DNA from: a virus
Strand: one strand, 5' to 3'
Length of the DNA stretch: 64,000 nt
Virus record (IMG/VR): IMGVR_UViG_3300021963_007958
A program made the position numbers and the translations under genes. The number at the start of each line of letters is the position of its first letter. The first letter of the stretch is position 1. Below, piece after piece: positions 1 through 64,000 of this stretch. The notes under the pieces were generated by a model. It saw only the letters and a list, made by a program, of their open reading frames with translations. It was not told the DNA's origin and searched no databases.

Positions 1-265
1 AATCATCGCTGACCCAATAGATGATCCAATTACCATAGCTCAATTGAGGAATGTGATTTTCTATCGCATGTTTAAGAAGAGCCTTTAGCTCGTTTTTAAA
101 ATCATTCTTAGTTAAGGTTTCACCAAATGGTTTTTTCTTTAGCCCGGGAATAATCTCGTTACCTGTTCCCGTTCCTAGTCTAAGAACTTTATTTATTTCC
201 AAGATGGAATCCCAGTCTAAACTCTGGAGAACTTTGTCCATCAGCTTTGAATGCTCTTTCTTCAT
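1..265 (-). CDS. hypothetical protein, 3' partial (MKKEHSKLMDKVLQSLDWDSIL...)
   Basis: ATG at 265-263, frame open to window edge; late-type AATATATA motif just upstream (271-278). Confidence 0.7.
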   Translation of the reverse strand, partial: MKKEHSKLMDKVLQSLDWDSILEINKVLRLGTGTGNEIIPGLKKKPFGETLTKNDFKNELKALLKHAIENHIPQLSYGNWIIYWVSDD

Positions 266-281
266 TTTCTTATATATTGAA

Positions 282-710
282 TCAATCTTTCTCGATAGAT
301 TTTAGCTGGATTGAAATCTCTTTAATCCAAGACTCATACTTCTGGGGGTAGAATTTCTTAAGGTCCGAAATCTCCCTTTTGGAAATTTCAAACCTTTTCA
401 AGATGAAAGCTTCTGCATCTTCATAGTCTGAAAAATCTATCTTTTTATCTTCCTTACCTTCTTTCTTCTTAGTCTTCGTAAAGATCCAAGAAGGGGACTT
501 TGAATAATAATTTGACATTGTCCCGTGCCACCAGTCGACCACGGGTGCGGGGGAAATCTTAGTATGGTTAAATTGATTGGCTTGAATTGGCCACTGGATA
601 GACATGATTCTGTTGATCATAAAGAAGTTTCGAACTTTGTCGTTCTTACCTACTTCCTCCCAGTCTTTCTTCTTTTTAAAGATTGTTTTTATGACGTCGA
701 ATAGTTCCAT
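282..710 (-). CDS. putative clamp loader small subunit (T4 gp62-like)
   Basis: MELFD...FMINRIMS...ANQFN resembles gp62 of T4-like phages; gp44 nearby. Confidence 0.6.
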   Translation of the reverse strand: MELFDVIKTIFKKKKDWEEVGKNDKVRNFFMINRIMSIQWPIQANQFNHTKISPAPVVDWWHGTMSNYYSKSPSWIFTKTKKKEGKEDKKIDFSDYEDAEAFILKRFEISKREISDLKKFYPQKYESWIKEISIQLKSIEKD

Positions 711-1846
711 TAAAAGTTAGCAAAAGGATCAAATGCCTTAGGAACCGATTGGGTTGTAGCCCATGAAGTTCCTTCTAATATCTTTACTCTGTCTATAGTG
801 ATACTCTTCCTAGGGATTTCAATTCCACGGGAAACTTCACCATCACAATTAGTGATTACAAACTCCGGCATTACACTTCTGTCGAGCCACATTAGAGTAT
901 AGTTTCTTAAAAGATTCTTTGTCACCTTCTCTCTGTTCTCTTTATTATCTACGTCTTTTAAAATTCTAAGAATAAATCCGGAAACCCAGGATAAGAAGTT
1001 TTGGTCTTGTAGCATGTCAATAAATCTAGAATCTTTCCATTCGGATTGATTAAGAGATTCAAGAATCTGTTCTGCTTTCTTGGGAGAAATCCCATTGAAC
1101 TTTCCATTGGGTGCTTGAACATACCAAACCCCGGGAACTGCATCACCTTTATCTCCAGTTAACATCTTATTGAAGACAAAGTCTCTTCTTCTTACTTCTT
1201 CTACGGTCACTTTCTTTAGGAACTCTTTAATCTTTTCCTTGTCCGGGGAAATTGCAGCTGTCATGTCGAAAATAGAAACAGATTCTGCCTTATTAACCCA
1301 GTTATCTTCCCATCCCGGAGGAACAGCTAAGATGTTATTCTTAGAATTATTGTTCCAGATGATAGTCCATCCTCTGTCATTGTGTCTAGCAAGCTGGTGC
1401 ATATCTTTATCACCGCTGATAATAATACAATTTTCACCAATCGAGTTGAAGTAGTCAGACCAATAGTAGAGAAGATCATCACCTTCTGCACCTTTTACTT
1501 TCGAAAATACAAATCCTTGATTCTCCAGTTGATGACCAAACTCTGTCATTAGATCAAAGAAGATTGTCCAGTCTACGGTTTCGTCTTTTACCCGGTTGGA
1601 CTTATATCCTCCGTCCTCGATTTCAACATCTTTTCTCCACGATCTGCTATCTGAGGTGAAGATCAATCTTCCACCTTGGGGAAGCAATTTGAGTCCAGCA
1701 CACAAGTCCGTAGCAACCTTACGGATGAACATTGCCTGTTCTCCGGGAGTACCGAGAACCTTAGAAGGGTCTTTTGCCCCGAATCCACCGAAGACTCCAA
1801 AGGTCTTATGGAAAATATAGTTTCCGTCTACAAGTATATTAATCAT
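710..1846 (-). CDS. rnh: 5'-3' exonuclease / T4 RNase H (FEN family)
   Basis: LVDGN, YKSNR, EGDD, ISGDKDMHQL, LTGDKGDAVPG motifs. Confidence 0.9.
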   Translation of the reverse strand: MINILVDGNYIFHKTFGVFGGFGAKDPSKVLGTPGEQAMFIRKVATDLCAGLKLLPQGGRLIFTSDSRSWRKDVEIEDGGYKSNRVKDETVDWTIFFDLMTEFGHQLENQGFVFSKVKGAEGDDLLYYWSDYFNSIGENCIIISGDKDMHQLARHNDRGWTIIWNNNSKNNILAVPPGWEDNWVNKAESVSIFDMTAAISPDKEKIKEFLKKVTVEEVRRRDFVFNKMLTGDKGDAVPGVWYVQAPNGKFNGISPKKAEQILESLNQSEWKDSRFIDMLQDQNFLSWVSGFILRILKDVDNKENREKVTKNLLRNYTLMWLDRSVMPEFVITNCDGEVSRGIEIPRKSITIDRVKILEGTSWATTQSVPKAFDPFANF

Positions 1847-2360
1847 TTTTTCTTATATAGAAATATACGTTCCCAATGTCTCCAATATCAGTAAAGTTTG
1901 GATCTTTTATTTCACAATCATAGTCAGTAAAATTTAGGAAATCTGCATAGTCTGCTTCCAGTCTTCTCTTGACATCATCAGCATCCCTTCTTCCTTCTAA
2001 CCTCTTTCTTCTGGTTTCCTCATCTATATTCAGATAAACAATTGTGGACTCTTCTCTGTCTTTCTTACTCAATTTTGCTATCCCGCCCGGGGTCATAATG
2101 AAAAGATTTGACCTGTTAAACTCGTCCATCGAAGTCCCATAAAACCAGTTATTAAAGAAAACCCCTTCATAAAAGTCTTCCGCCATTTCTGTTAATTTAG
2201 AACTTTCTATAAACCAATAATCCTTTCCATTCTCCTCCCCTTCTCTTATTGGCCGGGTGGTATGAGATATACAGTACTTAAATCCCTTTCCTACTAAAAT
2301 TTTTCTTAGATGATCCTTCCCGGATCCTCCCTTTCCTACTATAATTAATCTTTTTTTCAT
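1839..2360 (-). CDS. gmk: guanylate kinase-like protein
   Basis: GKGGSGKD P-loop; SHTTRPIREGEENGKDYWF; WFYGT. Confidence 0.9.
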   Translation of the reverse strand: MKKRLIIVGKGGSGKDHLRKILVGKGFKYCISHTTRPIREGEENGKDYWFIESSKLTEMAEDFYEGVFFNNWFYGTSMDEFNRSNLFIMTPGGIAKLSKKDREESTIVYLNIDEETRRKRLEGRRDADDVKRRLEADYADFLNFTDYDCEIKDPNFTDIGDIGNVYFYIRKND

Positions 2361-2363
2361 TTT

Positions 2364-2708
2364 TTATTTCCAAAAGGTCTGAATTAAAATGATCAGAATG
2401 GATAGACCTATACAAACTCCATTCTTGACCGAAATATCCTCATTTAAAAATACGTGGGTTAAATAGGTAAAGACAAATATCCCCACGGAGAACTGAATTA
2501 GCCTATAAGACCAAGCACTTCCGAAAGACTCCATTCCATATTTTGCTGCAAAAACGAAAGCGAAAGAAACAAAAGATCCAAAGACTAGAACATTAACCCA
2601 AAGATTGTTTCTCATCCATTCGAATCTAGCTTGGGCAAATTGCTGAAACCAAGCTCCTGCTTGTCCTAGGATTATTAAAACAACAGACAGAATAGCTGCC
2701 TTATTCAT
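2364..2708 (-). CDS. small 4-TM membrane protein (DMT/SMR-like)
   Basis: four hydrophobic segments; FLNEDIS..NGVCIGL C-terminal pattern typical of DMT proteins. Confidence 0.55.
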   Translation of the reverse strand: MNKAAILSVVLIILGQAGAWFQQFAQARFEWMRNNLWVNVLVFGSFVSFAFVFAAKYGMESFGSAWSYRLIQFSVGIFVFTYLTHVFLNEDISVKNGVCIGLSILIILIQTFWK

Positions 2709-3042
2709 CGTCTTCTTCCTCTAAAGATTCCTCGACAGTTTCTTCTGGTTGTTCCACCTCTATCTCGCTTTCCAGAAATTCAAACTTCTTCAAAGCTCTC
2801 TCTAGACTAGGGCAAGACCAAGCCCATTTTCCAAAGTCTTCATTAGCAGGAAAAATCTCCCTCTCATTTAATTGGATCCCAAATACAACTTTGGGTTGGT
2901 CGACTTTGATCTTAAAGACCTCATAGGCAGCAACATATCCGTCTTCCGAATCTGTTTGTTTATAGATTAGAGATTTAGTTCCTCTCTTTTCTAAAGTATA
3001 GAAGAAACCTTTTCTTCTGATTGTTTCTGGTAGTAGTTCCAT
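2701..3042 (-). CDS. hypothetical protein
   Basis: ORF coupled to neighbours; acidic tail. Confidence 0.7.
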   Translation of the reverse strand: MELLPETIRRKGFFYTLEKRGTKSLIYKQTDSEDGYVAAYEVFKIKVDQPKVVFGIQLNEREIFPANEDFGKWAWSCPSLERALKKFEFLESEIEVEQPEETVEESLEEEDDE

Positions 3043-3989
3043 TAGTCGACTAGTTTTTGAATTTGAAAAAATAAAGAAAGTAGAGAGACTACTGGGTCAA
3101 TTACTGTAGTTCTCTGAGATTGATGAGAAGCAACCAATACAATAGTGGCAGGGATAATCTTAGCCTTGTCTGGATGATTTTTTACTATCCAGTCGATGAA
3201 CTCTCCTCCTAAAGAAGTCATAACATCATCAACTTTAGTCGAGTATTGACCGACGAGGACCTGATAGTTATTTACAGGATCTTTGGAAGTCATTATCATC
3301 TTGTAAAGATCTTCATAAGACCAGTTTGCTTCCTTAACTTTGGCAAGATCTAGCTGGGTCACCCCTTCGATTGACCACGACTGGATTCTGTTTAAAGCTG
3401 ATCTAAAATCTGGAAAATAAGTCTTTTCAAATGCAGTCAAGGAATCGTCATCAATAGATATCCCAAGCTTTCCTAGAATCAATCTTACTCTGGATCTCCA
3501 TTCTTCCTTGATTAGTTCTTCTTCCTCTGAAGTTGAAGGGTCGAAATTAATGACCTCGAATCTACTTTGGATTGCATCTGGAACCTTATTAATATAATTG
3601 CACGTAGCAACGAATCTCGTGTTGCCTGCAAACTTTTCGATCGTTCCCCTTAGTGCTTTATAGAATTGATCTGAAGCTCCGTCAAACTCGTCTAAAATGA
3701 CTACCTTCTTGGAGGATTTTCCATCTAATACCGAGATATTAGAGCAGAAGTCGTTGATCTTGTTTCTGATCGTATCTACAGAACTTTCGTCGGATACGTT
3801 AATGAACATGTGAGGAAGATCCTTGGCTAGAATCTTAGCGAGAGTTGTTTTTCCGCATCCCGGAGAACCTGCTAGAAGGACGTTTTGATTCAGTCCTTTG
3901 TCTTCAAATAGAACACGGATTCTCGGTGGGAGGATCATGTGTCTTATTTCTTTAGGTCTTAATTTTTCTGTTAATAGATCTTGGATCAT
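3042..3989 (-). CDS. gp44: sliding clamp loader large subunit (T4 gp44 / RFC)
   Basis: EKLRP, GSPGCGKTT Walker A, VILDEFD Walker B, IQSRF, FPDFR. Confidence 0.92.
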   Translation of the reverse strand: MIQDLLTEKLRPKEIRHMILPPRIRVLFEDKGLNQNVLLAGSPGCGKTTLAKILAKDLPHMFINVSDESSVDTIRNKINDFCSNISVLDGKSSKKVVILDEFDGASDQFYKALRGTIEKFAGNTRFVATCNYINKVPDAIQSRFEVINFDPSTSEEEELIKEEWRSRVRLILGKLGISIDDDSLTAFEKTYFPDFRSALNRIQSWSIEGVTQLDLAKVKEANWSYEDLYKMIMTSKDPVNNYQVLVGQYSTKVDDVMTSLGGEFIDWIVKNHPDKAKIIPATIVLVASHQSQRTTVIDPVVSLLSLFFQIQKLVD

Positions 3990-3997
3990 AGATGATG

Positions 3998-4026
3998 ATT
4001 ATAGTGTTCTGGGGGTCGTTAGTTTC
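3998..4026 (-). promoter_or_regulatory. GAAAC(N)-17-TATAAT promoter upstream of gp44
   Basis: GAAACT (4026-21), 17 nt, TATAAT (4003-3998); same architecture at four other sites. Confidence 0.7.
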
Positions 4027-4032
4027 TGATTT

Positions 4033-5373
4033 TTAGAACATCTTAGACATATCATCTGCCTGAGTCTTATCATTTCGAATCTCGATGAAGCGGGGTAAGA
4101 ATAAGCTACGTCCCCCGAATTTATCTGTGATTGGTTCGTTGTATTGAATTGCTGCAATCTTACCAATTAGAGAATCTGCATCTTGACTGAGTTCATGAAG
4201 GTCTTTATCAGTGAATCCAGATCCAATTCTAACCTCCAGAGTTCCACTGGCATCTTTACAGATGAATCCTCCAATGAATCCTTCTCTCTTTCCTTCTCCG
4301 GGAAACCATCCGGTAATCTCCAGGTCGCAGTCTTGAATCTGCTTTAGCTTCACCCAATTTCTGCTCCTTTTACACTCATAGACGTGATCTGCTGGCTTTA
4401 AAATAACTCCTTCCCCTCCCATTGAAACAATCAGTCCGTAGATCTTTTGAGTTTCCTCAATAGAATCTACTACCCATTGACGTGCCAGTTTTACTTTGGA
4501 ATCCTCTTTGAGGAACCCAAGTAGAAACTCGAGTTCTTGTCTTCTCTTGAGGAAAGGAACGTTGCCTTTTCCTATTTTTAATGTCTCCGATTTTTCGATG
4601 TCAAACACATTAAAGAGGAAATCTTTATCTATATCATTTGAAGCGGTGCCTTTTAGGATCTGAGTTACCTTACCAGATACAGATTTTCTATTTAGATCCG
4701 TTAATTCCCCGTCAAAAAAGACCTCGCTAGTTGTGTTAGAGTTGTGTAAAGCCTGAATCAGCTCGGACTCGATTCTAGAAAGTTTAGACTTGTCTAACTC
4801 ATTAAAAGCTCTAGTATAAAACTGAAATCCTTTTTCTCTGTCTCCTACTGCTATTACACGAACTCCATCATACTTTTCCTCGCAGTAGATTTTATCCCAT
4901 CCGGCTACTTCCTTCCGGTCATCAGAAGCTAGCATTACCGACGGATCGGGAATTAATTCTCTCCCTACCGCCTTGTTGATGAGTTTAGCCCCAATTCCAA
5001 TGTTCATTCTCTTTGTCAGAATCTTCATTAGAATTACTCTAAGAGCCATATCCTCAGCTAGATCTTTTTCATGTATGACGGAATTAATAAGAGCATTAGC
5101 TCTAGATCTCAAAGAGTCATTTGCAGCAGGAGCTTTTTTAAGATCCTCCACTAGAGACTTAAAAGTTTCAAACCCTGGAAATTCAGGGACATCTAGATTT
5201 TGAGATAACTCTAGCTTATGAAGTTTAGTTGTAATGAATGGATTAAAGCAGACATCTAAGATGTAAAGCATTTCCTCCGATAAATTCTCGGAAATTAATC
5301 TCTGTTTTTCTTTCTGGGATCCGTTTCCTTCCATGGATTCAACGGACAATAGGACTCTGAGTTCTTGTTTCAT
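4033..5373 (-). CDS. gp30: ATP-dependent DNA ligase (T4 gp30-like)
   Basis: EEKYDGVR motif I, FDGEL, EGVILK, WVKLK, IGSGF, LFLPRF. Confidence 0.95.
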   Translation of the reverse strand: MKQELRVLLSVESMEGNGSQKEKQRLISENLSEEMLYILDVCFNPFITTKLHKLELSQNLDVPEFPGFETFKSLVEDLKKAPAANDSLRSRANALINSVIHEKDLAEDMALRVILMKILTKRMNIGIGAKLINKAVGRELIPDPSVMLASDDRKEVAGWDKIYCEEKYDGVRVIAVGDREKGFQFYTRAFNELDKSKLSRIESELIQALHNSNTTSEVFFDGELTDLNRKSVSGKVTQILKGTASNDIDKDFLFNVFDIEKSETLKIGKGNVPFLKRRQELEFLLGFLKEDSKVKLARQWVVDSIEETQKIYGLIVSMGGEGVILKPADHVYECKRSRNWVKLKQIQDCDLEITGWFPGEGKREGFIGGFICKDASGTLEVRIGSGFTDKDLHELSQDADSLIGKIAAIQYNEPITDKFGGRSLFLPRFIEIRNDKTQADDMSKMF

Positions 5374-5394
5374 GTAGAATGTTTGTTATCTACA

Positions 5395-5404
5395 TAAATA
5401 TACG
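5395..5404 (-). promoter_or_regulatory. CGTATATTTA putative early/host-sigma promoter upstream of ligase
   Basis: also at 55296-55305; variants at 20024-20032 and 1861-1869. Confidence 0.5.
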
Positions 5405-5411
5405 GTCTCGA

Positions 5412-7010
5412 TTATAGAGTGAATGATCCTCCCTCAGCTTCTCCCTCTTTTCCACCTTCTTTTTTAGCTTTTTCTGCTTCTTTTGCTTCGTCTTCTTTAT
5501 AGACTTTATTCTTATCAAATTCGTCTCTAGACAAAGGAAGGAATCTTCTAATCAAGAAATCCTTGTCGAAGTAAGGTTTTTCTTCCTCTCCAACTTTCAT
5601 CTTGATTTCTCCTAGTGAAGTAACAAAGTCGGTTGCTTTAGTTAGGTGAGCCAAATCTAAAAGCTTTGAGAATTGATTTTCGCTATAGTAATCTAAACCG
5701 AGATTCGCCTTGAAGCTTCTGTCTTTAGAAAGCTCGGGAAAGTCTAAACACATCTGAATATAAAGGGGTTTAACTACTATCTCCTGGAAAATAGATCTAA
5801 GTCTAGTTAAGAATTTTTCAAACCTAATTTCATCTCTTTCAAGCTGATCGATTGAGATTTGATAGTTAGCAGGAGTTGCTCCTCTACCTGCAAATCTCGC
5901 ATATGGGATTTTAGAATCTAGTTTTAGCTTGTTATAGAAATAAATTACATTTTCCATTACGTTAAAGTCCGGACCATTTGCGTTTAGAACATCAATTTGT
6001 GGGGACTGTCCATCTTTCTCAGGAAACAGATAATTCTTATAAAACTGTATCTTGGGTGTTCCGTTAACCAGAAGCTCACCCGATGTGTCGTTAATACTAA
6101 CCTCTTCCTTATAAGAAGACATTAACTGACCCAGAGTTTGCATTGCTTTCTGTTGAGATTGGGTTCCAACCGGAATGACAAATTTCAATCTATAAGAAGC
6201 ATTCATTACGTTCCAGATAACTCTGGTGTTCTCCATTACTCTTAAAATGTTGTAAGATCTGATAAGTCGTTCAACGTAGCTAACTCTAGAAATAGAATTT
6301 CCCTTAGCGTAAGAAATGTAGATGATCTGTTCAGACTTTAATTTTCTAGAAAGTTGAGAGTCTTTAGGATATTGAATCCAAATCTGTTCAAAGGATCCGT
6401 CGGGAGCTTTCTCCGTATGGGGTTGGAGTGAAGTTGGATCGAGTTCTTTAAACCCAACTATCTTTTTACCGTCTGTGGAATAAACAATTTCAAAAGCAAG
6501 AAATCCATCGATCAAGAACTGCTTAAAAAGCTGCCAAGCTAAGTTGTTCTGTTGGAATGCATAGAGCATGTAAATAGTTTTAAAGTTCTCGTGAACTTTA
6601 TCTATGATTTTATCCTTCAGATCTATGTTATTTAGAAGTGGCTGGCAGAAGAAGTTTTTATCGTCATAGTTAACTGCCTCGTCTGAGATGGTTTCTAGAA
6701 TGAAATCGATCTCTCCGTTCAGTGCAAACTTTCTTAAAAAGTCCCTTTTACCTAAATAGTCCTTATCGAAATAAGCAATATATTTTCTTATTCTTGTATC
6801 CTGGTATCCAAGAGTCCAATAAAAAGCACTATCGTTGGTGAACCCATTTCCCTCTTCTGAGAACATCTGAGATTCAGTTTGCCCAATAGTCTGAGAATTA
6901 CGAATGACCATGTCTTCGTATTGCATTCCAAATTTACCAATTCTACTCAGATTTTTGTAGAGCTGGGTAATGAATCTATTCTGTGGGTTTGAATCTAAAA
7001 ATCCTGCCAT
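5412..7010 (-). CDS. gp20: portal protein (T4 gp20-like), copy B
   Basis: SYVERLIRSYNILRVMENTRVIW, YFYNKLKLDSKIPYARF, RDEIRFEKFLTRLR gp20 motifs. Confidence 0.9.
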   Translation of the reverse strand: MAGFLDSNPQNRFITQLYKNLSRIGKFGMQYEDMVIRNSQTIGQTESQMFSEEGNGFTNDSAFYWTLGYQDTRIRKYIAYFDKDYLGKRDFLRKFALNGEIDFILETISDEAVNYDDKNFFCQPLLNNIDLKDKIIDKVHENFKTIYMLYAFQQNNLAWQLFKQFLIDGFLAFEIVYSTDGKKIVGFKELDPTSLQPHTEKAPDGSFEQIWIQYPKDSQLSRKLKSEQIIYISYAKGNSISRVSYVERLIRSYNILRVMENTRVIWNVMNASYRLKFVIPVGTQSQQKAMQTLGQLMSSYKEEVSINDTSGELLVNGTPKIQFYKNYLFPEKDGQSPQIDVLNANGPDFNVMENVIYFYNKLKLDSKIPYARFAGRGATPANYQISIDQLERDEIRFEKFLTRLRSIFQEIVVKPLYIQMCLDFPELSKDRSFKANLGLDYYSENQFSKLLDLAHLTKATDFVTSLGEIKMKVGEEEKPYFDKDFLIRRFLPLSRDEFDKNKVYKEDEAKEAEKAKKEGGKEGEAEGGSFTL

Positions 7011-7019
7011 TTATCTTTT

Positions 7020-8639
7020 TTATGCTGGTGGGGCTTCTGCTGCTGCCGGTGCTGCTGCCGGTGCTGCTGCCGGTGCTGCTGGGGTAGCTCCTGCTGCCGG
7101 TGCTGCTCCCTCTTTTTTCTTCTCCTCTGCTTTCTTTCTAGCTTCTGCGTTTGCTCTGATATCGTCGCTAGTAAGACCCAAATAATTTTCAACTAGGTAT
7201 GGAACTGAGAAGAATCCTCCACCCGTGTCGTCGGTTAGAGTCATCAATTTATCAACAGATTCCTTTTTCTTTAGGATAATCTCCATTTCCTGATTTCTCT
7301 TAAATGGGTTATCCGAGACGTAATCAAGACCAAGTTGACTTTTAAACATGTAATCTTTCTCCAGTTCCGGGAAATCTTTACACATTTGAATCCACAGAGG
7401 CTTAATTAAAATGTCCTGAAAAGCAGTTCTAAGTCTATTGATAAACTTAGCAAATCTAATTTCCTGTTTGTCTAAACCCTCCGCTGCATTTGCATACTTT
7501 CCCATCGATCCCCCATCTGGACCATTAAATCTAGAATTAGGAACTTTAGATTCGTTAATCAGTTTGTCAAAAAAGTATGCTAAGGGTGCAGGGTCATTAA
7601 GGTTCGGCCCTACATTATTTAGAGGTTCAATAGTGGGGGTTCCGTTCACACCGGAAGGCATTAAGTAGTTTTTAAAGAACTGAATCTTCGGTGCTCCATT
7701 TACAAATAATTCTCCACTTTGATCGTTTAGGGAGATATCTTCTTTATAGATACTCATCAACTCTCCTAACGTCTGCATTCCTTTTTGTTGAGATCTAGTT
7801 CCGATTGGAACTGTCATCTTCATTCTGAAAGAAGCATTCATTACAGACCAAATAACCCTTGTGTATTCTATAATTCTAAGGATGTTATAAGGTCTAATAA
7901 GTCTTTCGGTGTAGCTGACTCTCGAAACTGTATTCCCCTTTGCATAAGAAATGTAGATAATCTGGGAGTCATATAGCATTCTTTTTCTCCTTGGATCTTT
8001 GAAATATTGCCACCAAACGTTCAGATAGCTTCCGTCATTTTGTTTTTCGACAGAAGGCATCAAAGTCATAGCATCGATCTCTTTGAATCCGATGATGTTT
8101 TTTCCTTTGTCGTCGTAGATAATTTCAAATGCAACATATCCGTCTACCAGGAATTGTCTGAAATACTGCCAAGCACTAATGTCGTCAGTGAATCCAAACA
8201 TGTCATACAATTTCTTGTAATTTTCGTTGATCTTATCGATGACTTTTTCCTTCAGTCCAGTTAGATTTAAGAAAGCAGGATATGCAAAAAAGTTATGAGA
8301 ATCGTATGTGATTGACTCGTCATTAACTACATCCAGGATGAATTCAATCTCAGGGTTTAGTGAAAATTTTCTAAGATAATCCCTTTTACCTTTGTAGTCC
8401 TTGTCAAAATAAGAAACATACTGTCTCGACGTGGTATCTTGTCTAGCCAGAGCATAGAGCATCGTCTCGTCCTCAATCATTCCTTTTTTGAGGAATGCTG
8501 CTTCGGTTTGACCGATGGCTTGAGAATTTTTAACCACCATGTCTCCATAGTTTAACCCAAAGTTACTTAGATTCTTTACTGAATCTCTAATTCTTTGGAA
8601 GATAGGACTACCTTGTGGATTTTCTAAAAAACCTGCCAT
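7020..8639 (-). CDS. gp20: portal protein (T4 gp20-like), copy A
   Basis: PEIEFILD, SYTERLIRPYNILRIIE, SKVPNSRF, EIRFAKFINRLR; full-length paralog of adjacent gene. Confidence 0.9.
   Translation of the reverse strand: MAGFLENPQGSPIFQRIRDSVKNLSNFGLNYGDMVVKNSQAIGQTEAAFLKKGMIEDETMLYALARQDTTSRQYVSYFDKDYKGKRDYLRKFSLNPEIEFILDVVNDESITYDSHNFFAYPAFLNLTGLKEKVIDKINENYKKLYDMFGFTDDISAWQYFRQFLVDGYVAFEIIYDDKGKNIIGFKEIDAMTLMPSVEKQNDGSYLNVWWQYFKDPRRKRMLYDSQIIYISYAKGNTVSRVSYTERLIRPYNILRIIEYTRVIWSVMNASFRMKMTVPIGTRSQQKGMQTLGELMSIYKEDISLNDQSGELFVNGAPKIQFFKNYLMPSGVNGTPTIEPLNNVGPNLNDPAPLAYFFDKLINESKVPNSRFNGPDGGSMGKYANAAEGLDKQEIRFAKFINRLRTAFQDILIKPLWIQMCKDFPELEKDYMFKSQLGLDYVSDNPFKRNQEMEIILKKKESVDKLMTLTDDTGGGFFSVPYLVENYLGLTSDDIRANAEARKKAEEKKKEGAAPAAGATPAAPAAAPAAAPAAAEAPPA
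7039..7101. repeat. 12-bp tandem repeat GCTGCTGCCGGT x3 plus a separated partial copy (Ala/Pro tail of portal A)
   Basis: exact copies at 7039, 7051, 7063; further CTGCTGCCGGT at 7091. Confidence 0.9.
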
Positions 8640-8672
8640 TTAATGCTTTTTGTCTTTAAGTTATAGATCTTT

Positions 8673-9281
8673 TTATTGAATTAATTTCGACCTATAGTTA
8701 GTATATATCTCGTTAATAGATAACCCCTGGATCGAAGAATATTTTAGAAAGGGTAATTTTGACCAATCAGAATAGGATACCCACTTAATGTCTTTCATAA
8801 ATCTATATTTAAATCCGGTAAAAGATGTATTATATCCAGTTCCTTTAAATAATGGAGGGATACTTCTAGATTCTACCCTAATAACACTGGGAGATCCTCC
8901 CTTCTCAACTTTTTTAGTCCCCTCTTCTACTAGAGGTTTAAATTGATCATAGAACTTCTGGATTATCTCTAATCTTTGCTCCGGAGGGGTCACAGTTAAA
9001 TCAATTGACTTGATAACTATGTTTTCCCCTACCTTCTCTGAGGATAGGTAAAGGATAAGGGGGTTCCTATCTATAAACTGGACCTTTTCGCTAAGCTCGG
9101 TGTTCGTGTCATAGGTAAAGAAATAAATATTTCCGGGGATCAAAGTTCCGTCAAATTTATACTCCGCACCTGGACCATTAACTCCATACTTCTCCAAAAA
9201 ATATAAATCGGTATTTGTTGAAAGAGCAGAAACTGAGGGAGCAGATTTTCTGTATTCTATAACTTGTTCTCTGAAATCCAT
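8673..9281 (-). CDS. DNA end protector protein (T4 gp2-like)
   Basis: PGNIYFFTYD...FIDRNPLILY...IDLTVTPP pattern; adjacent to gp4 as in T4-like phages. Confidence 0.6.
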   Translation of the reverse strand: MDFREQVIEYRKSAPSVSALSTNTDLYFLEKYGVNGPGAEYKFDGTLIPGNIYFFTYDTNTELSEKVQFIDRNPLILYLSSEKVGENIVIKSIDLTVTPPEQRLEIIQKFYDQFKPLVEEGTKKVEKGGSPSVIRVESRSIPPLFKGTGYNTSFTGFKYRFMKDIKWVSYSDWSKLPFLKYSSIQGLSINEIYTNYRSKLIQ

Positions 9282-9285
9282 TTAT

Positions 9286-9768
9286 TTATGGGCTTTTAAA
9301 TAGGAAATTCTCGTCTATAACTCCAAAATTATAGTCTCTTTTTAAAGCCCATTCCTTTGCCGCCTTAAATTTAGCCTGGTTGGTAATCCAAATTTGCATC
9401 TTTTGATTATATGCTTTTAATTTCGCAAGGGTTTCCGGCGGGGTTATCACAGGTTTTTTATATTGAGATTCGGGTTTAATCTCTACGATCCATTCGGCTT
9501 CAGTACCATCATCTTTTAGAACCCTCATGTAAAAATCCACATTATAGGTGTGTTCTTTTTTATCAAGGGGATTATAATAGGGAATTTGGAGAGGCTCTGA
9601 AGACCACTTTAGAATCTTCTCGTTGGTGTCACAATATTTACAAAATCTAAATTCCCAGGAGGATCTAAAGATAATGTTGTGTGGATCTCCAATATATTTG
9701 TCAGGATAAAGAGGTTCGTAAAGGCCTGACTTGTATAATCCATTTGGCTTTACTTTCTTAATCGACAT
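9286..9768 (-). CDS. gp4: head completion nuclease (T4 gp4 / TnsA-N fold)
   Basis: KYIGD..IIFRSSWE..FC..CD..WSSE..IPY..HTYNVDF..VEIKP..NQAKF.AA. Confidence 0.9.
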   Translation of the reverse strand: MSIKKVKPNGLYKSGLYEPLYPDKYIGDPHNIIFRSSWEFRFCKYCDTNEKILKWSSEPLQIPYYNPLDKKEHTYNVDFYMRVLKDDGTEAEWIVEIKPESQYKKPVITPPETLAKLKAYNQKMQIWITNQAKFKAAKEWALKRDYNFGVIDENFLFKSP

Positions 9769-9771
9769 AAT

Positions 9772-10128
9772 TTAAACGTTGTATGAATTTTCTTCTCCTG
9801 TGATATGAGAAAAAGGAATGGTTTTAGGAGCTTTTGGGGGATGTATTTTCTTCCATCCTTTTGCAAATCCATTCTTAGCAATCTGTGTATAGTATGCAAA
9901 TGGATTATTTGATTTAGCAGGATCAAATCTGTTCCAGTATTTGCAGAGATCCTCCATAGCAAAAGCCATACAGTCCTCCTTGTCTTCTGGGTCTTTATAA
10001 GCCATCTTTTTAGAGATACCATTGATCATAAGATAAAACATTCTTATGGTTTCGGGAGTCAAAGCTCCCTTTTCTTTGGACTCTAAAATCGCCTTCATCA
10101 ATTCTGAGTTTTTAACGTAGTCTGCCAT
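9772..10128 (-). CDS. gp55: late transcription sigma factor (T4 gp55-like, compact)
   Basis: YVKNSEL, FDPAKSNNPFAYYTQIAKNGF gp55 signature. Confidence 0.88.
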   Translation of the reverse strand: MADYVKNSELMKAILESKEKGALTPETIRMFYLMINGISKKMAYKDPEDKEDCMAFAMEDLCKYWNRFDPAKSNNPFAYYTQIAKNGFAKGWKKIHPPKAPKTIPFSHITGEENSYNV

Positions 10129-10152
10129 CTTTAATATTTTAGTGTAAAAAAT

Positions 10153-10192
10153 AAATCCGCACTTAATGTATTATATCATTTAGTGCGGATTT
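10153..10192 (-). terminator. long inverted repeat (terminator-like on minus) overlapping the gp55 promoter
   Basis: AAATCCGCACT (10153-63) / AGTGCGGATTT (10182-92), followed on minus by ATTTTTT. Confidence 0.65.
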
Positions 10193-10198
10193 GGTTTC
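10170..10198 (-). promoter_or_regulatory. GAAAC(N)-17-TATAAT promoter upstream of gp55
   Basis: GAAACC, 17 nt, TATAAT. Confidence 0.7.
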
Positions 10199-10212
10199 GG
10201 GAAGTTTCCCTA

Positions 10213-10851
10213 TTAGTCCATGTCGAACCAGCTCTTTTCTCCAGGCTCTGGAGCTTTTACTGCTGGTCTATAAGCTCTATCCGTTGTTCCGGTTAGAATT
10301 TTATTGATACTTCTATCGATCGCATCATAGTCAACTTGTTGAGATCCAGAAGGTTCTTTAACTACTTTTCTCATTAATTGATTATTAGCTCCAAGAAGTC
10401 TTGTTTTAATTAGCGTTCTAAGATTACCGTAAATCTGACCGTCCGTTAGGTTTGGTTTATCTACACTCTTGTGCCAGTCTTGAAGAACATCTTTTAGAGT
10501 TGTAGCAATTACTTCATCAAACTGCTCGTCGCTCAAATTGGACCATCTTCTTCTGAACTCGCCATAAGCTACAGAATTGATTAACTCGACAAGCATTTTA
10601 GCGAGTTTGTGGGTTACTGTTCTAACAGGTCTGCGGGGATTGCCTAGAACTTTAATATAAACTGTTTCCCCTTCTGCAAGAGATTTCTTAACCTCATCTG
10701 CAAGTTCTTTCTGGTCAATAAACTTTTTAGCCTCGAGAATAACCCCTTCAAAGTAGTTATCCGGCTGAACATCAATGAAGATATTTTCTCCTAAGTATAG
10801 AGGTTTAGATTCTACTAAGAAATTTTCAAAATTTGATAAGTTTTTCATCAT
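10213..10851 (-). CDS. divergent gp55-like protein with N-terminal capsid-targeting-like propeptide
   Basis: manual alignment to adjacent gp55; N-terminus MKNLSNFENFLVES. Confidence 0.55.
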   Translation of the reverse strand: MMKNLSNFENFLVESKPLYLGENIFIDVQPDNYFEGVILEAKKFIDQKELADEVKKSLAEGETVYIKVLGNPRRPVRTVTHKLAKMLVELINSVAYGEFRRRWSNLSDEQFDEVIATTLKDVLQDWHKSVDKPNLTDGQIYGNLRTLIKTRLLGANNQLMRKVVKEPSGSQQVDYDAIDRSINKILTGTTDRAYRPAVKAPEPGEKSWFDMD

Positions 10852-10862
10852 TTAGTTCAGAA

Positions 10863-11198
10863 TTATTTCTTAATTGCTTTTTTAGCTTGTTTTCTAGCTT
10901 CATCTCCAATTTTATTTAGGAACTTCACATAGTCAACTGACTTAGTTTTTGTCAATGGATAATCTCCAATAAGATCGGATTTAATTCCAGAATCTTTTAC
11001 AGTGATTGAAGATTTTATTCCATCAATGTCTCTAGAAAGGGTTTCTCCACTCTCTTTATATCCATATGCCTTGGTAGCCATGTCGATGAAGTTCTTTTTG
11101 AATAAAGGATTAACAGCTGCTTTTCCTGCAGGTCCTTTTCCAAAAGCTTCGAATAATTCAGATTCGTTAATTTCTGAGTAAGATTTTAAATTTTTCAT
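10863..11198 (-). CDS. putative internal virion protein
   Basis: MKNLKSYSEINES targeting-like start; late motif at 11206-11213. Confidence 0.55.
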   Translation of the reverse strand: MKNLKSYSEINESELFEAFGKGPAGKAAVNPLFKKNFIDMATKAYGYKESGETLSRDIDGIKSSITVKDSGIKSDLIGDYPLTKTKSVDYVKFLNKIGDEARKQAKKAIKK

Positions 11199-11217
11199 AG
11201 TTATCTATATATCAATT

Positions 11218-11412
11218 TTATTCTTTGTCTTCTCCCTCTTCGTCTTCACGAGAAATGAGTGTATCTTCAGATTTTTTCGGTTTCCCGTCTGGAGCTACAC
11301 TCATTTTTCCTTCAGAACTTTCAATATCAGGTTGGGATTTTTTTCCTTCTGCTTCCTCATTTTCGGGAGCAAAAGCCCAAACTTTGCTAAGAGCTGACTT
11401 TAATTTTTTTTT
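11218..11412 (-). other. start-less -1 frame extension (64 codons) of the 989-aa protein behind an A9 run
   Basis: KKKLKSALSKVWAFAPENEE...MSVAPDGKP...EDKE*; continues the xxAP repeat pattern. Confidence 0.6.
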
Positions 11413-14369
11413 AATTCTGGACTAGGTCTGTCAAATCCTTCATTTACGAAAATCGATTGAAGCATTTTTTGTACCTCTTCAGAATCTTTATTCTCCATGA
11501 TGAAGTTCTTAATTCCATCTAGAGTTAATTCGGTTGGAGATGAATTTTCTCCTTCTCCAATATTGTAACCCATTTCAGCGTTAAGCTCATAATCAACTTC
11601 TCCGTCTGCACCTTTTGAAGGTGTTTCTGCTAAGTCTGCAGTATCCAAATTGTCAATATCTGCATTATTAGAAGCTTTAGCATCCAAATATTCAACTTCA
11701 TATCCTGCGTCTCCTTCTACTTTCCCTGGGGAAGTAGCGAAGTTTGGATCTGTTGTGTCTTTAGAAGGAACCTTAGAACCTTTTTCTGGAGCTGTTACTA
11801 GCTCTGCAGTATCAAGATTGTCGATCTCTGGACTGCTAGCTTTAGGAAGGTCGATCTTAATTGCATATCCTGAGTCTCCGACTTGTGCGCCTGGTGCAGT
11901 AGCAAGAGCTGGATCTAATTTAGAAAGATCCGACTCGTCCATTTTAGATTTTCCCGATCCCGGAGCAACCGCCATGTTGGAATTTCCAGTGATCTCAGGC
12001 TTCTTAGAAGCTTTAGGATCTGGATATTCAACTTTATAATCTGCATCTCCCTCTTCTTTACCGGGGGTAGAAGCTAAATTCATAGCCTTTAGTCCAGACT
12101 TTTCCCATTCTGTAGCCATGTTAGTTCCTTTAGGTTTTCCTTGAGGAGCAGTAGCTAGTGAAGGTTGGTTAGATTCTTCTAGATTATACCCGTTTTCGTC
12201 GTTTACTTCGTAGTCGGTAGGCTTATTTTTGCTTTCTGGTGCTTCTTCTAGATTTGCATCTTTAAGATTTTCAACGTCTTTCTTTCCGTCTTGGTCTTGA
12301 GTCTTAGCAGATGGAGCTGCAGAAGTGCTAGCTTTTAACACTTGAGCTGGAGTTTTACCGTGAACTAATTTACCAGTAGATGGGGCTTTTGCTAAAGGAG
12401 TGCTAGACTCTTTTACACCTTCGCCTTCTTCTGCGTTCTCGTCTGAAGATTTTTGGAATGCATCTTCAAGATCAACGATATCTTCTACTCCAAAATCACC
12501 GGTCTTTCCACTATCCAAAAGAACAGTGTAAGAACCTGATGTAGTATCTACTGAAATAATCTTTCCAGTATTTCCGTTTTCTTTAACTTTAACGTAATCC
12601 CCAACTGTGAATTTAGAATCTTCCATTAGATCTTCAATCACGGTAGGATTATTTTCAATAGAATCTAATTCTGCATTGATAGTAGACCATTTAGACTTAA
12701 GAGTCTGAAGTTCTTTTTCAAGAATAGAATAAGCTTGTGAAAGCTGGTTAGATCCTTTGAATAGAGGATTTGAAGCCACTAGGGTTTCGATCTTCTTCAT
12801 TTCACCTTCTACGATAGCAATGTTATCTATAACTTTCTTTCTATCGTTAATCATGATGGACTTAATCTTTCTCTCGCCATCCAAGAATTCAGTTAAACCT
12901 TCTGAAACGTCGTATTTCAAGAAGTCTTTAACGATGTTAGCTGCTTGAGATCCGTTAACTGCAAATAGAGAATTTTCTCTCATTGCTTCGTTAACCTTCT
13001 GAAGATACATCTTTCCGTCCCACTTAATCAAACTAACAGAAGCACCTTCGTAAACCTTAGAAACGATAGACTTAGCAAAGTCTAGATCTACAATTTTATC
13101 AAAGTTTTCGTAAAGTCTAATTGTATCAGAGATGAGTTTATTTTCGTTGGTTGCAAGTCCTCTTGAAACCTTCAAAGTGATAAGCTTTGCAAGCTGGTTG
13201 TAATCACCAAATTTAGCAAGATCATCATTTAGGTAGATTCTAGTTTCTTCGTTTTCTTCAACAATAGAAATTCTAGTGTCTCCAGCATAAATGGAAATTC
13301 CATTCTCGTTAACTTTAACACCTTCTGTGTAGAAAGTCTCAAGGAGACCCAAGAATTCTTTGTCCATATTAGCAACATCTCTATTAGAAAGTTTTCTAAC
13401 TCCTTCAGAGCTACCTTCAAATAAAGTTTTACCGATTGCAAAAATAGTTTTATTGTTTTCAACTAGTACAGGAGAATAAATTTTTCTGATTTCAGAATTT
13501 CCGTTGATAGTAGGAATATTCATTTTAGAATCATTTGTCTCAAGAAGAGTTAAATTATTAATAAGGTTCTTAACAACTGGGTTGAAAGACCAAACTCTAA
13601 GTTCTTTTGAAAGGGCAGGAATAGATTTGGATTCAGAAACTAACCATTTAGAGATTGATTCTTTAACAGGAGTATAGAAGTCAGAGCTTCCTGTGTTCTC
13701 GATTTGATACAAAGCTTTAGAAACTTCGATTTCTGGTCTAAGAGTATTGCAAGACTCAGCAACTCTATTTACTGCAGCTTTAACGCTGCTGTCCCACGAG
13801 AAGTTAGAGAAGTCAGAGATGAAATTCTCAGCAACCCAATACTCAGGAACGTTTTTGTTCTTTAGAATATTAACGTAGTTCTCGCAAAGAATTTTAAAAT
13901 TACCATGCTCGTAGATACCTCTCTTAGAAAGTTCTAGGATAGATTCTAGAATCCCTAAGTTTTCAACTTTGTTGGAATCAACAAATGAAGCAGCAGACTT
14001 GTCGAACTTCGCCATTCCCTCAAGAGCTTCGTTTAATTTATTTTGAATCTCGCTAGATGGCTTTTGCTCTTCTTCTGCCCCGTCTACATAAGAACCAGAG
14101 TTCTTAGAAGGATTGAAGGAATTAAGTCCTCCCCAAGATTCAGCAAGCATTTTAGCTCTAGATTTAGATCTCTCTAGCTCTTCATTTCTTAGAGCTTCGA
14201 TTGGAGAGATTGTGTTCTCTTCTCTAGATTCTATGGCTTCCACAACCTGAGATTCAGTAATAGAAGTGTTTCCCTTCTTCAGTTCAGTGATGTAGGTTTC
14301 ACACAAATCTTTAACTTCTCTGGATTGAGTAGTTTCTTTTAGATTTTGTAGTTTGTTTATTAAATCCAT
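11400..14369 (-). CDS. large acidic putative prohead core/internal head protein with KOW/SH3-like domain and LxxAP repeats
   Basis: many (I/L/V)-x-E-(S/A/G) sites; FTVGDYVKV..TGKII motif; two late motifs upstream; near portal genes. Confidence 0.55.
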   Translation of the reverse strand: MDLINKLQNLKETTQSREVKDLCETYITELKKGNTSITESQVVEAIESREENTISPIEALRNEELERSKSRAKMLAESWGGLNSFNPSKNSGSYVDGAEEEQKPSSEIQNKLNEALEGMAKFDKSAASFVDSNKVENLGILESILELSKRGIYEHGNFKILCENYVNILKNKNVPEYWVAENFISDFSNFSWDSSVKAAVNRVAESCNTLRPEIEVSKALYQIENTGSSDFYTPVKESISKWLVSESKSIPALSKELRVWSFNPVVKNLINNLTLLETNDSKMNIPTINGNSEIRKIYSPVLVENNKTIFAIGKTLFEGSSEGVRKLSNRDVANMDKEFLGLLETFYTEGVKVNENGISIYAGDTRISIVEENEETRIYLNDDLAKFGDYNQLAKLITLKVSRGLATNENKLISDTIRLYENFDKIVDLDFAKSIVSKVYEGASVSLIKWDGKMYLQKVNEAMRENSLFAVNGSQAANIVKDFLKYDVSEGLTEFLDGERKIKSIMINDRKKVIDNIAIVEGEMKKIETLVASNPLFKGSNQLSQAYSILEKELQTLKSKWSTINAELDSIENNPTVIEDLMEDSKFTVGDYVKVKENGNTGKIISVDTTSGSYTVLLDSGKTGDFGVEDIVDLEDAFQKSSDENAEEGEGVKESSTPLAKAPSTGKLVHGKTPAQVLKASTSAAPSAKTQDQDGKKDVENLKDANLEEAPESKNKPTDYEVNDENGYNLEESNQPSLATAPQGKPKGTNMATEWEKSGLKAMNLASTPGKEEGDADYKVEYPDPKASKKPEITGNSNMAVAPGSGKSKMDESDLSKLDPALATAPGAQVGDSGYAIKIDLPKASSPEIDNLDTAELVTAPEKGSKVPSKDTTDPNFATSPGKVEGDAGYEVEYLDAKASNNADIDNLDTADLAETPSKGADGEVDYELNAEMGYNIGEGENSSPTELTLDGIKNFIMENKDSEEVQKMLQSIFVNEGFDRPSPELKKN

Positions 14370-14392
14370 TTTCCTGTTATTTTTTTACAGAT

Positions 14393-14400
14393 TATATATC
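14393..14400 (-). promoter_or_regulatory. late promoter motif GATATATA (representative site)
   Basis: also at 8702, 11206, 16854, 21391, 27882, 27929, 33172, 47183, 60361, 62050 (minus) and 53302 (plus), upstream of late/structural genes. Confidence 0.75.
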
Positions 14401-14463
14401 TTTCCTCAGTTGAGGAAATTTTTCTCTTATATATTCAATCTTTTTCTAAAAATTGTTATTTTT

Positions 14464-15009
14464 TTATCTTGCTACCATTATTTCTAACTTAACGTTCATG
14501 GCATCGTGAGGGTTTGTGATTGTTATTCCACCACCAGGGAAAGCAATGTCCTGGTCCGAAAGGTTCCATCCAATAAGTTCAGAGTTGATGGATCCAGCAG
14601 GATTACCGGATAAAATCATCAATTCACCAAGAGGATACGTGTTTCCTTCATATGTCCAGGTTAAATACTTCTGGTTCTGAGGAGTTCCGTTCGTTGGTCT
14701 TGGATATCCAGGGACAAAAGGGAGTTCCGAATTATAAAGAATCGGATTTACTGGTGCGGGATAAATAACCTTAATTGCAATCCATCTAACAAATCCTTCA
14801 TTATCTACCAGATCGGTCTGACTTAGCATTACCGAGGTACTTGCCTTTAAACTTATTTTAATTCTAGAGTAAGCACTAACTCCCAAAAGAATATCAGAAA
14901 GATTAAAGAATGTAGTTTTTACTCCTCCTTCTTCCAGCACAAATTTATCTTTGAAGAAGATAAATCCAGGAACTGTTCCAGGAGGACATATAATAGGTCT
15001 AGTTGCCAT
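14464..15009 (-). CDS. hypothetical beta-rich virion protein, paralog of adjacent gene
   Basis: W.Y...(L/M)G..M.L.G...GW...G...TNP...V.L.I..A shared with 15009..15689. Confidence 0.6.
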   Translation of the reverse strand: MATRPIICPPGTVPGFIFFKDKFVLEEGGVKTTFFNLSDILLGVSAYSRIKISLKASTSVMLSQTDLVDNEGFVRWIAIKVIYPAPVNPILYNSELPFVPGYPRPTNGTPQNQKYLTWTYEGNTYPLGELMILSGNPAGSINSELIGWNLSDQDIAFPGGGITITNPHDAMNVKLEIMVAR

Positions 15010-15689
15010 TAGTTAGCGGTTAATATTGTTAATCTCACCGTAAAGTCTGTAGGATTAGTAAAGACAAATCCAGGAGTAATTCCATCGTAATCGGGTTCTA
15101 GAGTAGGATCTACCTGCCATCCCTTCCAATTGGAACTGGTTTTAACTGCTCCGGTTAAAACCATAAATTGACCCATCGCATATCTAGGGGAGTTTTTATA
15201 GTTCCAATAGATAATATTATATGGATCTTCTACTAAATGAGGTAGATATTCGGCCTGAGCCATTAAAAGGCTAACTTCTCCAAACGTCTCGTCAAAGTTT
15301 CCGATGTCAAAGTTGATAGAGGAAAGAGGGGCAAGATTAAAAGTTTGCTTTTGATAGTTACTGAAAGACTGAATTGGGTGAAAGAAAGAAACCAAATTTA
15401 AAGTCTCTTCTGTGTATTTCTGCCAAGAAACATTGATTGCAGTATTATAAAATCTAACATTATGAGGATCATTAAAATCTGCAAATGTTAAATTTACTCT
15501 TCTCAGAGCTGTTTTATTTATCGCTATGATTGCATAGTCGACTTTAAATGCTGCAGAAGCACCAGGAGGAAGAACAGAGGTGCTATTTCCGTCTGCAAGC
15601 TCCAATAAGCTTGTATTGTACGCGTTTCCTCCGTCGTAGTTATATCCAGTTGTTCCTAGATACGATGCAAATTCTCCTGTTGCTGACAT
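15009..15689 (-). CDS. hypothetical beta-rich virion protein, paralog of adjacent gene
   Basis: shared C-terminal motifs with 14464..15009. Confidence 0.6.
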   Translation of the reverse strand: MSATGEFASYLGTTGYNYDGGNAYNTSLLELADGNSTSVLPPGASAAFKVDYAIIAINKTALRRVNLTFADFNDPHNVRFYNTAINVSWQKYTEETLNLVSFFHPIQSFSNYQKQTFNLAPLSSINFDIGNFDETFGEVSLLMAQAEYLPHLVEDPYNIIYWNYKNSPRYAMGQFMVLTGAVKTSSNWKGWQVDPTLEPDYDGITPGFVFTNPTDFTVRLTILTAN

Positions 15690-15693
15690 CTTG

Positions 15694-16539
15694 TTATAAT
15701 CTTGTTGGGCTTATGTAAACTTTACTAGCTGAGTCTATCTGTGGAACCCCCCTGTTAGAATTAACGGGTAAAACCTGAGATTCTTCTGTTTGAGTCGAAG
15801 GTCCGTTACCATCAATCAAGATATCTCCATAGTATCCACCTACAAAATCAGAAGAAGTATTATTTTCCTCCGGCGCAGATGTTTCGAGATCTTCCACCAT
15901 TTCATTTAAAACCAGGTCTAATTCGTGATCTTCGTCTCTCTTTTCCTTGATTTCTTCAACTATCGGTTCATCTTCTAATCCATCCTCTAAAGTTACATCC
16001 CATTCTTTCGTCTCTTCCAGTTCTTCAGGGGTATAAGAAAACTTTTCCTCTTTGGTTTCAACTGGGGTTTCCTCTATTTTAGACTCTTCTTTAGTCGTGA
16101 ATTCTGACTGTGGTTTAATATAATCAACTAGAGATTTAATAAATCCAAGAGCTACTAATGGAAGAATTGCTCCAGAAACTGCAGAAAGAACTCTTTTTTG
16201 ATAAACTACATCTTCTTCGATGAGACCAAACAGCTCAGACCATCCCTGGAAGTTTTCCATGTGGACGAATGCATAATACATGTTTCCTTGCATCTGCATA
16301 AGAGTAATAGTCCCGAATAGCATCCAAACAAGAGTTTTGTTCATCTTATCTAGAATAATCAAAGAAGCTAGAGAAGCTGCTGCTCCCAGCTCAAATCCAA
16401 TTGCAAGGGAAACTGCTAACCAATAGGGGTTAGACAGCTTGAAGAATTCTATTACGTGAATCGTAGAAATGATACTAACAAGCAAATACAAGGACACAAA
16501 AGTTCCAATAATGAACCTATGTACAAGTTTGTCTTTCAT
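15694..16539 (-). CDS. membrane protein (4 N-terminal TMs, acidic tail)
   Basis: hydrophobicity pattern. Confidence 0.6.
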   Translation of the reverse strand: MKDKLVHRFIIGTFVSLYLLVSIISTIHVIEFFKLSNPYWLAVSLAIGFELGAAASLASLIILDKMNKTLVWMLFGTITLMQMQGNMYYAFVHMENFQGWSELFGLIEEDVVYQKRVLSAVSGAILPLVALGFIKSLVDYIKPQSEFTTKEESKIEETPVETKEEKFSYTPEELEETKEWDVTLEDGLEDEPIVEEIKEKRDEDHELDLVLNEMVEDLETSAPEENNTSSDFVGGYYGDILIDGNGPSTQTEESQVLPVNSNRGVPQIDSASKVYISPTRL

Positions 16540-16829
16540 TAGTTTTTTGTTTGTAATTTCTTAATTTCGAGGTCAATCTCAGATTGTCTATTTACATCTA
16601 AGATTTTTCTATCTACCGACTGGATCATTCTTTTTTCTGCCTTTAGACCTTCTATTTCAATGTCCTTTCTATTTGGAAGTGCATCGATGATGGTTTTTTG
16701 AGCCTGGAATTCTTTCTTAACTTTGTGCAGTTCGGAACTGGTTCCACAAGATTTAAGATAGGTAAGGAACAAAAGGATAATTATGATCTTTGTCCCGTGT
16801 TTCGATAAAAAATTGTCTATTTTATTCAT
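16539..16829 (-). CDS. putative lipoprotein / membrane-anchored coiled-coil protein
   Basis: IIIILLFLTYLKSC then coiled coil; late motif at 16854-16861. Confidence 0.5.
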   Translation of the reverse strand: MNKIDNFLSKHGTKIIIILLFLTYLKSCGTSSELHKVKKEFQAQKTIIDALPNRKDIEIEGLKAEKRMIQSVDRKILDVNRQSEIDLEIKKLQTKN

Positions 16830-16889
16830 GACTTGATTTTTAATTATATTCTGTATATATCCTCCGGAAAAATAAATCCCTAAGAAACA

Positions 16890-16916
16890 GAAAAGAGCAC
16901 GAGATGTGCTCTTTTC
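16890..16916 (-). terminator. intrinsic terminator
   Basis: GAAAAGAGCAC-gagat-GTGCTCTTTTC hairpin downstream of 16942..17469. Confidence 0.75.
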
Positions 16917-16941
16917 CGAAAGATTTAATTTTTACTATTTA

Positions 16942-17469
16942 TTAGGCTGTTTCAATTCCTTGTTGAGCAGCTACTAGATCTTTTTCTAGAGATTGGATAG
17001 CTTCTGCATCTTTTTTAACTTCTTCCAAAGCAATCGAAATTGGCTTAAATAAAGAAATAAAGTTTTGTGCTTCCTTTAGACCTTTTCCTCTAACCTTAGA
17101 AAGAAAATAGTGAACTGCTTCTAATGGAAGTGATTCAATAAAGATCGTATTGTCTTTCACCCCTTCTTTCTTAAGACCAGTAAGAATTTTGTGGACTTCG
17201 ATTACTCCCAAAGACTCAGTCTGAGACCATTCGGCATTCTTTTCTACAAAATCGATTAGGGTAACCAAAAGATCTGCATTCATTTTTACTGCATAAACTT
17301 TCTTAGAATTTTTCTCTTTTAGATCTTTGATCTGATCTTCGAGAGATTTAATTTTCTTGTGATCTAGCGTGTCGATGAAAGAATCTGCATAATCTACAGA
17401 AGCTCCAGAAAATGTAGTTGGGATTTCGCTAGAAGCAAGAGGAGTAGGAGTTGATTTCTTGTTGCTCAT
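16942..17469 (-). CDS. hypothetical coiled-coil protein
   Basis: ORF with own promoter motifs and terminator. Confidence 0.7.
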   Translation of the reverse strand: MSNKKSTPTPLASSEIPTTFSGASVDYADSFIDTLDHKKIKSLEDQIKDLKEKNSKKVYAVKMNADLLVTLIDFVEKNAEWSQTESLGVIEVHKILTGLKKEGVKDNTIFIESLPLEAVHYFLSKVRGKGLKEAQNFISLFKPISIALEEVKKDAEAIQSLEKDLVAAQQGIETA

Positions 17470-17483
17470 TTTATATTTTTATT

Positions 17484-17512
17484 ATTCTATTTATATTTAA
17501 CTAAAAAGTTTC
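17484..17512 (-). promoter_or_regulatory. GAAACT-17-TAGAAT promoter with overlapping TATAAATA
   Basis: upstream of 16942..17469. Confidence 0.6.
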
Positions 17513-17514
17513 AT

Positions 17515-18318
17515 TTATACATCAAAGATATCAGAATCTTCTCTGTTGTGCTGAAGATAAACTCTTAAGGGTTCTCTCAAATCTTTAATCGGGTGAATTT
17601 TAGCTGGACCTTCTGGTCCAATGTGACACAAAAAACCTCCGTGAGATTCTATTCCGATTTCTTCCTCGAGCATCAGTCTATATAAACTAACCTGGATAGA
17701 ATATTCATTTAAATGATTCTCCCAAAGGTGAGAGAATGGATGGAGTAATTTTTTATATCTTCCCTTCGGATGTTCGTCAGATCTAAACTCTTTGTTAGTC
17801 TTCCAGTCTCCTATCAGAAAAAGAACCATTTTCTGTTTTTCGTCCCACATTAGGAAAGGCTGATCTATAGTTCCAGCGAGCTTCCATTTTCTGCAGAATA
17901 TTTTAAGCTCTGAAGATAAGGGAACTAGATTCTTAAATCTTTTTTCATAGAGATCCATAAATTTTCCAATTCTCTCTACAAAAGCGGGTTCGTCATCTTC
18001 GGTTAGTTCTCTGACATTACCTGACCAAAAATCCTCTATCCATTTATGAACTCTTGTTCCAAGATCATTAGCAACATCTGCCTTTCCCTGCCATTCATCT
18101 AAAACTACAGAAACATCAACTCCTCTTTCTGCTGCTTTCTTTTTAGACCAGTATTCCTTATCGAATGGAGTTTTAAATCTCTTAATGTAGGAAGTTACCG
18201 AATCATACTTTATGTCCCTATAGTGGTAAGTGTGAGCTTCTTCTTCAAAGATAAAGTTTGGATCTTTAAAGACAGAAAGCTTTTTAATTAGATCTTTTCT
18301 AATCGGCTTTAAGTCCAT
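17515..18318 (-). CDS. PD-(D/E)XK exonuclease (Cas4/RecB-like fold)
   Basis: SVTS, GTRVH, LAGTID, IGDWKT, YSIQVSLY. Confidence 0.85.
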   Translation of the reverse strand: MDLKPIRKDLIKKLSVFKDPNFIFEEEAHTYHYRDIKYDSVTSYIKRFKTPFDKEYWSKKKAAERGVDVSVVLDEWQGKADVANDLGTRVHKWIEDFWSGNVRELTEDDEPAFVERIGKFMDLYEKRFKNLVPLSSELKIFCRKWKLAGTIDQPFLMWDEKQKMVLFLIGDWKTNKEFRSDEHPKGRYKKLLHPFSHLWENHLNEYSIQVSLYRLMLEEEIGIESHGGFLCHIGPEGPAKIHPIKDLREPLRVYLQHNREDSDIFDV

Positions 18319-18320
18319 AA

Positions 18321-18770
18321 TTATTTACCGATGGAAGGGAATAAAGAAGAGATCCAGTCCCAGTGATTATAAGCTAAAACTAGTAGAGTAATTTCTAATA
18401 TCAGTCTAGCCATCCATAAAATAGAGAGTTGTCTAAATACGAAAGAGTAAACGACCAAGAATGATTCCTCATCAGTACCCTCAACGGGATTCATAAGAGG
18501 GGCAATTAATTCTTGGAGGCTTAGCTTAGTTAAGTATTCGTTAATCGGCTTAATTTGATCAAACACAAATGCTGGTCTAGCATATTTTGGGAAGTCCGGA
18601 GATTTAGTGACTTCAGGGGGAAGATTAAAGACGGTATAGATCCTTCCAAACCAATCTCTTCTAAGTCTTAATTTGCTCCATTCAGGAGAATCTAAAGACT
18701 CTTTTTTAATCACCTTCAGATATTCCCTATATAGTCTTATTTCTTTTAATACTTTAAAAATTCTGAACAT
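18321..18770 (-). CDS. hypothetical protein with C-terminal TM
   Basis: ORF track; hydrophobic C-terminus. Confidence 0.65.
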   Translation of the reverse strand: MFRIFKVLKEIRLYREYLKVIKKESLDSPEWSKLRLRRDWFGRIYTVFNLPPEVTKSPDFPKYARPAFVFDQIKPINEYLTKLSLQELIAPLMNPVEGTDEESFLVVYSFVFRQLSILWMARLILEITLLVLAYNHWDWISSLFPSIGK

Positions 18771-18798
18771 AAAAATAGTTTATAAGTTATAGACGGAA

Positions 18799-19410
18799 TT
18801 ACTTGTTTTCCTCCATCTTTAGACGAATTTTATTTCTAGCTCGTCTGATTCTAGTGGCAATAGATCTTTTTTTGATGCCATATTTTTCCGCTATGTCTTT
18901 ATATTTCATCCCATTAATTTCTCTATCTATCATAATGTCCCGGTAGAGAGAAGGGAGGGACCTAATTTCTTCAATTGCTGTTTCGTACATATCATCTATA
19001 GACTCTCCTTCGCTAGCAAAGCTCCAGAGGGGATCTTCGTCTATATTATATGAAGGATTCTTCTCCTCGTTCTTAGAGGAAGAATAGTCTAGGTCTTCTA
19101 TAGAAAGATGGACATATTTCTTTCTAGTCTTTAGAAGAAGAAGAGATTCATTTCTAGCAATATTATAACACCACGTAGAAAAATTTCCTCTAGAACTATC
19201 ATATTGATCTATCTTTTGCCAGACTTTGGCCATTGCATTCAAGAATGCATCCTCTGCTAACTCCGGGTCTTTTAGAATCCCATAGCAATGATTTAATACC
19301 CCGGGTTTAACTCTTTCATAAAGTGATTTAAAACTTCTTTCATCCCTAGTCTCAATAAAATTGTTTGCAAGTACTTGGATGTTCTTTTCTTTCTTAATTT
19401 CTTTTTGCAT
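18799..19410 (-). CDS. ECF-type RNA polymerase sigma-70 factor
   Basis: AEDAF..VWQKIDQYD..FSTWCYNIARN (region 2); MKYKDIAE...IATRIRRAR (region 4 HTH). Confidence 0.9.
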   Translation of the reverse strand: MQKEIKKEKNIQVLANNFIETRDERSFKSLYERVKPGVLNHCYGILKDPELAEDAFLNAMAKVWQKIDQYDSSRGNFSTWCYNIARNESLLLLKTRKKYVHLSIEDLDYSSSKNEEKNPSYNIDEDPLWSFASEGESIDDMYETAIEEIRSLPSLYRDIMIDREINGMKYKDIAEKYGIKKRSIATRIRRARNKIRLKMEENK

Positions 19411-19440
19411 TTCTCTTTATAATTTTCTTAGTTTATAATT

Positions 19441-19995
19441 TTATAGTTCTCCAATTCTGACCACCTCGATTCCAGCTTGAAACAGGAAACTAAGAGATTC
19501 TGTTTTTCTGTAAAGGTCCTTAAATACAACTCTCTTGATTCCCGACTGAATGATAAGTTTAGAGCATTCAAAACAAGGGGAAGCTGTAATATAAACTGTG
19601 GATCCATCCGAGCTATTTGTGCTCTTTGCGAGTTTAGTGATTGCATTTGCTTCTGCATGAAGAACATACGGTAGAGTTGTATTGCTATCATCTTCACACT
19701 GATTTGGAAACCCAGACGGACTCCCATTATACCCATCGGAAATGATGGACTTGTTTTTTACCATTAAGCATCCGACCTGCATTCTTTTGCAGTGTGAATT
19801 GGTTCCCCAAATTTCTGCCATCTTGAGATAGACTAAGTCTGTCTTAAGAGTCTTCACATCTAGATCTAGGTCTTCTATAGAATTTCCATATTTAAAAGTC
19901 CATCCTCCCGGGGAAGCCTTCCAGAAGGGGAGAGCTAATTTATCGGTGTCCCCAAAAGTCAGATGGAGAAATGTTTTTCTTTGGTTGTCTGTCAT
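19441..19995 (-). CDS. dCMP deaminase
   Basis: GYNGSPSG, HAEANAI, SPCFECSK zinc motifs. Confidence 0.93.
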   Translation of the reverse strand: MTDNQRKTFLHLTFGDTDKLALPFWKASPGGWTFKYGNSIEDLDLDVKTLKTDLVYLKMAEIWGTNSHCKRMQVGCLMVKNKSIISDGYNGSPSGFPNQCEDDSNTTLPYVLHAEANAITKLAKSTNSSDGSTVYITASPCFECSKLIIQSGIKRVVFKDLYRKTESLSFLFQAGIEVVRIGEL

Positions 19996-20067
19996 TTAGT
20001 AGTTCTTTAGATCTCTTACCATCTAATATACGGACCTAAATTCTATAAGCTGAAAAAATCTTGAAAT

Positions 20068-21375
20068 TTATTCTAGCATGCTAGACTTTGGTCTAAACGG
20101 TTTATTGTCTTTAATAGTTAAAGGACCATTTAGGGTAGAATTAATAGCAGAAAGTAAAGACTTAATGTCTTGAATATCCTGTGGGGAAATTCCTTCCGGA
20201 GACTGCGTTGGTGTCGAAGGAGATGTAGATTTAGCTGAAGGAGACGGAGTAGAAGACGGAGTAGAGGGAGAGGAATCTGCTGTAGAGGTCTTAGTAGATT
20301 CAGACTCCGTGGTAGAAGAATCCTTAGCATTTTTTTCAGAAGAAGGAGTAGAAGGAGTCCCTTTAGATACCTCAGATTTTAGAGCTTGTTCTTCTTTTTT
20401 CATTTCTGACTTTGCTTCTTTTCTCTCTTTTTCTTTTTTGACTAGGGATTTAACCCCAGCAACAGTTTTTCCGAGGGAGCTTTCTTCGTAAGACTTTTTA
20501 AGTCCTTCTTTTATCTTTTGAACTTCTGTTAATTCTGGACTTTTTTTAATCTCTTGAGAAGAAGATTTTTCTGTCTCCAAAGTTGTTTTTGTCTCGCTTT
20601 TTTTAGAGTCATCATTTTTAGATTCCCCTTTGGGTTTTGTCTTCTCGAATAGGGAAGAGAAGAATCCCTTCTTCTCAGATTTTTTAACTGATTCGGGACT
20701 GCTAGGCTTATTTTCATTTCCTGGGGAAGATCCATCTTTCTTATCCTCAGTTTTCTTAGGAGAAATCTTATCCATTAATTTCTCGAAGAATCCTTTGTTA
20801 TCGTCCTTTTTTACTTCTGTAGATTTATTATCATCTTCTGATTTTTCTTTCCTCTTAAATGGATTCAGTTTATCTAAAACCGATTCTTTCCCTTCCTTCT
20901 TTTCCTCCGAAGAAATTTTCTCCTTAGCCTTCAATTCGTCTCTTCTTGTTTGAATTGTAGAAACCCCTCCAATTGCCTCCTTTACTAAACCTTTCTTTCC
21001 TTCCGAAATTCCCCCCTTTAATCCAGAGGATATTATATCCTTAATGGACCCTCCTTTTAGAAAGGACATTCCAGCAGCTTTTAGTGATCCTAGCCCGGCT
21101 TGTTTAGCAACCCTACCGGTTGCATCCGATGATGCAGACCTGGATGATTTTTCAGAAGAGGTAGAAGAAGTAGAGGTCGAGCTTGTTGGTTTAGACTCCG
21201 ATGCGGACTTCTTTGCAGCATCTGCTTCTTTCTTAACAGAATTTTCTAATTTTGTAGATAGAGTCTTTTGAGATTCAGAATTTATCTTATTTGATTCCCT
21301 AATCTCTTTAATCAGAACATCCAAGTTCCTGGTAAGGTTTGACAATTCTTGGAGTAACTTTGGGGAGGATTCCAT
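20068..21375 (-). CDS. low-complexity K/S/E-rich protein at tape-measure/hub (gp29) position
   Basis: follows gp26/gp51-like genes; late motif at 21391-21398. Confidence 0.45.
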   Translation of the reverse strand: MESSPKLLQELSNLTRNLDVLIKEIRESNKINSESQKTLSTKLENSVKKEADAAKKSASESKPTSSTSTSSTSSEKSSRSASSDATGRVAKQAGLGSLKAAGMSFLKGGSIKDIISSGLKGGISEGKKGLVKEAIGGVSTIQTRRDELKAKEKISSEEKKEGKESVLDKLNPFKRKEKSEDDNKSTEVKKDDNKGFFEKLMDKISPKKTEDKKDGSSPGNENKPSSPESVKKSEKKGFFSSLFEKTKPKGESKNDDSKKSETKTTLETEKSSSQEIKKSPELTEVQKIKEGLKKSYEESSLGKTVAGVKSLVKKEKERKEAKSEMKKEEQALKSEVSKGTPSTPSSEKNAKDSSTTESESTKTSTADSSPSTPSSTPSPSAKSTSPSTPTQSPEGISPQDIQDIKSLLSAINSTLNGPLTIKDNKPFRPKSSMLE

Positions 21376-21407
21376 CAATTATTTTTTCTTTATATATCAG
21401 CAAATTG

Positions 21408-21596
21408 CTATTTGGTAAAATTGAAAAGTTCAATCTTACCCGATTCCTCTAGAGCTTCTTTGTTGTCTTTTTCGACTGCTTGATTTAACTTTTCAATCCA
21501 AATTTGATATTCATAGAATGGAATGGACTCAACCCAATTTGGATCTAGGTCATGTTCTTTCCACATTCTGAACTTCAGATCAAAGAAGTTCTCCAA
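21408..21596 (-). CDS. gp51-like baseplate hub assembly/tail chaperone segment (TTG start or +1 frameshift product)
   Basis: SLENFF..F....H......VESIPFYE..IWI resembles short gp51-type proteins. Confidence 0.65.
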   Translation of the reverse strand: MENFFDLKFRMWKEHDLDPNWVESIPFYEYQIWIEKLNQAVEKDNKEALEESGKIELFNFTK

Positions 21597-22692
21597 AGAT
21601 ATCTGAAATAACGAAAAGAGATTTGAACCCTCCGGGAAAGGTTATGGGTGCGGTGACCTCGGCACCGCAGGTAGGACATTTGATGTTAATATCTAGTTCT
21701 GTCCCAATTTTTATAGTTTCACAAAGTTCATAGTAAAGAGAGAATTCTTCTTTAGACCAGTTGTCTGATTCTCTCATTCTTAGAACAATCTCATTAAATC
21801 CTAGATTTCTCCATTCACCAAAAATGAAAGGAGCAATTTTAATAAAGCTCTCGTCCACCTCAATACCTCTTTTATCACACTCAAATATAAAATCAGAAAC
21901 TGCACCCATTACTCCGATAGAAGGAACGGACATTGTAATTTCTTTTCCGATTTTTCTAACAGGAAAAACGAAATTTCTGGTTATAGGAGAATAATACTTC
22001 ATTACCCTTGGATCAATATCATAGGAAGAAAGAACTCCAGTTCTTAGTTCTATCCCGTTATTGATTGGGCAGGAATTCTTATCTTTACACTTAGACTCGG
22101 GAGTAATGATAATTCTGTTTTCTCCCTGGATAAAAGTCAAATCCCTAATTGCCATTACGAGAAAAAATCTGTCCTCGTGTTTTAAATCTTTATATGAAAC
22201 AACACCTTCGCTAGGAAAATGCATAGTGCTACACTTGCTAAGGATGAAATTTAGTTTCTCGTCAAGATCGATTAGATCGTCTTCGTCAATAGTTGAAAAG
22301 TGTCTAATCTCTTTAACTTCGGCAGATCTAATTGCAATCTTTGTTCCCTCGGGATAAAAAAATCCTCTGGAAGGAAGAACTGTTAATGGAAGATTTTTCC
22401 AGCCAAAATCCAGCCCAGGAGAAAACTCCGGCTGTGGGATTCTTTTTGGTTCAATTCTTCCCAAGTCAGGAGCTTGCTGAACAGGAGGGGCGACAGGTTC
22501 TTCTCTGGGTTCTTCGAAGATAGGAGGGGAATATAAAGGGGTTTGTCTTGCCTTTAAATCTTCCGGGGTTGGATTAATTGGGGTTTGAGGTATAAAAGGA
22601 TCATCATATACAATTCCCCCTTCCATCTCTTTTCTAGCTAGGATTTCTTCTGGGGAGAGACCTTTTAAAATTCCACTTTCGTTTGGATTCAT
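21580..22692 (-). CDS. baseplate hub assembly protein (gp26-like)
   Basis: LPSRG..Y, IR....KE, DRFFL..IR, C...C and CPTCG motifs. Confidence 0.7.
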   Translation of the reverse strand: MNPNESGILKGLSPEEILARKEMEGGIVYDDPFIPQTPINPTPEDLKARQTPLYSPPIFEEPREEPVAPPVQQAPDLGRIEPKRIPQPEFSPGLDFGWKNLPLTVLPSRGFFYPEGTKIAIRSAEVKEIRHFSTIDEDDLIDLDEKLNFILSKCSTMHFPSEGVVSYKDLKHEDRFFLVMAIRDLTFIQGENRIIITPESKCKDKNSCPINNGIELRTGVLSSYDIDPRVMKYYSPITRNFVFPVRKIGKEITMSVPSIGVMGAVSDFIFECDKRGIEVDESFIKIAPFIFGEWRNLGFNEIVLRMRESDNWSKEEFSLYYELCETIKIGTELDINIKCPTCGAEVTAPITFPGGFKSLFVISDIFGELL

Positions 22693-22730
22693 AATTATTT
22701 ACTTTATACTTTATATACTCATCCACATAA

Positions 22731-22765
22731 AAAGACGAATATTCTTTTTTAGAATATTCGTCTTT
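22731..22765. terminator. perfect 15-bp hairpin, probable terminator
   Basis: AAAGACGAATATTCT-ttttt-AGAATATTCGTCTTT. Confidence 0.75.
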
Positions 22766-22786
22766 GGAAAGTTTCGTTAATTTATG

Positions 22787-23281
22787 CTAAGCGTTAATGT
22801 TAGAAATTGCAGCTTTAGATCTTTTTACAGAATCTCTTTTTGCTGATTCTATTGGATTACACCAAATAAGTCTATCTTGATCCTCCGTAGCCTTTAGATC
22901 ATCATATAAAGGTTTTACAGCCTTTAATAGTGCTTCTGAGAAATTATTCATCTTTTTATTCTGATCAGCATTTCCTTGGTACATGCTTAAGGTTGTATTC
23001 CCGAAACGTTCTTTGGCTTTATCCGGGGTTGGAAACTCCATAGAAGTAGGGAAAAAATCTTTCCCCGCTAATTTTAGGGCCCAAGCAATCAAATATCTAT
23101 TATTAAAAGAGGTGTCGCCAAAAACTTTTTTAATATTATCAAAAGTGAGACTGGTCTGTTGTTCATCTTTTGTATTTTTTCTAAGCTCCTCGATGGCAGC
23201 CTGTGCTCTTTTTGGATCCCATTCTTGTACTCCCTCGTTTAGAGCCTGAACAAATGAATCGAAATATGATAAATTTTTCAT
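22787..23281 (-). CDS. putative internal virion protein
   Basis: MKNLSYFDSFVQALNEG targeting-like start. Confidence 0.55.
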   Translation of the reverse strand: MKNLSYFDSFVQALNEGVQEWDPKRAQAAIEELRKNTKDEQQTSLTFDNIKKVFGDTSFNNRYLIAWALKLAGKDFFPTSMEFPTPDKAKERFGNTTLSMYQGNADQNKKMNNFSEALLKAVKPLYDDLKATEDQDRLIWCNPIESAKRDSVKRSKAAISNINA

Positions 23282-23283
23282 TT

Positions 23284-23862
23284 TTAGATGAATTGATCTT
23301 GCCAGTAGTCTGCCTTCCAGCTAGTAGCTAATGTGTATAGAGTTTCTCCTGCATCATAGTTTAGATCCATTGGATTCAAATCTGCAGTCAGGAAGCAGTT
23401 ATTTAGGCTGATTCTTCTAAATACATCTCCCTGTTTATTGAAGATCGAAACCACGATAGATCCAACATAGTCTTTTTTTAGACCCATTGCACCAGTTAGT
23501 GGGTTATAAATCAAATCCGCCCATTGTCTCATGATTTTATAAACAATCATGGAATTCTGTTCATTCAAGTTAACCTCGAAATCTATGCTAAATGCAACAG
23601 AAGTATCTGAAGGAGCACCTCCTGCATATCTTCTTTCTGCAAACTTATAAAACTGACTAGCAGCTCCTGCAGGTTGAATATCAACCGCAAGACCTGATAT
23701 CTTCTTCACCTGCTGGGTTAGAATACCTTCTCCTCTGAATCTAGTATTAGCTAAAGTAACACTAGCGGGAGGGGTAATCAAAACCTCAAACTGGTTGAGA
23801 TAAACTGGTTCGTACAGTTTTACTCCGGCTGCCGAGTTGGTAAAATGTGGTAATCCTGCCAT
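23284..23862 (-). CDS. gp19: tail tube protein (gp19-like), copy 2
   Basis: EPVYLNQFEV, RQWADLIYNPLTG, next to sheath. Confidence 0.85.
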   Translation of the reverse strand: MAGLPHFTNSAAGVKLYEPVYLNQFEVLITPPASVTLANTRFRGEGILTQQVKKISGLAVDIQPAGAASQFYKFAERRYAGGAPSDTSVAFSIDFEVNLNEQNSMIVYKIMRQWADLIYNPLTGAMGLKKDYVGSIVVSIFNKQGDVFRRISLNNCFLTADLNPMDLNYDAGETLYTLATSWKADYWQDQFI

Positions 23863-23876
23863 TTATTTTAATTTTT

Positions 23877-24428
23877 TTATGAGAATTGGTCGTCCCAGTA
23901 ATCTACTGCCCACTGTAAGCTAATGTCATATAGTTCAGTTCCTCCATAGTCTAGTTCCATCGCACCGATAGGGGCGATAGGGAAGCAGTCTCTGCAGGTA
24001 ATTCTTCTAAATACATCTCCTTGTTTGTTAAAGACAGAAATAACAATAGTTCCGGTATAATCTCTCTTTAGACCCATCGCACCTGTGAGAGGGTTGTAAA
24101 TAAGGTCTGTCCATTGTCTCAAAGTCTTGAACACGTACATGGAGTTTGCATCGTTCAAGTTGACGGTAAAGTTAACCGTTAGATCAAAAACTGTGCTATC
24201 GGGTTTTGCACCTGCATAGTTTCTAACCGCAAACTTATATTTCTGCTGTGTTGCAGCAGGAGTTTTATCCACGCCCAAACCTGAAATGCTTGTCACCTGT
24301 TCAACCAGAATTGGTCCTCCCAGGACTGCTGCCGGGGGCGTAATAAGAACTTCAAACTGGTTGAGATAAACGGGTTCGTATTTGTTTATCCCAAACAGTG
24401 AATTCTGATAGTGTGGTAATCCAGCCAT
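23877..24428 (-). CDS. gp19: tail tube protein (gp19-like), copy 1
   Basis: paralog of 23284..23862; directly downstream of sheath. Confidence 0.85.
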   Translation of the reverse strand: MAGLPHYQNSLFGINKYEPVYLNQFEVLITPPAAVLGGPILVEQVTSISGLGVDKTPAATQQKYKFAVRNYAGAKPDSTVFDLTVNFTVNLNDANSMYVFKTLRQWTDLIYNPLTGAMGLKRDYTGTIVISVFNKQGDVFRRITCRDCFPIAPIGAMELDYGGTELYDISLQWAVDYWDDQFS

Positions 24429-24486
24429 TTAGTTCTTTTTCTTTTTTCTTCTATTTATCCTTTTCCTTCTTTCCGTCAAAAATTAA

Positions 24487-27400
24487 TTAGACGAACTGAA
24501 TGAATCCTCCAGCTGCAATTCCTCCGGTTCTAGTAACAGTAATTCTGTTGATGAACTTCTGAATACCTCTAGCAGGTTCAAGAATAACGTCGATGATACC
24601 TATGTTTTGGTCGATTACTGAAGGAGGGTTGTTTGAAGCATCCATGATTACTTGGTAAGCATAGATTCCTCCACCAGATCTAACACCGTCAAGGTAGTTG
24701 TCCACCAGAGTCTTGATTTCAAGTCTGATAGAATCCTCGTTAAAGTCGAACAAGTAGTTAGAAAGAATTTGTTCTACGTCGTTCTCTACGCTGATCAGTA
24801 GATCTCTTACGTGAACCAAGCTGAATGCGGAATTAACCGTTTGATAAGCAGTTTGGTTACCGAAGATAACAACTCCTAGTCCTCTCTTTTTGATGATTGG
24901 GTTGATACCGAAAGGTTCTAACCATCCTCTATCTTCTTGAGTGAAGTCATACTCAACTCCAACTAGGTTTGTTCCTGCGATTGTTCCTCTCTTCTGACCT
25001 GCTACGATAGCGTATGGTTCACCGTTTGCAAATTTAGCAACGAAGTTGTTAGAAACAAATGCTGCTGGTGGGACGTTTACGTTTCTGTTGTTTTCTCTTA
25101 GAGTGATATAAGGAGCATAGAATGCTGCGAATGATGCTCCAAGAGGTTGAGAAGGTAGAGAGAAAGTATAAGTTGGGTTCAGAGATAAGTTACCTCCGTC
25201 TGCAATGTATTGAGTTTGTAGTGCCGGATATGGATCAGCTGCGGTCGGTGCTGCAGTAAATCTAGGATCTACAGAAGCTTGGAACTGAGCCATCGAAGGA
25301 GCGTTGATCAGTGCAAGAGCTTGTCCTCTCATCATTGCCAACTTACTCAATTGATATTTAGAGTTAGGAAGAATTACCCCACTGAATGTATCAACGATGT
25401 ATCTGAACGAAATAACGTCTTTAGTTGCGAGAGTTGCTGCGATGTTTGTGTTGTACATAACATCTAGAATTGCATTTACTCTAGCATCTGTTCCGTCTGG
25501 TCTGTGATAATCGCTAAGCTGGAATCCTTCTAGATAAGTGAAGTCAAAAGATGTTGTAAACTGAGGAATAGACTGGAATTTTTGAACTTGAAGTCCGCTG
25601 CTTCCTCCTGAATAGAAGTAAATTGGTCTTGCAGTCGTAACTGTCACGATCCCAGAAATTGAAGTTGTAGCTACAGAGGTAACCTTAGTTAGTCTCTGTT
25701 GTCTATTTGTATTCTCGATTTGGCATAGATCCTGATCCGTTGAAACTAGAAGATCCCCTACAGAGATTGTATATAGATCACTGTTCATCTTAAAGGATGT
25801 AACACTAATTTTCCCTCCAATTCCTCCCGCAACTTCGATGAATTCGTTAATGCTTCCAGTGGAAGAAACTATGTCAAGCTTATAAGTAGCTGGGTATCCT
25901 GCTATTTGTCCGGTCGTATTAGAAGCATATGTTGCACCAAAATTAGCAATCGGGGTTAAGGTTGTTGCTGTTCTAGAAACATTAGTGTAAGCAAAAGCAT
26001 AATAGATCGAATATTGATCTCTATCAACTCCAAGTGCATAAGTTAAATACTGCTCCTGGGTTTGGGAAGCATTTGTGTAAATCAAATCTCCATTTTGAAG
26101 TTCTTCATACAAGACATTCTGATAGAAAGAAGTAGTAAGTTGCCCGGTTAGAGCATTTACATATCCTCCGGTTGCAGCAGATGAGGTTGCTCCGGTTCCT
26201 CCGGGATTTAAAGAATATGATATTCCGAGAGCATCTGAAGCTGCAAAGATATATGCAGTTCCTCCGATTACATCTCCAGTAGCTCCACTAGGCTTATAAT
26301 CTGTAGTTGAATAATCTGTTGCATAAGGTGTAACTACAATACCTAGATCTCTATATTTCGTAATATCTAGAGGGTGACTGAAAGCAATTTGAAGTCTTCC
26401 ACTAACCTCATTAACATTAGCAACCTGAAGCTTAATTAGATCCCCGTTGCTGAACTGGCTGATCACGTTGTCGGTGTATCCTGCAGTAATACCATTTACA
26501 GTACCTACAATATAAGGAGCTGAAGTTGAACTTGGGGTTAAAAAGTCCTTCATATTCAGAAGATCTGCAGATGTGAGTCCCGCAAAAGATCCAGAAGCAC
26601 CAGTGGCAGCAGTTAAAAAGTGAAGTCCTGCAACATATTGAGTTGGATCATAAGCTAGAAATCCCTCATAAGGAACCCCTGCTGTTCCACCTAAATTGGT
26701 AGAATCTACACCTGGCTTATATCCAGGTAAACAGTATAGGGTACCAACCGGTCCAGTTTCTCCACTGTTTGCAGTTAGAATTGAATAATTCTTAGAGTAA
26801 AGATAATCTTGTAGAAGATTCTGATCATAGCTTAAGAAATTAAGCTTAGCATCTTGAATGTCTCGGTCTCCAGAAAGTTCATCGATCAAGTGGTTACCAA
26901 CCAAATCAACTTTATATGGGTTTGTGCAAAGATTTTCTAAAGCATCCTCGTCAACCGCACAGAATAGACCCGTTGAAGGGGTATTATTATTGATTAGTGT
27001 TTGGATGTACTCGTTGTTTCCGTTTAGATTAACAAAGTCGATAATTAAACATCCAGTTTGAATAGTAACGAGATTAACATCTGCATTGTTCAGGAAGTTA
27101 GTAATTTGGCTCTTAATAAATCCATTTGGAGTGAAATATGAACTCCATTGAGGATCTTGAGAAAGAGCTGTATAGTTTGTCCAATCCCCTGCTACTGCAA
27201 TAACATCAATAAACCAGTCAGAAATATAGTCGTATGGGTTAACATAAGACGGAACATTTCCTGGTCCGTACCAGTCAATTGCAAAAATATCATATCCCTG
27301 TAGAGGAGGATTAGCATCTGTAGATTTTCTAACAATGATAGACATTGGAGTGTTTCCAAGGTTTACCAGGTTAAAGATTCTTCCTTGATCTACTATAGAT

Positions 27401-27855
27401 CTAGTTGCTAAGAAGTATTTAGTGTCTGCATACCAGAATCTCTCCTTGTTATAGTAAGAAGCTAGAAGTTTATCTGTTAAAATACCATTCTTTTGCTCGG
27501 TATCTACAGAATAACCAAAGTAAGGAACGACGTCTGCAGTTGGACTATCTACATCGTTATTTAATCTTAGCAGATTTAGAGCAAATACCGGACCTGCATT
27601 CAAACAGGTGAAGATAGATCTTTGAAAGAAAGATCCTTTTGCTTCTAGATTTTTATCTATATCCCCGAAGATGGCTAAAGCTGTTGTAACGTCTGGAATA
27701 TAGACGGGAGCGTTGAACGGGCCTTTGTTGGAAAATCCAACTACTAAACGGATAGTCTGAGTAGTTAGAATTACATTTGCCGACGCATCAAACTCCAAGG
27801 TGTAAACTCCAGAAGCTTTAAATTGGGATAAATCAAGTTTGACTTTTTGTGCCAT
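24487..27855 (-). CDS. gp18: contractile tail sheath protein (gp18-like) with large insertion
   Basis: SGVYTLEFD, GFSNKGPFN, VPPAAFV, GINPI, FGNQT, VHVRDLL, FDFN. Confidence 0.93.
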   Translation of the reverse strand: MAQKVKLDLSQFKASGVYTLEFDASANVILTTQTIRLVVGFSNKGPFNAPVYIPDVTTALAIFGDIDKNLEAKGSFFQRSIFTCLNAGPVFALNLLRLNNDVDSPTADVVPYFGYSVDTEQKNGILTDKLLASYYNKERFWYADTKYFLATRSIVDQGRIFNLVNLGNTPMSIIVRKSTDANPPLQGYDIFAIDWYGPGNVPSYVNPYDYISDWFIDVIAVAGDWTNYTALSQDPQWSSYFTPNGFIKSQITNFLNNADVNLVTIQTGCLIIDFVNLNGNNEYIQTLINNNTPSTGLFCAVDEDALENLCTNPYKVDLVGNHLIDELSGDRDIQDAKLNFLSYDQNLLQDYLYSKNYSILTANSGETGPVGTLYCLPGYKPGVDSTNLGGTAGVPYEGFLAYDPTQYVAGLHFLTAATGASGSFAGLTSADLLNMKDFLTPSSTSAPYIVGTVNGITAGYTDNVISQFSNGDLIKLQVANVNEVSGRLQIAFSHPLDITKYRDLGIVVTPYATDYSTTDYKPSGATGDVIGGTAYIFAASDALGISYSLNPGGTGATSSAATGGYVNALTGQLTTSFYQNVLYEELQNGDLIYTNASQTQEQYLTYALGVDRDQYSIYYAFAYTNVSRTATTLTPIANFGATYASNTTGQIAGYPATYKLDIVSSTGSINEFIEVAGGIGGKISVTSFKMNSDLYTISVGDLLVSTDQDLCQIENTNRQQRLTKVTSVATTSISGIVTVTTARPIYFYSGGSSGLQVQKFQSIPQFTTSFDFTYLEGFQLSDYHRPDGTDARVNAILDVMYNTNIAATLATKDVISFRYIVDTFSGVILPNSKYQLSKLAMMRGQALALINAPSMAQFQASVDPRFTAAPTAADPYPALQTQYIADGGNLSLNPTYTFSLPSQPLGASFAAFYAPYITLRENNRNVNVPPAAFVSNNFVAKFANGEPYAIVAGQKRGTIAGTNLVGVEYDFTQEDRGWLEPFGINPIIKKRGLGVVIFGNQTAYQTVNSAFSLVHVRDLLISVENDVEQILSNYLFDFNEDSIRLEIKTLVDNYLDGVRSGGGIYAYQVIMDASNNPPSVIDQNIGIIDVILEPARGIQKFINRITVTRTGGIAAGGFIQFV

Positions 27856-27881
27856 TATTTATAATGATATTTTTTGCTTTG

Positions 27882-27889
27882 TATATATC
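27882..27889 (-). promoter_or_regulatory. late promoter motif GATATATA upstream of sheath
   Basis: tandem with a second copy at 27929-27936. Confidence 0.75.
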
Positions 27890-27953
27890 CATCCGACTTC
27901 CCGTAAATGTGGGCTTACAGATTTGATTTATATATCTAAGCTAGAAATGATTT

Positions 27954-29762
27954 TTAGAGGAGGGAATTAAAAGAATTGTAGAATCCTCCATCCTTCGTTT
28001 TCATTTTGCCGTTATCCTGGCCAGTATTTTCTCCTTCTACCTTTTTCTCGATCATTCTTCTGTAAGTTGGGTCAATTTCATCATAGAGATCCTCTATTAG
28101 ATCGTTAAAATCGGTCGAATCAAATAGGGCAGCTAAGTTCACTAGGGTCATAGCAACATCGTCATGGCCAGACTGAGAAGAATATGTTCCCCTTCCATTC
28201 ATACCAAAAGAGAATAATTCGGAAATTGTCCATTTTTTCTCGTTTACCAGAGCTCTATTCTTTCTGATGATCTGCCTTAGGTTCTCACAATACTTTAGTT
28301 TATTGTTTCCGCTATATTTGATTCCGGGCTTTTTAATCCTTGCAGTTTCGCTGTGTTTAGTGTAGACAAAGACTTCTTCACTAATAGACTCATTGTTCAG
28401 AAGCTTGTCCATCAGGAGTTCCCCTTTATAATTTAATTCTAAAAGAACTTTAACTCTTTCAGATCCGAAAATATCCACGATTAAAGATTCTACAACTTTT
28501 TTAAAGTCTTCAACCTCAATGGAATTGTCTCTAAAAACACCCACCTGGAGAAGTCCAAAGAAATCTGACTCATCTTCAAAGTCATCTAGTTCTTCGATTG
28601 CTTTTTTAGGTAAGGGAACAACTTTGAAAACATTTAGAACTGTAAAGTCCCCTCCTCCCCCACCGGCTAAGTCTATCGATAGGACATATTTCTTTCCGGT
28701 TTGATCTGTTAGATTTGGATCAAATTTAGGATGCCAAATAAAATTTCTATAGTTAAGACCAAGATCGTCGAAAGCATCAACATCCTTCCAAACATACTCG
28801 GTTTCGTTGCTTTTTAGCTTCTGAAGTTCTTTCGATCCTAGAAGAAGTGTGGAAGAACTCAAGAACTGATTTCCATATTCCTGATTGAACAGTTCCTCAC
28901 TACCCAAGTTAGCAATCTCGTCTTTTTTCCAATTTTCATCCCTTCCCGGAACCTGCCACCAGTCAACTCTAATTGGGTTGAAAGTGTTTTCTCCAGTCAT
29001 TGCTCCTTGATAGATCTCCCAGAATTTATTCTGTCCATTTGGTGTTGAAGTAATGATAATTCTTGATACCTTAGAAGAAGAAACCGTTGGGTATGTTGAT
29101 CTAAAGAATGATTCGATGAAGTTTGGATGAATATGTGCAAACTCGTCCATGTATAGAAAGTGGATAGTAAAACCAATCGCAGATGTCTTAGTCGTGGTTT
29201 TAGCAATTGCTCTACATCCATTGTCAAATTTAAGAGACATGACGTTGTTTACTACAATACCGGGTTTCAAAAACCAAGGAAGACCCCTAATGATCTCCTT
29301 GATCTTACCCATTAATTCTTCTGCAGTTGCCCCGACGTTTGCCAGGATCATTGCATTTTTATCGTGATTGAAAAGGAGGTACCAAACTAGCATAACTCCA
29401 GACATGATGGATTTACCAACCTGTCTAGGGGCTAAAAACACATTGAATCTATTTGCCTGATATTCTTTTAGGACCGAGGTTTGATAATCTCTAAGTCTAA
29501 TATAGTCCAGACCATGATCCATCATTACCTGACAGTACTTAGCAAAGTAAGTTACATCTCTAGCACACTTTTGAATTTCTAAAATTTCATCCGTGGTGTA
29601 TTCCCAGAGAATATTGGCTCTCTTTAACTCAGGATCCCCATCGTGGAAAGGGTTGTCGACTTGTTTATAATCCAGACCTTCTTCTTCGACCTTCCAAAGA
29701 AGTTCTTCGACTCGCTTCGTCGACCAATAATTACTTTCGGACTCTAACTCTTCTGCTGCCAT
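27954..29762 (-). CDS. gp17: terminase large subunit (T4 gp17-like)
   Basis: LRDYQ, APRQVGKS, YMDEFAH, ITSTPNG, FNQEY, IDLAGG, HDDVAM. Confidence 0.95.
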   Translation of the reverse strand: MAAEELESESNYWSTKRVEELLWKVEEEGLDYKQVDNPFHDGDPELKRANILWEYTTDEILEIQKCARDVTYFAKYCQVMMDHGLDYIRLRDYQTSVLKEYQANRFNVFLAPRQVGKSIMSGVMLVWYLLFNHDKNAMILANVGATAEELMGKIKEIIRGLPWFLKPGIVVNNVMSLKFDNGCRAIAKTTTKTSAIGFTIHFLYMDEFAHIHPNFIESFFRSTYPTVSSSKVSRIIITSTPNGQNKFWEIYQGAMTGENTFNPIRVDWWQVPGRDENWKKDEIANLGSEELFNQEYGNQFLSSSTLLLGSKELQKLKSNETEYVWKDVDAFDDLGLNYRNFIWHPKFDPNLTDQTGKKYVLSIDLAGGGGGDFTVLNVFKVVPLPKKAIEELDDFEDESDFFGLLQVGVFRDNSIEVEDFKKVVESLIVDIFGSERVKVLLELNYKGELLMDKLLNNESISEEVFVYTKHSETARIKKPGIKYSGNNKLKYCENLRQIIRKNRALVNEKKWTISELFSFGMNGRGTYSSQSGHDDVAMTLVNLAALFDSTDFNDLIEDLYDEIDPTYRRMIEKKVEGENTGQDNGKMKTKDGGFYNSFNSLL

Positions 29763-29773
29763 AAGAAATGGGA

Positions 29774-30556
29774 TTAATTAAAAAGATCATCATCAACCTC
29801 GAGAGTGTTCTCGTCGTTGATCTCGATGTCATTTCTGGTGATTGCTAGCTCCTCTTTCCTCCTAGCATTTACTATAGAGTTCTCGTTGCTCTCGTCTATC
29901 TGAATGTCTTCTATCTCAGTTCCAAGAATATCCCTAAGTCCTTCCATCAGTCCCTTTGTTCCTCTAACCTTTAGTCCTTCGCTCTGTCCTAGACTAGGGG
30001 TGGACCCTAATGTTGATGTTTTATTTGCAGGATCATATTCCATTTGAACCCCTCCTGCATATGCTTTTCTTTCCCCCTCTCCTCTTAGTCTAACATAACT
30101 TTCTTCCATCTTGGTGAGATAGTTCTGATAGTCTTTAGGCATCTGCATAATTTGAGATTGGAGCTGAGCAAGAACCTCGAACATTCTTGGGTTTGCATTC
30201 CCGAGATCTATCTCTTCGAGAAGCTTTGTAATAGCGTGCTGGGCCGTCTTTAGCTGGAGCATCATAGAAGAGACATTCATCGCATCTATTTTCTGCTTAT
30301 ACGCGATGTAATCGGACTTCTCAATGTAGTTTTCTTTCAAATAGAAGTCCACGATAGACTCCATCAGTTTTCTAGCATCGTTTCCGACATCGGATTTTGC
30401 AGTTGCAAAGTCCATCATGTCAGTGGTTTTTAATCTGGGAAGATCGGAAGGCTGAAGGGTATCCGAATCTAAACCTTCGTCCATCAGAATTTGATCCAAG
30501 GTGGACTTGATGTTCTCCTGGACAATCTTCTCTGGTTTTGGTTTTCTTCTTGGCAT
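29774..30556 (-). CDS. putative terminase small subunit
   Basis: position upstream of TerL; helical core with PRMFEVLAQL resembling gp16 PRxxEV. Confidence 0.6.
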   Translation of the reverse strand: MPRRKPKPEKIVQENIKSTLDQILMDEGLDSDTLQPSDLPRLKTTDMMDFATAKSDVGNDARKLMESIVDFYLKENYIEKSDYIAYKQKIDAMNVSSMMLQLKTAQHAITKLLEEIDLGNANPRMFEVLAQLQSQIMQMPKDYQNYLTKMEESYVRLRGEGERKAYAGGVQMEYDPANKTSTLGSTPSLGQSEGLKVRGTKGLMEGLRDILGTEIEDIQIDESNENSIVNARRKEELAITRNDIEINDENTLEVDDDLFN

Positions 30557-30574
30557 ATAATTGTTGTTTAGAAG

Positions 30575-33151
30575 TTACTTTCTGTTAGCAAATTTAGGCA
30601 GTTTAAGAAGAGGCTGAGCGTTGTCGATGATGTGAGCAAGCTGAGCATCTCTAACAATATTCTGATTTAGAATGATAGACTGCTTATCTATATCTATCAT
30701 CTTCTTGAATAATCTAATATTAGTGATGTATAGAGGGGATGTTATAACCTTATATGAGTTATTGTCTGTTCCATAATAAGGACTGTTTAAGTCCGTGTTT
30801 AGATCGGGCTCGGCTGCAAATTCATAGGTTGTAGAAAGGGATCTAACATACTCGTGGACATTTCTAAGATCACTAGATTGTTCCTGAGGATTTGTTGGAT
30901 CATAGGACATCTCCCACATATTAATAGCAACCTGTTTATACTTGTTTGAGATGTTAACAGTAATTGCATACCAGTCACCAAAGACCGGGGTAAACTGGAA
31001 TGGGGAATTTAGAACTAGATCATTCAAGACAACTTCAACAGATCCAACCTGAAGATAGCTTGTGTTTGCAGGTTCATTTAGACCGGAATGGATCATATCA
31101 ATTCTCAGTCCTTTCGTTACACCATTGGAATCTAAATAAAGCCCATTTAATAAGTTTCTAGCCTGGGCCTTCTGCATCCTCCATGCAGATCTATTCTCTT
31201 GTATTGGAAGATTTGGATTTTCTACCGAGAACTGATATTCATTAATAACAGACTTAACTCTAAATCCTCCGGTGTGATTAGCATCTGCTAGAATAGCAAC
31301 ATAGCCTTCAGGATTTTCGGAATAAGATCTCCAAACTTGAAGACCGTGTCTATATGGATGTGTAGTGTAGACTATTCTTTGTTCATCATAAGAAACAACA
31401 GTTATTGGTAAAGAAGGATAAGCCTTTTTGGATAACTTTGATTGGTCATAGTAGTTTCTAATATTAAACCAAGCCGTGTATGAAAGTTCTCCGACCGAGG
31501 TTAAGATTGGAAGTGTCTTATATCTTACTGCTTGTCTATATTCCGAAGGATCGTAAATGAATTCTGCATCATATCTAAAAGAGTCTGACATATCATAATA
31601 TTGATTAGATACTATTGTCCAGTTGTTATTCAGGTCGTAACTAACTATTGGAAGATCCTTATACAAATAAGATCTAACTGGATCCGGAGATCTATCTTGA
31701 GTGCTAGTTACATACTGTTGAGGTTTGGTTAATTTTTCCTCTTCGGCATTGGTTTCTTCCCCAAAGAGCTTCTGGGTATTCAGAGATATCCCATCTAACT
31801 CTTCTTTGTAAGCAGGATCTGCATAGTAAGTGTTCGACTTTGGCTGGTATTTCTTTAATTCGATTTTGAAGTAGACTGGGGAATACATGAAGTCTCTGAA
31901 CAAATACATCGAGTTAATCTCGTATATTCTGTTGGTCAGAGGAAAATAAATAATGTCTCTCTTTCTAGGCTGGGATCCTCTTCCAAAGAAAGACTCAAAG
32001 TAAATCTTATCGATGTGGATCTCGAATGGCTCTTCAAATTGAAGACCAAAAGGATCGAAGTTTATCTTATTATCTGGAAACTGGTTCTGTGGAACCATCA
32101 CCTTTATACACTTCTCATCGACAACATCGTAGAGGGTAAATTCTTTTAGTATAACATCTTTGGATCTGGACTGTGCCTGAACCGAATAGTAATTTACTTC
32201 CCAACCGAACAACTTGTTAACAGAAAGACTTAGATCTTGATATAAATTCAGGGCAGAATTTACTGCATATGGATTAAAAGTTATCTGTGTGCAATCGTTA
32301 TTAAACACCACTGGTCTATTACTTCTCTCCTCAGAGCAAGTTGGTACCGGAGGTTTAATGATTGAATTGGTCGGATCTACAGTGGGATTGCTCGGACCTT
32401 CTGTTCCAGAATAGGTAACGTCAAGGTCAAAGTCAATAATGATAATCGAGGGAGAAATTGGGGAATCTCCGCTATACCCTAGTGTCCCATCATTGTTAAC
32501 GTAGGTCGAGGTAAATCTAAACTCCGGGTAAAATGGAAGAGAAGGATCTAGCTCTATAATAAAAATTTCGGATTTTTCGTTGGATGTATAACTTGCAGAG
32601 ATTCCGGTAAGAGCTGTTCCAACATTAGTCCACAGAGACCAACTTTCCCCATCAACACTATATCTAAAATCGATAGAAATGTCTTGTGAGTCCAAATCTA
32701 CCTGATCAGTAGAAGTGTTAATAGAATCTATAATCCATCCATTCAGACTGGAGACATTTTTATATGGCTTATCCCAGCTAAGAACTCTATAGCTTCCGAT
32801 GTAAGTAAAATTGAGGGCAGAATCAATTTGCTCCTTTCTTCTTGCAAGCCATTCTTCGCCAGTTAGATCGATAAATCCATCTCCGCAAGGTGCATAGAAG
32901 TATGCAGTTCCACCTGCTGGATAAGGAACCCCCTGAATATGATATCCATTGCATCCGATCTGAACTGCTCTTGCCAGAGCTGCTTCTGGGGTAGAATAAA
33001 GATTGTCTGTGCTAGTTCCAGGAGGTTTATTGGTATTATCCCTCCCATCCTGATAAGCGTATCTAGGGTCGGAGATGTCGTACTGCTCCCCATTGCCGTT
33101 ATAGACCGGCTGTCCTTCTTTAGGAAATCTGTTATCAGGATAGAATGTCAT
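30575..33151 (-). CDS. gp14: neck protein (gp14-like) with N- and C-terminal extra domains
   Basis: LFGWEVNY, FGLQFEEPFEIHI, PRKRDIIYFPLTNRIYEI; N-terminal YSTPEAA..A...GC.G.H...Y.PC; LamG-like C-terminus. Confidence 0.7.
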   Translation of the reverse strand: MTFYPDNRFPKEGQPVYNGNGEQYDISDPRYAYQDGRDNTNKPPGTSTDNLYSTPEAALARAVQIGCNGYHIQGVPYPAGGTAYFYAPCGDGFIDLTGEEWLARRKEQIDSALNFTYIGSYRVLSWDKPYKNVSSLNGWIIDSINTSTDQVDLDSQDISIDFRYSVDGESWSLWTNVGTALTGISASYTSNEKSEIFIIELDPSLPFYPEFRFTSTYVNNDGTLGYSGDSPISPSIIIIDFDLDVTYSGTEGPSNPTVDPTNSIIKPPVPTCSEERSNRPVVFNNDCTQITFNPYAVNSALNLYQDLSLSVNKLFGWEVNYYSVQAQSRSKDVILKEFTLYDVVDEKCIKVMVPQNQFPDNKINFDPFGLQFEEPFEIHIDKIYFESFFGRGSQPRKRDIIYFPLTNRIYEINSMYLFRDFMYSPVYFKIELKKYQPKSNTYYADPAYKEELDGISLNTQKLFGEETNAEEEKLTKPQQYVTSTQDRSPDPVRSYLYKDLPIVSYDLNNNWTIVSNQYYDMSDSFRYDAEFIYDPSEYRQAVRYKTLPILTSVGELSYTAWFNIRNYYDQSKLSKKAYPSLPITVVSYDEQRIVYTTHPYRHGLQVWRSYSENPEGYVAILADANHTGGFRVKSVINEYQFSVENPNLPIQENRSAWRMQKAQARNLLNGLYLDSNGVTKGLRIDMIHSGLNEPANTSYLQVGSVEVVLNDLVLNSPFQFTPVFGDWYAITVNISNKYKQVAINMWEMSYDPTNPQEQSSDLRNVHEYVRSLSTTYEFAAEPDLNTDLNSPYYGTDNNSYKVITSPLYITNIRLFKKMIDIDKQSIILNQNIVRDAQLAHIIDNAQPLLKLPKFANRK

Positions 33152-33192
33152 TTTACTGAATATATTCCTTCTATATATCCAGTCAAAAAAGA

Positions 33193-33582
33193 CTACACCA
33201 CAGAGGTGTGGTTCCTTCCATCGTTCCAGTAACTCTCATCTCCGTACCAAATGAAGATTTCCTCCCCGGCAATAATGTCTCTATTTGCGATAAATTTGAA
33301 AGTTCTTCTGTCAAGATCAGAAACCCAATATGCATTTGCAGGGTCTGAATGATTATATAAAGAACCATATCCCCAAGAAATAACCTGCTCCTCCCACTCT
33401 GTTCCCTGTGGCCAATTAAATCTATAGTCGATTAAAAGAGAGGAAGATTCACCCTTCTGAATCGGGAGGGGAAGCACAGGACACTCCTCAAAGACTTCCC
33501 CTTCTTTTATGTTCTCTTTAGCAAAAACCCCCCAGCCATGGATTGGACTTCTATCAATAAATATTTTAAAGTTGTGGATCAT
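33193..33582 (-). CDS. SET-domain protein-lysine methyltransferase
   Basis: SPIHGWGVFA, YNHS..AN, RDI.AGEEI...YG. Confidence 0.92.
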   Translation of the reverse strand: MIHNFKIFIDRSPIHGWGVFAKENIKEGEVFEECPVLPLPIQKGESSSLLIDYRFNWPQGTEWEEQVISWGYGSLYNHSDPANAYWVSDLDRRTFKFIANRDIIAGEEIFIWYGDESYWNDGRNHTSVV

Positions 33583-34379
33583 AGATTAAAATAGTCTTTT
33601 AGTCCTTCTTCCAAAGACCATCGGGAAGTCCAACCGGACATCCATTTCTTTGGATTGCTACAGGTATAAAATTGGTATCCCTGAGGGATTACGGACTGGT
33701 CTAGATATCCATACGGAATCCCCATAATCTCCATTACGTCTTCAAAGGGTCTTGCCACCCCAGACCCAACTTCATAATATCTTCCCTCTAGAAGACTATA
33801 GTTCTCCATGGCATGAATATTGGAAGAGACTATATCTTTCACATAAACGAAGTCTCTTCTAGGGTTCTTCGGAAATAAATTTATATTCTTTCCTTCAGAG
33901 TGTAATACGGACATCTGATAAGCAACCGATGCCATCTTGCCTTTATTTTCTTCACCCGGGCCATAAACATTAAAATATCTAAGTGCAATTCCTCCATTGG
34001 AGATCACATAGTCTTCTGCTGCATATTTACTCCATCCATATAAATTAGAGGGATATTCATCATTTATTCCGTAATTAGCAGCTGACGAAGAGTATACCAG
34101 GGGGACTTTCTCAGAAGAACAGAGATTTGAGAGGTGCTTGGTGAACTCGTAGTTGACCAACATCATGTAGTTAACGTCGGTTTCTAGAGTATTGGAACAC
34201 GCACCGACGTGGAAGACTGCGGAAATATCTAGCCAAAAGTGCTTAGAGACTTCGTCCCTCCAATTAACAGTTTGGAAAATATCCTCGTTAATTTCTATGA
34301 TATCATACTTGGAATCTAGCTCTCTTTTAAGATTAGACCCAATGAATCCTTTAGTTCCGGTTATTATTATTTTTTTCAT
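33579..34379 (-). CDS. hldD: ADP-L-glycero-D-manno-heptose 6-epimerase-like NAD-dependent epimerase
   Basis: ITGTKGFIGSNL, FHVGACS.T, YSSSAA.YG, YGWSK, LRYFNVYGP.E..KG.MASV, RDFVYV, YQFYT. Confidence 0.8.
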   Translation of the reverse strand: MKKIIITGTKGFIGSNLKRELDSKYDIIEINEDIFQTVNWRDEVSKHFWLDISAVFHVGACSNTLETDVNYMMLVNYEFTKHLSNLCSSEKVPLVYSSSAANYGINDEYPSNLYGWSKYAAEDYVISNGGIALRYFNVYGPGEENKGKMASVAYQMSVLHSEGKNINLFPKNPRRDFVYVKDIVSSNIHAMENYSLLEGRYYEVGSGVARPFEDVMEIMGIPYGYLDQSVIPQGYQFYTCSNPKKWMSGWTSRWSLEEGLKDYFNL

Positions 34380-34390
34380 TTCATTTCATT

Positions 34391-35221
34391 TTATTTATGT
34401 GCAATACAGATTCCATTTTCTCTAAAACTAATAAACCCTTTAGAGATTACAAAATTATTTATTTCTTCTCTTTTCTCCGTTGACAAATTATTATATTCAA
34501 AGACAATTAAATCCAAATGAGAATATTGATCATCAGAGAGACTATACAGAAGTTTATCGTCTATACCTTCAACGTCTAGATGGACCCACTTTGTATCCTG
34601 CGTGATTAGATCAGAGAATTTAATAGAGCTTCTTAGTGTGGAGGTTATCTCTTCAGTTTCCCACGACTCAATTACTGTTTTTTCTACGGAATTGGTATAA
34701 CCCTTTCCTCCTTCATAGAAAATAGTGTCTTCTCCATTATCCGTTACCAATTCATTAACAAAAGTTAAATTATCATAACTGGCATAGTTTTGGGAAAGCT
34801 CAGTAAATTGTTTTTCGCTAGCTTCTACTAGAGTAATATGGGCTAATTTATCTAGAGCTACAGGAACCCATTCACCAAATTCACCGCTATGTGTTCCTAC
34901 AACAACACCCTTTGAATTTGGGTTTATCTTACAATAATTCCACAGTTTTTGATACGGAAAGGTTCCGTTAGTAACAACATTCCATCGGTGGGTAAAAAGG
35001 TGGATCCCACAATTGTCTTTAACAATCACATCAATCATCTCAGTATCGGGAAATGTTGCCCAGCTATTGGAATTTAATCTCGTATCCCATATTTTCTTTC
35101 CATTAACTTGCCTCACAAAATCAAAGTGTAGGGGTAGTTGTTCACTGCTAAAAATCCCATTTAGATTATGGGTTTCTATTCTGATGCTGTCCGTACTATA
35201 ATTTATCTTAAACATTTTCAA
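34391..35221 (-). CDS. FkbM-like SAM methyltransferase with N-terminal beta domain
   Basis: VVGTHSG, LVEAS, LDVEG.D, FEY. Confidence 0.65.
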   Translation of the reverse strand: MKMFKINYSTDSIRIETHNLNGIFSSEQLPLHFDFVRQVNGKKIWDTRLNSNSWATFPDTEMIDVIVKDNCGIHLFTHRWNVVTNGTFPYQKLWNYCKINPNSKGVVVGTHSGEFGEWVPVALDKLAHITLVEASEKQFTELSQNYASYDNLTFVNELVTDNGEDTIFYEGGKGYTNSVEKTVIESWETEEITSTLRSSIKFSDLITQDTKWVHLDVEGIDDKLLYSLSDDQYSHLDLIVFEYNNLSTEKREEINNFVISKGFISFRENGICIAHK

Positions 35222-36179
35222 AGTAACTTATATTTCTAATAATTTCTTCGTGTTCACTAGAATAATCAATACCGTCTATTATTAATCGTTGAACACTTAG
35301 AGAGTCTTTTTCTATCTCTATAAATTTATTAGAGTTCAATAAAAAATTATAGCTTAACCCGTCACAAAAAACATCAACCCCTTTAGATACTTTTATGTCA
35401 TAGAAAAATAACCGTAACTTAGAGTCTAAGATTTCCATTACTGGAGGACTACCCTTCCAAGTTTCACAGGGTTCATTTTTATTGATAAACAATTTATAAT
35501 CGGGGCACTTAGAATAATCGAAAAAATCGAAATCTTCCCAATAATATATTTTGTCTTTAATGGGGTGAGGAGATATTTTGAGAGGTATTTCTTTGGCCCA
35601 TTTTAAGGCTTGTCCTTCAGCAACCCCATTACTATCCAAGTATGTTTTTCTGTCGATCATAGGTAAAATATCCTCCATCCTTTTTCTATCAAAAATCATA
35701 AGATGTAAAGTGGCTTCCCATAATTCATTAGGGTCGTTAGGATTAATTCTTGGGTGTATCAAATTACATTCATTAGAAAGAATTTCTCTTTCAATCTCAG
35801 AGTCAATTTCTAAATCATAAATTACGTGATAAAATAAATCATAGTCATAGTTTAAAGCTATTTGACTTAATCTCTTAACTTGGTTTAAGGCTGCCCATCC
35901 GTAATCTGCAATGTTTCTATGCATTTTTATAAATCCTTCCTCGTAAGAAATTGTCTTCCAAAAAGTGAAAGCTCTCTCTGGCCAAATTAGTAGAGGATTT
36001 TCTTTAGTGAAATAAAAATAGTCACACAATCTGATAACTTCCTGAGGGATTTCTATAAAATTAGGGCCGAGGCACATAACATCAAGTCCTAATTGTTTTA
36101 ACCGAATAATGTTTTCCCTTAAAATTTTTTGTTTTTCTGCTGTGTTACAAAAAGTGCTAATTAGGGCTAATTTTTTCAT
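35208..36179 (-). CDS. putative GT-A-like glycosyltransferase (paralog family)
   Basis: shares LIS.., ..ENP, YHVIYD with 37666 and 39188 ORFs; island context. Confidence 0.45.
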   Translation of the reverse strand: MKKLALISTFCNTAEKQKILRENIIRLKQLGLDVMCLGPNFIEIPQEVIRLCDYFYFTKENPLLIWPERAFTFWKTISYEEGFIKMHRNIADYGWAALNQVKRLSQIALNYDYDLFYHVIYDLEIDSEIEREILSNECNLIHPRINPNDPNELWEATLHLMIFDRKRMEDILPMIDRKTYLDSNGVAEGQALKWAKEIPLKISPHPIKDKIYYWEDFDFFDYSKCPDYKLFINKNEPCETWKGSPPVMEILDSKLRLFFYDIKVSKGVDVFCDGLSYNFLLNSNKFIEIEKDSLSVQRLIIDGIDYSSEHEEIIRNISYFENV

Positions 36180-37669
36180 AACATAAATTTAAATCTATAA
36201 TCTTTTTTAACTCCTAAGATTTCTTCAACACTTTTTTTAGTTACAATAATACAATTCTTGTAATGTGTGATCGATTCAATATTTTGGCGATTTTTAACAC
36301 TACTAAAATCGGAGTTTATTTTGTGTGGAACCGAAGAAAAATAATCAATAATATTGTAATTACCAATCTCATATCCATATATTGTTTCTTTGGGATTCCA
36401 GTAGTTACATTCAATGTCTTCAATAATATAAACCCCGCCTTCTTTTAGCATATTTTCAAATAGATAATTGAATGATTCTATTTGGTGTTGTGGCTGGTGA
36501 CTTCCATCATCAATAATAACATCGCACTGACCTATCAAATTAATCATTCTTTCCAAATCTTCAATCTTACTTTGGTCACCTTTATACATAATACCTCTTT
36601 CTTGATTTCTTTCTTCGGAGATATCCATAGCGTAAATCATACCATTTTTAAAATATTCAATCCACATTCTAAAAGAGGCCGCTTCACTACCAGAACCAAT
36701 CTCAAATAATTTTATTTTTTTATTCCTTAGTGGTTCTAAAAACTTTTCATAAATTCTATCATATCTATGTTCCAACACTTTATCTGTATTGTATTTTAAG
36801 CCAAGGCCATACATATCACTATTGTCTTGATTTCCAAGAATAATATTTACAACCTCATCAATAGCTTCTTTATAATCACTATATGGTCTAACACAGTTAA
36901 CATCAATATAAAACCCTTGTTTTAATTTTTCTATATCATATACTCCATATTTTTTTTGGTTCTCTATTTCACCATCCCATTTTAATTCCACAGGAAAGTT
37001 ATGCCTTTCTATTCTTCTTGGCGTTAAAAATTCTGTATAATGACCTCGTTTTAATTTAATAATCTCTACATCGTGTTGATTATTATTTACACAATCCGAA
37101 AAATAAAACTCGTCAATCAACCACATAATTTTATAGCCGTCTTTATGATTTGAGTGTCTATTCATAAATTCATCAAAAGAACAATCAGAATTTAATATTT
37201 TTGTGAAAGTTTTACCTTTGGCCACATTATACACATACCCGTACATCTCTTGTTTAAAAGGTAGTGGTTCTTTTACGAATAATTCGTTTGATTCGGGCCT
37301 GCTAAAATCATAAGCGTCACTCGACATTATAACGAAAGAGTCGTCCGGGTAGTGTTTTAATTGCTCAATAAAATAGTTTTTATTTATCATCAACATATCT
37401 AAATCCCCACATACACAAACATCCTCAGGAAAATATTTGGTACCGAACATTCTGACTGTGCAAGCTTGAATTGCAGTATGAATTCCTTGGACAGATTTGA
37501 TATTTTTTACTAATCCGTTTCCATCGTTATAGAACTCACTATCTTCATCAGAAATTTTAAAAAGAACCGGTTCCCAACCAAATAATTCTCGACACAATTT
37601 AGCTTGAATTGGCCAAAACTCTAAAAAGTAGGAGTTATCACTTGCGAATATTATTTTTTTTATCTTCAT
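36176..37669 (-). CDS. glycosyltransferase-like domain fused to class I SAM O-methyltransferase
   Basis: N-term GDLDML; C-term TDK..HRY..IYE, FEIG.G, GDQS, IIDDGSH, GGVYIIED. Confidence 0.75.
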   Translation of the reverse strand: MKIKKIIFASDNSYFLEFWPIQAKLCRELFGWEPVLFKISDEDSEFYNDGNGLVKNIKSVQGIHTAIQACTVRMFGTKYFPEDVCVCGDLDMLMINKNYFIEQLKHYPDDSFVIMSSDAYDFSRPESNELFVKEPLPFKQEMYGYVYNVAKGKTFTKILNSDCSFDEFMNRHSNHKDGYKIMWLIDEFYFSDCVNNNQHDVEIIKLKRGHYTEFLTPRRIERHNFPVELKWDGEIENQKKYGVYDIEKLKQGFYIDVNCVRPYSDYKEAIDEVVNIILGNQDNSDMYGLGLKYNTDKVLEHRYDRIYEKFLEPLRNKKIKLFEIGSGSEAASFRMWIEYFKNGMIYAMDISEERNQERGIMYKGDQSKIEDLERMINLIGQCDVIIDDGSHQPQHQIESFNYLFENMLKEGGVYIIEDIECNYWNPKETIYGYEIGNYNIIDYFSSVPHKINSDFSSVKNRQNIESITHYKNCIIVTKKSVEEILGVKKDYRFKFML

Positions 37670-38640
37670 TTGAAACTAAATTTTTTGAATTTTTCTTTAT
37701 CCTCTTTAAAGGAGAATTCACTTTTTATTTTATTATTTAAAATAACAGTTAAAGACTCAGCATTTTTGTAATCATCGATTGTAATTATTTTCCAATTATT
37801 TTTTGGGATGTCTCCAATATTGATTAATTGGTTATCATTATAAATTAATCTAACATTAATGACATCATTTGTGTGTTCCATATTCCACACAACAAATTCT
37901 AATTTATCTAAATCTCTGTTGTAAAAAGGTAAACACCAAGCTGTGTTGGTAGAGGCCAATTTGCCATGAGTTAAACCAAAATCATTATCTTGTAATAAAT
38001 CGGACTTAGATTTTACATAATAATTTTCAGAAAGTTTTAAAAGTTGTTGAAGCATGACCTCGGGAGTTTTATTAGTAGAATAGAGTATTTGACTCTTTAA
38101 ATAAGACTCATTTAATGTTAATAAATCTTTTGGGAGACTATCCAATTTATATGCTTGATAACTTCCAAATAAAACATCATTTAACACATCTTTATCGTTA
38201 ACATAAAAAATACTATCGTATGTGTCCAACAATTTAGAATTTTCAATTAGTTCCGAAAAATTATTAATAGATGAATCAAATTCAATATGATGGATTTTAT
38301 TATACCCCAATCCTTTGGCAAAAGAATTACCTAATATAATCATCCTCCAAATAGCCAACTGTTTGTTATACTCACCAGTAAATATGGATTGTATAGTGCC
38401 ACTATTGCCAGGATAAAAATATTGAAAGTCTCTAAATTCCCAGTCATAAATAAGTTCATTTTTATAATCGTATATACTATAATGACATTTTTCCTGAATA
38501 TCTTGGGGGATAGTAGTATGTGATACAATTAGTATATCAAAATATTCTTTTTGTAAATTAATTTGAATGACAAGATTTCTTAAAGTTTCTTGTTTATCTA
38601 AAGTATCGGAATAATTAGATATTAGAATTAAATCTTTCAT
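37666..38640 (-). CDS. putative GT-A-like glycosyltransferase (paralog of 39188..40183)
   Basis: ATG at 38640 overlaps the upstream gene end; IVSHT.IP.DIQ, LAIWRM, HHIEFD, LFGSYQ. Confidence 0.5.
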
Positions 38641-39185
38641 AAGAATTTTTCTATAAAATTGTCGATATTGTCGGACCACATATTCATCGCATTATCTCTA
38701 ATTTTTTGTTCCTCCCAGTTCCACCAAGCAATTGATAAAAGTTTTTCAATTTGTTCTTCAGTGAATCTATACTTAACAATTTTAGCAGGATTACCTGCAA
38801 CAATTGCATAAGGGGGAACGTCTTTGGTAACAACAGAGCCCGCAGCAACAACTGCACCATTTGAAATTTTAACCCCCGACATTATTGTGGCGGTCGCCCC
38901 AATCCAAACGTCGTTTTCGATAATTATATCACCTTTACAAGATGGGTGTCCCATATCCATGTGCATCTGAGCAATCTCATGATTTACTGGTCCCCAAAGC
39001 TGGGATGAAGTTGTGATCCAATCGGGTCTATGGTTTGCATGCAAAAAGAAATTACAATCTCTACCTATTGAGTTGTACTTACCTATTCTGACGTGATATT
39101 GGTCGCTCCATGATATTATATTAACGTTTCTATCGAAATATGTTCCTCTATCGGAGTGCCACAAATGTATGTTTTCTATACTCAT
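38637..39185 (-). CDS. CatB/Vat-related hexapeptide O-acetyltransferase
   Basis: [36 protein letters not shown]. Confidence 0.88.
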
Positions 39186-39187
39186 GA

Positions 39188-40183
39188 CTAAAAAGATTCT
39201 TTGTGTCTAAAACTGATTTTTTTAAAAATTTCTATTTCTTCTTCTGTATCCAAGCTAAATTTATCTTTAACTTCTTCGTCTTCAATAACTAATATACGTT
39301 TGATATCTTTAATATCACCTAAGTCTACTATCCTCCAGTGATCGAGCATAGTTAAGGGAACATTAACTACCTTCTCGTCATTGATGATGATATTGTACTT
39401 AACCCCTTTTTCTTTTTTGGTATTCCAAATTATGAAACCAACAGTGTCCTCCAATTGATCATAAAAAGGAACCCCCCAGGGAATGAATTTAACTCCAACC
39501 TGACCATCTACAATTCCAAATTTGTTACAATCTGTGTTTAAACTAATCCTGGATTTTTTGTACACCTTTCCCATTTGTTCTATGAGTCTCTGTAGCATCA
39601 ATTCCGGAGATTTCGATTCTGAATTACGAATCATATCCTTTATTTTTTCCTCATCTAGTATAATCAAAAAAGGATTAATATTAGGGACAAAATAAGACTG
39701 AAAACTGCCAAATAAGATGTCGTCAACTGTATCTTGACTGTCTATATAAATCACAGAGTTATGCTCACCAAGTAGCTGAGAGTTATGTACAAATTCATCA
39801 ACACTAGAGATTTCGCAATCATACTCGATGTGATGAACTTTGCTATAGCCCATATTTTTAGCCATCGAAAATCCCATAATCATCATTCTCCAGATGGCCA
39901 GGTGTGTGTTCTTTCTGCTTAAAAACGAAGACTGAATTCTTCTCTCGTCGTTGGGATTAAACCAGGGCTGATTTAATAGATCCCAGTCGGTTAAGATTTC
40001 GTTTTTGCTGTCATAAAAGCAATAATTAACTTTTTTCTGGATGTCCAGAGGAACGGGGGTATGGCTAACAATTAAAGTATCGAAAGTATCTTTAAACCTT
40101 GTTAGAGAATTTACTAAATTTCTTAAAATAATTTCTCGATGTTCATCGGGACAGTATGTAGTAATTAAAATTAAGTCCTTCAT
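39188..40183 (-). CDS. putative GT-A-like glycosyltransferase (paralog of 37666..38640)
   Basis: MKDLILI, IVSHT.VP.DIQ, LAIWRM, HHIEYD, LFGSFQ. Confidence 0.5.
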
Positions 40184-40761
40184 TTCTTAATTTTTTTACT
40201 CGGTACCCCCACATAGATACCAGGCCTAGTTATGTCCTTTACAACTGCTGAATTCATCCCTATCTTAACAAGGGACACAATTTTAATTTTTTCCCTAATA
40301 TTTGAACAACTTCCCATATAAACAACATCTCCAATTGATACATTCCCACCAACAACAGAACCCGGCATAGCACTAAAAAAATCACCAATCTGGCAATCGT
40401 GCCCTATGTGATTACCTCTGTTCAATAGTGCGTGTTTACCCAATTTAATATTTGAAGTTAGTATCGAGTATGCACCGATAAAACTACCTTCTCCGATTTC
40501 AATATCGTTACTCATAATTAAAGCCGTTGGATGGATCCAAGTAAAATACTTTGTTTCTTTTGGTAATCTTTGTATTATATCAAACCTATCCTTTGAATCA
40601 GCAACTGCAACCATTAAAACATATTTTTTCGGATTGAATTTTGATAATGGTTGTGTTCCTTCAACTACATACTCATCGTCCACAAAACAAGTAAGTTTTA
40701 CCCCCATCTGAGCCATAACCTCACGGGCGTGACCTCCATAGCCAACTAAAGCTTTTTTCAT
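40180..40761 (-). CDS. NeuD/PglD-family sugar acetyltransferase
   Basis: GYGGHAREV, IHPTA, IGHDC, hexapeptide repeats, GVP. Confidence 0.88.
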   Translation of the reverse strand: MKKALVGYGGHAREVMAQMGVKLTCFVDDEYVVEGTQPLSKFNPKKYVLMVAVADSKDRFDIIQRLPKETKYFTWIHPTALIMSNDIEIGEGSFIGAYSILTSNIKLGKHALLNRGNHIGHDCQIGDFFSAMPGSVVGGNVSIGDVVYMGSCSNIREKIKIVSLVKIGMNSAVVKDITRPGIYVGVPSKKIKK

Positions 40762-41402
40762 TTTTTGTATACATCAAATTGAGATAGATCCGGGTATGGT
40801 AATTCTAAATCTTGGTTGTGTTTCTTAGTCCCATCAAGATTATAGAATTGATTCATTAGTAATAATCCTCTTGTTGCAAGTTCTGGCATCATATAAAAAT
40901 TCCAACCTAACATATCAAGGTTATCATCATGATATGAACATTCACGTCTTCCACTATATCTTGCTCTTTTAAACCAATGGTAAGCATCTAAACTATCAGT
41001 CAAAATCGCCCCGCCTTTACTTAATTTAAAATGTTTATATGGACCGGTAAAAGAAACACACATGTGACTACCTGGTCTATACATGTCCGCAGTAAACGAC
41101 AAAGCAGAATCCCAAACATTTGAACCGATTAGCTGGTACGCTCCTTTTATTGTTCTACCTTCAACGGGTATGAAATTTACTTTTAAACCAGCATGTATAA
41201 TTTCACACGGAACAGATGGATATGTTCTATTCGGGATTGAAATTTTATCTCCCTTGATTGACTTAACTATATTTTTTTCATAGTACAACGCCAAGAATAA
41301 AGCGTTACTCATGTTATCAAGGGTGACAACATAAGGTGCTCCTGTGTATCTTCCAAGTTCTTTTTCAAAATCGTCTGTTATCTGATAAACTCCGTTAGCC
41401 AT
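40758..41402 (-). CDS. DegT/DnrJ/EryC1-family PLP aminotransferase (short form)
   Basis: FEKEL, SNALFLAL, WDSA, SF..YKH...KGGAIL, GWNFYM. Confidence 0.8.
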   Translation of the reverse strand: MANGVYQITDDFEKELGRYTGAPYVVTLDNMSNALFLALYYEKNIVKSIKGDKISIPNRTYPSVPCEIIHAGLKVNFIPVEGRTIKGAYQLIGSNVWDSALSFTADMYRPGSHMCVSFTGPYKHFKLSKGGAILTDSLDAYHWFKRARYSGRRECSYHDDNLDMLGWNFYMMPELATRGLLLMNQFYNLDGTKKHNQDLELPYPDLSQFDVYKK

Positions 41403-41414
41403 ATATCTTTAATA

Positions 41415-42143
41415 TTAATTTCTATTATCTATGTGGATTATAACCTGTCGGTAATACTCCAAAAAATGATCATTCCACAAATCCCACTTTATGTCAATAT
41501 TATCTACTGAATAAATTTCGTAATTCTGAAATTTGGATAAAAAACCGTCCCTGAACTGTCTAAATTTTTCAATGTAGTTGTGTCCCTGTAGTTGTAGATG
41601 CCACTCCCCTGTAATTTTTTTAACATTTGATTTAATCCAATCTAGATTTTCTAAAGTAAATATATCAAATTCTCCCCCTTCACAATCCGTTTTTAGAAAA
41701 TCAATTTTTTCAATCCCGTATAGATTGATAAACTTTTGAAAAGTAATTGACTCCATTTGGGCTTCACCCCCAAATAAGTGGTCATTCCCAACTATAGAAT
41801 TTACACTAGAAATTCCCTTTGGGATTGGTACTACCGGGTAACCTTTGGTGTTATTAACCAGAGTTTTAAACTCCCGTTCGCTTGGTTCGAAACAAAATAT
41901 CTGTTTAGGGTTTTTATGCAATACTGAATATGCAAAAGGTCCTACGCTTGCTCCTATATCGAGAACAACATCTCCTTCCTCTACTTCGAAGAATTTTTCG
42001 TAGCACTTATCTACAAATATTTCCTGTATGATCGAGTCTTTATGATATTGTCCCATCCCTTTATGTGAACCATCGGACATTATATGGTAGGTGTCAGAGG
42101 GCTCGTCCATCCAACCCCAATTGAAATTTGTTAAGTCTATCAT
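41415..42143 (-). CDS. FkbM family methyltransferase
   Basis: VLDIGASVG, FEP, IDFLKTDCEGGE, GEWH. Confidence 0.88.
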   Translation of the reverse strand: MIDLTNFNWGWMDEPSDTYHIMSDGSHKGMGQYHKDSIIQEIFVDKCYEKFFEVEEGDVVLDIGASVGPFAYSVLHKNPKQIFCFEPSEREFKTLVNNTKGYPVVPIPKGISSVNSIVGNDHLFGGEAQMESITFQKFINLYGIEKIDFLKTDCEGGEFDIFTLENLDWIKSNVKKITGEWHLQLQGHNYIEKFRQFRDGFLSKFQNYEIYSVDNIDIKWDLWNDHFLEYYRQVIIHIDNRN

Positions 42144-44449
42144 TTTGGTAAAGCATTAAATACTGTTAGTGGGGATATAGATTTTGAACAGATGTGTTGT
42201 TTATCTGTTCCTTTCCAAATTGGACACCAGTCCCAATCTCCTGCATCAAATATAAAGTTAATGTTTGCCCAGCAAGAATTGCATGCGTGTTCATTTTGAA
42301 TTCTTGTGATGTTTGTTCCAAACTCATGATCTTTTGCGGTGAATCCACTGATCATAACCGTATGCTTTCCTAGGGACCAATTGATCCAAGCTAAACCGGA
42401 ACTTAATCCTATGAGATATTCTGCATGGAATAGAATATTGAAAGAGTCTTCCAGGGATTTACCATGGACACATTTTGCATTTTTAAGGGTATATGGTTTA
42501 TGGGTTAGACATACTACTTCATATCCCTCTTCCACCAACATGTTTGTTAATATTTGCCATCCTTCGTAAGTCCACTCTTTACATCCTGCCGTTGATTCGG
42601 GGGCAATCACAATGTATTTGTTTTGATATGGTTTATCCTTTGGATTGAATTTAATTCCGTAATTTCTTTCTACAAAATCCAATCCTAAAATATCACTTGC
42701 TGTTTTTTGTAATGGTTGAGAGTTCAAAGGATAGGGGTAAGAATCAAACTTATCCCATCTATTTTTATCCGAACGAAACCATCCAACCCTGTAAATTGAA
42801 TCACAATGAGTCTTTTGTCCTGGGCTGATAAATTCAATATCCGAGTAATCTTTGACTCCTTCAAACCAGTTGTTATGAAATGTCGATAAGATTACCTTAC
42901 ATCCATTCTTCTTCGAGAAATCAACAACATAAGGTGCCCATGCTAAGGTGTCCCCAATCGATTTAGACTCAAAAGAGATCAAAACCCTTTTGTTTTTAAG
43001 GGTGAACGTGTCAATAACTTTCCCGTTAACTTTTATAATCCAATCAATGTAATACTTCTTTGAACAAGAACACCACATATTATTAGTTATAGTTTGAGAA
43101 TGAAGAACTTTATCTGTTTTTGAATCGACAAATTCAATTAAATATGCGGCGTCATAATCCCCAAGAATCTCAACTTTTGGACCCTCGAAATAACTCACGT
43201 TGATTGAATTTGTATCTGAGTTTTTATTGTATTCATCGGAGCTGATTTTTTCCATAAAGGCATTAACTTTTTCCTGTCCTATTTTTGCAACAACCTCCCA
43301 TGAAAATTTGTCCCTTAAATCAGAACTTTCAATGACCGCCTTTTCTTTATAGGAATCATAATTCTCGTATACATCTCTCATGACTTCAGATAGATGTCCA
43401 AAATCAGGCTCGTAATAATTTCCTGGAAGTTCACTCATAGTGTACCTTCCATAGTTATTTTTATTTGCAGGTTTTTCTCCCAGAATTTTTACAGGTATTC
43501 CCTTTCCTTCCGCAAACTCCATCTGAGCGCAGCACTCGGAATAAATAGAAGGGGTTCCGCAAGCCATAGCTTCGATAAGTGGTAAATTCCACCCTTCAGA
43601 TCTTGCACAGGAAACAAATACGTGGCCGGTCTTAAGATACTTGATATAATCCTCCCTCGATGGAAAATGTATAATTTTAATCCGGGGGTCGATTAATCCA
43701 TAATTTTGTAAACGTTCTTCGGTCGTCTTAAATCCATCCATTTCTTCACCCCACATGTTATCAATAGACACAATCAAGTCAATAGGTTCTTCAGGGGAGA
43801 AAGTACTAAGAAAGGTTTCAATAATTTCTTTAGTCGATTTTCTATAGTCCCAACGACCCATAAGGAGAAATTTAAATCTATCGTCTCTATATTCTTCAAG
43901 CGGTTCAACCTTTTCCGGGTAAAATGTATGCACATCCACACCTTCGGGGACAACTTTAACTTTATCTGGGTCGGCACCTTGTTCAATAGTACATTCTCTT
44001 TGCCATTTACTCGGAACCCAAATCTCATCAAATTTCAATAGCTGGTTAAAAAAATCATCAGGCTGCCTTGTTGACTCCCATACGTTATATGCAATCTTTG
44101 GACCAATATACTTATCATAATAGAGATGATGATTAGTCTCATTTAACACAATATTAAAGTCTGGTCTAAATTCTTTTTCGGGGGATTCATAAATCTTAAA
44201 ATCCTCCATTTTGCCATCTGCAACCCACAGTCTTTGTTGGTACAACAAAGATTTATCAACCTCGTTTAAATAAGGTTCTCCATCGTGGGGAGTGCTATTC
44301 AGTCCATTCCATGAATTGCCTACGGTAAAATTTCTAACTTTAATTTCCGAATACTTTGAAAGTTCTCTGAAGAAATCCCGGGTGTGATTATTGTACCCGG
44401 TAGTTCCAATATAAGAACCATGTGCATAAATTTTAATCCTATTCTTCAT
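42140..44449 (-). CDS. GT4 glycosyltransferase fused to Aah/TibC-like protein O-heptosyltransferase
   Basis: GT4: VPSKW, GRWDYRK, RSEGWNLPLIEAMACG; TibC-like: SKKYY, SIGDTLAW, PLQKTASDILG, SSGLAW, MISGF, CNSCW..CP..C. Confidence 0.85.
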   Translation of the reverse strand: MKNRIKIYAHGSYIGTTGYNNHTRDFFRELSKYSEIKVRNFTVGNSWNGLNSTPHDGEPYLNEVDKSLLYQQRLWVADGKMEDFKIYESPEKEFRPDFNIVLNETNHHLYYDKYIGPKIAYNVWESTRQPDDFFNQLLKFDEIWVPSKWQRECTIEQGADPDKVKVVPEGVDVHTFYPEKVEPLEEYRDDRFKFLLMGRWDYRKSTKEIIETFLSTFSPEEPIDLIVSIDNMWGEEMDGFKTTEERLQNYGLIDPRIKIIHFPSREDYIKYLKTGHVFVSCARSEGWNLPLIEAMACGTPSIYSECCAQMEFAEGKGIPVKILGEKPANKNNYGRYTMSELPGNYYEPDFGHLSEVMRDVYENYDSYKEKAVIESSDLRDKFSWEVVAKIGQEKVNAFMEKISSDEYNKNSDTNSINVSYFEGPKVEILGDYDAAYLIEFVDSKTDKVLHSQTITNNMWCSCSKKYYIDWIIKVNGKVIDTFTLKNKRVLISFESKSIGDTLAWAPYVVDFSKKNGCKVILSTFHNNWFEGVKDYSDIEFISPGQKTHCDSIYRVGWFRSDKNRWDKFDSYPYPLNSQPLQKTASDILGLDFVERNYGIKFNPKDKPYQNKYIVIAPESTAGCKEWTYEGWQILTNMLVEEGYEVVCLTHKPYTLKNAKCVHGKSLEDSFNILFHAEYLIGLSSGLAWINWSLGKHTVMISGFTAKDHEFGTNITRIQNEHACNSCWANINFIFDAGDWDWCPIWKGTDKQHICSKSISPLTVFNALPK

Positions 44450-44457
44450 AGGGAAAA

Positions 44458-44736
44458 TTACTTCTGTTTAGGAGTGTATATTCCGGTACCAAAGTCCAAA
44501 TCTCCCTCACCATATTTGGATGTAATCTCCTGGACTACTCTAGTTTCTTCCATGCTTAGATCTTCGGAAACCGAGTAAGCTTGATCTAGATCCCCGAGAA
44601 TCTGATCTAAATCTAACTGAGTAAAATGTCTTTTGATGTTAAGTCTTCCTATAGACTCGACGTTGGTCCTAATTCTTTCTCTAAGATCTAGTAGAGAGTT
44701 TAATTCTTCCTGTGAAATTTTTATCTGATCTGACAT
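44458..44736 (-). CDS. hypothetical coiled-coil protein
   Basis: ORF track; KYG.G..D..TG C-terminus. Confidence 0.65.
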   Translation of the reverse strand: MSDQIKISQEELNSLLDLRERIRTNVESIGRLNIKRHFTQLDLDQILGDLDQAYSVSEDLSMEETRVVQEITSKYGEGDLDFGTGIYTPKQK

Positions 44737-44790
44737 ATGAATACTTTTTTATCTTTATTCATATAGAAAAATCGGTAGATAGTTTCAACA

Positions 44791-44816
44791 AAAAAGCTCA
44801 GATTTCTGAGCTTTTT
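44791..44816. terminator. intrinsic terminator
   Basis: AAAAAGCTCAGA-tt-TCTGAGCTTTTT. Confidence 0.75.
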
Positions 44817-44839
44817 AAAATATTTTTTGACGATTCATT

Positions 44840-45169
44840 TTACCATCCGGTGAGAATAGTTCTCTTCCAAGTGTCTGTTCCAACACAAACATAAAGCCAG
44901 TCTGAGTCGAGAGCCAATTGCCCAGTTGCTCCAGTGGCTCCTGAAGATCCTGGCGGGATGTCAGTAACTAAATAAGTTCCGGTTGGACCTACCGGTCCAG
45001 TGGGTCCAGTTCCCCCAAAATATTCTAAGTTAATCCAAGGAGTCTGTCCGTCTCCGATCTTTGCATATCCCGTATTTAGCTCGTAACCAAATTCTCCTTG
45101 CAGAAGGATAGGATTATTTGAAGTCCAGTTGGACGATGTGTCTCTTCTAATTTGTATTCTATATGCCAT
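44840..45169 (-). CDS. small fiber-like protein (Mtd/hyaluronidase N-terminal domain + short collagen-like stretch)
   Basis: IQIRRDT..NW...NP.L..GE.GYE..T...KIGDG..W; GPTGPVGPTG; YVCV....WKR. Confidence 0.75.
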   Translation of the reverse strand: MAYRIQIRRDTSSNWTSNNPILLQGEFGYELNTGYAKIGDGQTPWINLEYFGGTGPTGPVGPTGTYLVTDIPPGSSGATGATGQLALDSDWLYVCVGTDTWKRTILTGW

Positions 45170-45171
45170 TT

Positions 45172-45486
45172 TTACAATTGATTTAGTAATCTTGTCTGAG
45201 TTGGAAATTCTCCCCCGATGATAGGGCCATAGAACTGAGCAGTTCCGTCTTCCGATGTTCCTCCATCCAAGATGTCTCTAAAATTATTTTCCACTGAGAT
45301 CTGCTTAGTCCAAAAATTTCCAAAAGTCGAATAATTTCTAGTCTCAGTTCTTGCGGACTTCTTGACATAGTTATTTTCGGTTCCAATAAAATAGAGGGTG
45401 TCAGAAGTCTGGCTGCTGGATCCATCAATGATCCTAACAGAGAGTCCCGGTTCTAATATTGGGTTATTTGGAAAATTATTAGCCAT
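45172..45486 (-). CDS. hypothetical late protein
   Basis: ORF with late motif at 45507-45514. Confidence 0.55.
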   Translation of the reverse strand: MANNFPNNPILEPGLSVRIIDGSSSQTSDTLYFIGTENNYVKKSARTETRNYSTFGNFWTKQISVENNFRDILDGGTSEDGTAQFYGPIIGGEFPTQTRLLNQL

Positions 45487-45538
45487 AATACAATTCAGTA
45501 TTTTTCTATATATTCAATCTTTCAAGAAAAATCCAGGA

Positions 45539-46288
45539 CTAAAATAAACTAGAATTACCCGGCAAATTTGTCTGTTCGTCTGTCGATATCTTTAATCTAA
45601 TTCCAGCCTGCATTAAATTTCCTCTAAATCTTTCCGTCTCGAGATCTTTTTGAGGATAGTAAGTTTCAACTGCAACACTAAATGTGGTTTCTATCCATTT
45701 TTGGGTGTTTTGGTAGCTAAACTCTAATTGCTTATCATTTTGATATTGCTCGGGAAATCCAACTTGAACTGGAACTCTCATCCCTCCAAATTCGACACTG
45801 AAGCTGAAAACCTTATAGAAAACTTGGATTACTGCCTGAAATATTTTAAAAGTATCTAAAAGTGTATCTGCCCTTAGCTTAACATCGAAAGTCATCGAGA
45901 GCGGAATAGAAGTTGTGTATGCAGAATATGCTTTCATCTGGCCCTGGACATCCTCCACGTTATATGTTGCTCTAACAAATCCGCTAGTTAGAGATGCAGT
46001 CTCAATATTAACTCCAGTTAGTGTAACAATTCCTCGGGGAATAATATCATAGTTCCCCTCTGCAAATGGGGACTGTCCATCGCAGTCTAAATAGTCAAGG
46101 TAAAAGTCCTGAAGGAAAGTCTCGTCCCCTGACATCGAGTAAAAGAATGGGATGTAGACCTGGAGAATTTGCTGTTGTTGATTGATCTGAGTATATGTAA
46201 CCCTCTCGTTTAAATTCCTCAGCAGACCAACGATTATTCCTCTTAAGAATACCTCATCAACGTTATATTTTTCTAAAAATCCTGACAT
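45539..46288 (-). CDS. gp15: tail sheath stabilizer/terminator (gp15-like)
   Basis: IPFFY, IPRG, IPLSMTFDV pattern; ATG at 46288 follows upstream stop. Confidence 0.7.
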   Translation of the reverse strand: MSGFLEKYNVDEVFLRGIIVGLLRNLNERVTYTQINQQQQILQVYIPFFYSMSGDETFLQDFYLDYLDCDGQSPFAEGNYDIIPRGIVTLTGVNIETASLTSGFVRATYNVEDVQGQMKAYSAYTTSIPLSMTFDVKLRADTLLDTFKIFQAVIQVFYKVFSFSVEFGGMRVPVQVGFPEQYQNDKQLEFSYQNTQKWIETTFSVAVETYYPQKDLETERFRGNLMQAGIRLKISTDEQTNLPGNSSLF

Positions 46289-46289
46289 A

Positions 46290-47162
46290 TTATGATACAA
46301 TTACAAAGTTTGTTTTAGTGATGCTAGATGACCCGTTTGCATTAGTTGCAGTTAGTGTAACGGTATAAGAACCAGTTGCTCCAAAAGAGACTAGGGGATT
46401 TTGAGCTGTTGCTCCAGTTGCACCTGCACATGCTCCAGTTCCTCCAAAGTTCCAAGACCAAGATGTTGGTTGTACTGTGGTTGGGGTTCGAACGGAAAGA
46501 TCCAAAAATCCGACAGTTCCTCCCAATGAAATTGCAGTCCCCCCAGTCTGTCCAAAATAAGTGGAGAAATTTGGATAAGGAGGCATAGGAAGCATTCCTT
46601 TTTGAGTTTGAACTCCGGAGGGGGTAAGTGGAAAATTCGGAGCCCCTATTGGAACATTATCGAGCCTTCCTGGAATAGTTTGAACTATAACAGGAACTTC
46701 TGCATATCTAAAATACAATGGAGTGTTCTCCATTGTTGTATAAACTGGGTGCTGGAAAGAGTTATTCTCGTATTCGGTTTGGGTAAGACCGTAAACACTA
46801 TTCTGTTTCATTCCAAGTTGAGTTGCACAATCAGAAGAAGTAATTGGTCCTAAAGTTCTAACTACAACAAAAGAATAGAGTTTTTCATCTCCTGCTGGAA
46901 TATAAGTGTTCTCGTACTGGGCAAAGAAAATTGAGTAGGTCTGAACTGAAGTCTGAGCGTAGACCGGGTTTCCTTTAGAGTTGGTTTCCGGGACATATTC
47001 AGTAGCAACTACAGGAAGTGGTTTCAAATAACCAATTCCGAGAAGACCTTTACCTTGGGTGTTGGGTTCAACCATTGTAGCTTGAACAGCAGTAAGTCCT
47101 TTCTTCTTCAGATCGGACTTAGTTACTTGTAAATTTTGATTTCTGCTATATAGTGGCTTCAA
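46290..47162 (-). CDS. PKD-domain virion protein
   Basis: PTSWSWNFG...QNP...G.YTVTLTATN..GS; late motif at 47183-47190. Confidence 0.75.
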   Translation of the reverse strand: MKPLYSRNQNLQVTKSDLKKKGLTAVQATMVEPNTQGKGLLGIGYLKPLPVVATEYVPETNSKGNPVYAQTSVQTYSIFFAQYENTYIPAGDEKLYSFVVVRTLGPITSSDCATQLGMKQNSVYGLTQTEYENNSFQHPVYTTMENTPLYFRYAEVPVIVQTIPGRLDNVPIGAPNFPLTPSGVQTQKGMLPMPPYPNFSTYFGQTGGTAISLGGTVGFLDLSVRTPTTVQPTSWSWNFGGTGACAGATGATAQNPLVSFGATGSYTVTLTATNANGSSSITKTNFVIVS

Positions 47163-47204
47163 TGTTCCAGACTTATTTCCACTATATATCTGGATGGAAA
47201 GAAG

Positions 47205-48869
47205 TTAGAATTTGTCTATCGAAATAGAAGAGAAATTGTTTGCTTTAGCAACCTCTAACTTCCAGTCGAAGATCTCGTGTGGCATTGGAGCGTGGTTTAT
47301 AACAAAGATGTTCAACCCTAGTTCTTTACACACAGATCTTAAAATTCTTAGAATGGAGTGAACCCCATCGGGATCCACTGAGCTAAATAGCTCGTCTAAG
47401 AAGAGGAGGTTGATGCTACTGAACTTCATCTTCATTAGCTTCATGATAGCTATCAGAACCACAAAGTCGACTTTTTTCATTTCCCCTGTACTTAAAGTTT
47501 GAGTTGGAATTTCTACCCCCATGTGGTAGATTGTAGCATTAAATTCCTCGTCAAAGATTACTTGATAGTCCAAGTGCATCTTCCCAAGAAGTTCCAGGAT
47601 CTCAGAATTGAGAGATGGAAGGATAGTTTTAATTGCCATTTGTTTAACCCCTTTCTCCCCTAAAATTTCGTCTAGAGTTCTAAGCCAGTTATTCTTCTCT
47701 TGATTCTTGAAAGATTCCATTTCCATTTTTTCTCTTTCTCCTTGAAGATTGTCTACAATTCTCTGTAAAGACTGAAGCTGCTTATCATTAGAAGACTCGT
47801 TTAGAGACTTGAGGTCCCTTCTAATTTCACCTATCTTCATTTCAATTTTCTTACCCTTATCCATGATGTCTCTCTTGGTTGCAGACAAGTCCCTCTCCTT
47901 CTGTTTTAGATCTGACATTAGGGTGTTTGACTCCTCCAGCTGTCGAGAGACAGAAGATTGATCTGCAATTAGACCGTCTTTAATACAGTGGTGAAATTCA
48001 GAATCTAGAGAGGTCTGACAAGTTGGGCATTGGTCCAGTTCATAGAGTTTAATCTTCTTTTGAACTTCCTGAAGTTTAGTTCTAGATTCAATAACAAGTC
48101 TTTGGGTGTTAGTGATTTCCGAATTGAGTTCATTTTCAATCTCTCTAAACTCATCCGTCTTCTGATTATGAAGAACTTGTAGTCCCTCAAAAGTTTCTAG
48201 AGACTTCTGAAGTTCTTCCTTCTTAGATGAGGATTCCTCCTCAATCTGGTTGGCAAGGTTCTCCATCTCATTTAAGGAACTTTGGATCGTAGACTCAACA
48301 GAAGAAAGTCTTCCCCCTAAATTTTCCATAGACTCTCTGATCTTTCTATTTTCTTCCTTAAGAAGATCCCTCATTTGGTTAAGAACGTGGAATCCAAAGA
48401 TCTTGTCTATGATGCTTCTTTTGTCCTGTGAGGACATTTTGATAAAAGACTTAAAATCATTAATTGAAAGGGAGATCGTGTTGTTAAACACATAGTATGG
48501 AATTCCTAGAATGTCTTCTGATAGATAATCTTGAACTGATCTAACTCCAGCCTGATCATATTCAACCCCATTGATGTAGAGTCGAAATAAATTTGGTTCT
48601 AGTCCTCTCTCAACTACAATTTCTGAACCATTGGAATCTAGAGTTATTTTCACCCAAGCATTGCCGTTAATTCTATTTGGGATATCTTTAAGTTTTTTAC
48701 CTTCCAATTTCCCATAAAGTCCAAACGTAATAACTTGAGAGATGGAAGATTTTCCTGCACCGTTTTCTCCAACAACTTGATAAAGACAAGCTTCGTCTTC
48801 AAATTCTATTTCTTGTTTTCTGTTACCGTAAGAGGAGAAGTTTCTCCATTCAATCTTCTTAATTCTCAT
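47205..48869 (-). CDS. gp46: recombination ATPase (T4 gp46 / Rad50-SbcC)
   Basis: NFSSYGN, GENGAGKSS, CPTC hook, LSTGE, LFLDE, INH. Confidence 0.93.
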   Translation of the reverse strand: MRIKKIEWRNFSSYGNRKQEIEFEDEACLYQVVGENGAGKSSISQVITFGLYGKLEGKKLKDIPNRINGNAWVKITLDSNGSEIVVERGLEPNLFRLYINGVEYDQAGVRSVQDYLSEDILGIPYYVFNNTISLSINDFKSFIKMSSQDKRSIIDKIFGFHVLNQMRDLLKEENRKIRESMENLGGRLSSVESTIQSSLNEMENLANQIEEESSSKKEELQKSLETFEGLQVLHNQKTDEFREIENELNSEITNTQRLVIESRTKLQEVQKKIKLYELDQCPTCQTSLDSEFHHCIKDGLIADQSSVSRQLEESNTLMSDLKQKERDLSATKRDIMDKGKKIEMKIGEIRRDLKSLNESSNDKQLQSLQRIVDNLQGEREKMEMESFKNQEKNNWLRTLDEILGEKGVKQMAIKTILPSLNSEILELLGKMHLDYQVIFDEEFNATIYHMGVEIPTQTLSTGEMKKVDFVVLIAIMKLMKMKFSSINLLFLDELFSSVDPDGVHSILRILRSVCKELGLNIFVINHAPMPHEIFDWKLEVAKANNFSSISIDKF

Positions 48870-49987
48870 AATCTATTTTCTTGATCCTTTTCTACTATCA
48901 TTTTATAGAGTTTTTCTAGGCTTCCGACCAATTTATCTTTTGTTGGGTCATCATACTCCATTCCCTTTACGTATTCCTTTACAAAGTCCATTACGCTGAA
49001 TTGCCTTCCGTCTGTATCATAGATCTGAGATGAAAGAGAGTTCGCTTGATTTGGGTCGTATGGATGGAATCCTAATTTTCTCTGGGTGGAAATACTATCA
49101 GTTAGGATATTCAGAGGAGCTTTTAGAGCCATCTTTGGGTCGATCATAATGTCGACGAAGTTGTTTCTAAACTCGGGTTCTAGCTGTTCGATTGTCATTT
49201 CTAGAATTTGATCAAACAAGAACTTCTTAAATTTTGGAGAGAAGTTGTTGATGAATTTAGTCTCTTCTCCAGACTGGAGATCCAACATCGTAACTGACTT
49301 TGGGTTTCCCATATCAGATCTGGTCAGCTCATAAGGACTTCCAAGCATGTGAATATTATTTACAACTTGAGCATAGTGGATGTGACCAGAATAAACGGTC
49401 TTAAACTTCTTAAACTTCTTAGAATCCGCTCCTTCTTCGACAGTTACATATCTGTTAAATTTTAGGCCTCTGATGTCTGCATGACAGCATAGGTAGTCAT
49501 GAGGTCCAGCAGAATCTAGGAATTCTTCTTCTGTTGCATGATCTTTTCTCCAAGGCATCATTAAGAATTTTTTATCTCCAAGAACTAGAGTTTCCGGATC
49601 TTGAAAGATCTCAACTCCAGGAACCCATTTTAAAGATTTAAGTGAATTTACATCGTTGGTCGTTTTCCCCCAGATATCGTGGTTTCCCACAATAACATAA
49701 ACTCCGTCTTTAAATACATTAGATAGTTCTTCAGCAACGTCAACCCCAAGATTTAGAACTTTAAGGTTAACGCTCTGCCTAGAATCATACCAGTCTCCCA
49801 AATGAACTAGAACATCACCAGGTCTATAATTCTCTTTGACCAAAGGGATGAACCAGTCAAAGAAGTAATCTCTCATGATTTCAATCCACTCGTTAGACGA
49901 ATTTCTAACCCCAAAGTGAGTGTCGGTAATAAACCAAACTCTCTTTGCTTCGGGATTTAAATTTCTTTTACTTCCCAATCCTGCCAT
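48866..49987 (-). CDS. gp47: recombination nuclease (T4 gp47 / Mre11-SbcD)
   Basis: TDTHFG, HLGD, VGNHD, SGHIH. Confidence 0.93.
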   Translation of the reverse strand: MAGLGSKRNLNPEAKRVWFITDTHFGVRNSSNEWIEIMRDYFFDWFIPLVKENYRPGDVLVHLGDWYDSRQSVNLKVLNLGVDVAEELSNVFKDGVYVIVGNHDIWGKTTNDVNSLKSLKWVPGVEIFQDPETLVLGDKKFLMMPWRKDHATEEEFLDSAGPHDYLCCHADIRGLKFNRYVTVEEGADSKKFKKFKTVYSGHIHYAQVVNNIHMLGSPYELTRSDMGNPKSVTMLDLQSGEETKFINNFSPKFKKFLFDQILEMTIEQLEPEFRNNFVDIMIDPKMALKAPLNILTDSISTQRKLGFHPYDPNQANSLSSQIYDTDGRQFSVMDFVKEYVKGMEYDDPTKDKLVGSLEKLYKMIVEKDQENRL

Positions 49988-49990
49988 AAT

Positions 49991-50485
49991 TTAAAATAAT
50001 CTTTTAATTCTTCTTTTAGATAAAACGCTAAACTTTGTCTCTAACTCGTTGATGATTACCTCTTTGTATTTTACAGGTATCAACTCATATGCCTTTAAAT
50101 AAGGAATGGAAACAAAGTCACAAATAACTACGAATTTTTCAGAAAATGAAAATTCTGTTCCTTCTAGCTTTTCCAGAACATCTTGGAAAAGATGAGGGAC
50201 CAGATCCTTTGGAATTTTTTTCTTATACGAAAGAGGATACCATCTAGAAGATTGAAATGCTTCATAAACAGTTTCTTCTAGCTTCTTTCTGTGTAGATAC
50301 TCTTCTTCGTCGTAGCTGTCTTCTAAAAGTCTGTGTCCAGAATCCATGTCGAAGCTTTCCCTAAAGTCGTTAGAGGTAGCTGAGTTATTGTGGGCGCCAA
50401 AGATCTTATCTCCGAGCTGCACCTTCTTTGGATCTGCCGAGTTTTCCTCAACTTCCTCCGGTTCTTCTTTCTTATTATTCCACAT
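49991..50485 (-). CDS. hypothetical protein
   Basis: ORF between helicase and gp47. Confidence 0.7.
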   Translation of the reverse strand: MWNNKKEEPEEVEENSADPKKVQLGDKIFGAHNNSATSNDFRESFDMDSGHRLLEDSYDEEEYLHRKKLEETVYEAFQSSRWYPLSYKKKIPKDLVPHLFQDVLEKLEGTEFSFSEKFVVICDFVSIPYLKAYELIPVKYKEVIINELETKFSVLSKRRIKRLF

Positions 50486-51773
50486 GAATCGGATCGCTGT
50501 TTTCTACTATTCTCATGTAATTGTAATCGACGTTGAACATCTTGTGAGAGTTCTTATATCCGTCATCACGGTTAGCTATCAATTTCAGTTTATATTCTCT
50601 GTTTGCATACATGATAGGATCTTGGATAATTCCAAAGAGTCCGTCTACAGTTGCAACTAGTCCAGAGGATTCTGCTGCTGAAGTTATTGTTAAGTCTGTT
50701 GAATCGAAATCCCCTTGTTTGGTCTGAGTAGCAGTTAAAATTGCCCACTCGTTCGCCATTGCAATACCTCTTAAATCCTCAGCAATCTGCTTGATCTTCA
50801 TGTAGGTGTTTTCGGAGTTTGGATTTCTCCAGTTTTTTAAAATGTTAATATAGTCGATCACCACAACCTTGAATTTGATTCCATGATGTTCTTCGACCTT
50901 CTTTAAATATCTCTCAATATCCAAAACTGAAGCCTGTGAGGTTGGAAATTCCTTAATCCAAATCTTTCCAGGAACCTGAAGATTATCAAACTGAACGTTT
51001 GCAATTTTCTTCTTTAGAAGCTGGGTGTCGTTTGCAGCATTGTTATAATCTCCAATTGGAATGCTCAACATATTAGAACCAATTCTCTTGGCATATTTCC
51101 TGTCGTTCATCTCGAGGGTGATAATTGCCACATTGTTTCCCATCTTAGATGCTTGGATAGCCAAATTACCCAGCCACAGTGACTTTCCGACTTTGGGCAT
51201 TCCCATGAAGACGTACAGAGACTTTGCTGAAAATCCTCCACCCAGTACAGTGTCAATGAACGGGAAACCCGATTTGAACGTGTTGTGACTTAACTGTTTA
51301 TGGCTTTCTGGATTGAAGAAATCTAGTCCTTCGTCAAAGGAGAAATCTAAATTATTTCTCTCTACGACAATATTCTTAAAGGTGTTAATCACCTCTTTAA
51401 TATTCTCGGCTGTGACTGGGGTTTTTTGGATATACTGAACTGCATCAACTGCAGATTTAGTTAGGTTTTTATACTCGATGAAACACTCGGTAGTTTCTGT
51501 TAGCCAGTCTTCTTGATAGGATGTAAGTTCGATATTGTAGATTGCATCGATCTCTGACAATTCCACTTTATCTGTTACTCCTTCTAGCTTTGCAGATTCT
51601 TTCATCTGCTCTCTCGAGGGGATCTCATTGTACTTGTCCCAGAACTTCTTAGCTAGTTTATGAATCTCTCCAAAAGAATTATTTTTGAAGAATTCGGGTC
51701 TAGCATTCTCCAAATATATTGGATTGCTTAGAATGTTTCTGAGAATGATATTTTCTGAATAGGATAATTCCAT
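50475..51773 (-). CDS. gp41: replicative DNA helicase (T4 gp41 / DnaB family)
   Basis: GMPKVGKS, ITLEM, IKEFPT, IDYINI, AEDLRG, TATQ, AESSG. Confidence 0.93.
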   Translation of the reverse strand: MELSYSENIILRNILSNPIYLENARPEFFKNNSFGEIHKLAKKFWDKYNEIPSREQMKESAKLEGVTDKVELSEIDAIYNIELTSYQEDWLTETTECFIEYKNLTKSAVDAVQYIQKTPVTAENIKEVINTFKNIVVERNNLDFSFDEGLDFFNPESHKQLSHNTFKSGFPFIDTVLGGGFSAKSLYVFMGMPKVGKSLWLGNLAIQASKMGNNVAIITLEMNDRKYAKRIGSNMLSIPIGDYNNAANDTQLLKKKIANVQFDNLQVPGKIWIKEFPTSQASVLDIERYLKKVEEHHGIKFKVVVIDYINILKNWRNPNSENTYMKIKQIAEDLRGIAMANEWAILTATQTKQGDFDSTDLTITSAAESSGLVATVDGLFGIIQDPIMYANREYKLKLIANRDDGYKNSHKMFNVDYNYMRIVENSDPIHVE

Positions 51774-52069
51774 TAATTATAATAGGGGTTATTTTTGATT
51801 TTGTACCACACCTTTGGAGAAACTTTTTTAGTGTCAACTTCAAATTCTCCGGTTTCGATCATTTCGTCAACAATCTGTTTAAATTTAGTCTCCTCCCAAT
51901 TTGGTCCAAAAGGTGCTTTTAAGGTCTGAAGTGAAAAACTTCCATTGGGTCTACCGTCCTTCATTAGATAGACGTTCAGTTCATAGATAACGTCTTCTTT
52001 TGTGGGGTAGTCTGGCATAGTTCGCCAGAGATTCATTAAATATTTAAACTTGATCTTATTCTTGTTCAT
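51773..52069 (-). CDS. hypothetical protein
   Basis: ORF between uvsX and gp41. Confidence 0.65.
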   Translation of the reverse strand: MNKNKIKFKYLMNLWRTMPDYPTKEDVIYELNVYLMKDGRPNGSFSLQTLKAPFGPNWEETKFKQIVDEMIETGEFEVDTKKVSPKVWYKIKNNPYYN

Positions 52070-53240
52070 CACCGTCTTCTAAGTCTCCACCCATTTCTGC
52101 TTCTAAAGCTCTTGTAATGTCTTCATTAGTTCCCATTGCAGGAAGGATGAAGTGAGGTTTGATGACTCTTTCATCTAGCTGTTGTAGTACGTCCTGAGTG
52201 AAAATTTCAGGCGTAAATAGCTGAGATGATGTTACGGTTTTACCCAAGTGTTTGATTGCCCATCTGGTTGATGAGGCATTCGGAGTGAAGACTAACTCTT
52301 TAACCCCGTCTTTATTTTTAACTTCTTCCAGTTTTCCTCTTTCGATTCCACAAGCTTCCCAAGTAACAAAGTCCTGAAGACCAACGTATGGGTTCATACC
52401 GTTTGCAAAAGAGATGTGAAATTTAACAGGCTCTGGAATTGTAAATCTGCTCTTCTTAAGATTTGAGGTAACTATAATACCAGTTTTAGTTGTGCTATTT
52501 CCTTCTTTTAGCTGTGCTTTAGACAGGAAAGAAATAACTGACATAGCGAAGATTGGACCATCTCCACCAGAAGATTCTTTGGTCGGGAAGAATCCGCCAC
52601 CAGCATAAACGTGGTTTGTGCAAATAAGAGGAATTCTAGCTGCAGTTAGATCAAGAGTGATAACACGAAATAACTTTCTAAGTTCTTTTGCCTTTGCTCC
52701 CATATCTGCTGCATTCTTACCAGTCATTGCATCGTTCAATTCTTTATCAGTGCTTAACATACCTAAAGAATCCACGATTAAAAGAATCTTTGGACTTGCT
52801 CCAGCATCTTTTGCCTTCTTAACAAGAGAGATAAGATTACTCACGAAAGTTTGAAACTCTGTAACAGTCTTGATCGGCTGATATCTAACTTTGTTAGGAT
52901 CGATGCCAAACTTAATAGCAGAAGATTTATCGATAGCGCCCTCTGTATCGCAGTAGACTACATCATAACCCTTCTTCTGGGCTTCTCTCGCTACGTTCAA
53001 ACAAACGAAAGACTTACCTGTTCCAGGATCCCCCATCAGACCCAAGGATCTGGTGTTTGGGATACCTCCAAATAGTGAACCTGATAACTGAGCATTGAGT
53101 AGGTAGTTTCCGGTTGGGATCCATTCATCCACTTCGCTGAATGTATTTTCGGCTAGAATTGATCCGGTCTCGAATCCGGCGATCTTGGAAAGCTCTTTAT
53201 CCAAGTCTAAAAATGAAAATTCTGATTTTTGTTTAGCCAT
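52056..53240 (-). CDS. uvsX: RecA-like recombinase UvsX
   Basis: TGNYLLN, GDPGTGKS, DTEGA, VDSLG, TNHVY, SGG.G. Confidence 0.92.
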   Translation of the reverse strand: MAKQKSEFSFLDLDKELSKIAGFETGSILAENTFSEVDEWIPTGNYLLNAQLSGSLFGGIPNTRSLGLMGDPGTGKSFVCLNVAREAQKKGYDVVYCDTEGAIDKSSAIKFGIDPNKVRYQPIKTVTEFQTFVSNLISLVKKAKDAGASPKILLIVDSLGMLSTDKELNDAMTGKNAADMGAKAKELRKLFRVITLDLTAARIPLICTNHVYAGGGFFPTKESSGGDGPIFAMSVISFLSKAQLKEGNSTTKTGIIVTSNLKKSRFTIPEPVKFHISFANGMNPYVGLQDFVTWEACGIERGKLEEVKNKDGVKELVFTPNASSTRWAIKHLGKTVTSSQLFTPEIFTQDVLQQLDERVIKPHFILPAMGTNEDITRALEAEMGGDLEDGDEQE

Positions 53241-53265
53241 AAACGTTTTTATTATTTTTGTAATG

Positions 53266-53294
53266 ATTATACACTAGATTCTTTGTTTTGTTTC
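53266..53294 (-). promoter_or_regulatory. GAAACA-17-TATAAT promoter upstream of uvsX
   Basis: exact spacing match. Confidence 0.7.
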
Positions 53295-53330
53295 TTTGCA
53301 GGATATATAGGACAAACTAACAAAAATCAA

Positions 53331-54692
53331 ATGAACAATAAATTTGTACTGGAATCTTTTCGAGCTTATCTTGAATTTACAGGGGAAAAAATCACAGAGG
53401 GTAAAAGCGATTTTGCTCTAGATCTAAATTTTGTTAAAGGATATGTCGATAAGATACTCGAAAAACAAAAGGAGTTGACCTCGAAATCCTCAATATTCTC
53501 CAAATACGCAGATTCACCAAATCCATACGAATCCTGGATTAAAGAATGGAAAGGAAGAAAATCGAATGCAGGTAAAGATTGGCCAGATAAAAAATCTCCT
53601 ACTGCATTACACGTCTATGGATCATTTGCAGCTCCATATCTATGGGATAAATTAACTCCTGAGCAGAAAGACGAAACTTATAAAGACCTAATGGGTCTTA
53701 TGAAGGGAAGCGGATACTCAACAGAAAAAGAATTTAATAAACTTCTAAAGGATAAAGATCAGGTTGGAGCAAAACCTTATGTTGCTGTTATCCCATCTTT
53801 TGTAGAAATACCACCAACAGAAATTTCTGTTCCTGGTAAAATTACAATAAATGGTATTGATGAAGGCATAGAGAATAAAGTTTTCAAAGATAATAGATGG
53901 GGTTCGGGTGACGATTCAGCAGGTGGAAAAGTAAATCCAGATGCCTTTCAAGATCCAGCAGTTCTAGCAGATATTAAATCCGAGATTGACAATTTTATGA
54001 AAAGTTTTTCCTCAGGAGAAATAAGTAAAATTATCTCTCTTAGAATAGAATCGTCTGCTTCGAGATACAGAAATACCAGTGATAACGGAGGAAAAGCAGA
54101 GAAATTATCTTGGGGCGAACTTGCTTATAACAGAGCAATAACTATTTTAAACTTATTTAGTGAGGCAGCAGACACCTATAATCTTTCAGAGGAGAAAAGA
54201 AAAGAACTAAAAGAAAAAGTTTTAATAGATTCCAAGGGGTCTAATGGGGACGGAACTAGTGGTCCTAATCCTCCAACTCCTTTAAAATTTGGTTACTACG
54301 ACGAAAAATCAACATTTGTTTTGGATAACGGAACATTTGGAAAGGGAAAATCACCAGAAGAAAATAGAAAAACAGTAGTAAAGGCAGTATTGGGAGAAGG
54401 AGGAAAACCTACTGGAAAGTATACAACTGCATCTATTGATCCAGAAGCTACAGCAGAAAGCTATGGTAAATTTAGATATGTTAACTTTGTCATTGAAGCA
54501 GAAACAATGTCCAAAGAACCAGATTTAATAGTTAAAGTACCGGGAGCAAAAGAAGCAAAATACACTCCGAAGGTTGGATTTCCTAAAACTACTTCAGGAC
54601 CACCAATAAAGAGGAAGAAAAGAATAAGGAGAATTATAGGAATTCCCGGAACAGGGACAAGTCCATTCTCGTGTCCAGGAGATCAATTCTAA
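53331..54692 (+). CDS. putative virion protein with OmpA-C-like motifs
   Basis: ATG at 53331 after GATATATA (53302); IESSAS...LAYNRA...RYVNFVI; the only credible plus-strand gene in the window. Confidence 0.55.
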   Translation: MNNKFVLESFRAYLEFTGEKITEGKSDFALDLNFVKGYVDKILEKQKELTSKSSIFSKYADSPNPYESWIKEWKGRKSNAGKDWPDKKSPTALHVYGSFAAPYLWDKLTPEQKDETYKDLMGLMKGSGYSTEKEFNKLLKDKDQVGAKPYVAVIPSFVEIPPTEISVPGKITINGIDEGIENKVFKDNRWGSGDDSAGGKVNPDAFQDPAVLADIKSEIDNFMKSFSSGEISKIISLRIESSASRYRNTSDNGGKAEKLSWGELAYNRAITILNLFSEAADTYNLSEEKRKELKEKVLIDSKGSNGDGTSGPNPPTPLKFGYYDEKSTFVLDNGTFGKGKSPEENRKTVVKAVLGEGGKPTGKYTTASIDPEATAESYGKFRYVNFVIEAETMSKEPDLIVKVPGAKEAKYTPKVGFPKTTSGPPIKRKKRIRRIIGIPGTGTSPFSCPGDQF

Positions 54693-54710
54693 TCCAAGGA
54701 ATCATATACA

Positions 54711-54739
54711 AAAAAACCCGACTAAAAATCGGGTTTTTT
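54711..54739. terminator. bidirectional intrinsic terminator
   Basis: AAAAAACCCGA-ctaaaaa-TCGGGTTTTTT between convergent genes. Confidence 0.85.
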
Positions 54740-54754
54740 GTTTGGAAATAAATT

Positions 54755-55273
54755 TTAGATTCCGAAAGTAATAACGCAGAAGTACCTTATTCCTGGTTCT
54801 CCTTCGAAGATGTAGTTTTGATCCTTTACAATTTTAATCCCAACTTTATGAGCATCTTTATGAATCATTGCTTCGTTGTGTCCGGGGCTAAGTTTAAAAG
54901 ACTCTATTATTTTTTTGGCAAGGTCTTTATTGAAATAGTTAAATCCTTTTAAAGATCCCTTTCCGCCTAAAGTAATTTCTTGTCTACCAAATGGGCAATC
55001 CAAACCAGAGAAGTGTTTAATTCTTTCATCTGGATCTGAGATTTCATCAAATCCAGGGAAGTCTTGAAATTCAAAGTGAGTTACACTATCAGATAAAAGT
55101 TCATATTTTACTTGATGTTCAGCAGCTTTACAAAGACCTTTGTCGATCACTAATGGGCTTAGACCTTTAGAAACTCTATATTCGTTCAAATATTTAATAG
55201 TCTTTAATTCAGAAGAGTCTTGAGCTAAAGCTAAGATTGGAATTAAGAAGGAGATTAGAGCTAATTTTTTCAT
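54755..55273 (-). CDS. secreted CAP/SCP-domain protein
   Basis: signal peptide MKKLALISFLIPILALA; LNEYR..GL.PL, SPGHNEAM. Confidence 0.8.
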   Translation of the reverse strand: MKKLALISFLIPILALAQDSSELKTIKYLNEYRVSKGLSPLVIDKGLCKAAEHQVKYELLSDSVTHFEFQDFPGFDEISDPDERIKHFSGLDCPFGRQEITLGGKGSLKGFNYFNKDLAKKIIESFKLSPGHNEAMIHKDAHKVGIKIVKDQNYIFEGEPGIRYFCVITFGI

Positions 55274-55322
55274 GATCTTTGATGTTTGGTTCATATAAAT
55301 ATACGAACCTCGGGACAAATAA

Positions 55323-56603
55323 TCAGGAATAAATTGGAAATCTTTGCATTAAATTTCTAGCTCTTTCTTTTGTTGTTATCAGAACTTGTGGGTTGTTGTG
55401 ATTCCGAAGTGCTGTGTCAATTAAATCTGCAATTATCGCCATCTCCTTCTCTTTCAATCCCCGCGTAGTAACGGCAGCAGTTCCGATTCTAATCCCGGAG
55501 GTGACAAAAGGGCTTCTAGTCTCGAACGGAACCGTGTTTTTATTCACCGTGATGTCACACTTAACGAGAGTGTCCTCAGCCATCTTGCCGGTTAAACTAT
55601 TAAACTTGGACCTCAGATCTATCAGCATCAGATGATTATCGGTTCCTCCTGAGATAATAGAATATCCCATCTCGGCTAAATGTCCTGCAAGCGTCCTAGA
55701 GTTCTTTATTACCTGTTCACAGTATTCTCTAAAGTCATCACTAAGTGCTTCTTTAAACGCTGCTGCTTTAGCTCCTATAATGTGTTCTAAAGGTCCTCCC
55801 TGAGTTCCAGGAAAAACTGCTCCATCTAAAATTGAACTCATCATCTTGATATCTCCCTTTAGAGTCTTTTCACCAAATGGATTTGCGAAGTCTTTTCCCA
55901 TCATAATAACTCCTCCTCTTGGACCTCTTAGAGTCTTATGAGTTGTCGTGGTTAAAATATGACAGTGAGGGACCGGATCGTTTAATAGTCCACTTGCAAT
56001 CAAACCTGCAGGATGAGAAATATCTCCCATCAAAATTGCTCCAACCGAGTCTGCAATAGATCTAAATCTTTCATAATCCCAGTCTCTAGAATATGAGCTA
56101 GCCCCGCAAATGATTAATTTGGGTCTTTCCCTCTTTGCTATCTCCTCTATCTTGTCGTAGTTTAGTAGACCAGTCTCCTCATCAACTCCATAAAAAGATG
56201 GGGTGTAGTTCTTGCCCGAAAAATTAACAGGGGATCCGTGAGTCAAGTGCCCTCCGTGACTGAGATCAAATCCTAAGATTTTATCGCCCGGTCTCAGAAC
56301 TGCTAGCATCACAGCTGCATTTGCTTGGGATCCTGAATGTGGCTGAACATTAGCCCATTCCACACCAAATAGCTTCTTTAATCTGTCGATAGCTAGCTGT
56401 TCAACCTTATCAACAATCTGACATCCTCCGTAATATCTACGGCTGGGAAGTCCTTCGGCATATTTATTGGTTAGAATACTACCTGCAATGTCCATTATTT
56501 GCTGGCTGACAAAATTCTCCGAAGCGATCAGTTCAATCCCTTCTTGTTGTCTCTTGAGTTCCTGATCGATCAGATCAAAAATCTCTTCATCTTTAGAGTG
56601 CAT
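55323..56603 (-). CDS. glyA: serine hydroxymethyltransferase
   Basis: [44 protein letters not shown]. Confidence 0.97.
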
Positions 56604-56634
56604 TAATTTATAGAGTTCGTTACCCTATATATTA

Positions 56635-56865
56635 TCAGCTAAAAAGAGGTCCAGGATTAATGTCTGTTAGATTTGGGTTCTTTCCCTTAGACTTTAGATA
56701 TTCAATAGCTGCCTGTCCTGCCCAATCCATAGGGTCCGACATTTTAGGTTCCCCATAAACTCCCCCTTGTTGAACTTGTCTGTTGGTTGGGTCTACACCT
56801 GCTACTTTATTCATTGAATCTAGCTTTCTTTTAATAGAATCTAGATATTCCTGGTTTGGCATCAT
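56635..56865 (-). CDS. hypothetical protein
   Basis: ORF with GATAAATA motif at 56870-56877. Confidence 0.55.
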   Translation of the reverse strand: MMPNQEYLDSIKRKLDSMNKVAGVDPTNRQVQQGGVYGEPKMSDPMDWAGQAAIEYLKSKGKNPNLTDINPGPLFS

Positions 56866-57046
56866 ATCTTATTTATCCTTTGAATTTGGCATTTTAGTTC
56901 GGGGGCTGGTTTAGATCTCCCCTAAGATACTGAGTTTGGGTTCGTGTCTTAGATGCTCTAAGATAATATTCTTCCCCTGGGAATCTAAGTAATTCTTTTA
57001 CTAGTGTTCCTGAGAAAAAGTTTCCCGGACTTAAAAAATTTTTGAA

Positions 57047-58201
57047 TTATTTTCTAAGAGTGTATTTCTTAGCTAGAAAATCGGAAAGATCGTCGATGTT
57101 TTTCTTCTTCTGAGCTACCTTTTTAGCAGCTTCCTCTTCAGCAGATTTAACTTGAGCATCCCCGGAATACCTCAGATCGTTTATATCCGTTGTTCCTGCA
57201 ATCACGTCAGTGGATTTCTTTCTTCTGACATTTGTTTCTGCCTGTTTAAGTATTCCTTCCCTAACCTTGTCGATTATATCTTGTGCGGAATTTTCAAACT
57301 CTGAAGCTGCTGAAATTGGCTGATATGTGGAAACTAATTTTTGTCTTAGCGCATCAGCTTTTGGGTTCAATGCAGTTATCTCAGCATCGAACTTTTGAAG
57401 CTTTTTATAGTAGCCCTCTGCTGCTCTTTCTCCGATATTAGGGATATCATTCTGCATGATATTCTTAACCTTGTTGACATTGGGAACTATGTAAGTATCC
57501 TGAAAAGAAATAACTTCATTTTTTGAGTCCGGATAAGCAACTGCCAGATTATCTAGCATGTCATACATATTTAGAAGTTTTGCCCCTGTTGAGTCTGCTA
57601 ATCTTAGAAGATCCTGAGGTGTAGGGGGTACAAATTCTTGACCTTCAGAGACGAAAGAGAGATTCTCTTGGAGAGCAAGAGGTTTCATTGCCTTAAGGAT
57701 CTCATCCATGATAGACATTGACTTTGTTTTCTCTTCCGGGGTAAAGTTTTTAAGGGCTGCATTTGAAGCGGACCTTAAAAACTCAGTAGCTTGAGGAAGA
57801 TTCTCAGTTTCCTGCCCATAGTCATATTGCCCTCTTGCTCCAAATTCCCCTGGCTTAACCGGAAGATCCGAAAGAGAAGCAACTTTTCCTTGTAGAAATT
57901 TGGACATTTTAACAATCATGTCCCATCTTGCTGTTGGATCTTTTACTTTGATAATCTGGTCCATCAACTTTGGCCAGTTGTTAGGATCAAAAAATCCAGG
58001 TTTTTGGGCAAAGAAGAATCCGTAAAGACCAAAGATCTCGGAAAGCTTATAAGCGATGCTTCTGTAAGAGTCCTCTTTCCCTTTTTTGTCCGGACCTAAA
58101 GTTGAATCCTCATTAACAGAAAAAGTCCCACTTAAGGGACTTGTTTCTGTTTCCGATAGGCGGAAAGATTTAAAATTTTGTATGTTTGAAAGTCTTCTCA
58201 T
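57047..58201 (-). CDS. putative internal virion protein (helical family, member 3)
   Basis: MRRLSNIQNFKSF..SET start; tandem with two related genes. Confidence 0.5.
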   Translation of the reverse strand: MRRLSNIQNFKSFRLSETETSPLSGTFSVNEDSTLGPDKKGKEDSYRSIAYKLSEIFGLYGFFFAQKPGFFDPNNWPKLMDQIIKVKDPTARWDMIVKMSKFLQGKVASLSDLPVKPGEFGARGQYDYGQETENLPQATEFLRSASNAALKNFTPEEKTKSMSIMDEILKAMKPLALQENLSFVSEGQEFVPPTPQDLLRLADSTGAKLLNMYDMLDNLAVAYPDSKNEVISFQDTYIVPNVNKVKNIMQNDIPNIGERAAEGYYKKLQKFDAEITALNPKADALRQKLVSTYQPISAASEFENSAQDIIDKVREGILKQAETNVRRKKSTDVIAGTTDINDLRYSGDAQVKSAEEEAAKKVAQKKKNIDDLSDFLAKKYTLRK

Positions 58202-58219
58202 TAAAGAGAATTTCTTACT

Positions 58220-60337
58220 TTATTTTAGAAGTTTAAGAATTTCTTCTTTCATGGTATCTCCTTTAACGGACATAGTCTTGGTTCCTACACTTTTAACCTC
58301 TCCCGCTAGGGTTTCAGCTCCACCAATCCAAGGTTTTTCGTCCAGTTCATAAAGTTCCTGGAATCTTTTGATTGCTGGTTTTCCGTCTTTCATCTTTTTA
58401 CCGCTTAGAGCTTTAAGAATAGTCAAAACGTAAGCAAGATCCGATTCTTTTACATATCCATCGAGAGCATCTACTACTCCTTTAACTCCGTTTCTTCTGT
58501 CCTTAAGAAGATCAATAGCAGTTGCTGCTACTGCACCACCAAGAGGAAATCCAAGGAATGCTGCATACTTAGCTGCTGGAAGAATGGTATTGATAAAAGA
58601 AGATAGACCTGAAGTTTCTCCTAGAATGTCATCATCAGTAAGAGTTCCTTCTGTTTCATTCGCTTTTGCAGTATATTTTTCTTTCAGAAGATCAGCTAGA
58701 ATTTTATAAGCCCACTGTCCTCTAGGAGCTTTTGGATCGTTTAATTTATTTGGAGTTTCAGCTCCATTTCTTGTATCGTAAAGACCTCTTAGAGTATCTT
58801 CTCCTGCAAGACCATCTACGTGTTTACCGTTAAGCTTTTGGAATGATTTAACTCTTTCTACCGTATCGTCTGTGTAATTCTTCTCATCTGCAGTTTGTCC
58901 TACGATTCTATTGATTGCAACCACTACGTTTCCGGTGTCCCCCTTCTTATAAAGGAGTTTTACCTTTGCTGGTCCTGCTTCTTTAGAAGGATCGTATTTG
59001 GATTTTTTAGCAGCCTGATTTGATGAAGAAGCCTTAGAAGCCTTAACTGCTGCTTGGACATCAAAAGCTTCAGAAATCCCCGAATAAGCATCAAAGCTAA
59101 GAATTCTAGATTCTTTAATAGCTTCATCTTTCTTCAATTCTGCATAAAGTTCATTTGTGATATCAGGAGACGATGGATTTTCAAGACCGTATCCAGACTT
59201 CATAACTTTTACGATTTCTGCCGTACTACGACCAAATTTACCGTCTGTTCCCATTGATTTAAACTCAGGAAGATTTGCGACCGACTTTACGTTTTTGAAT
59301 TTATTCATTACCAACTCCTGGAATTCTTTAACTTTTCCGTTCTCTTCGTTAGATTTTTCTGGGTTGTATTCTACAACTGTTGCCTTTAAACCTGCTTTTT
59401 TAGTTGCTTCTTCCCCTTCTTTATTTTGAAGGTAGGTGATCTCTTTATCTTTTGCATCCTGAACTAGAGCTAAAGCCTGAACTAGAATTGCTGCTGCTTC
59501 TTTGTTAGTAGCATCTTGCTTAAGCATTTTTTCTGCAATTTTATCAGCTTCGGTTGGGATTTCCGCAAGTCTTGTAGCTGCTTTTTTAATCTCGTCTTTG
59601 CTGATCTCGTTATTCTTCTTGTCTAAAAGATCTCCCATCTTTGCAGCAATCTGGTTTACTTCAGTTTGGAGTTTTTGTACGTCTGCTGCCATTCCTGGAG
59701 TCTGAGCTAGAGAAGCAAGTTTTGCAGTGACAAGAGTTACCTGTTTGGATACATCTTCGATCATTCCCTTTTTACCTTGAAGAATTCCTTCGAAAATTTC
59801 CTCATCATCTCCGTGGTAAAAAGAATCATTCACCACTTTTGCTAGATCTGTCTTAAGATCATTGGACTTGGCAGAGTCTTGAATTCCTTTTAGATAAGAA
59901 TCTATCTTAGCGTTGATAAAGTCGTTAATGTGCTTAAGTTCTTCTGGTTGATCTTTGTATTGGTTGATCAAAGCTCCAAGAGCGTCTGCTGCTTTAGTTC
60001 CGGCAGCAACCCAAGCATCGATAGCCTCTGGTGCTCCCTTTGTTGTGTTTTCTGCGGAAGCCTGCTTAACTTTGCCCATAATTTTAATAAGGGCTGCTGG
60101 CTTATCTGCTACGGGAGCAGATTTTATAGAAGCCATGTCAGCATCTATGTTCGCATCGTAGGATTTAGCAGGGAAAGTCAATTCTGAGCTGTATGAATTT
60201 AAAGCAGTAGTCAAAATAAGACCTAAAGTTTGATCATAAAGCTTGCTAGCTTCTGTCGGCTTAGCAAGAAGCCCTGGCCCTGCTGCGTCTGCTTCATAAA
60301 GAGCGCTAAAGCTGGAGAAGTCGTGTATTTTTCTCAT
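58220..60337 (-). CDS. putative internal virion protein with peptidoglycan-binding-like motifs
   Basis: MRKIHDFSSFSALYEA; DGKFG..T; KGDTG..V...VKSFQ..NG..VDG.AG..T. Confidence 0.6.
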   Translation of the reverse strand: MRKIHDFSSFSALYEADAAGPGLLAKPTEASKLYDQTLGLILTTALNSYSSELTFPAKSYDANIDADMASIKSAPVADKPAALIKIMGKVKQASAENTTKGAPEAIDAWVAAGTKAADALGALINQYKDQPEELKHINDFINAKIDSYLKGIQDSAKSNDLKTDLAKVVNDSFYHGDDEEIFEGILQGKKGMIEDVSKQVTLVTAKLASLAQTPGMAADVQKLQTEVNQIAAKMGDLLDKKNNEISKDEIKKAATRLAEIPTEADKIAEKMLKQDATNKEAAAILVQALALVQDAKDKEITYLQNKEGEEATKKAGLKATVVEYNPEKSNEENGKVKEFQELVMNKFKNVKSVANLPEFKSMGTDGKFGRSTAEIVKVMKSGYGLENPSSPDITNELYAELKKDEAIKESRILSFDAYSGISEAFDVQAAVKASKASSSNQAAKKSKYDPSKEAGPAKVKLLYKKGDTGNVVVAINRIVGQTADEKNYTDDTVERVKSFQKLNGKHVDGLAGEDTLRGLYDTRNGAETPNKLNDPKAPRGQWAYKILADLLKEKYTAKANETEGTLTDDDILGETSGLSSFINTILPAAKYAAFLGFPLGGAVAATAIDLLKDRRNGVKGVVDALDGYVKESDLAYVLTILKALSGKKMKDGKPAIKRFQELYELDEKPWIGGAETLAGEVKSVGTKTMSVKGDTMKEEILKLLK

Positions 60338-60386
60338 ATTGAATTTATTTTTAATTTTCTTATATATCTTTTTTTTTGAAGATTTT

Positions 60387-62027
60387 TTATTTCTTTTCCC
60401 CTTCTTTTTTGAGATAGATGTCCAATAAGTCTTTATCTATCCCCTTCTTAACTCCAGTTGTTGGAATGATGGTAGATTTAAGTCCCATTGCAACGGTATT
60501 TTTCTTCTGAGTCTCGTTGTACTTTGAAAAATTATCCCAGCTAGTTCTAAAGATAGTTCTAAATAGCTTCTTACCTTCTTCGCTCGGTTCAAAGTCTTTA
60601 CCTAGGATATAGTCAATCCCCTCTTTGTTGTCTGAATAAACCTCGTCTACTGTCTTCTTGAGTTCATCTAGAAGTTCTCCCGGGGTTGGAAGATCTTTCT
60701 TCTTCTCTTCCGCTTTCTTTTCTCCTGTTGCTTCTAAGAACTTATTAACGTCAAATTTAACTTTTGCTTCATTAATCTCTTCAAAATCAGTGAAGGATTT
60801 AAATCTTCCAAAAGAAAAGGATTCATTTTGCTTAGTAGATCCTGAATAGGAAAATACCTTATTCAGGAATTCATCGGTGATATCGGAAGTCTTGTCGTCC
60901 ATGCCAAATCCAGCCTTAAGTCCTTTAATGATCTTTGCTGTATTGTCTCCAAAATAACCATCCCCTGCAAATTTTCCTTCTGCAAACTTTTTAAAGTCTT
61001 CAGACCCTTTAATTATGTCTTTGAACTTTCTGATTACTTCTTCTTGGAAAGATTTTACCACTTGATTTTTCTTTCCTTTTACATCATCTTGTTTGACAGT
61101 TCCTTTGAACCCTATTGCATCTTTTGCAGATTTGTTCCAGTTATCTTCGGTCTCTTTTTCTTCTTTTGCCTTCTCTACGAATTTTTTATCATTCTCAGTA
61201 GCAGCTTCTAGAGACTTGAGTGCATCAACAAAAAGAGCTGCTGCCTCTTTATTTGTTTCGTCCTCTTTTGCTAAAGATTCGGACTTCTTAGATAGAAGAG
61301 TAGGGATTTCTGAAATTTTAGCTGCAATTTCTTCTAGTCTATCCCCGTCGATATCTTTCCTTTTCATATCCACCATCTTACCAACCTCTGCGCTTAGTTG
61401 GGTGACTTCATCCTGATATTTCTTAACATCTGCCTGCATTCCTGGGATGGCAGACATATCTTTAAGGATTGACATCACTACAGTTATTTCTTTTGAAATG
61501 TCTTTAATCTTTCCTTTCTTACCACTGAAAACACCTTCATTGAGATATTCAAAGCTTTCGTTCTTTTTAGATAAAGCTTGTTCTACTTCCTTTTTGAGAT
61601 CATTTTCTTTAGAAGAAGATTGGAGATTTTGTTTTTGGGTATTGATAAAATCTGTGATGGATTTTTCGATCTCCTCTTTATTATCAGGGAGTTTTTCGAT
61701 AATTTTACCAAGAGCAGCAATAAATTTTTCTCCTGCTGCTGTCCAGGATTCTCCTGCTGCTTTTGCTTCTGCACTGTCTTTATCGACTGCAGCTTTAACG
61801 TTTGCTAGGATTTTCTTATATGAATCAACTCCTGGAGCTTTTGCAACTGAATCCAAGTCTGCAATAATCTTAGCATCATAGGGATCTTCAGTTAGCTTCA
61901 ACTGAGACATATATGAAGTATTAATATAGGACAGGATTTGTTTTAGAAGACCCAGATAGGGTTTTTCTTTGTTTTCCTCTGCTTCGTAAATTTTTGAGAA
62001 GGAGGAGAAATCATAAATTCTTTTCAT
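60387..62027 (-). CDS. putative internal virion protein, paralog of 58220..60337
   Basis: MKRIYDFSSFSKIYEA; shared YDA.I.AD, GKKG.I.D.SK, PGM.ADV, TNKEAA, DG.FG..TA. Confidence 0.6.
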   Translation of the reverse strand: MKRIYDFSSFSKIYEAEENKEKPYLGLLKQILSYINTSYMSQLKLTEDPYDAKIIADLDSVAKAPGVDSYKKILANVKAAVDKDSAEAKAAGESWTAAGEKFIAALGKIIEKLPDNKEEIEKSITDFINTQKQNLQSSSKENDLKKEVEQALSKKNESFEYLNEGVFSGKKGKIKDISKEITVVMSILKDMSAIPGMQADVKKYQDEVTQLSAEVGKMVDMKRKDIDGDRLEEIAAKISEIPTLLSKKSESLAKEDETNKEAAALFVDALKSLEAATENDKKFVEKAKEEKETEDNWNKSAKDAIGFKGTVKQDDVKGKKNQVVKSFQEEVIRKFKDIIKGSEDFKKFAEGKFAGDGYFGDNTAKIIKGLKAGFGMDDKTSDITDEFLNKVFSYSGSTKQNESFSFGRFKSFTDFEEINEAKVKFDVNKFLEATGEKKAEEKKKDLPTPGELLDELKKTVDEVYSDNKEGIDYILGKDFEPSEEGKKLFRTIFRTSWDNFSKYNETQKKNTVAMGLKSTIIPTTGVKKGIDKDLLDIYLKKEGEKK

Positions 62028-62073
62028 TGGACATCTTTTATTTATGTCCTATATATCTCGGAGTAAGATGCTT

Positions 62074-62451
62074 TTAATAAGCCTGATACGACTTTTCTTC
62101 CACTAGGGAAGATCCAGAGGCAAGATTTATCTCTTTCTTTACCCTGGCTCTTTCGTCGTTAGTAAAGTAGACCTCTCTAGCTAGAGAAATAAATTCTTGA
62201 CCAAAGTCCTTTCTTCTCTCGCACTCTCTGATGTCATCTTCAACATTCCATAGTTTTTGATTGATGGACTTTAATTCCGAATAAAGCGAGCTAATAGAAG
62301 AATTCCTAAGAAGATCTGTGCAGTCATTAGTTAACTCTCTGTATTCATTTTCGATATTAACTAGCTTAGATGGGTCTGTGATGTTTCCCATTTTAATTTC
62401 TAGAATTGAAAATTTATCTAAAAGTTCTCCGTTGGAAATTTCTACTTTCAT
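62074..62451 (-). CDS. DUF6165-like hypothetical protein (GT-cluster associated)
   Basis: S.GELLDK..ILEIK, LW.VEDDIR, LAR.VY.TND.RA, EEKSY. Confidence 0.7.
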   Translation of the reverse strand: MKVEISNGELLDKFSILEIKMGNITDPSKLVNIENEYRELTNDCTDLLRNSSISSLYSELKSINQKLWNVEDDIRECERRKDFGQEFISLAREVYFTNDERARVKKEINLASGSSLVEEKSYQAY

Positions 62452-62462
62452 AATTAAATTAG

Positions 62463-62552
62463 TGGCGGAGGCTTAGGGATTCGAACCCCAGGATGCCTTT
62501 CAACATCTTCAGTTTTCAAGACTGACGCAATCGACCGCTCTGCCAAACCTCC
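62463..62552 (-). tRNA. tRNA-Ser(TGA)
   Basis: acceptor GGAGGTT/AGCCTCC, anticodon arm TCAGT-CTTGAAA-ACTGA, long variable arm, GGTTCGAATCC, encoded CCA. Confidence 0.95.
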
Positions 62553-62563
62553 GTATTTAATAT

Positions 62564-62592
62564 ATTATATCTGTCTAAAATAGATTTGTTTC
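62564..62592 (-). promoter_or_regulatory. GAAACA-17-TATAAT promoter upstream of tRNA-Ser
   Basis: exact spacing match. Confidence 0.7.
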
Positions 62593-62593
62593 G

Positions 62594-63301
62594 TCAGTTT
62601 CTAAAGAAGTCGTGTCCTCCTCTGACAGACTTATCCAAAAAAAGAACTTTAGATCCATCTTTAATTGGGGTCATGTTTTCTGCAACCGCAAAGGGATGAT
62701 CCAAAACTAAAGCAGGGGGATTGTCGTAGAAATATCTGTTTAGATGAGACTCGTCGTGCCAAACTGCAATAATCCCCCTAGATAGATCGTCTTGAATATT
62801 CTCAAAGATCAACTCTGACATTTTAACAAACTCTTTAGAAGATCCCCCGAAAAATCCTCCGCAAAAGTATCTACTATCCGACCCGGTTGGAATACATGCC
62901 TTGCTCTCTGAATTTCTTTCTGGAGACCCTGGACCAACGAAAAGACACGGATGAATAGTTCCAAACATCCCCGGCTTGAGGATATCTGTCGATATTTCTT
63001 TGATGAACAAAGAGTCAACATCAACATAAAAACAGTAATCCGATTTCAATAGCTCATTACTTGCGGAAAGAAAATAATCAAATCTTTTTAGAGTTGTAAA
63101 AGGCCAAGGCTCATGCTGTATTTCATTCTTAATAAATTTAATTCTCTTATATGAATTAAGGCTGATAGGAAGATCTAGATTAGTGTGAACTATCACAGTA
63201 ATCTCTGCCTCGGGGAAGAAAAATTCATCTATTGATGGGCAGACGATATCCAAAAAAGAGATATACTTGTTTGTTGCAATTAAATTTAAAGCTATTTTCA
63301 T
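62594..63301 (-). CDS. family 6 (ABO/alpha-Gal type) glycosyltransferase
   Basis: WP..TL.RF, YVDVD, GGFFGG, AVWHDESHLNRY. Confidence 0.9.
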   Translation of the reverse strand: MKIALNLIATNKYISFLDIVCPSIDEFFFPEAEITVIVHTNLDLPISLNSYKRIKFIKNEIQHEPWPFTTLKRFDYFLSASNELLKSDYCFYVDVDSLFIKEISTDILKPGMFGTIHPCLFVGPGSPERNSESKACIPTGSDSRYFCGGFFGGSSKEFVKMSELIFENIQDDLSRGIIAVWHDESHLNRYFYDNPPALVLDHPFAVAENMTPIKDGSKVLFLDKSVRGGHDFFRN

Positions 63302-64000
63302 TTTAAAGATGTTGGACTTACTTGTGGTTTTGGTACAACCTCAGTCTTTCTGAGGGTAGCAGCTCCATTTGAGTTGTCCCCTGTAATCTGAGAAGAGTGA
63401 AGTCTATAATTTAAAAGATAATCATCAACGATGAACATTTTAAATCCACCCTCAGAAGCTCTCTTCCAAAGAAGAAAATCCTCCTGAGGGATTTCGGATG
63501 GGATGTATCTATTATGCTCCCAAAAATTCTTAGAAAAAGCAACAGAAGGATGTGCTATTACATTGTGTCCCCCTGAAAGATTTTTTTCTATCTGTCCCAT
63601 GTCAGCTAAGTTAATGTATTTAAGTGTGGTATCGGTTCCGTTTCTCTCCTCGAAATAACACATGTTGCTGGAAACTAAATCCATTCCGTTCTTCAGCTCC
63701 ACCATCTGCTTTTCGATTCTATTTGGATTGTAAAAATCGTCCAGATTTGTATTAAACACAAAATCGCAACCGTCAGAAAATGCACGATCTATAATAAAGT
63801 TCATTGCTTCCGCGTGATTTGAGAATTTTTTACTGTGGAATTCTCTTTCTTGGTCATGTGAAATTCCTTCAAAGATAGAATAGTCATCTCCTCCATAATT
63901 AATCTCGTAGATCTTGAAGTCATTATCTCTTTGAAATATCATAGAATTGATACATCTATCCACCCACCTTTTCGGGTAGATCATTTGGATTTCCTTATGG
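63298..64000 (-). CDS. GT2-like glycosyltransferase, probably 5' partial
   Basis: NLDDF...RIEKQ, IAHPSV, EDFLLW, YRLH..Q; frame open to window edge. Confidence 0.75.
   Translation of the reverse strand, partial: HKEIQMIYPKRWVDRCINSMIFQRDNDFKIYEINYGGDDYSIFEGISHDQEREFHSKKFSNHAEAMNFIIDRAFSDGCDFVFNTNLDDFYNPNRIEKQMVELKNGMDLVSSNMCYFEERNGTDTTLKYINLADMGQIEKNLSGGHNVIAHPSVAFSKNFWEHNRYIPSEIPQEDFLLWKRASEGGFKMFIVDDYLLNYRLHSSQITGDNSNGAATLRKTEVVPKPQVSPTSLK

Follow-up and report, generated by a model that had tools for sequence, protein, structure and literature searches.

Introduction

The gp55 protein of phage T4, a late sigma factor (PDB 7D7C and 7D7D), consists of a sigma region-2 core, a long fourth helix, a flexible linker and a hydrophobic, acidic C-terminus. 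Both gp55 and gp33 of T4 are tethered to the sliding clamp, and the clamp-binding motif of gp55 is C-terminal, past a variable linker (PMC2988020, PMC7892883). The residues of T4 gp55 that contact the clamp helices of RNA polymerase and those forming the promoter pocket have also been described (PMC7892883, PMC2988020).

The internal head proteins of T4 carry a capsid-targeting sequence (CTS), MKTYQEFIAE (PMC8442874). The CTS is the sole feature common to the diverse internal proteins of T-even phages (PMC3012670). In the T4 head, the first ten residues of IPIII, which make up its CTS, are enough for encapsidation, and the gp21 prohead protease cuts after L/I-x-E (PMC9026906). The Alt protein of T4, which is packaged, processed and acts on the host RNA polymerase, is the closest functional precedent for the protein considered here (PMC9026906, PMC3012670, PMC8442874). 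The same concept is represented by N4-like, phiKZ-like and crAss-like phages with their virion RNA polymerases: transcription machinery is ejected from the particle with the DNA, which allows immediate reading of the early genes (PMC7598289, PMC13434306). The known routes of phage early transcription comprise the host sigma factor, an injected complete RNA polymerase (N4, phiKZ and crAss-like phages) and an injected polymerase-modifying enzyme (T4 Alt).

The present study deals with a gene of an uncultured virus (IMG/VR record IMGVR_UViG_3300021963_007958), the product of which, hereafter X, appears to combine a gp55-like core with a leader of the T4 internal protein type. The window mentioned below is the whole stretch of DNA that was analysed, 64,000 nt in length.

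Results and Discussion

General Features of the Phage and the Locus

The nearest counterparts of the large terminase occur in huge uncultured phages, in Sphingomonas phage PAU and in jumbo phages of Tenacibaculum and Flavobacterium, and a 47-kb relative has a CheckV completeness of 15%. The sequences therefore point to a giant, distantly T4-like, uncultured freshwater phage. Its host probably belongs to Bacteroidota, since the gene starts examined have no upstream Shine-Dalgarno sequences.

On the minus strand, the gene of a 989-aa protein (11400-14369) is followed by ORF111 (10863-11198), X and a 118-aa gp55 ortholog, and then by genes of a gp4-like head completion protein, a gp2-like protein, two T4-type portal paralogs, DNA ligase and clamp loader. 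The gene order around X is maintained in related metagenomic contigs, and X adjoins gp55 at every locus examined. A search of five related fragments for a sliding-clamp gene (PF02916) found none. The features of the locus are as follows.

11206-11213, minus strand: late-promoter-like motif GATATATA, 15 nt before the ATG of ORF111, heading the unit of ORF111 and X
10863-11198, minus strand: ORF111, a small basic protein (pI 9.5) with an N-terminal leader like that of X, MKNLKSYSEINESELFE/A
10213-10851, minus strand: X, 212 aa, predicted gp55-like sigma region-2 paralog with a putative N-terminal propeptide (profile alignment and models)
10810-10851, minus strand: leader of X, residues 1-14 (MMKNLSNFENFLVE), with the capsid-targeting-like motif FxxFLxE (motif counts)
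10732-10809, minus strand: putative acidic propeptide spacer of X, residues 15-40, ending in an invariant h-x-E (ILE40) followed by Ala41 (alignments)
10357-10731, minus strand: predicted gp55-like sigma region-2 core of X, residues 41-165 (AlphaFold, hhalign)
10618-10671, minus strand: predicted beta-hairpin insertion between helices 1 and 2 of X, residues 61-78 (model and hhalign gap)
10243-10356, minus strand: linker of X with a short helix at 177-187, residues 166-203, mostly of low confidence (pLDDT 40-63)
10216-10242, minus strand: conserved hydrophobic and acidic C-terminal tail of X, GEKSWFDMD, residues 204-212 (conservation)
10143-10192, minus strand: intrinsic terminator, a hairpin with a T-run between X and gp55 (dG -24.5 kcal/mol, z -6.3)
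9772-10128, minus strand: gp55 ortholog, 118 aa (phrog_234, E 2e-15; PF04542, E 4.8e-5)

The open reading frame of X has the N-terminus MMKNLSNFENFLVES. Its true start is probably the second ATG, the first Met being extra, because most orthologs start with MKN. In the AlphaFold model, the core helices of X span residues 47-60, 81-99, 108-130 and 137-164, and the strands of the hairpin occupy residues 63-68 and 71-77; gp55 has no such hairpin, which corresponds to a 16-residue gap in the hhalign alignment. In the tail, residues G204, E205, K206, S207, W208 and D210 are each at least 90% conserved in the X family alignment. The conserved GEKSWFDM tail of this short form had not been noticed in the first-pass annotation, which was made from the sequence alone.

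Transcription Unit

The motif GATATATA occurs 12 times in the window against 2.97 copies expected. Eleven of the 12 copies are located on the minus (coding) strand, 15-81 nt upstream of gene starts, and the genes preceded in this way include those of the portal, the sheath and the 989-aa protein, two leader-bearing genes, ORF111 and others. The initial placement of X in a late operon with the motif at 11206 was thus supported, both by the position of the motif and by its enrichment before late genes. Judged by this promoter motif, X would belong to a late-type transcription unit, and ORF111 and X are probably co-transcribed. The stem of the terminator that follows X is invariant in eight orthologous loci. 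The presence of the hairpin and T-run indicates that the late-type unit ends with X, which is thereby insulated from gp55. Parts of X are covered by metatranscriptome contigs, one 151-nt piece being identical, but matches of this kind cannot show transcription, transcript ends or strand.

For ORF111, no family match was found in Pfam and PHROGs and no sequence match in the PDB, and the ESM Atlas contained nothing usable. The searches of PDB sequences and of the ESM Atlas gave no support to the assumption that ORF111 is a gp33-like coactivator.

Sequence Comparison of X with gp55

The 118-aa neighbour of X is a bona fide gp55, as follows from the PHROG and Pfam matches listed above. The profile of its family matches T4 gp55 (7d7c_F) with an E-value of 4.4e-8 and spans T4 residues 9-114 only; this short gp55 has neither the fifth helix of T4 gp55 nor an LDFL motif of the T4 type.

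BLASTP produced no alignment of X with the neighbouring gp55 at E<=100, so the relation between the two proteins is visible at the level of profiles and folds only. No match of X to PF04542 and to the sigma PHROGs was obtained at E<=1, and the longer orthologs of X described below gave none at E<=10. When the HMM of the X family was run against PDB sequences, it returned only a ribosomal protein (E 2.2), and a tblastn search of X against 50,697 cultured phage records gave no credible match. The family of X is narrow: 45 proteins reach an identity of at least 56%, and only five clusters emerged when 1.8 billion representatives were searched exhaustively with the HMM, which again makes the family a very narrow one. 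One ESM Atlas cluster has PF04542 in half of its members and can be considered as a lead only. X also showed sub-threshold similarity, over about 50 residues in each case, to PF12322 (T4_baseplate, E 0.014) and to the baseplate hub family phrog_150 (E 0.043). A baseplate identity of X was dropped, as these matches are far below thresholds while the fold and the profile indicate sigma region 2.

The comparison of the X family with the gp55 family by hhalign gave a probability of 79.5-82.3% and E-values of 1e-5 to 1.5e-5 over 65-73 columns. The alignment covers X residues 43-128 and gp55 residues 3-67, with a 16-residue insertion in X. Reversed alignments and 40 column-shuffled alignments served as controls: the reversed control reached a probability of 0.1%, and the shuffled ones reached at most 1.7%, with a score of 19 against 38.7 for the real alignment. 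The alignment of X with gp55 along its length, which the first-pass annotation had drawn by eye, was therefore reproduced in the same register with clean controls. A greedy profile alignment also recovered the pairing of IYGNLRTLIK with PFAYYTQIAK proposed there, and it placed E40 of X opposite Met1 of gp55. Residues 1-40 of X consequently constitute an addition to the gp55-like part.

Predicted Structure

The AlphaFold model of X has core pLDDT values of mostly 79-96. When this model was compared with 48,161 PDB representatives using VIA-align, the best match was T4 gp55 (7d7d_F; Z 8.6, rmsd 2.5 A, 98 residues), and the next ranks were occupied mostly by domain 2 of sigmaA, sigma32, sigmaS, sigma28 and ECF sigmas, with Z of 5-7. 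The model of the long-form ortholog P0047, which is 24% identical to X, was also closest to T4 gp55 (Z 8.7, rmsd 3.2 A, 114 residues), aligning with it up to residue 153, the fifth helix included. T4 gp55 exceeds the next row by 1.5 Z units for X and by 2.4 for P0047. It should be taken into account that a Z of 8-9 is moderate for helical proteins and that a Z below 13 can reflect a common helical arrangement. In Foldseek, the top PDB match of the X model was 7d7c_F, and the BFVD matches included phage sigma and gp55 proteins; the structural check suggested in the first-pass annotation, a search for gp55 or sigma region 2, gave a positive answer with both methods. The predicted fold of X is a helical core of the sigma region-2 type, in which the fourth helix is unusually long, as in gp55.

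It is very probable that X is homologous to gp55 and sigma region 2. The sequence comparisons and the models suggest that X is a divergent, duplicated and fast-evolving paralog of the downstream 118-aa gp55.

Functional Residues

Residues of X were mapped to T4 gp55 via the gp55 of the window; the helix-4 part of this mapping is of low confidence. At the acidic helix-3 positions that contact the beta-prime clamp helices, E70, D74 and E77 of T4 gp55, X has, in a register that is possibly off by one, E113, T117 and K120, with D121 adjacent, so that one of the three acidic residues (E113, corresponding to E70) is retained by alignment. F44, Q47, V94 and R102 of X correspond to Y10, N13, L54 and R57 of T4 gp55 and are identical or conservatively replaced, N13, L54 and R57 belonging to the pocket for the -10-like element. 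In the low-confidence helix-4 part, H95 of T4 gp55 is replaced by an aromatic residue, Y141, and the changes include F86 to S129, Y97 to N143 and T99 to R145; Y97 of T4 gp55 stacks on the base at -12. W126 of X stands opposite W65, which is nearly invariant in the gp55 family, and E113 opposite the invariant D52.

The replacement of the aromatic FAYY motif by YGNL, pointed out in the initial reading of the sequence, is seen in the greedy alignment too, and S129, N143 and R145 stand, in the low-confidence part, at the positions of F86, Y97 and T99. Because of these changed pocket residues, X is unlikely to read the promoter of gp55 and would recognise another promoter, or none. The sigma activity of X may have been lost. 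As far as can be judged from the residues, the altered pocket is compatible with a new specificity factor, with a decoy and with a non-transcriptional internal protein.

Long-Form Relatives and Evolution

In sister phages, the positional orthologs of X are long forms of 267-270 aa, which possess an extra C-terminal helix-turn-helix (HTH) domain of three helices. This domain begins where the tail of X begins, its first residues, GSGTFDNL, being aligned with the X tail; X of the window has no HTH domain. The HTH-bearing relatives had not been mentioned in the first-pass annotation. The HTH domain matches transposase, homeodomain and Myb-type domains with Z of 5-5.8, matches no worse than a region-4 match would be, and it gave no match to the region-4 models of Pfam. 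The modelled layout of the long forms is that of a two-domain sigma, resembling ECF-type sigmas in having an HTH at the region-4 position after a region-2-like core.

Identity among orthologs amounts to 55-92% for X versus 88-97% for gp55 and the portals. By analogy, the faster divergence of X would fit an accessory, host-directed cargo.

Leader and Putative Propeptide

The leader motif M-[KR]-x-[LIV]-x-x-[FYI]-x-x-[FI]...[LI]-x-E-[ASGT] was found at the N-termini of six of the 64 ORFs of the window. The corresponding regular expression matched none of 18,480 internal positions; when the N-terminal regions were shuffled 2000 times, only three of the shuffles contained a match, one in each. Besides X, the leader is carried by five mutually unrelated ORFs (10863, 22787, 57047, 58220 and 60387). 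In the leader ORFs, (L/I)-x-E follows within a few residues after the motif and is itself followed by a small residue, and all six belong to units headed by GATATATA. One of them bears the peptidoglycan-binding domain PF01471 (31.8 bits), as expected for an ejected virion protein. The leader ORF at 22787-23281 sits within the tail gene cluster.

The leader is retained in all X orthologs and also in homologs with an overall identity of no more than 22-27%. The first 14 residues of X (MKNLSNFENFLVE) contain an aromatic-x-x-aromatic-L-x-E motif, and the pattern [FYW]xx[FYW][LIV]xE has only two occurrences among the 19,952 residues that the window encodes, FENFLVE of X being one of them. Two candidate cleavage sites can be distinguished in X, LVE14/S and ILE40/A; the LVE14-type site is missing in some orthologs. 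Glutamate E40 is invariant in 21 and 15 aligned homologs (two alignments), although its surroundings are variable and of low confidence in both models, and the P3 position before it is occupied by L, I or V in almost every homolog. Removal of residues 1-40 would change the calculated pI from 6.2 to 9.2, the putative propeptide being acidic and the mature part basic. The first-pass annotation had described a leader of about 40 aa ending in VILE-A exactly where the gp55 homology starts, which agrees with VILE-A being residues 37-41 and E40 being the residue opposite Met1 of gp55. Residues 1-40 of X look like a T4-type capsid-targeting propeptide.

Protease and Scaffold in Related Phages

A domain of Peptidase_S77, the family of T4 gp21 (33.7 bits, E 5.6e-10, above the curated cut-off), was detected in a 692-aa frame of a related IMG/VR contig, the X ortholog of which is 86% identical. 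A 185-kb contig has the same protease family about 17 kb downstream of its X ortholog. The Peptidase_S77 gene was seen in relatives only, the 64-kb window containing no such gene. The S77 protein is fused to 14 tandem scaffold repeats, Y-x-x-Y-[LVI]-x-E, with a period of 14 residues (for example, YSEYLAE). Within these scaffold repeats, the pattern [FYW]xx[FYW][LIV]xE recurs 14 times, and YQEFIAE of T4 fits it as well. As FENFLVE of X, YQEFIAE of T4 and YSEYLAE of the scaffold fit one pattern, the comparison suggests that the leader of X may work like a single scaffold repeat, which would co-assemble with the core and then be cut off. The T4-type capsid-targeting leader proposed at the outset was thereby upheld at the sequence level by its presence in five unrelated late ORFs, by the invariance of E40 and by the match to the repeats of the S77 scaffold.

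Comparison with Known Systems

X is predicted to have the same set of parts as T4 gp55, from the region-2 core to the hydrophobic and acidic C-terminus. Compared with T4 gp55, it adds the 40-residue propeptide and the beta-hairpin between helices 1 and 2, its tail is SWFDM instead of LDFLY, and it is located behind a late-type promoter, whereas T4 gp55 is expressed before late transcription. The sigma models of Pfam and PHROGs, which recognise the neighbouring gp55, do not detect X, but the profile and fold comparison with the gp55 family is positive.

With IPI, IPII, IPIII and Alt of T4, X shares a short leader that is common to unrelated proteins and has the form aromatic-x-x-aromatic-(L/I)-x-E followed by a small residue. 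Late genes, a basic mature product and a gp21-family protease in the lineage are further features in common with the T4 internal proteins. However, the cargo of X is sigma-like, not an anti-restriction protein or an ADP-ribosyltransferase, and its putative propeptide is longer, with 40 residues and two candidate sites. Phages with virion RNA polymerases carry whole polymerases; X has no homology with these, resembles a specificity subunit only and would use the host core.

Possible Function of X

The interpretation favoured here, tentatively and with slightly less than an even chance in our estimate, is that X resembles gp55, is loaded into the capsid and acts on the host RNA polymerase. According to it, a copy of gp55 would have been duplicated, evolved fast and gained an acidic N-terminal propeptide of 40 residues. 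X would be produced late in infection, its leader would dock it on the scaffolding core of the prohead, and a protease of the gp21 family would cut it after E14 and/or E40. Mature X (residues 41-212, pI 9.2), a gp55-sized protein starting where gp55 starts, would stay in the head with the DNA and be ejected into the next host cell, where it would most likely engage the clamp helices of the host RNA polymerase core. Either the first phage transcription would then be directed from promoters outside the late GATATATA class, or the core would be kept from the host sigma. Action on the host polymerase together with DNA binding is favoured because the sigma core is retained and the long forms have an HTH. 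Several observations speak against the favoured interpretation: the protease gene was seen in relatives only, X matches no sigma model of Pfam or PHROGs, the structural Z values are moderate, pocket and clamp-contact residues of gp55 are changed by alignment, the site at E14 is missing in some orthologs, and one leader ORF belongs to the tail gene cluster. A stronger version, in which a sigma-like specificity subunit injected with the genome by means of a T4-type leader reprograms the host core without a phage polymerase, is rather doubtful on the present evidence.

The presence of the leader in five unrelated late proteins, and its likeness to a scaffold repeat, distinguishes it from a private regulatory segment. 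Such a segment, regulatory or autoinhibitory, would be expected if X were a cytoplasmic late transcription factor, never packaged, serving as a second gp55-type subunit beside the 118-aa gp55, possibly with the C-terminal tail tethering X to another factor. This explanation is considered unlikely, and yet several features agree with it. The core, the disordered linker and the hydrophobic, acidic C-terminus mirror T4 gp55 with its clamp-binding motif (PMC2988020, PMC7892883). The phage's own gp55, with no fifth helix and no LDFL motif, covers only T4 residues 9-114, while the long-form model reaches residue 153 and includes the fifth helix; the long forms also add an HTH, as a complete promoter-binding sigma would. 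Nevertheless, the SWFDM tail differs from the LDFL[YLF] motif of T4, and X is located behind a late-type promoter and separated from gp55 by a terminator. The tail may resemble the clamp-binding peptide of the RB69 polymerase, a likeness that is not used as evidence here.

Another explanation grants that X is packaged and processed but no longer lets it act on RNA polymerase, assigning to it an internal, head- or DNA-associated role such as DNA condensing or protection, countering of host defence, or coupling of the prohead and the terminase. Such a role would agree with the replacement, by alignment, of promoter-pocket residues and of two out of the three residues through which gp55 binds the core, and also with the basic character of mature X, similar to that of T4 internal proteins. 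X is also fast-evolving like the internal proteins of T-even phages (PMC3012670), and T4 gp55 has been reported to bind the terminase gp17 (PMC9026906). Even so, a low probability is assigned to it, since the region-2 core is strongly conserved in the X family, W126 and E113 included, and the long forms keep a DNA-binding HTH at the place of sigma region 4. Finally, it is very unlikely that the helical bundles of X and gp55 are alike by chance only, X being a structural protein without relation to gp55, such as a component of the baseplate hub. The similarity to PF12322 (E 0.014) and phrog_150 (E 0.043) and the structural Z below 13, which can mean a common helical arrangement, could be read in this way. 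The baseplate matches, however, are far below thresholds, whereas the profile match withstands the reversed and shuffled controls, gp55 is the top match for two models whose sequences share only 24% identity, and X is found beside gp55 in every locus.

If the favoured interpretation of X as a capsid-loaded protein acting on the host polymerase were true in its stronger version, X would correspond in a minimal form to the virion RNA polymerases of N4 and phiKZ, and it would be the first sigma factor to be delivered by a virion; the literature searched, the coverage of which was incomplete, contained no report of a sigma factor packaged in virions. An injected sigma-like subunit would represent a fourth, much cheaper route of early transcription, and the T4 capsid-targeting system would be able to take up transcription factors as its cargo. 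Since the leader of X, the T4 CTS and the scaffold repeats match, a cargo-sorting rule is suggested for proheads of the T4 type, in which the leader may serve as one copy of the scaffold repeat. The phage is widespread, being present in lakes, rivers and estuaries.

Sigma-type genes and the terminator beside X

Three sigma-type genes are found in the window, namely gp55, its leader-bearing sigma region-2 paralog X and a third gene at 18799-19410 (-). The features relevant to transcription are as follows.

9772-10128 (-): gp55 ortholog, 118 aa, aligning with T4 gp55 residues 9-114
10143-10192 (-): terminator hairpin between X and gp55, stem invariant in eight loci
18799-19410 (-): two-domain sigma, 203 aa (PF04542, E 2.5e-14; PF08281, E 4e-11)

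Unlike T4 gp55, which possesses a fifth helix and the clamp-binding motif LDFL, the gp55 ortholog of the window has neither, and its C-terminal end reads ...TIPFSHITGEENSYNV. The loop of the terminator hairpin contains a conserved ATATA core, located in the window inside TGATATAAT; it may represent a promoter-like element that lies within the terminator and serves gp55. The presence of gp55, X and the two-domain sigma together suggests a multi-stage transcription programme.

Portal, protease and leader-bearing proteins

The capsid-related genes and the ORFs sharing the leader of X include the following.

5412-7010 and 7020-8639 (-): tandem T4-type portal (gp20) paralogs, both full-length (PF07230, phrog_213)
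L024:1444-3375 (+), related IMG/VR contig: fusion of a prohead protease (Peptidase_S77) with a scaffold-like region
57047-58201, 58220-60337, 60387-62027 and 22787-23281 (-): ORFs with the same leader as X

The portal pair is present in all related contigs, and residues 22-27 in the N-terminus of the upstream copy, KNLSNF, are identical to six residues in the X leader. Protease and scaffold are encoded by separate genes in T4 but make up one fused protein in L024, where the scaffold-like region comprises 14 tandem repeats of 14 residues each, all containing Y-x-x-Y-[LVI]-x-E.

In the 705-aa leader-bearing ORF, PF01471 identifies a domain for peptidoglycan binding (31.8 bits), and there are weak endolysin-like matches as well. 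Its product is a candidate ejected protein that would act on the cell wall. The 164-aa leader-bearing ORF comes after both tail tube genes.

Tail genes, a late protein and other ORFs

23284-23862 and 23877-24428 (-): tandem tail tube paralogs (phrog_32623, phrog_3629)
11400-14369 (-): late protein, 989 aa, with an SH3-like segment
33579-44449 (-): extended stretch of genes for sugar modification, with epimerase and glycosyltransferase-like ORFs
710-1846, 17515-18318, 29774-30556 and 4033-5373 (-): ORFs with short hydrophobic/acidic C-terminal tails

Both tail tube paralogs start with MAGLPH, and a 1122-aa sheath gene immediately precedes the pair. The SH3-like segment of the 989-aa protein corresponds to a weak match to PF20297; no family match was found for the protein, the C-terminal half of which is packed with short repeats of the types LATAPxxK and DxGYxVEYxDxKAS. 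The sugar-modifying run separates the structural module from the replication module.

The tail-bearing ORFs encode several replication/repair proteins and one unknown protein. Their tails, AFDPFANF, SDIFDV, DDDLFN and DDMSKMF, may be sliding-clamp-binding motifs. The conserved SWFDM tail of X resembles these tails in general type.

Follow-up and report, generated by a model that had tools for sequence, protein, structure and literature searches.

A 64,000-nucleotide stretch of DNA from an uncultured, giant, T4-like phage (IMG/VR record IMGVR_UViG_3300021963_007958; here called the window) carries a cluster of glycosyltransferase and sugar-modifying genes, which raises two questions: what does this cluster decorate, and with which sugar? 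An earlier note had described a tightly coupled operon at 33579-44449 and proposed that this protein heptosylation island builds a methylated/acetylated glycan on virion proteins or on host surface receptors rather than on DNA. All the elements it listed lie on the minus strand where it placed them, and junctions consist of 4-base overlaps (14 bases once) or gaps of 2 to 12 bases. The unit extends beyond those bounds, to 33193 with a SET-domain gene and to 44736 with a coiled-coil gene, and thus comprises 13 genes over about 11.5 kb (33193-44736). It is bounded by terminator-like hairpins, one found at its end by hairpin scan (33197-33212, minus strand) and one that ends the upstream fiber genes (44791-44816, minus strand; 11 pairs with flanking A/T runs). 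The island is the GC minimum of the whole window and, as had been claimed, sits between structural genes: a gp15-like gene and short fiber genes upstream, and the neck protein, terminase, and sheath genes downstream.

The lead enzyme (42140-44449, minus strand) is a predicted bifunctional glycosyltransferase of 769 aa, with a GT4 domain at residues ~1-400 and a full-length BAHT/TibC-like domain at ~415-769 made up of a beta-barrel, a GT-B core, and an iron finger. HMM searches for GT9/TibC, GT4, and FkbM domains, suggested in the earlier note, bear out the GT4-Aah/TibC fusion that it had recognized. The protein matches Glycos_transf_1 (42.4 bits) and GT9 (30 bits) in Pfam and scores 228.6 bits on TIGR04414, the BAHT equivalog, whose curated cutoff is 200 bits. 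TibC is both its best sequence match (4rap; E = 3.5e-36) and the best fold match of its AF2 model (Foldseek E = 7e-23; TMt, 0.74). Across 52 phage homologues, the EX7E motif of the GT4 domain (E285, E293) is invariant, and D500, T620, K624, W688, C723, C726, C742, and C754 are conserved in all 52. These include the equivalents of TibC Asp110, Thr226, Lys230, and Trp305, and the C-terminal cysteines of the fusion (CNSCW...WCP...C) align with Cys339/342/358/370 of the TibC iron finger. The invariant residues cover the catalytic Asp, the Thr/Lys/Trp donor contacts, and the four iron-finger Cys, according to the roles of these residues in TibC (PMC4358343). Together, sequence and model support a BAHT-type protein glycosyltransferase, a relative of the enzymes with which bacteria attach heptose to their adhesins. 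We found no published description of a GT4-BAHT fusion. The phage clade nevertheless differs from TibC: the dodecamer-forming hairpin tip is deleted throughout, the adenine-reading Arg286 is replaced by V, S, I, or T, and the Pro300 position is Ser or Gly, Ser being the AAH state. Given the loss of Arg286 and of the dodecamer tip, the donor nucleotide and substrate handling may differ from those of BAHTs.

Which sugar, then, would this domain transfer? The HldD-like epimerase that had been reported is present at 33579-34379 (minus strand) as a nucleotide-heptose 6-epimerase of the SDR type, shortened to 266 aa from ~310. It scores 186 bits on TIGR02197 (E = 9.5e-55), under the cutoff of 274.6 bits, and matches PDB 1EQ2 (E = 6.7e-33) with the GxxGxxG and YxxxK motifs and the Lys178 region kept. 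In two relatives (G004 and G005), an HldD-like homologue lies near genes for an RfaE-I-like kinase and an RfaE-II-like nucleotidyltransferase. These genes, along with Ser at the Pro300 position, which in AAH accommodates both heptose epimers (PMC4358343), make a heptose donor plausible. The ADP-heptose part of the earlier proposal fared less well: Arg286 is lost, five related records (one judged 100% complete) lack gmhA, and the 89-kb contig of the closest relative (35% complete) has no HldD-like gene. In 6 of 81 loci, the window included, the retrieved flanks (up to 10 kb) contain such a gene.

The acceptor could thus be a phage protein while the priming sugar is something other than ADP-heptose, such as a GDP-linked heptose or a hexose, the HldD-like enzyme being an accessory of some lineages only. 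The substitution of Arg286, which in TibC contacts adenine N1 and excludes guanine, fits this possibility, as do the missing gmhA and the lack of an HldD-like gene in the fetched flanks of most of 80 loci. Yet the residues equivalent to Thr226 and Lys230, which touch the beta-phosphate, and to Trp305, which touches O4 of the heptose, do not vary; HldD-like, RfaE-I-like, and RfaE-II-like genes recur among fusion-bearing phages; and the position governing C6 stereoselectivity is Ser or Gly, a state compatible with both heptose epimers when it is Ser, as in AAH. We consider this combination of claims rather unlikely.

The remaining genes are all on the minus strand. The three paralogous glycosyltransferase-like proteins of the earlier note combine a GT-A fold with a beta-sandwich. 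The AF2 model of paralogue A1 (39188-40183; 331 aa, with the beta-sandwich at its C terminus; pLDDT, 87.5) has Foldseek matches to the GT-A enzymes TarS, glycogenin, GnT-I, and COLGALT1 at E values of ~5e-6. Paralogue A2 (37666-38640; 324 aa) is 39% identical to A1; it starts at an internal ATG at 38640, in a 4-base overlap with the upstream stop, and its gene is the GC minimum of the island (0.26). Paralogue B (35208-36179; 323 aa) has 16% identity to A1 with shared invariant residues; N61, D122 (in a YD motif), and E194 of A1 are invariant in 18 homologues.

Several methyltransferases had also been predicted, and three proteins fit that description. A 242-aa FkbM-family SAM methyltransferase (41415-42143; Methyltransf_21, 33.6 bits) is probably a sugar O-methyltransferase. 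A 276-aa protein (34391-35221) has a weak FkbM-like match (TIGR01444; E = 0.0019), and a 497-aa protein (36176-37669) has a C-terminal class I SAM methyltransferase domain (residues 288 to 423 match phrog_21658, methyltransferase, E = 6.5e-19). The N-terminal half of the latter may be a further GT-A-type (GT8-like) transferase, as an Atlas feature-similarity lead suggests. Both hexapeptide acetyltransferases were likewise recovered: a 193-aa NeuD/PglD/VioB-type sugar N-acetyltransferase (40180-40761; Pfam Hexapep and PglD_N), which aligns over its full length with TIGR03570 at 146 bits, below the cutoff of 160.8, and a 182-aa Vat/CatB-type O-acetyltransferase (38637-39185; Pfam Hexapep; phrog_16087, E = 1e-47), whose 132 bits on NF000311 fall under the cutoff for resistance enzymes. 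The DegT aminotransferase is better described as DegT-like: the protein (40758-41402) has only 214 aa, and its Pfam DegT match (44.1 bits) is limited to profile positions 25 to 99. It has weak PDB matches to E1/ColD and retains the Schiff-base Lys position, and the short form is kept in nine loci.

Fusions in other phages tie these activities together. In loci L079 and L080, an FkbM homologue is inserted between the two domains of the lead enzyme (GT4-FkbM-BAHT). Microcystis phage Mel-JY01 encodes GT4, a GT-A paralogue segment related to A1, a SAM methyltransferase domain (45% identical to the C-terminal half of the 497-aa protein), and BAHT in one protein. In L005, paralogue B and the FkbM-like protein form a single 599-aa chain, which argues for a functional link between the two. 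More broadly, in eight large representatives the recurring partners of BAHT-like domains include FkbM, GT4, and methyltransferase domains. Along with the close gene junctions, these fusions support a single predicted pathway.

To what would this pathway attach its product? The GT4-BAHT fusion was found in 2,513 protein clusters and on 112 IMG/VR contigs. Among 185,579 species genomes, there was one match, on a 3.9-kb MAG contig that is probably mis-binned; the fusion is virus restricted. A small coiled-coil gene adjoins it in 68 of 78 loci, and in 61 of 65 the tail sheath gene lies downstream of it, no more than 4 kb away. Collagen-like open reading frames occur in 17 of the 26 loci with at least 8 kb of upstream flank, and all five related records searched whole have Pfam Collagen matches. 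The surrounding genes in marine relatives encode giant collagen/PA14 proteins along with a GT4+GT25+2OG-oxygenase protein and a P4H-like oxygenase; this is a collagen-modifying gene set. Some of this conserved synteny may reflect common descent rather than function. In the lineage of the window itself, the sheath gene does not adjoin the fusion, and the sole nearby collagen-like acceptor candidate is very short.

That candidate, a 109-aa fiber-type protein (44840-45169, minus strand; Pfam Mtd_N, 53.9 bits; PHROG tail fiber families), contains short collagen-like GXT/GXS triplets, with the runs GGTGPTGPVGPTGTY and GSSGATGATG; in its L002 orthologue, the GXT run is longer. The neighboring late genes (45172-47162, minus strand; Pfam T4-gp15_tss and PKD) encode a 104-aa protein, a gp15-like tail terminator, and a 290-aa PKD-domain protein. 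The first and last are rich in Ser and Thr (19% and 21%) and are further candidate acceptors by composition. The 92-aa coiled-coil protein (44458-44736, minus strand), with a conserved C-terminal KYG.G...G..T motif, has a homologue (BLAST E = 4e-9; alignment) in the 83-aa gene that directly follows the fusion in other lineages. It had only generic coiled-coil matches in PDB and Pfam, and its Atlas neighbors are viral hypotheticals only; we regard this constant neighbor as a candidate adaptor or chaperone. The final gene of the unit (33193-33582, minus strand) encodes a 129-aa SET-domain protein lysine methyltransferase (Pfam SET, 58.3 bits), shares 4 bases with the HldD-like gene, and accompanies the island in L017 and L005.

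The operon might instead remodel the host envelope, by acting on the cytoplasmic side on intermediates of the LPS core or O-chain, or on a host surface protein not yet exported; altered receptors would then block superinfection by competing phages. Glycosyltransferase/LPS-like genes in host recognition clusters of pelagimyophages have been read as modifying the host O-chain (PMC7029224). Island proteins have no transmembrane segments (best 19-residue Kyte-Doolittle mean, 1.38), which is compatible with this alternative because the GT9 relatives WaaC and WaaF are themselves soluble LPS core heptosyltransferases. The operon is also a low-GC, variable island with a non-late promoter-like site at its head (GAAAC-N16-TATATG by motif match; 44760-44786, minus strand, within the head region 44760-44816). 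Six copies of this motif class (GAAAC-N16-18-TATAWK) lie in the window, where 0.95 would be expected; all are on the minus strand, and most precede genes. The late-type motif RATATATAR occurs 13 times (4.4 expected); a scan of the window found none in 33180-45505, and copies by neighboring genes at 45506-45514 and 47182-47190. This pattern weakens the case for late coexpression with virion genes. Against envelope remodeling, the lead domain scores 228.6 bits on the BAHT model but 26.3 on that for LPS heptosyltransferase I, and it retains the iron finger, with which TibC grips its protein substrate. Moreover, the virus-restricted fusion is fixed in structural modules beside collagen-like fiber and collagen-modifying oxygenase genes, and searches of Pfam, NCBIfam, and PHROG gave no island match to the export and ligation functions (flippase, polymerase, ligase, or polyprenyl-phosphate transferase families). 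The neighborhoods favor a virion over a host surface acceptor, and we judge envelope remodeling unlikely.

According to a review (PMC12619734), phage glycosyltransferases often act on DNA, and multi-sugar DNA glycans are known. The glycan could accordingly sit on modified bases in phage DNA and help evade restriction, and a serine hydroxymethyltransferase in the window could supply hydroxymethyl-pyrimidine synthesis. However, domain searches revealed no hydroxymethylase, base-modifying, or DNA-binding domain in the operon, the lead domain is a homologue of a protein O-glycosyltransferase and conserves the substrate-gripping iron finger, and the genes conserved around the fusion are of the virion and collagen-like kind rather than for replication. 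DNA hypermodification is very unlikely, and the claim of a protein acceptor emerges strengthened by the BAHT match, the soluble proteins, virus restriction, linkage to structural modules, and fusions to the methyltransferase and GT-A parts of the island.

Glycosylation of the phage's own virion proteins has precedents in mycobacteriophages (cited in PMC12619734), in mimivirus fibril clusters that include an aminotransferase, an N-acetyltransferase, a methyltransferase, and glycosyltransferases (PMC10117803), and in the O-glycosylated collagen regions of BclA (PMC12357932). We give about an even chance to the reading that the operon carries out a wholly cytoplasmic O-glycosylation of the phage's own structural proteins. 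The analysis shows which domains the proteins have, that catalytic residues and gene neighborhoods are conserved, how the operon is built, that its proteins are soluble, that the fusion is restricted to viruses, and which domains fuse elsewhere; the donor sugar and the acceptor, the sequence of steps, and the biological role are inferred. The host would supply most of the nucleotide sugars; the HldD-like epimerase would set the C6 configuration of a nucleotide-heptose, and the short DegT-like enzyme with the NeuD/PglD-type acetyltransferase would turn a 4-keto-6-deoxy sugar nucleotide of the host into an acetamido-dideoxy sugar. The BAHT-like domain would place the first sugar, probably heptose, on Ser/Thr of a folded or folding protein, with Asp500 as the base. 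The fused GT4, the three GT-A-fold paralogues, and possibly the fourth GT-A-like domain would extend the glycan; capping would fall to the FkbM-type and class I methyltransferases together with the Vat-type acetyltransferase; and the SET-domain enzyme may methylate lysines on the same acceptor proteins. The most likely targets are fiber-type proteins and collagen-like proteins of the neck and tail region, and the most likely product is a methylated, acetylated coat on phage fibers or other particle proteins, which may serve in masking, stability, or adsorption.

All genes of the window lie on the minus strand, and 13 ORFs are packed into a single unit between 44736 and 33193 (-), joined by eight 4-base overlaps and one 14-base overlap and otherwise separated by gaps of 2-12 bases. 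A strong hairpin flanked by runs of A and T (44791-44816) parts this unit from the upstream fibre-type genes, and a terminator-like hairpin (33197-33212) follows its last gene. Given this packing and the bounding hairpins, the operon described in the earlier note is real. Its G+C content is 0.341 (0.324 in the core) versus 0.377 elsewhere, the minimum among 11.5-kb stretches of the window. By megablast, none of 50,697 phage records contained DNA similar to the island, and an exact 44-base probe had no copy in IMG/VR. A second glycosyltransferase group starts at 62594-63984 (-) and runs past the window end; in it, a 235-aa protein of the GT6 family (E = 1.7e-27) is accompanied by a GT2-like protein.

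The island is led by a 769-aa fusion (42140-44449, -) of a GT4 domain and a domain related to the bacterial autotransporter heptosyltransferases (BAHT), such as TibC and Aah. The C-terminal domain scores 228.6 bits against TIGR04414 (cut-off, 200), covering model positions 11-370 of 374. Among solved structures, TibC matches the enzyme best by sequence (E = 3.5e-36), and TibC 4rap is the top fold match of its AF2 model (Foldseek E = 7e-23, TMt 0.74, ~377 columns), in which strands at residues 415-494 are followed by a GT-B core; the Pfam TibC_1st match is weak (E = 0.0024). The functional residues defined from the TibC structure (PMC4358343) were located in an alignment that covers 52 non-identical phage homologues. 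In TibC, Asp110 is the catalytic base, Thr226 and Lys230 contact the beta-phosphate, and Trp305 contacts heptose O4 (PMC4358343); the corresponding residues D500, T620, K624, and W688 are invariant in the phage homologues. So are the four cysteines of a predicted iron finger (C723, C726, C742, and C754), a region of low confidence in the AF2 model. Arg286 of TibC, which contacts adenine N1 and underlies ADP specificity (PMC4358343), corresponds to Ser669 in the window and to V/S/I/T across the phage group, with no conserved Arg nearby. TibC also has a beta-hairpin thumb, whose hydrophobic tip (Phe265/Val266) builds the dodecamer (PMC4358343); TibC residues 264-272 fall in a nine-residue alignment gap, and the short form is found throughout the phage group. 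At the position linked to stereoselectivity (Pro300 in TibC, Ser294 in AAH), the window enzyme has Ser and the phage group has Ser or Gly.

Since the catalytic, donor-contacting, and cysteine residues are invariant and the thumb tip and Arg286 are lost, the domain looks, as judged from its sequence, catalytically competent yet part of a distinct viral branch of BAHT homologues, which may differ from TibC in oligomeric state and in donor nucleotide. No autotransporter lies near the lead enzyme, whose neighbours are phage fibre and neck genes, and a self-BLAST of the window proteins found none of at least 200 aa with autotransporter-like internal repeats. We therefore file the domain as a distinct viral variant and not as an orthodox BAHT: it exceeds the score threshold of the family, but the thumb, Arg286, and the autotransporter partner are all missing. 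It shares with BAHT (4RAP/4RB4) full-length homology, the beta-barrel, GT-B core, and iron finger, and the character of a soluble cytoplasmic enzyme. Unlike BAHT, it is fused to a GT4 domain, to which other phages add FkbM, SAM-methyltransferase, and GT-A parts, and it is found in viruses only and without an autotransporter partner. It is ~27% identical to TibC versus 35-58% to the best 150 of 1333 metagenomic representatives. The GT4 domain scores 42.4 bits against Pfam Glycos_transf_1 (cut-off, 26.4), its EX7E glutamates (E285 and E293) are invariant in the 52 homologues, and its Foldseek matches include MshA, PimA, and a PBCV NY2A GT.

The GT4-BAHT architecture is present in 112 IMG/VR contigs (53-76% identity) and in 2513 protein clusters of a 5.8-billion-protein collection, where JGI automatically names them "autotransporter strand-loop-strand O-heptosyltransferase". 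Among cultured phages, a full-length relative occurs only in Microcystis phage Mel-JY01. A scan of 185,579 prokaryotic species, one genome each, gave a single match, on a 3.9-kb contig (JABMPP010000123.1) of a Candidatus Woesearchaeota (archaeal) MAG. Its product is 83% identical to the window enzyme, and the contig is most likely phage DNA binned by mistake. Among the contigs recorded as encoding the window enzyme, the longest spans 145,616 bases. With the BAHT half as query, an exhaustive HMMER search yielded the 1333 representatives (50% clustering; 352-2033 aa), with the domain at any position; eight large examples join it with GT4, FkbM, other methyltransferases, GT25, or further GT9 domains. 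A literature search for phage-encoded BAHT/TibC-type enzymes and for Mel-JY01 returned nothing relevant and no paper describing the fusion. The GT4-BAHT system is widespread and, as far as this search goes, unstudied.

Domain searches upheld the enzyme list of the earlier note, with some refinements. The HldD-like epimerase (33579-34379) matches TIGR02197 (E = 9.5e-55) and Escherichia coli AGME (1EQ2; E = 6.7e-33), and HldD is by far its top SDR match. Its 186 bits lie below the equivalog cut-off of 274.6, and the protein is shortened (266 aa versus ~310). Its GTKGFIGSN, NLYGWSK, and NKGKMAS segments align with motifs of 1EQ2, so that the glycine motif, YxxxK (Tyr140/Lys144), and the Lys178 region are intact. 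The DegT-like protein (40758-41402, -) has 214 aa and keeps the Schiff-base (PLP) Lys position, and just its first 86 residues fit Pfam DegT (positions 25-99 of 360). Such mini forms of 214-226 aa, which would be unusually short for a fold-type I aminotransferase, recur in nine loci. One of the two acetyltransferases is of the NeuD/PglD/VioB type, which acts on amino-sugar nitrogen, and the other is of the Vat/CatB type. The three unassigned proteins (39188-40183, 37666-38640, and 35208-36179) are true paralogues (alignment A1). An AlphaFold model of one of them (pLDDT 87.5) has a GT-A fold followed by a beta-sandwich, with Foldseek matches to TarS, glycogenin, and GnT-I (probability 1.0, TM ~0.35-0.58) and also to COLGALT1. 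These paralogues lack the canonical DxD and have no Pfam family match; a YD (D122) and E194 are invariant. A 497-aa protein (36176-37669) has a clear C-terminal SAM methyltransferase domain; by language-model features alone, its N-terminal half resembles viral GT8-like proteins, which we treat as a lead and not as a result. The last gene of the unit (33193-33582, -) encodes a minimal SET-domain lysine methyltransferase of 129 aa and overlaps the epimerase gene by 4 bases, which couples its translation to that of the glycan operon. It travels with the island in two related loci (L017 and L005), which hints at a combined toolkit for protein glycosylation and lysine methylation.

Domain fusions tie the island together. 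In L079/L080, the lead enzyme has an FkbM insertion that separates its two transferase domains; the 1226-aa enzyme of Mel-JY01 includes a segment related to the GT-A paralogues as well as a methyltransferase that shares 45% identity with the one in 36176-37669; and in L005 the counterpart of the paralogue at 35208-36179 is fused to an FkbM-like protein.

The earlier note had proposed that the added sugar is a heptose and suggested a check for gmhA, hldE, and gmhB, for which five related records were searched. None of them has gmhA, including one judged complete, and in two (G004 and G005) genes for an RfaE-I-like kinase, an RfaE-II-like nucleotidyltransferase, and an HldD-like enzyme lie close together. 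These genes, at 105815-107369 of G004, 63696-68160 of G005, and 1-2617 (-) of L005, would amount to an incomplete nucleotide-heptose pathway that lacks gmhA and gmhB. Alongside the L005 group are a cupin, a GT-D-like protein, and a 250-aa protein that is sulfotransferase-like by sequence alone. The HldD-like gene is absent from the 89-kb contig of the closest relative, which is only 35% complete. From the five-record results, heptose is a reasonable candidate for the donor sugar, with precursors that would be drawn from the host. The operon contains no 4,6-dehydratase to feed its DegT/NeuD pair, and we therefore assume a host 4-keto-6-deoxy intermediate. Two further leads were discarded. A tblastn match in the window that had suggested RfaE-II (54938-55036; E = 0.04) belongs to a CAP-domain protein. 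Whether HldD-like genes go with Ser or Gly in place of TibC Pro300 was also examined and was not informative, since Ser occurs in 3/3 HldD-linked lineages but in many others too. A gene of the CAP/cysteine-rich-secretory family (54755-55318, -) adjoins one for a full-length serine hydroxymethyltransferase (Pfam SHMT, 535 bits; 55323-56603, -).

What the enzymes decorate can be approached from their neighbours, for which we clustered all ORFs of 80 related loci. The 92-aa gene heading the unit is a homologue of an 83-aa gene found directly 3' of the fusion elsewhere, and one or the other adjoins the fusion in 68 of 78 loci. This small coiled-coil partner had only generic coiled-coil or unnamed viral matches in a PDB profile search, in Pfam (nine members), in PHROGs, and in the Atlas. 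A sheath gene follows the fusion within 4 kb in 61 of 65 loci, for which sheath was considered as a universal target. We set it aside because in the window lineage it lies ~14 kb from the fusion, where the constant neighbour is the small coiled-coil gene. The window sheath protein (24487-27855, -) has 1122 aa, about twice the 574-889 aa of those in related loci, which implies large inserted domains.

Collagen-like ORFs occur in 17 of the 26 loci with enough upstream flank, and Pfam Collagen matches were found in all five related records searched whole, one of them in a 3469-aa open frame that contains collagen repeats. In marine lineages, the genes immediately upstream of the fusion encode giant collagen/PA14 proteins, a prolyl-hydroxylase-like oxygenase, and a 775-aa protein that combines GT4, GT25, and 2OG-oxygenase domains (L064:983-9987, +; equivalents in L016, L018, L050, and L053). 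This set is typical of collagen modification and looks like a phage kit for collagen hydroxylation and glycosylation, reminiscent of LH3 or Mimivirus L230. It also includes a 250-aa unknown protein, present in one to three copies, and the oxygenase domain of the 775-aa protein is of the 2OG-Fe(II) type. The GT4 domains of that protein and of the fusion do not appear to be paralogues (no BLAST match at E = 1e-3). In the window lineage, the nearest collagen-like gene encodes a 109-aa Mtd_N fibre protein with GXT/GXS triplets (44840-45169), and its L002 orthologue has a longer GXT run. This protein is a candidate acceptor, as are a Ser/Thr-rich 104-aa protein (45172-45486), a 290-aa PKD protein (46290-47162), and a mucin-like 436-aa protein with 27% Ser+Thr (20068-21378, -). 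The latter, a late-gene product without a family match, has S/T/P tracts and lysine-rich low-complexity stretches, and its gene adjoins a baseplate-hub-like one. It might accept glycans or act in tail assembly as a disordered protein.

The best-supported model, for which we regard the case as evenly balanced, is cytoplasmic, sequential O-glycosylation of phage structural proteins. The BAHT-like domain would prime the acceptor, the GT4 domain and the GT-A-fold enzymes would lengthen the glycan, and the methyl- and acetyltransferases would finish it. The membrane components typical of lipid-linked O-antigen or capsule loci are absent from the island: Pfam, NCBIfam, and PHROG searches placed none of its proteins among polyprenyl-phosphate initiating transferases, flippases, polymerases, or ligases, and none has a transmembrane-grade segment (19-residue hydrophobicity maximum, 1.38). 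The main rival is that these enzymes remodel the host envelope, and it stands because LPS-core heptosyltransferases are likewise soluble and the operon may not be late. In this regard, RATATATAR, the presumed late motif, occurs 13 times in the window versus 4.4 expected, always 5' of genes, and precedes structural genes (for example, at 11205, 27928, 33171, and 47182); none of these copies lies within 33180-45505. A second promoter-like class, GAAAC-N16-18-TATAWK (6 versus 0.95 expected; for example, at 3998, 10170, 44760, 53266, and 62564), precedes the glycan operon and non-structural genes. Given that RATATATAR is absent and GAAAC-N16-TATATG heads the unit, it may be expressed at another time than the late genes beside it. 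Envelope remodelling explains less well the protein-type lead enzyme, its virus-only distribution, and the collagen/fibre neighbourhood. Glycosylation of DNA, which the earlier note had already disfavoured, is an unlikely role for an island with such a lead enzyme.

The envelope reading has been offered for similar LPS-like islands of pelagimyophages and cyanomyophages (PMC7029224), in which, as here, a variable set of glycosyltransferases and sugar-nucleotide enzymes, rfaE-type included, lies among the tail-fibre genes of aquatic T4-like phages. They were read as modifying the host O-chain, with no BAHT-type protein glycosyltransferase reported (PMC7029224), whereas the lead enzyme here points to a protein acceptor. 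Overall, the mechanism of the structural-protein model resembles BAHT heptosylation of adhesins, virion glycosylation in mycobacteriophages and Mimivirus, and the glycosylated BclA-type fibres. Mycobacteriophages are reported to encode glycosyltransferases beside structural genes and to carry O-glycans on virion subunits (Freeman et al. 2023, as cited in PMC12619734). The gene placement and the proposed outcome are shared, and the enzyme family, phage group, and host group all differ. The island is much larger, with six putative transferase domains plus sugar-tailoring enzymes, and its putative targets are fibres, versus capsid or tube C-termini in the mycobacteriophage system. Like Mimivirus R132-L142 (PMC10117803, PMC8456856), the island is an autonomous viral cluster with an aminotransferase, an N-acetyltransferase, a sugar methyltransferase, and several GTs, near a structural protein that is decorated in Mimivirus, and in both cases the viruses also have collagen-like proteins and enzymes that modify them. 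Unlike Mimivirus, this is a bacteriophage and not a eukaryotic virus, its priming enzyme is BAHT-like, and its operon lacks a 4,6-dehydratase. BclA of the Bacillus exosporium carries, on collagen-like GXT/GXS repeats, short O-glycans whose last sugar is a methylated, N-acylated 4-amino-4,6-dideoxy sugar (PMC12357932), and the enzyme types needed (aminotransferase, N-acyltransferase, methyltransferase, and GTs) mirror the operon. The relation is one of analogy only. The glycosyltransferases differ, and the proteins named above are candidate acceptors in the phage.

A wider and more tentative reading, to which we give rather less credence than to the model itself, is that GT4-BAHT enzymes are virus-exclusive, globally abundant protein O-glycosyltransferases, thumb-less and non-dodecameric relatives of TibC with a dedicated coiled-coil partner. 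With them, aquatic myoviruses as varied as SAR11-type marine phages, jumbo freshwater phages, and the Microcystis phage would coat collagen-like and neck/tail fibres with methylated heptose-based glycans. Phage particles are usually regarded as bare protein, and the self-encoded virion glycosylation that we know of so far is that of mycobacteriophages and giant eukaryotic viruses. If true, this would be the first phage-encoded protein heptosylation, BAHT chemistry would reach beyond enterobacterial adhesins, and, with an enzyme family of thousands of protein clusters in aquatic viromes, many environmental phage particles would be glycoproteins. The family also offers a naturally dodecamer-less BAHT variant for mechanistic study and possibly for glyco-engineering. 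If the fibres are glycosylated, this would bear on phage adsorption, on resistance to proteases and grazing, on recognition by host defences, and on the annotation of the "LPS-like" auxiliary genes of marine T4-like phages, now read as host O-antigen modifiers.
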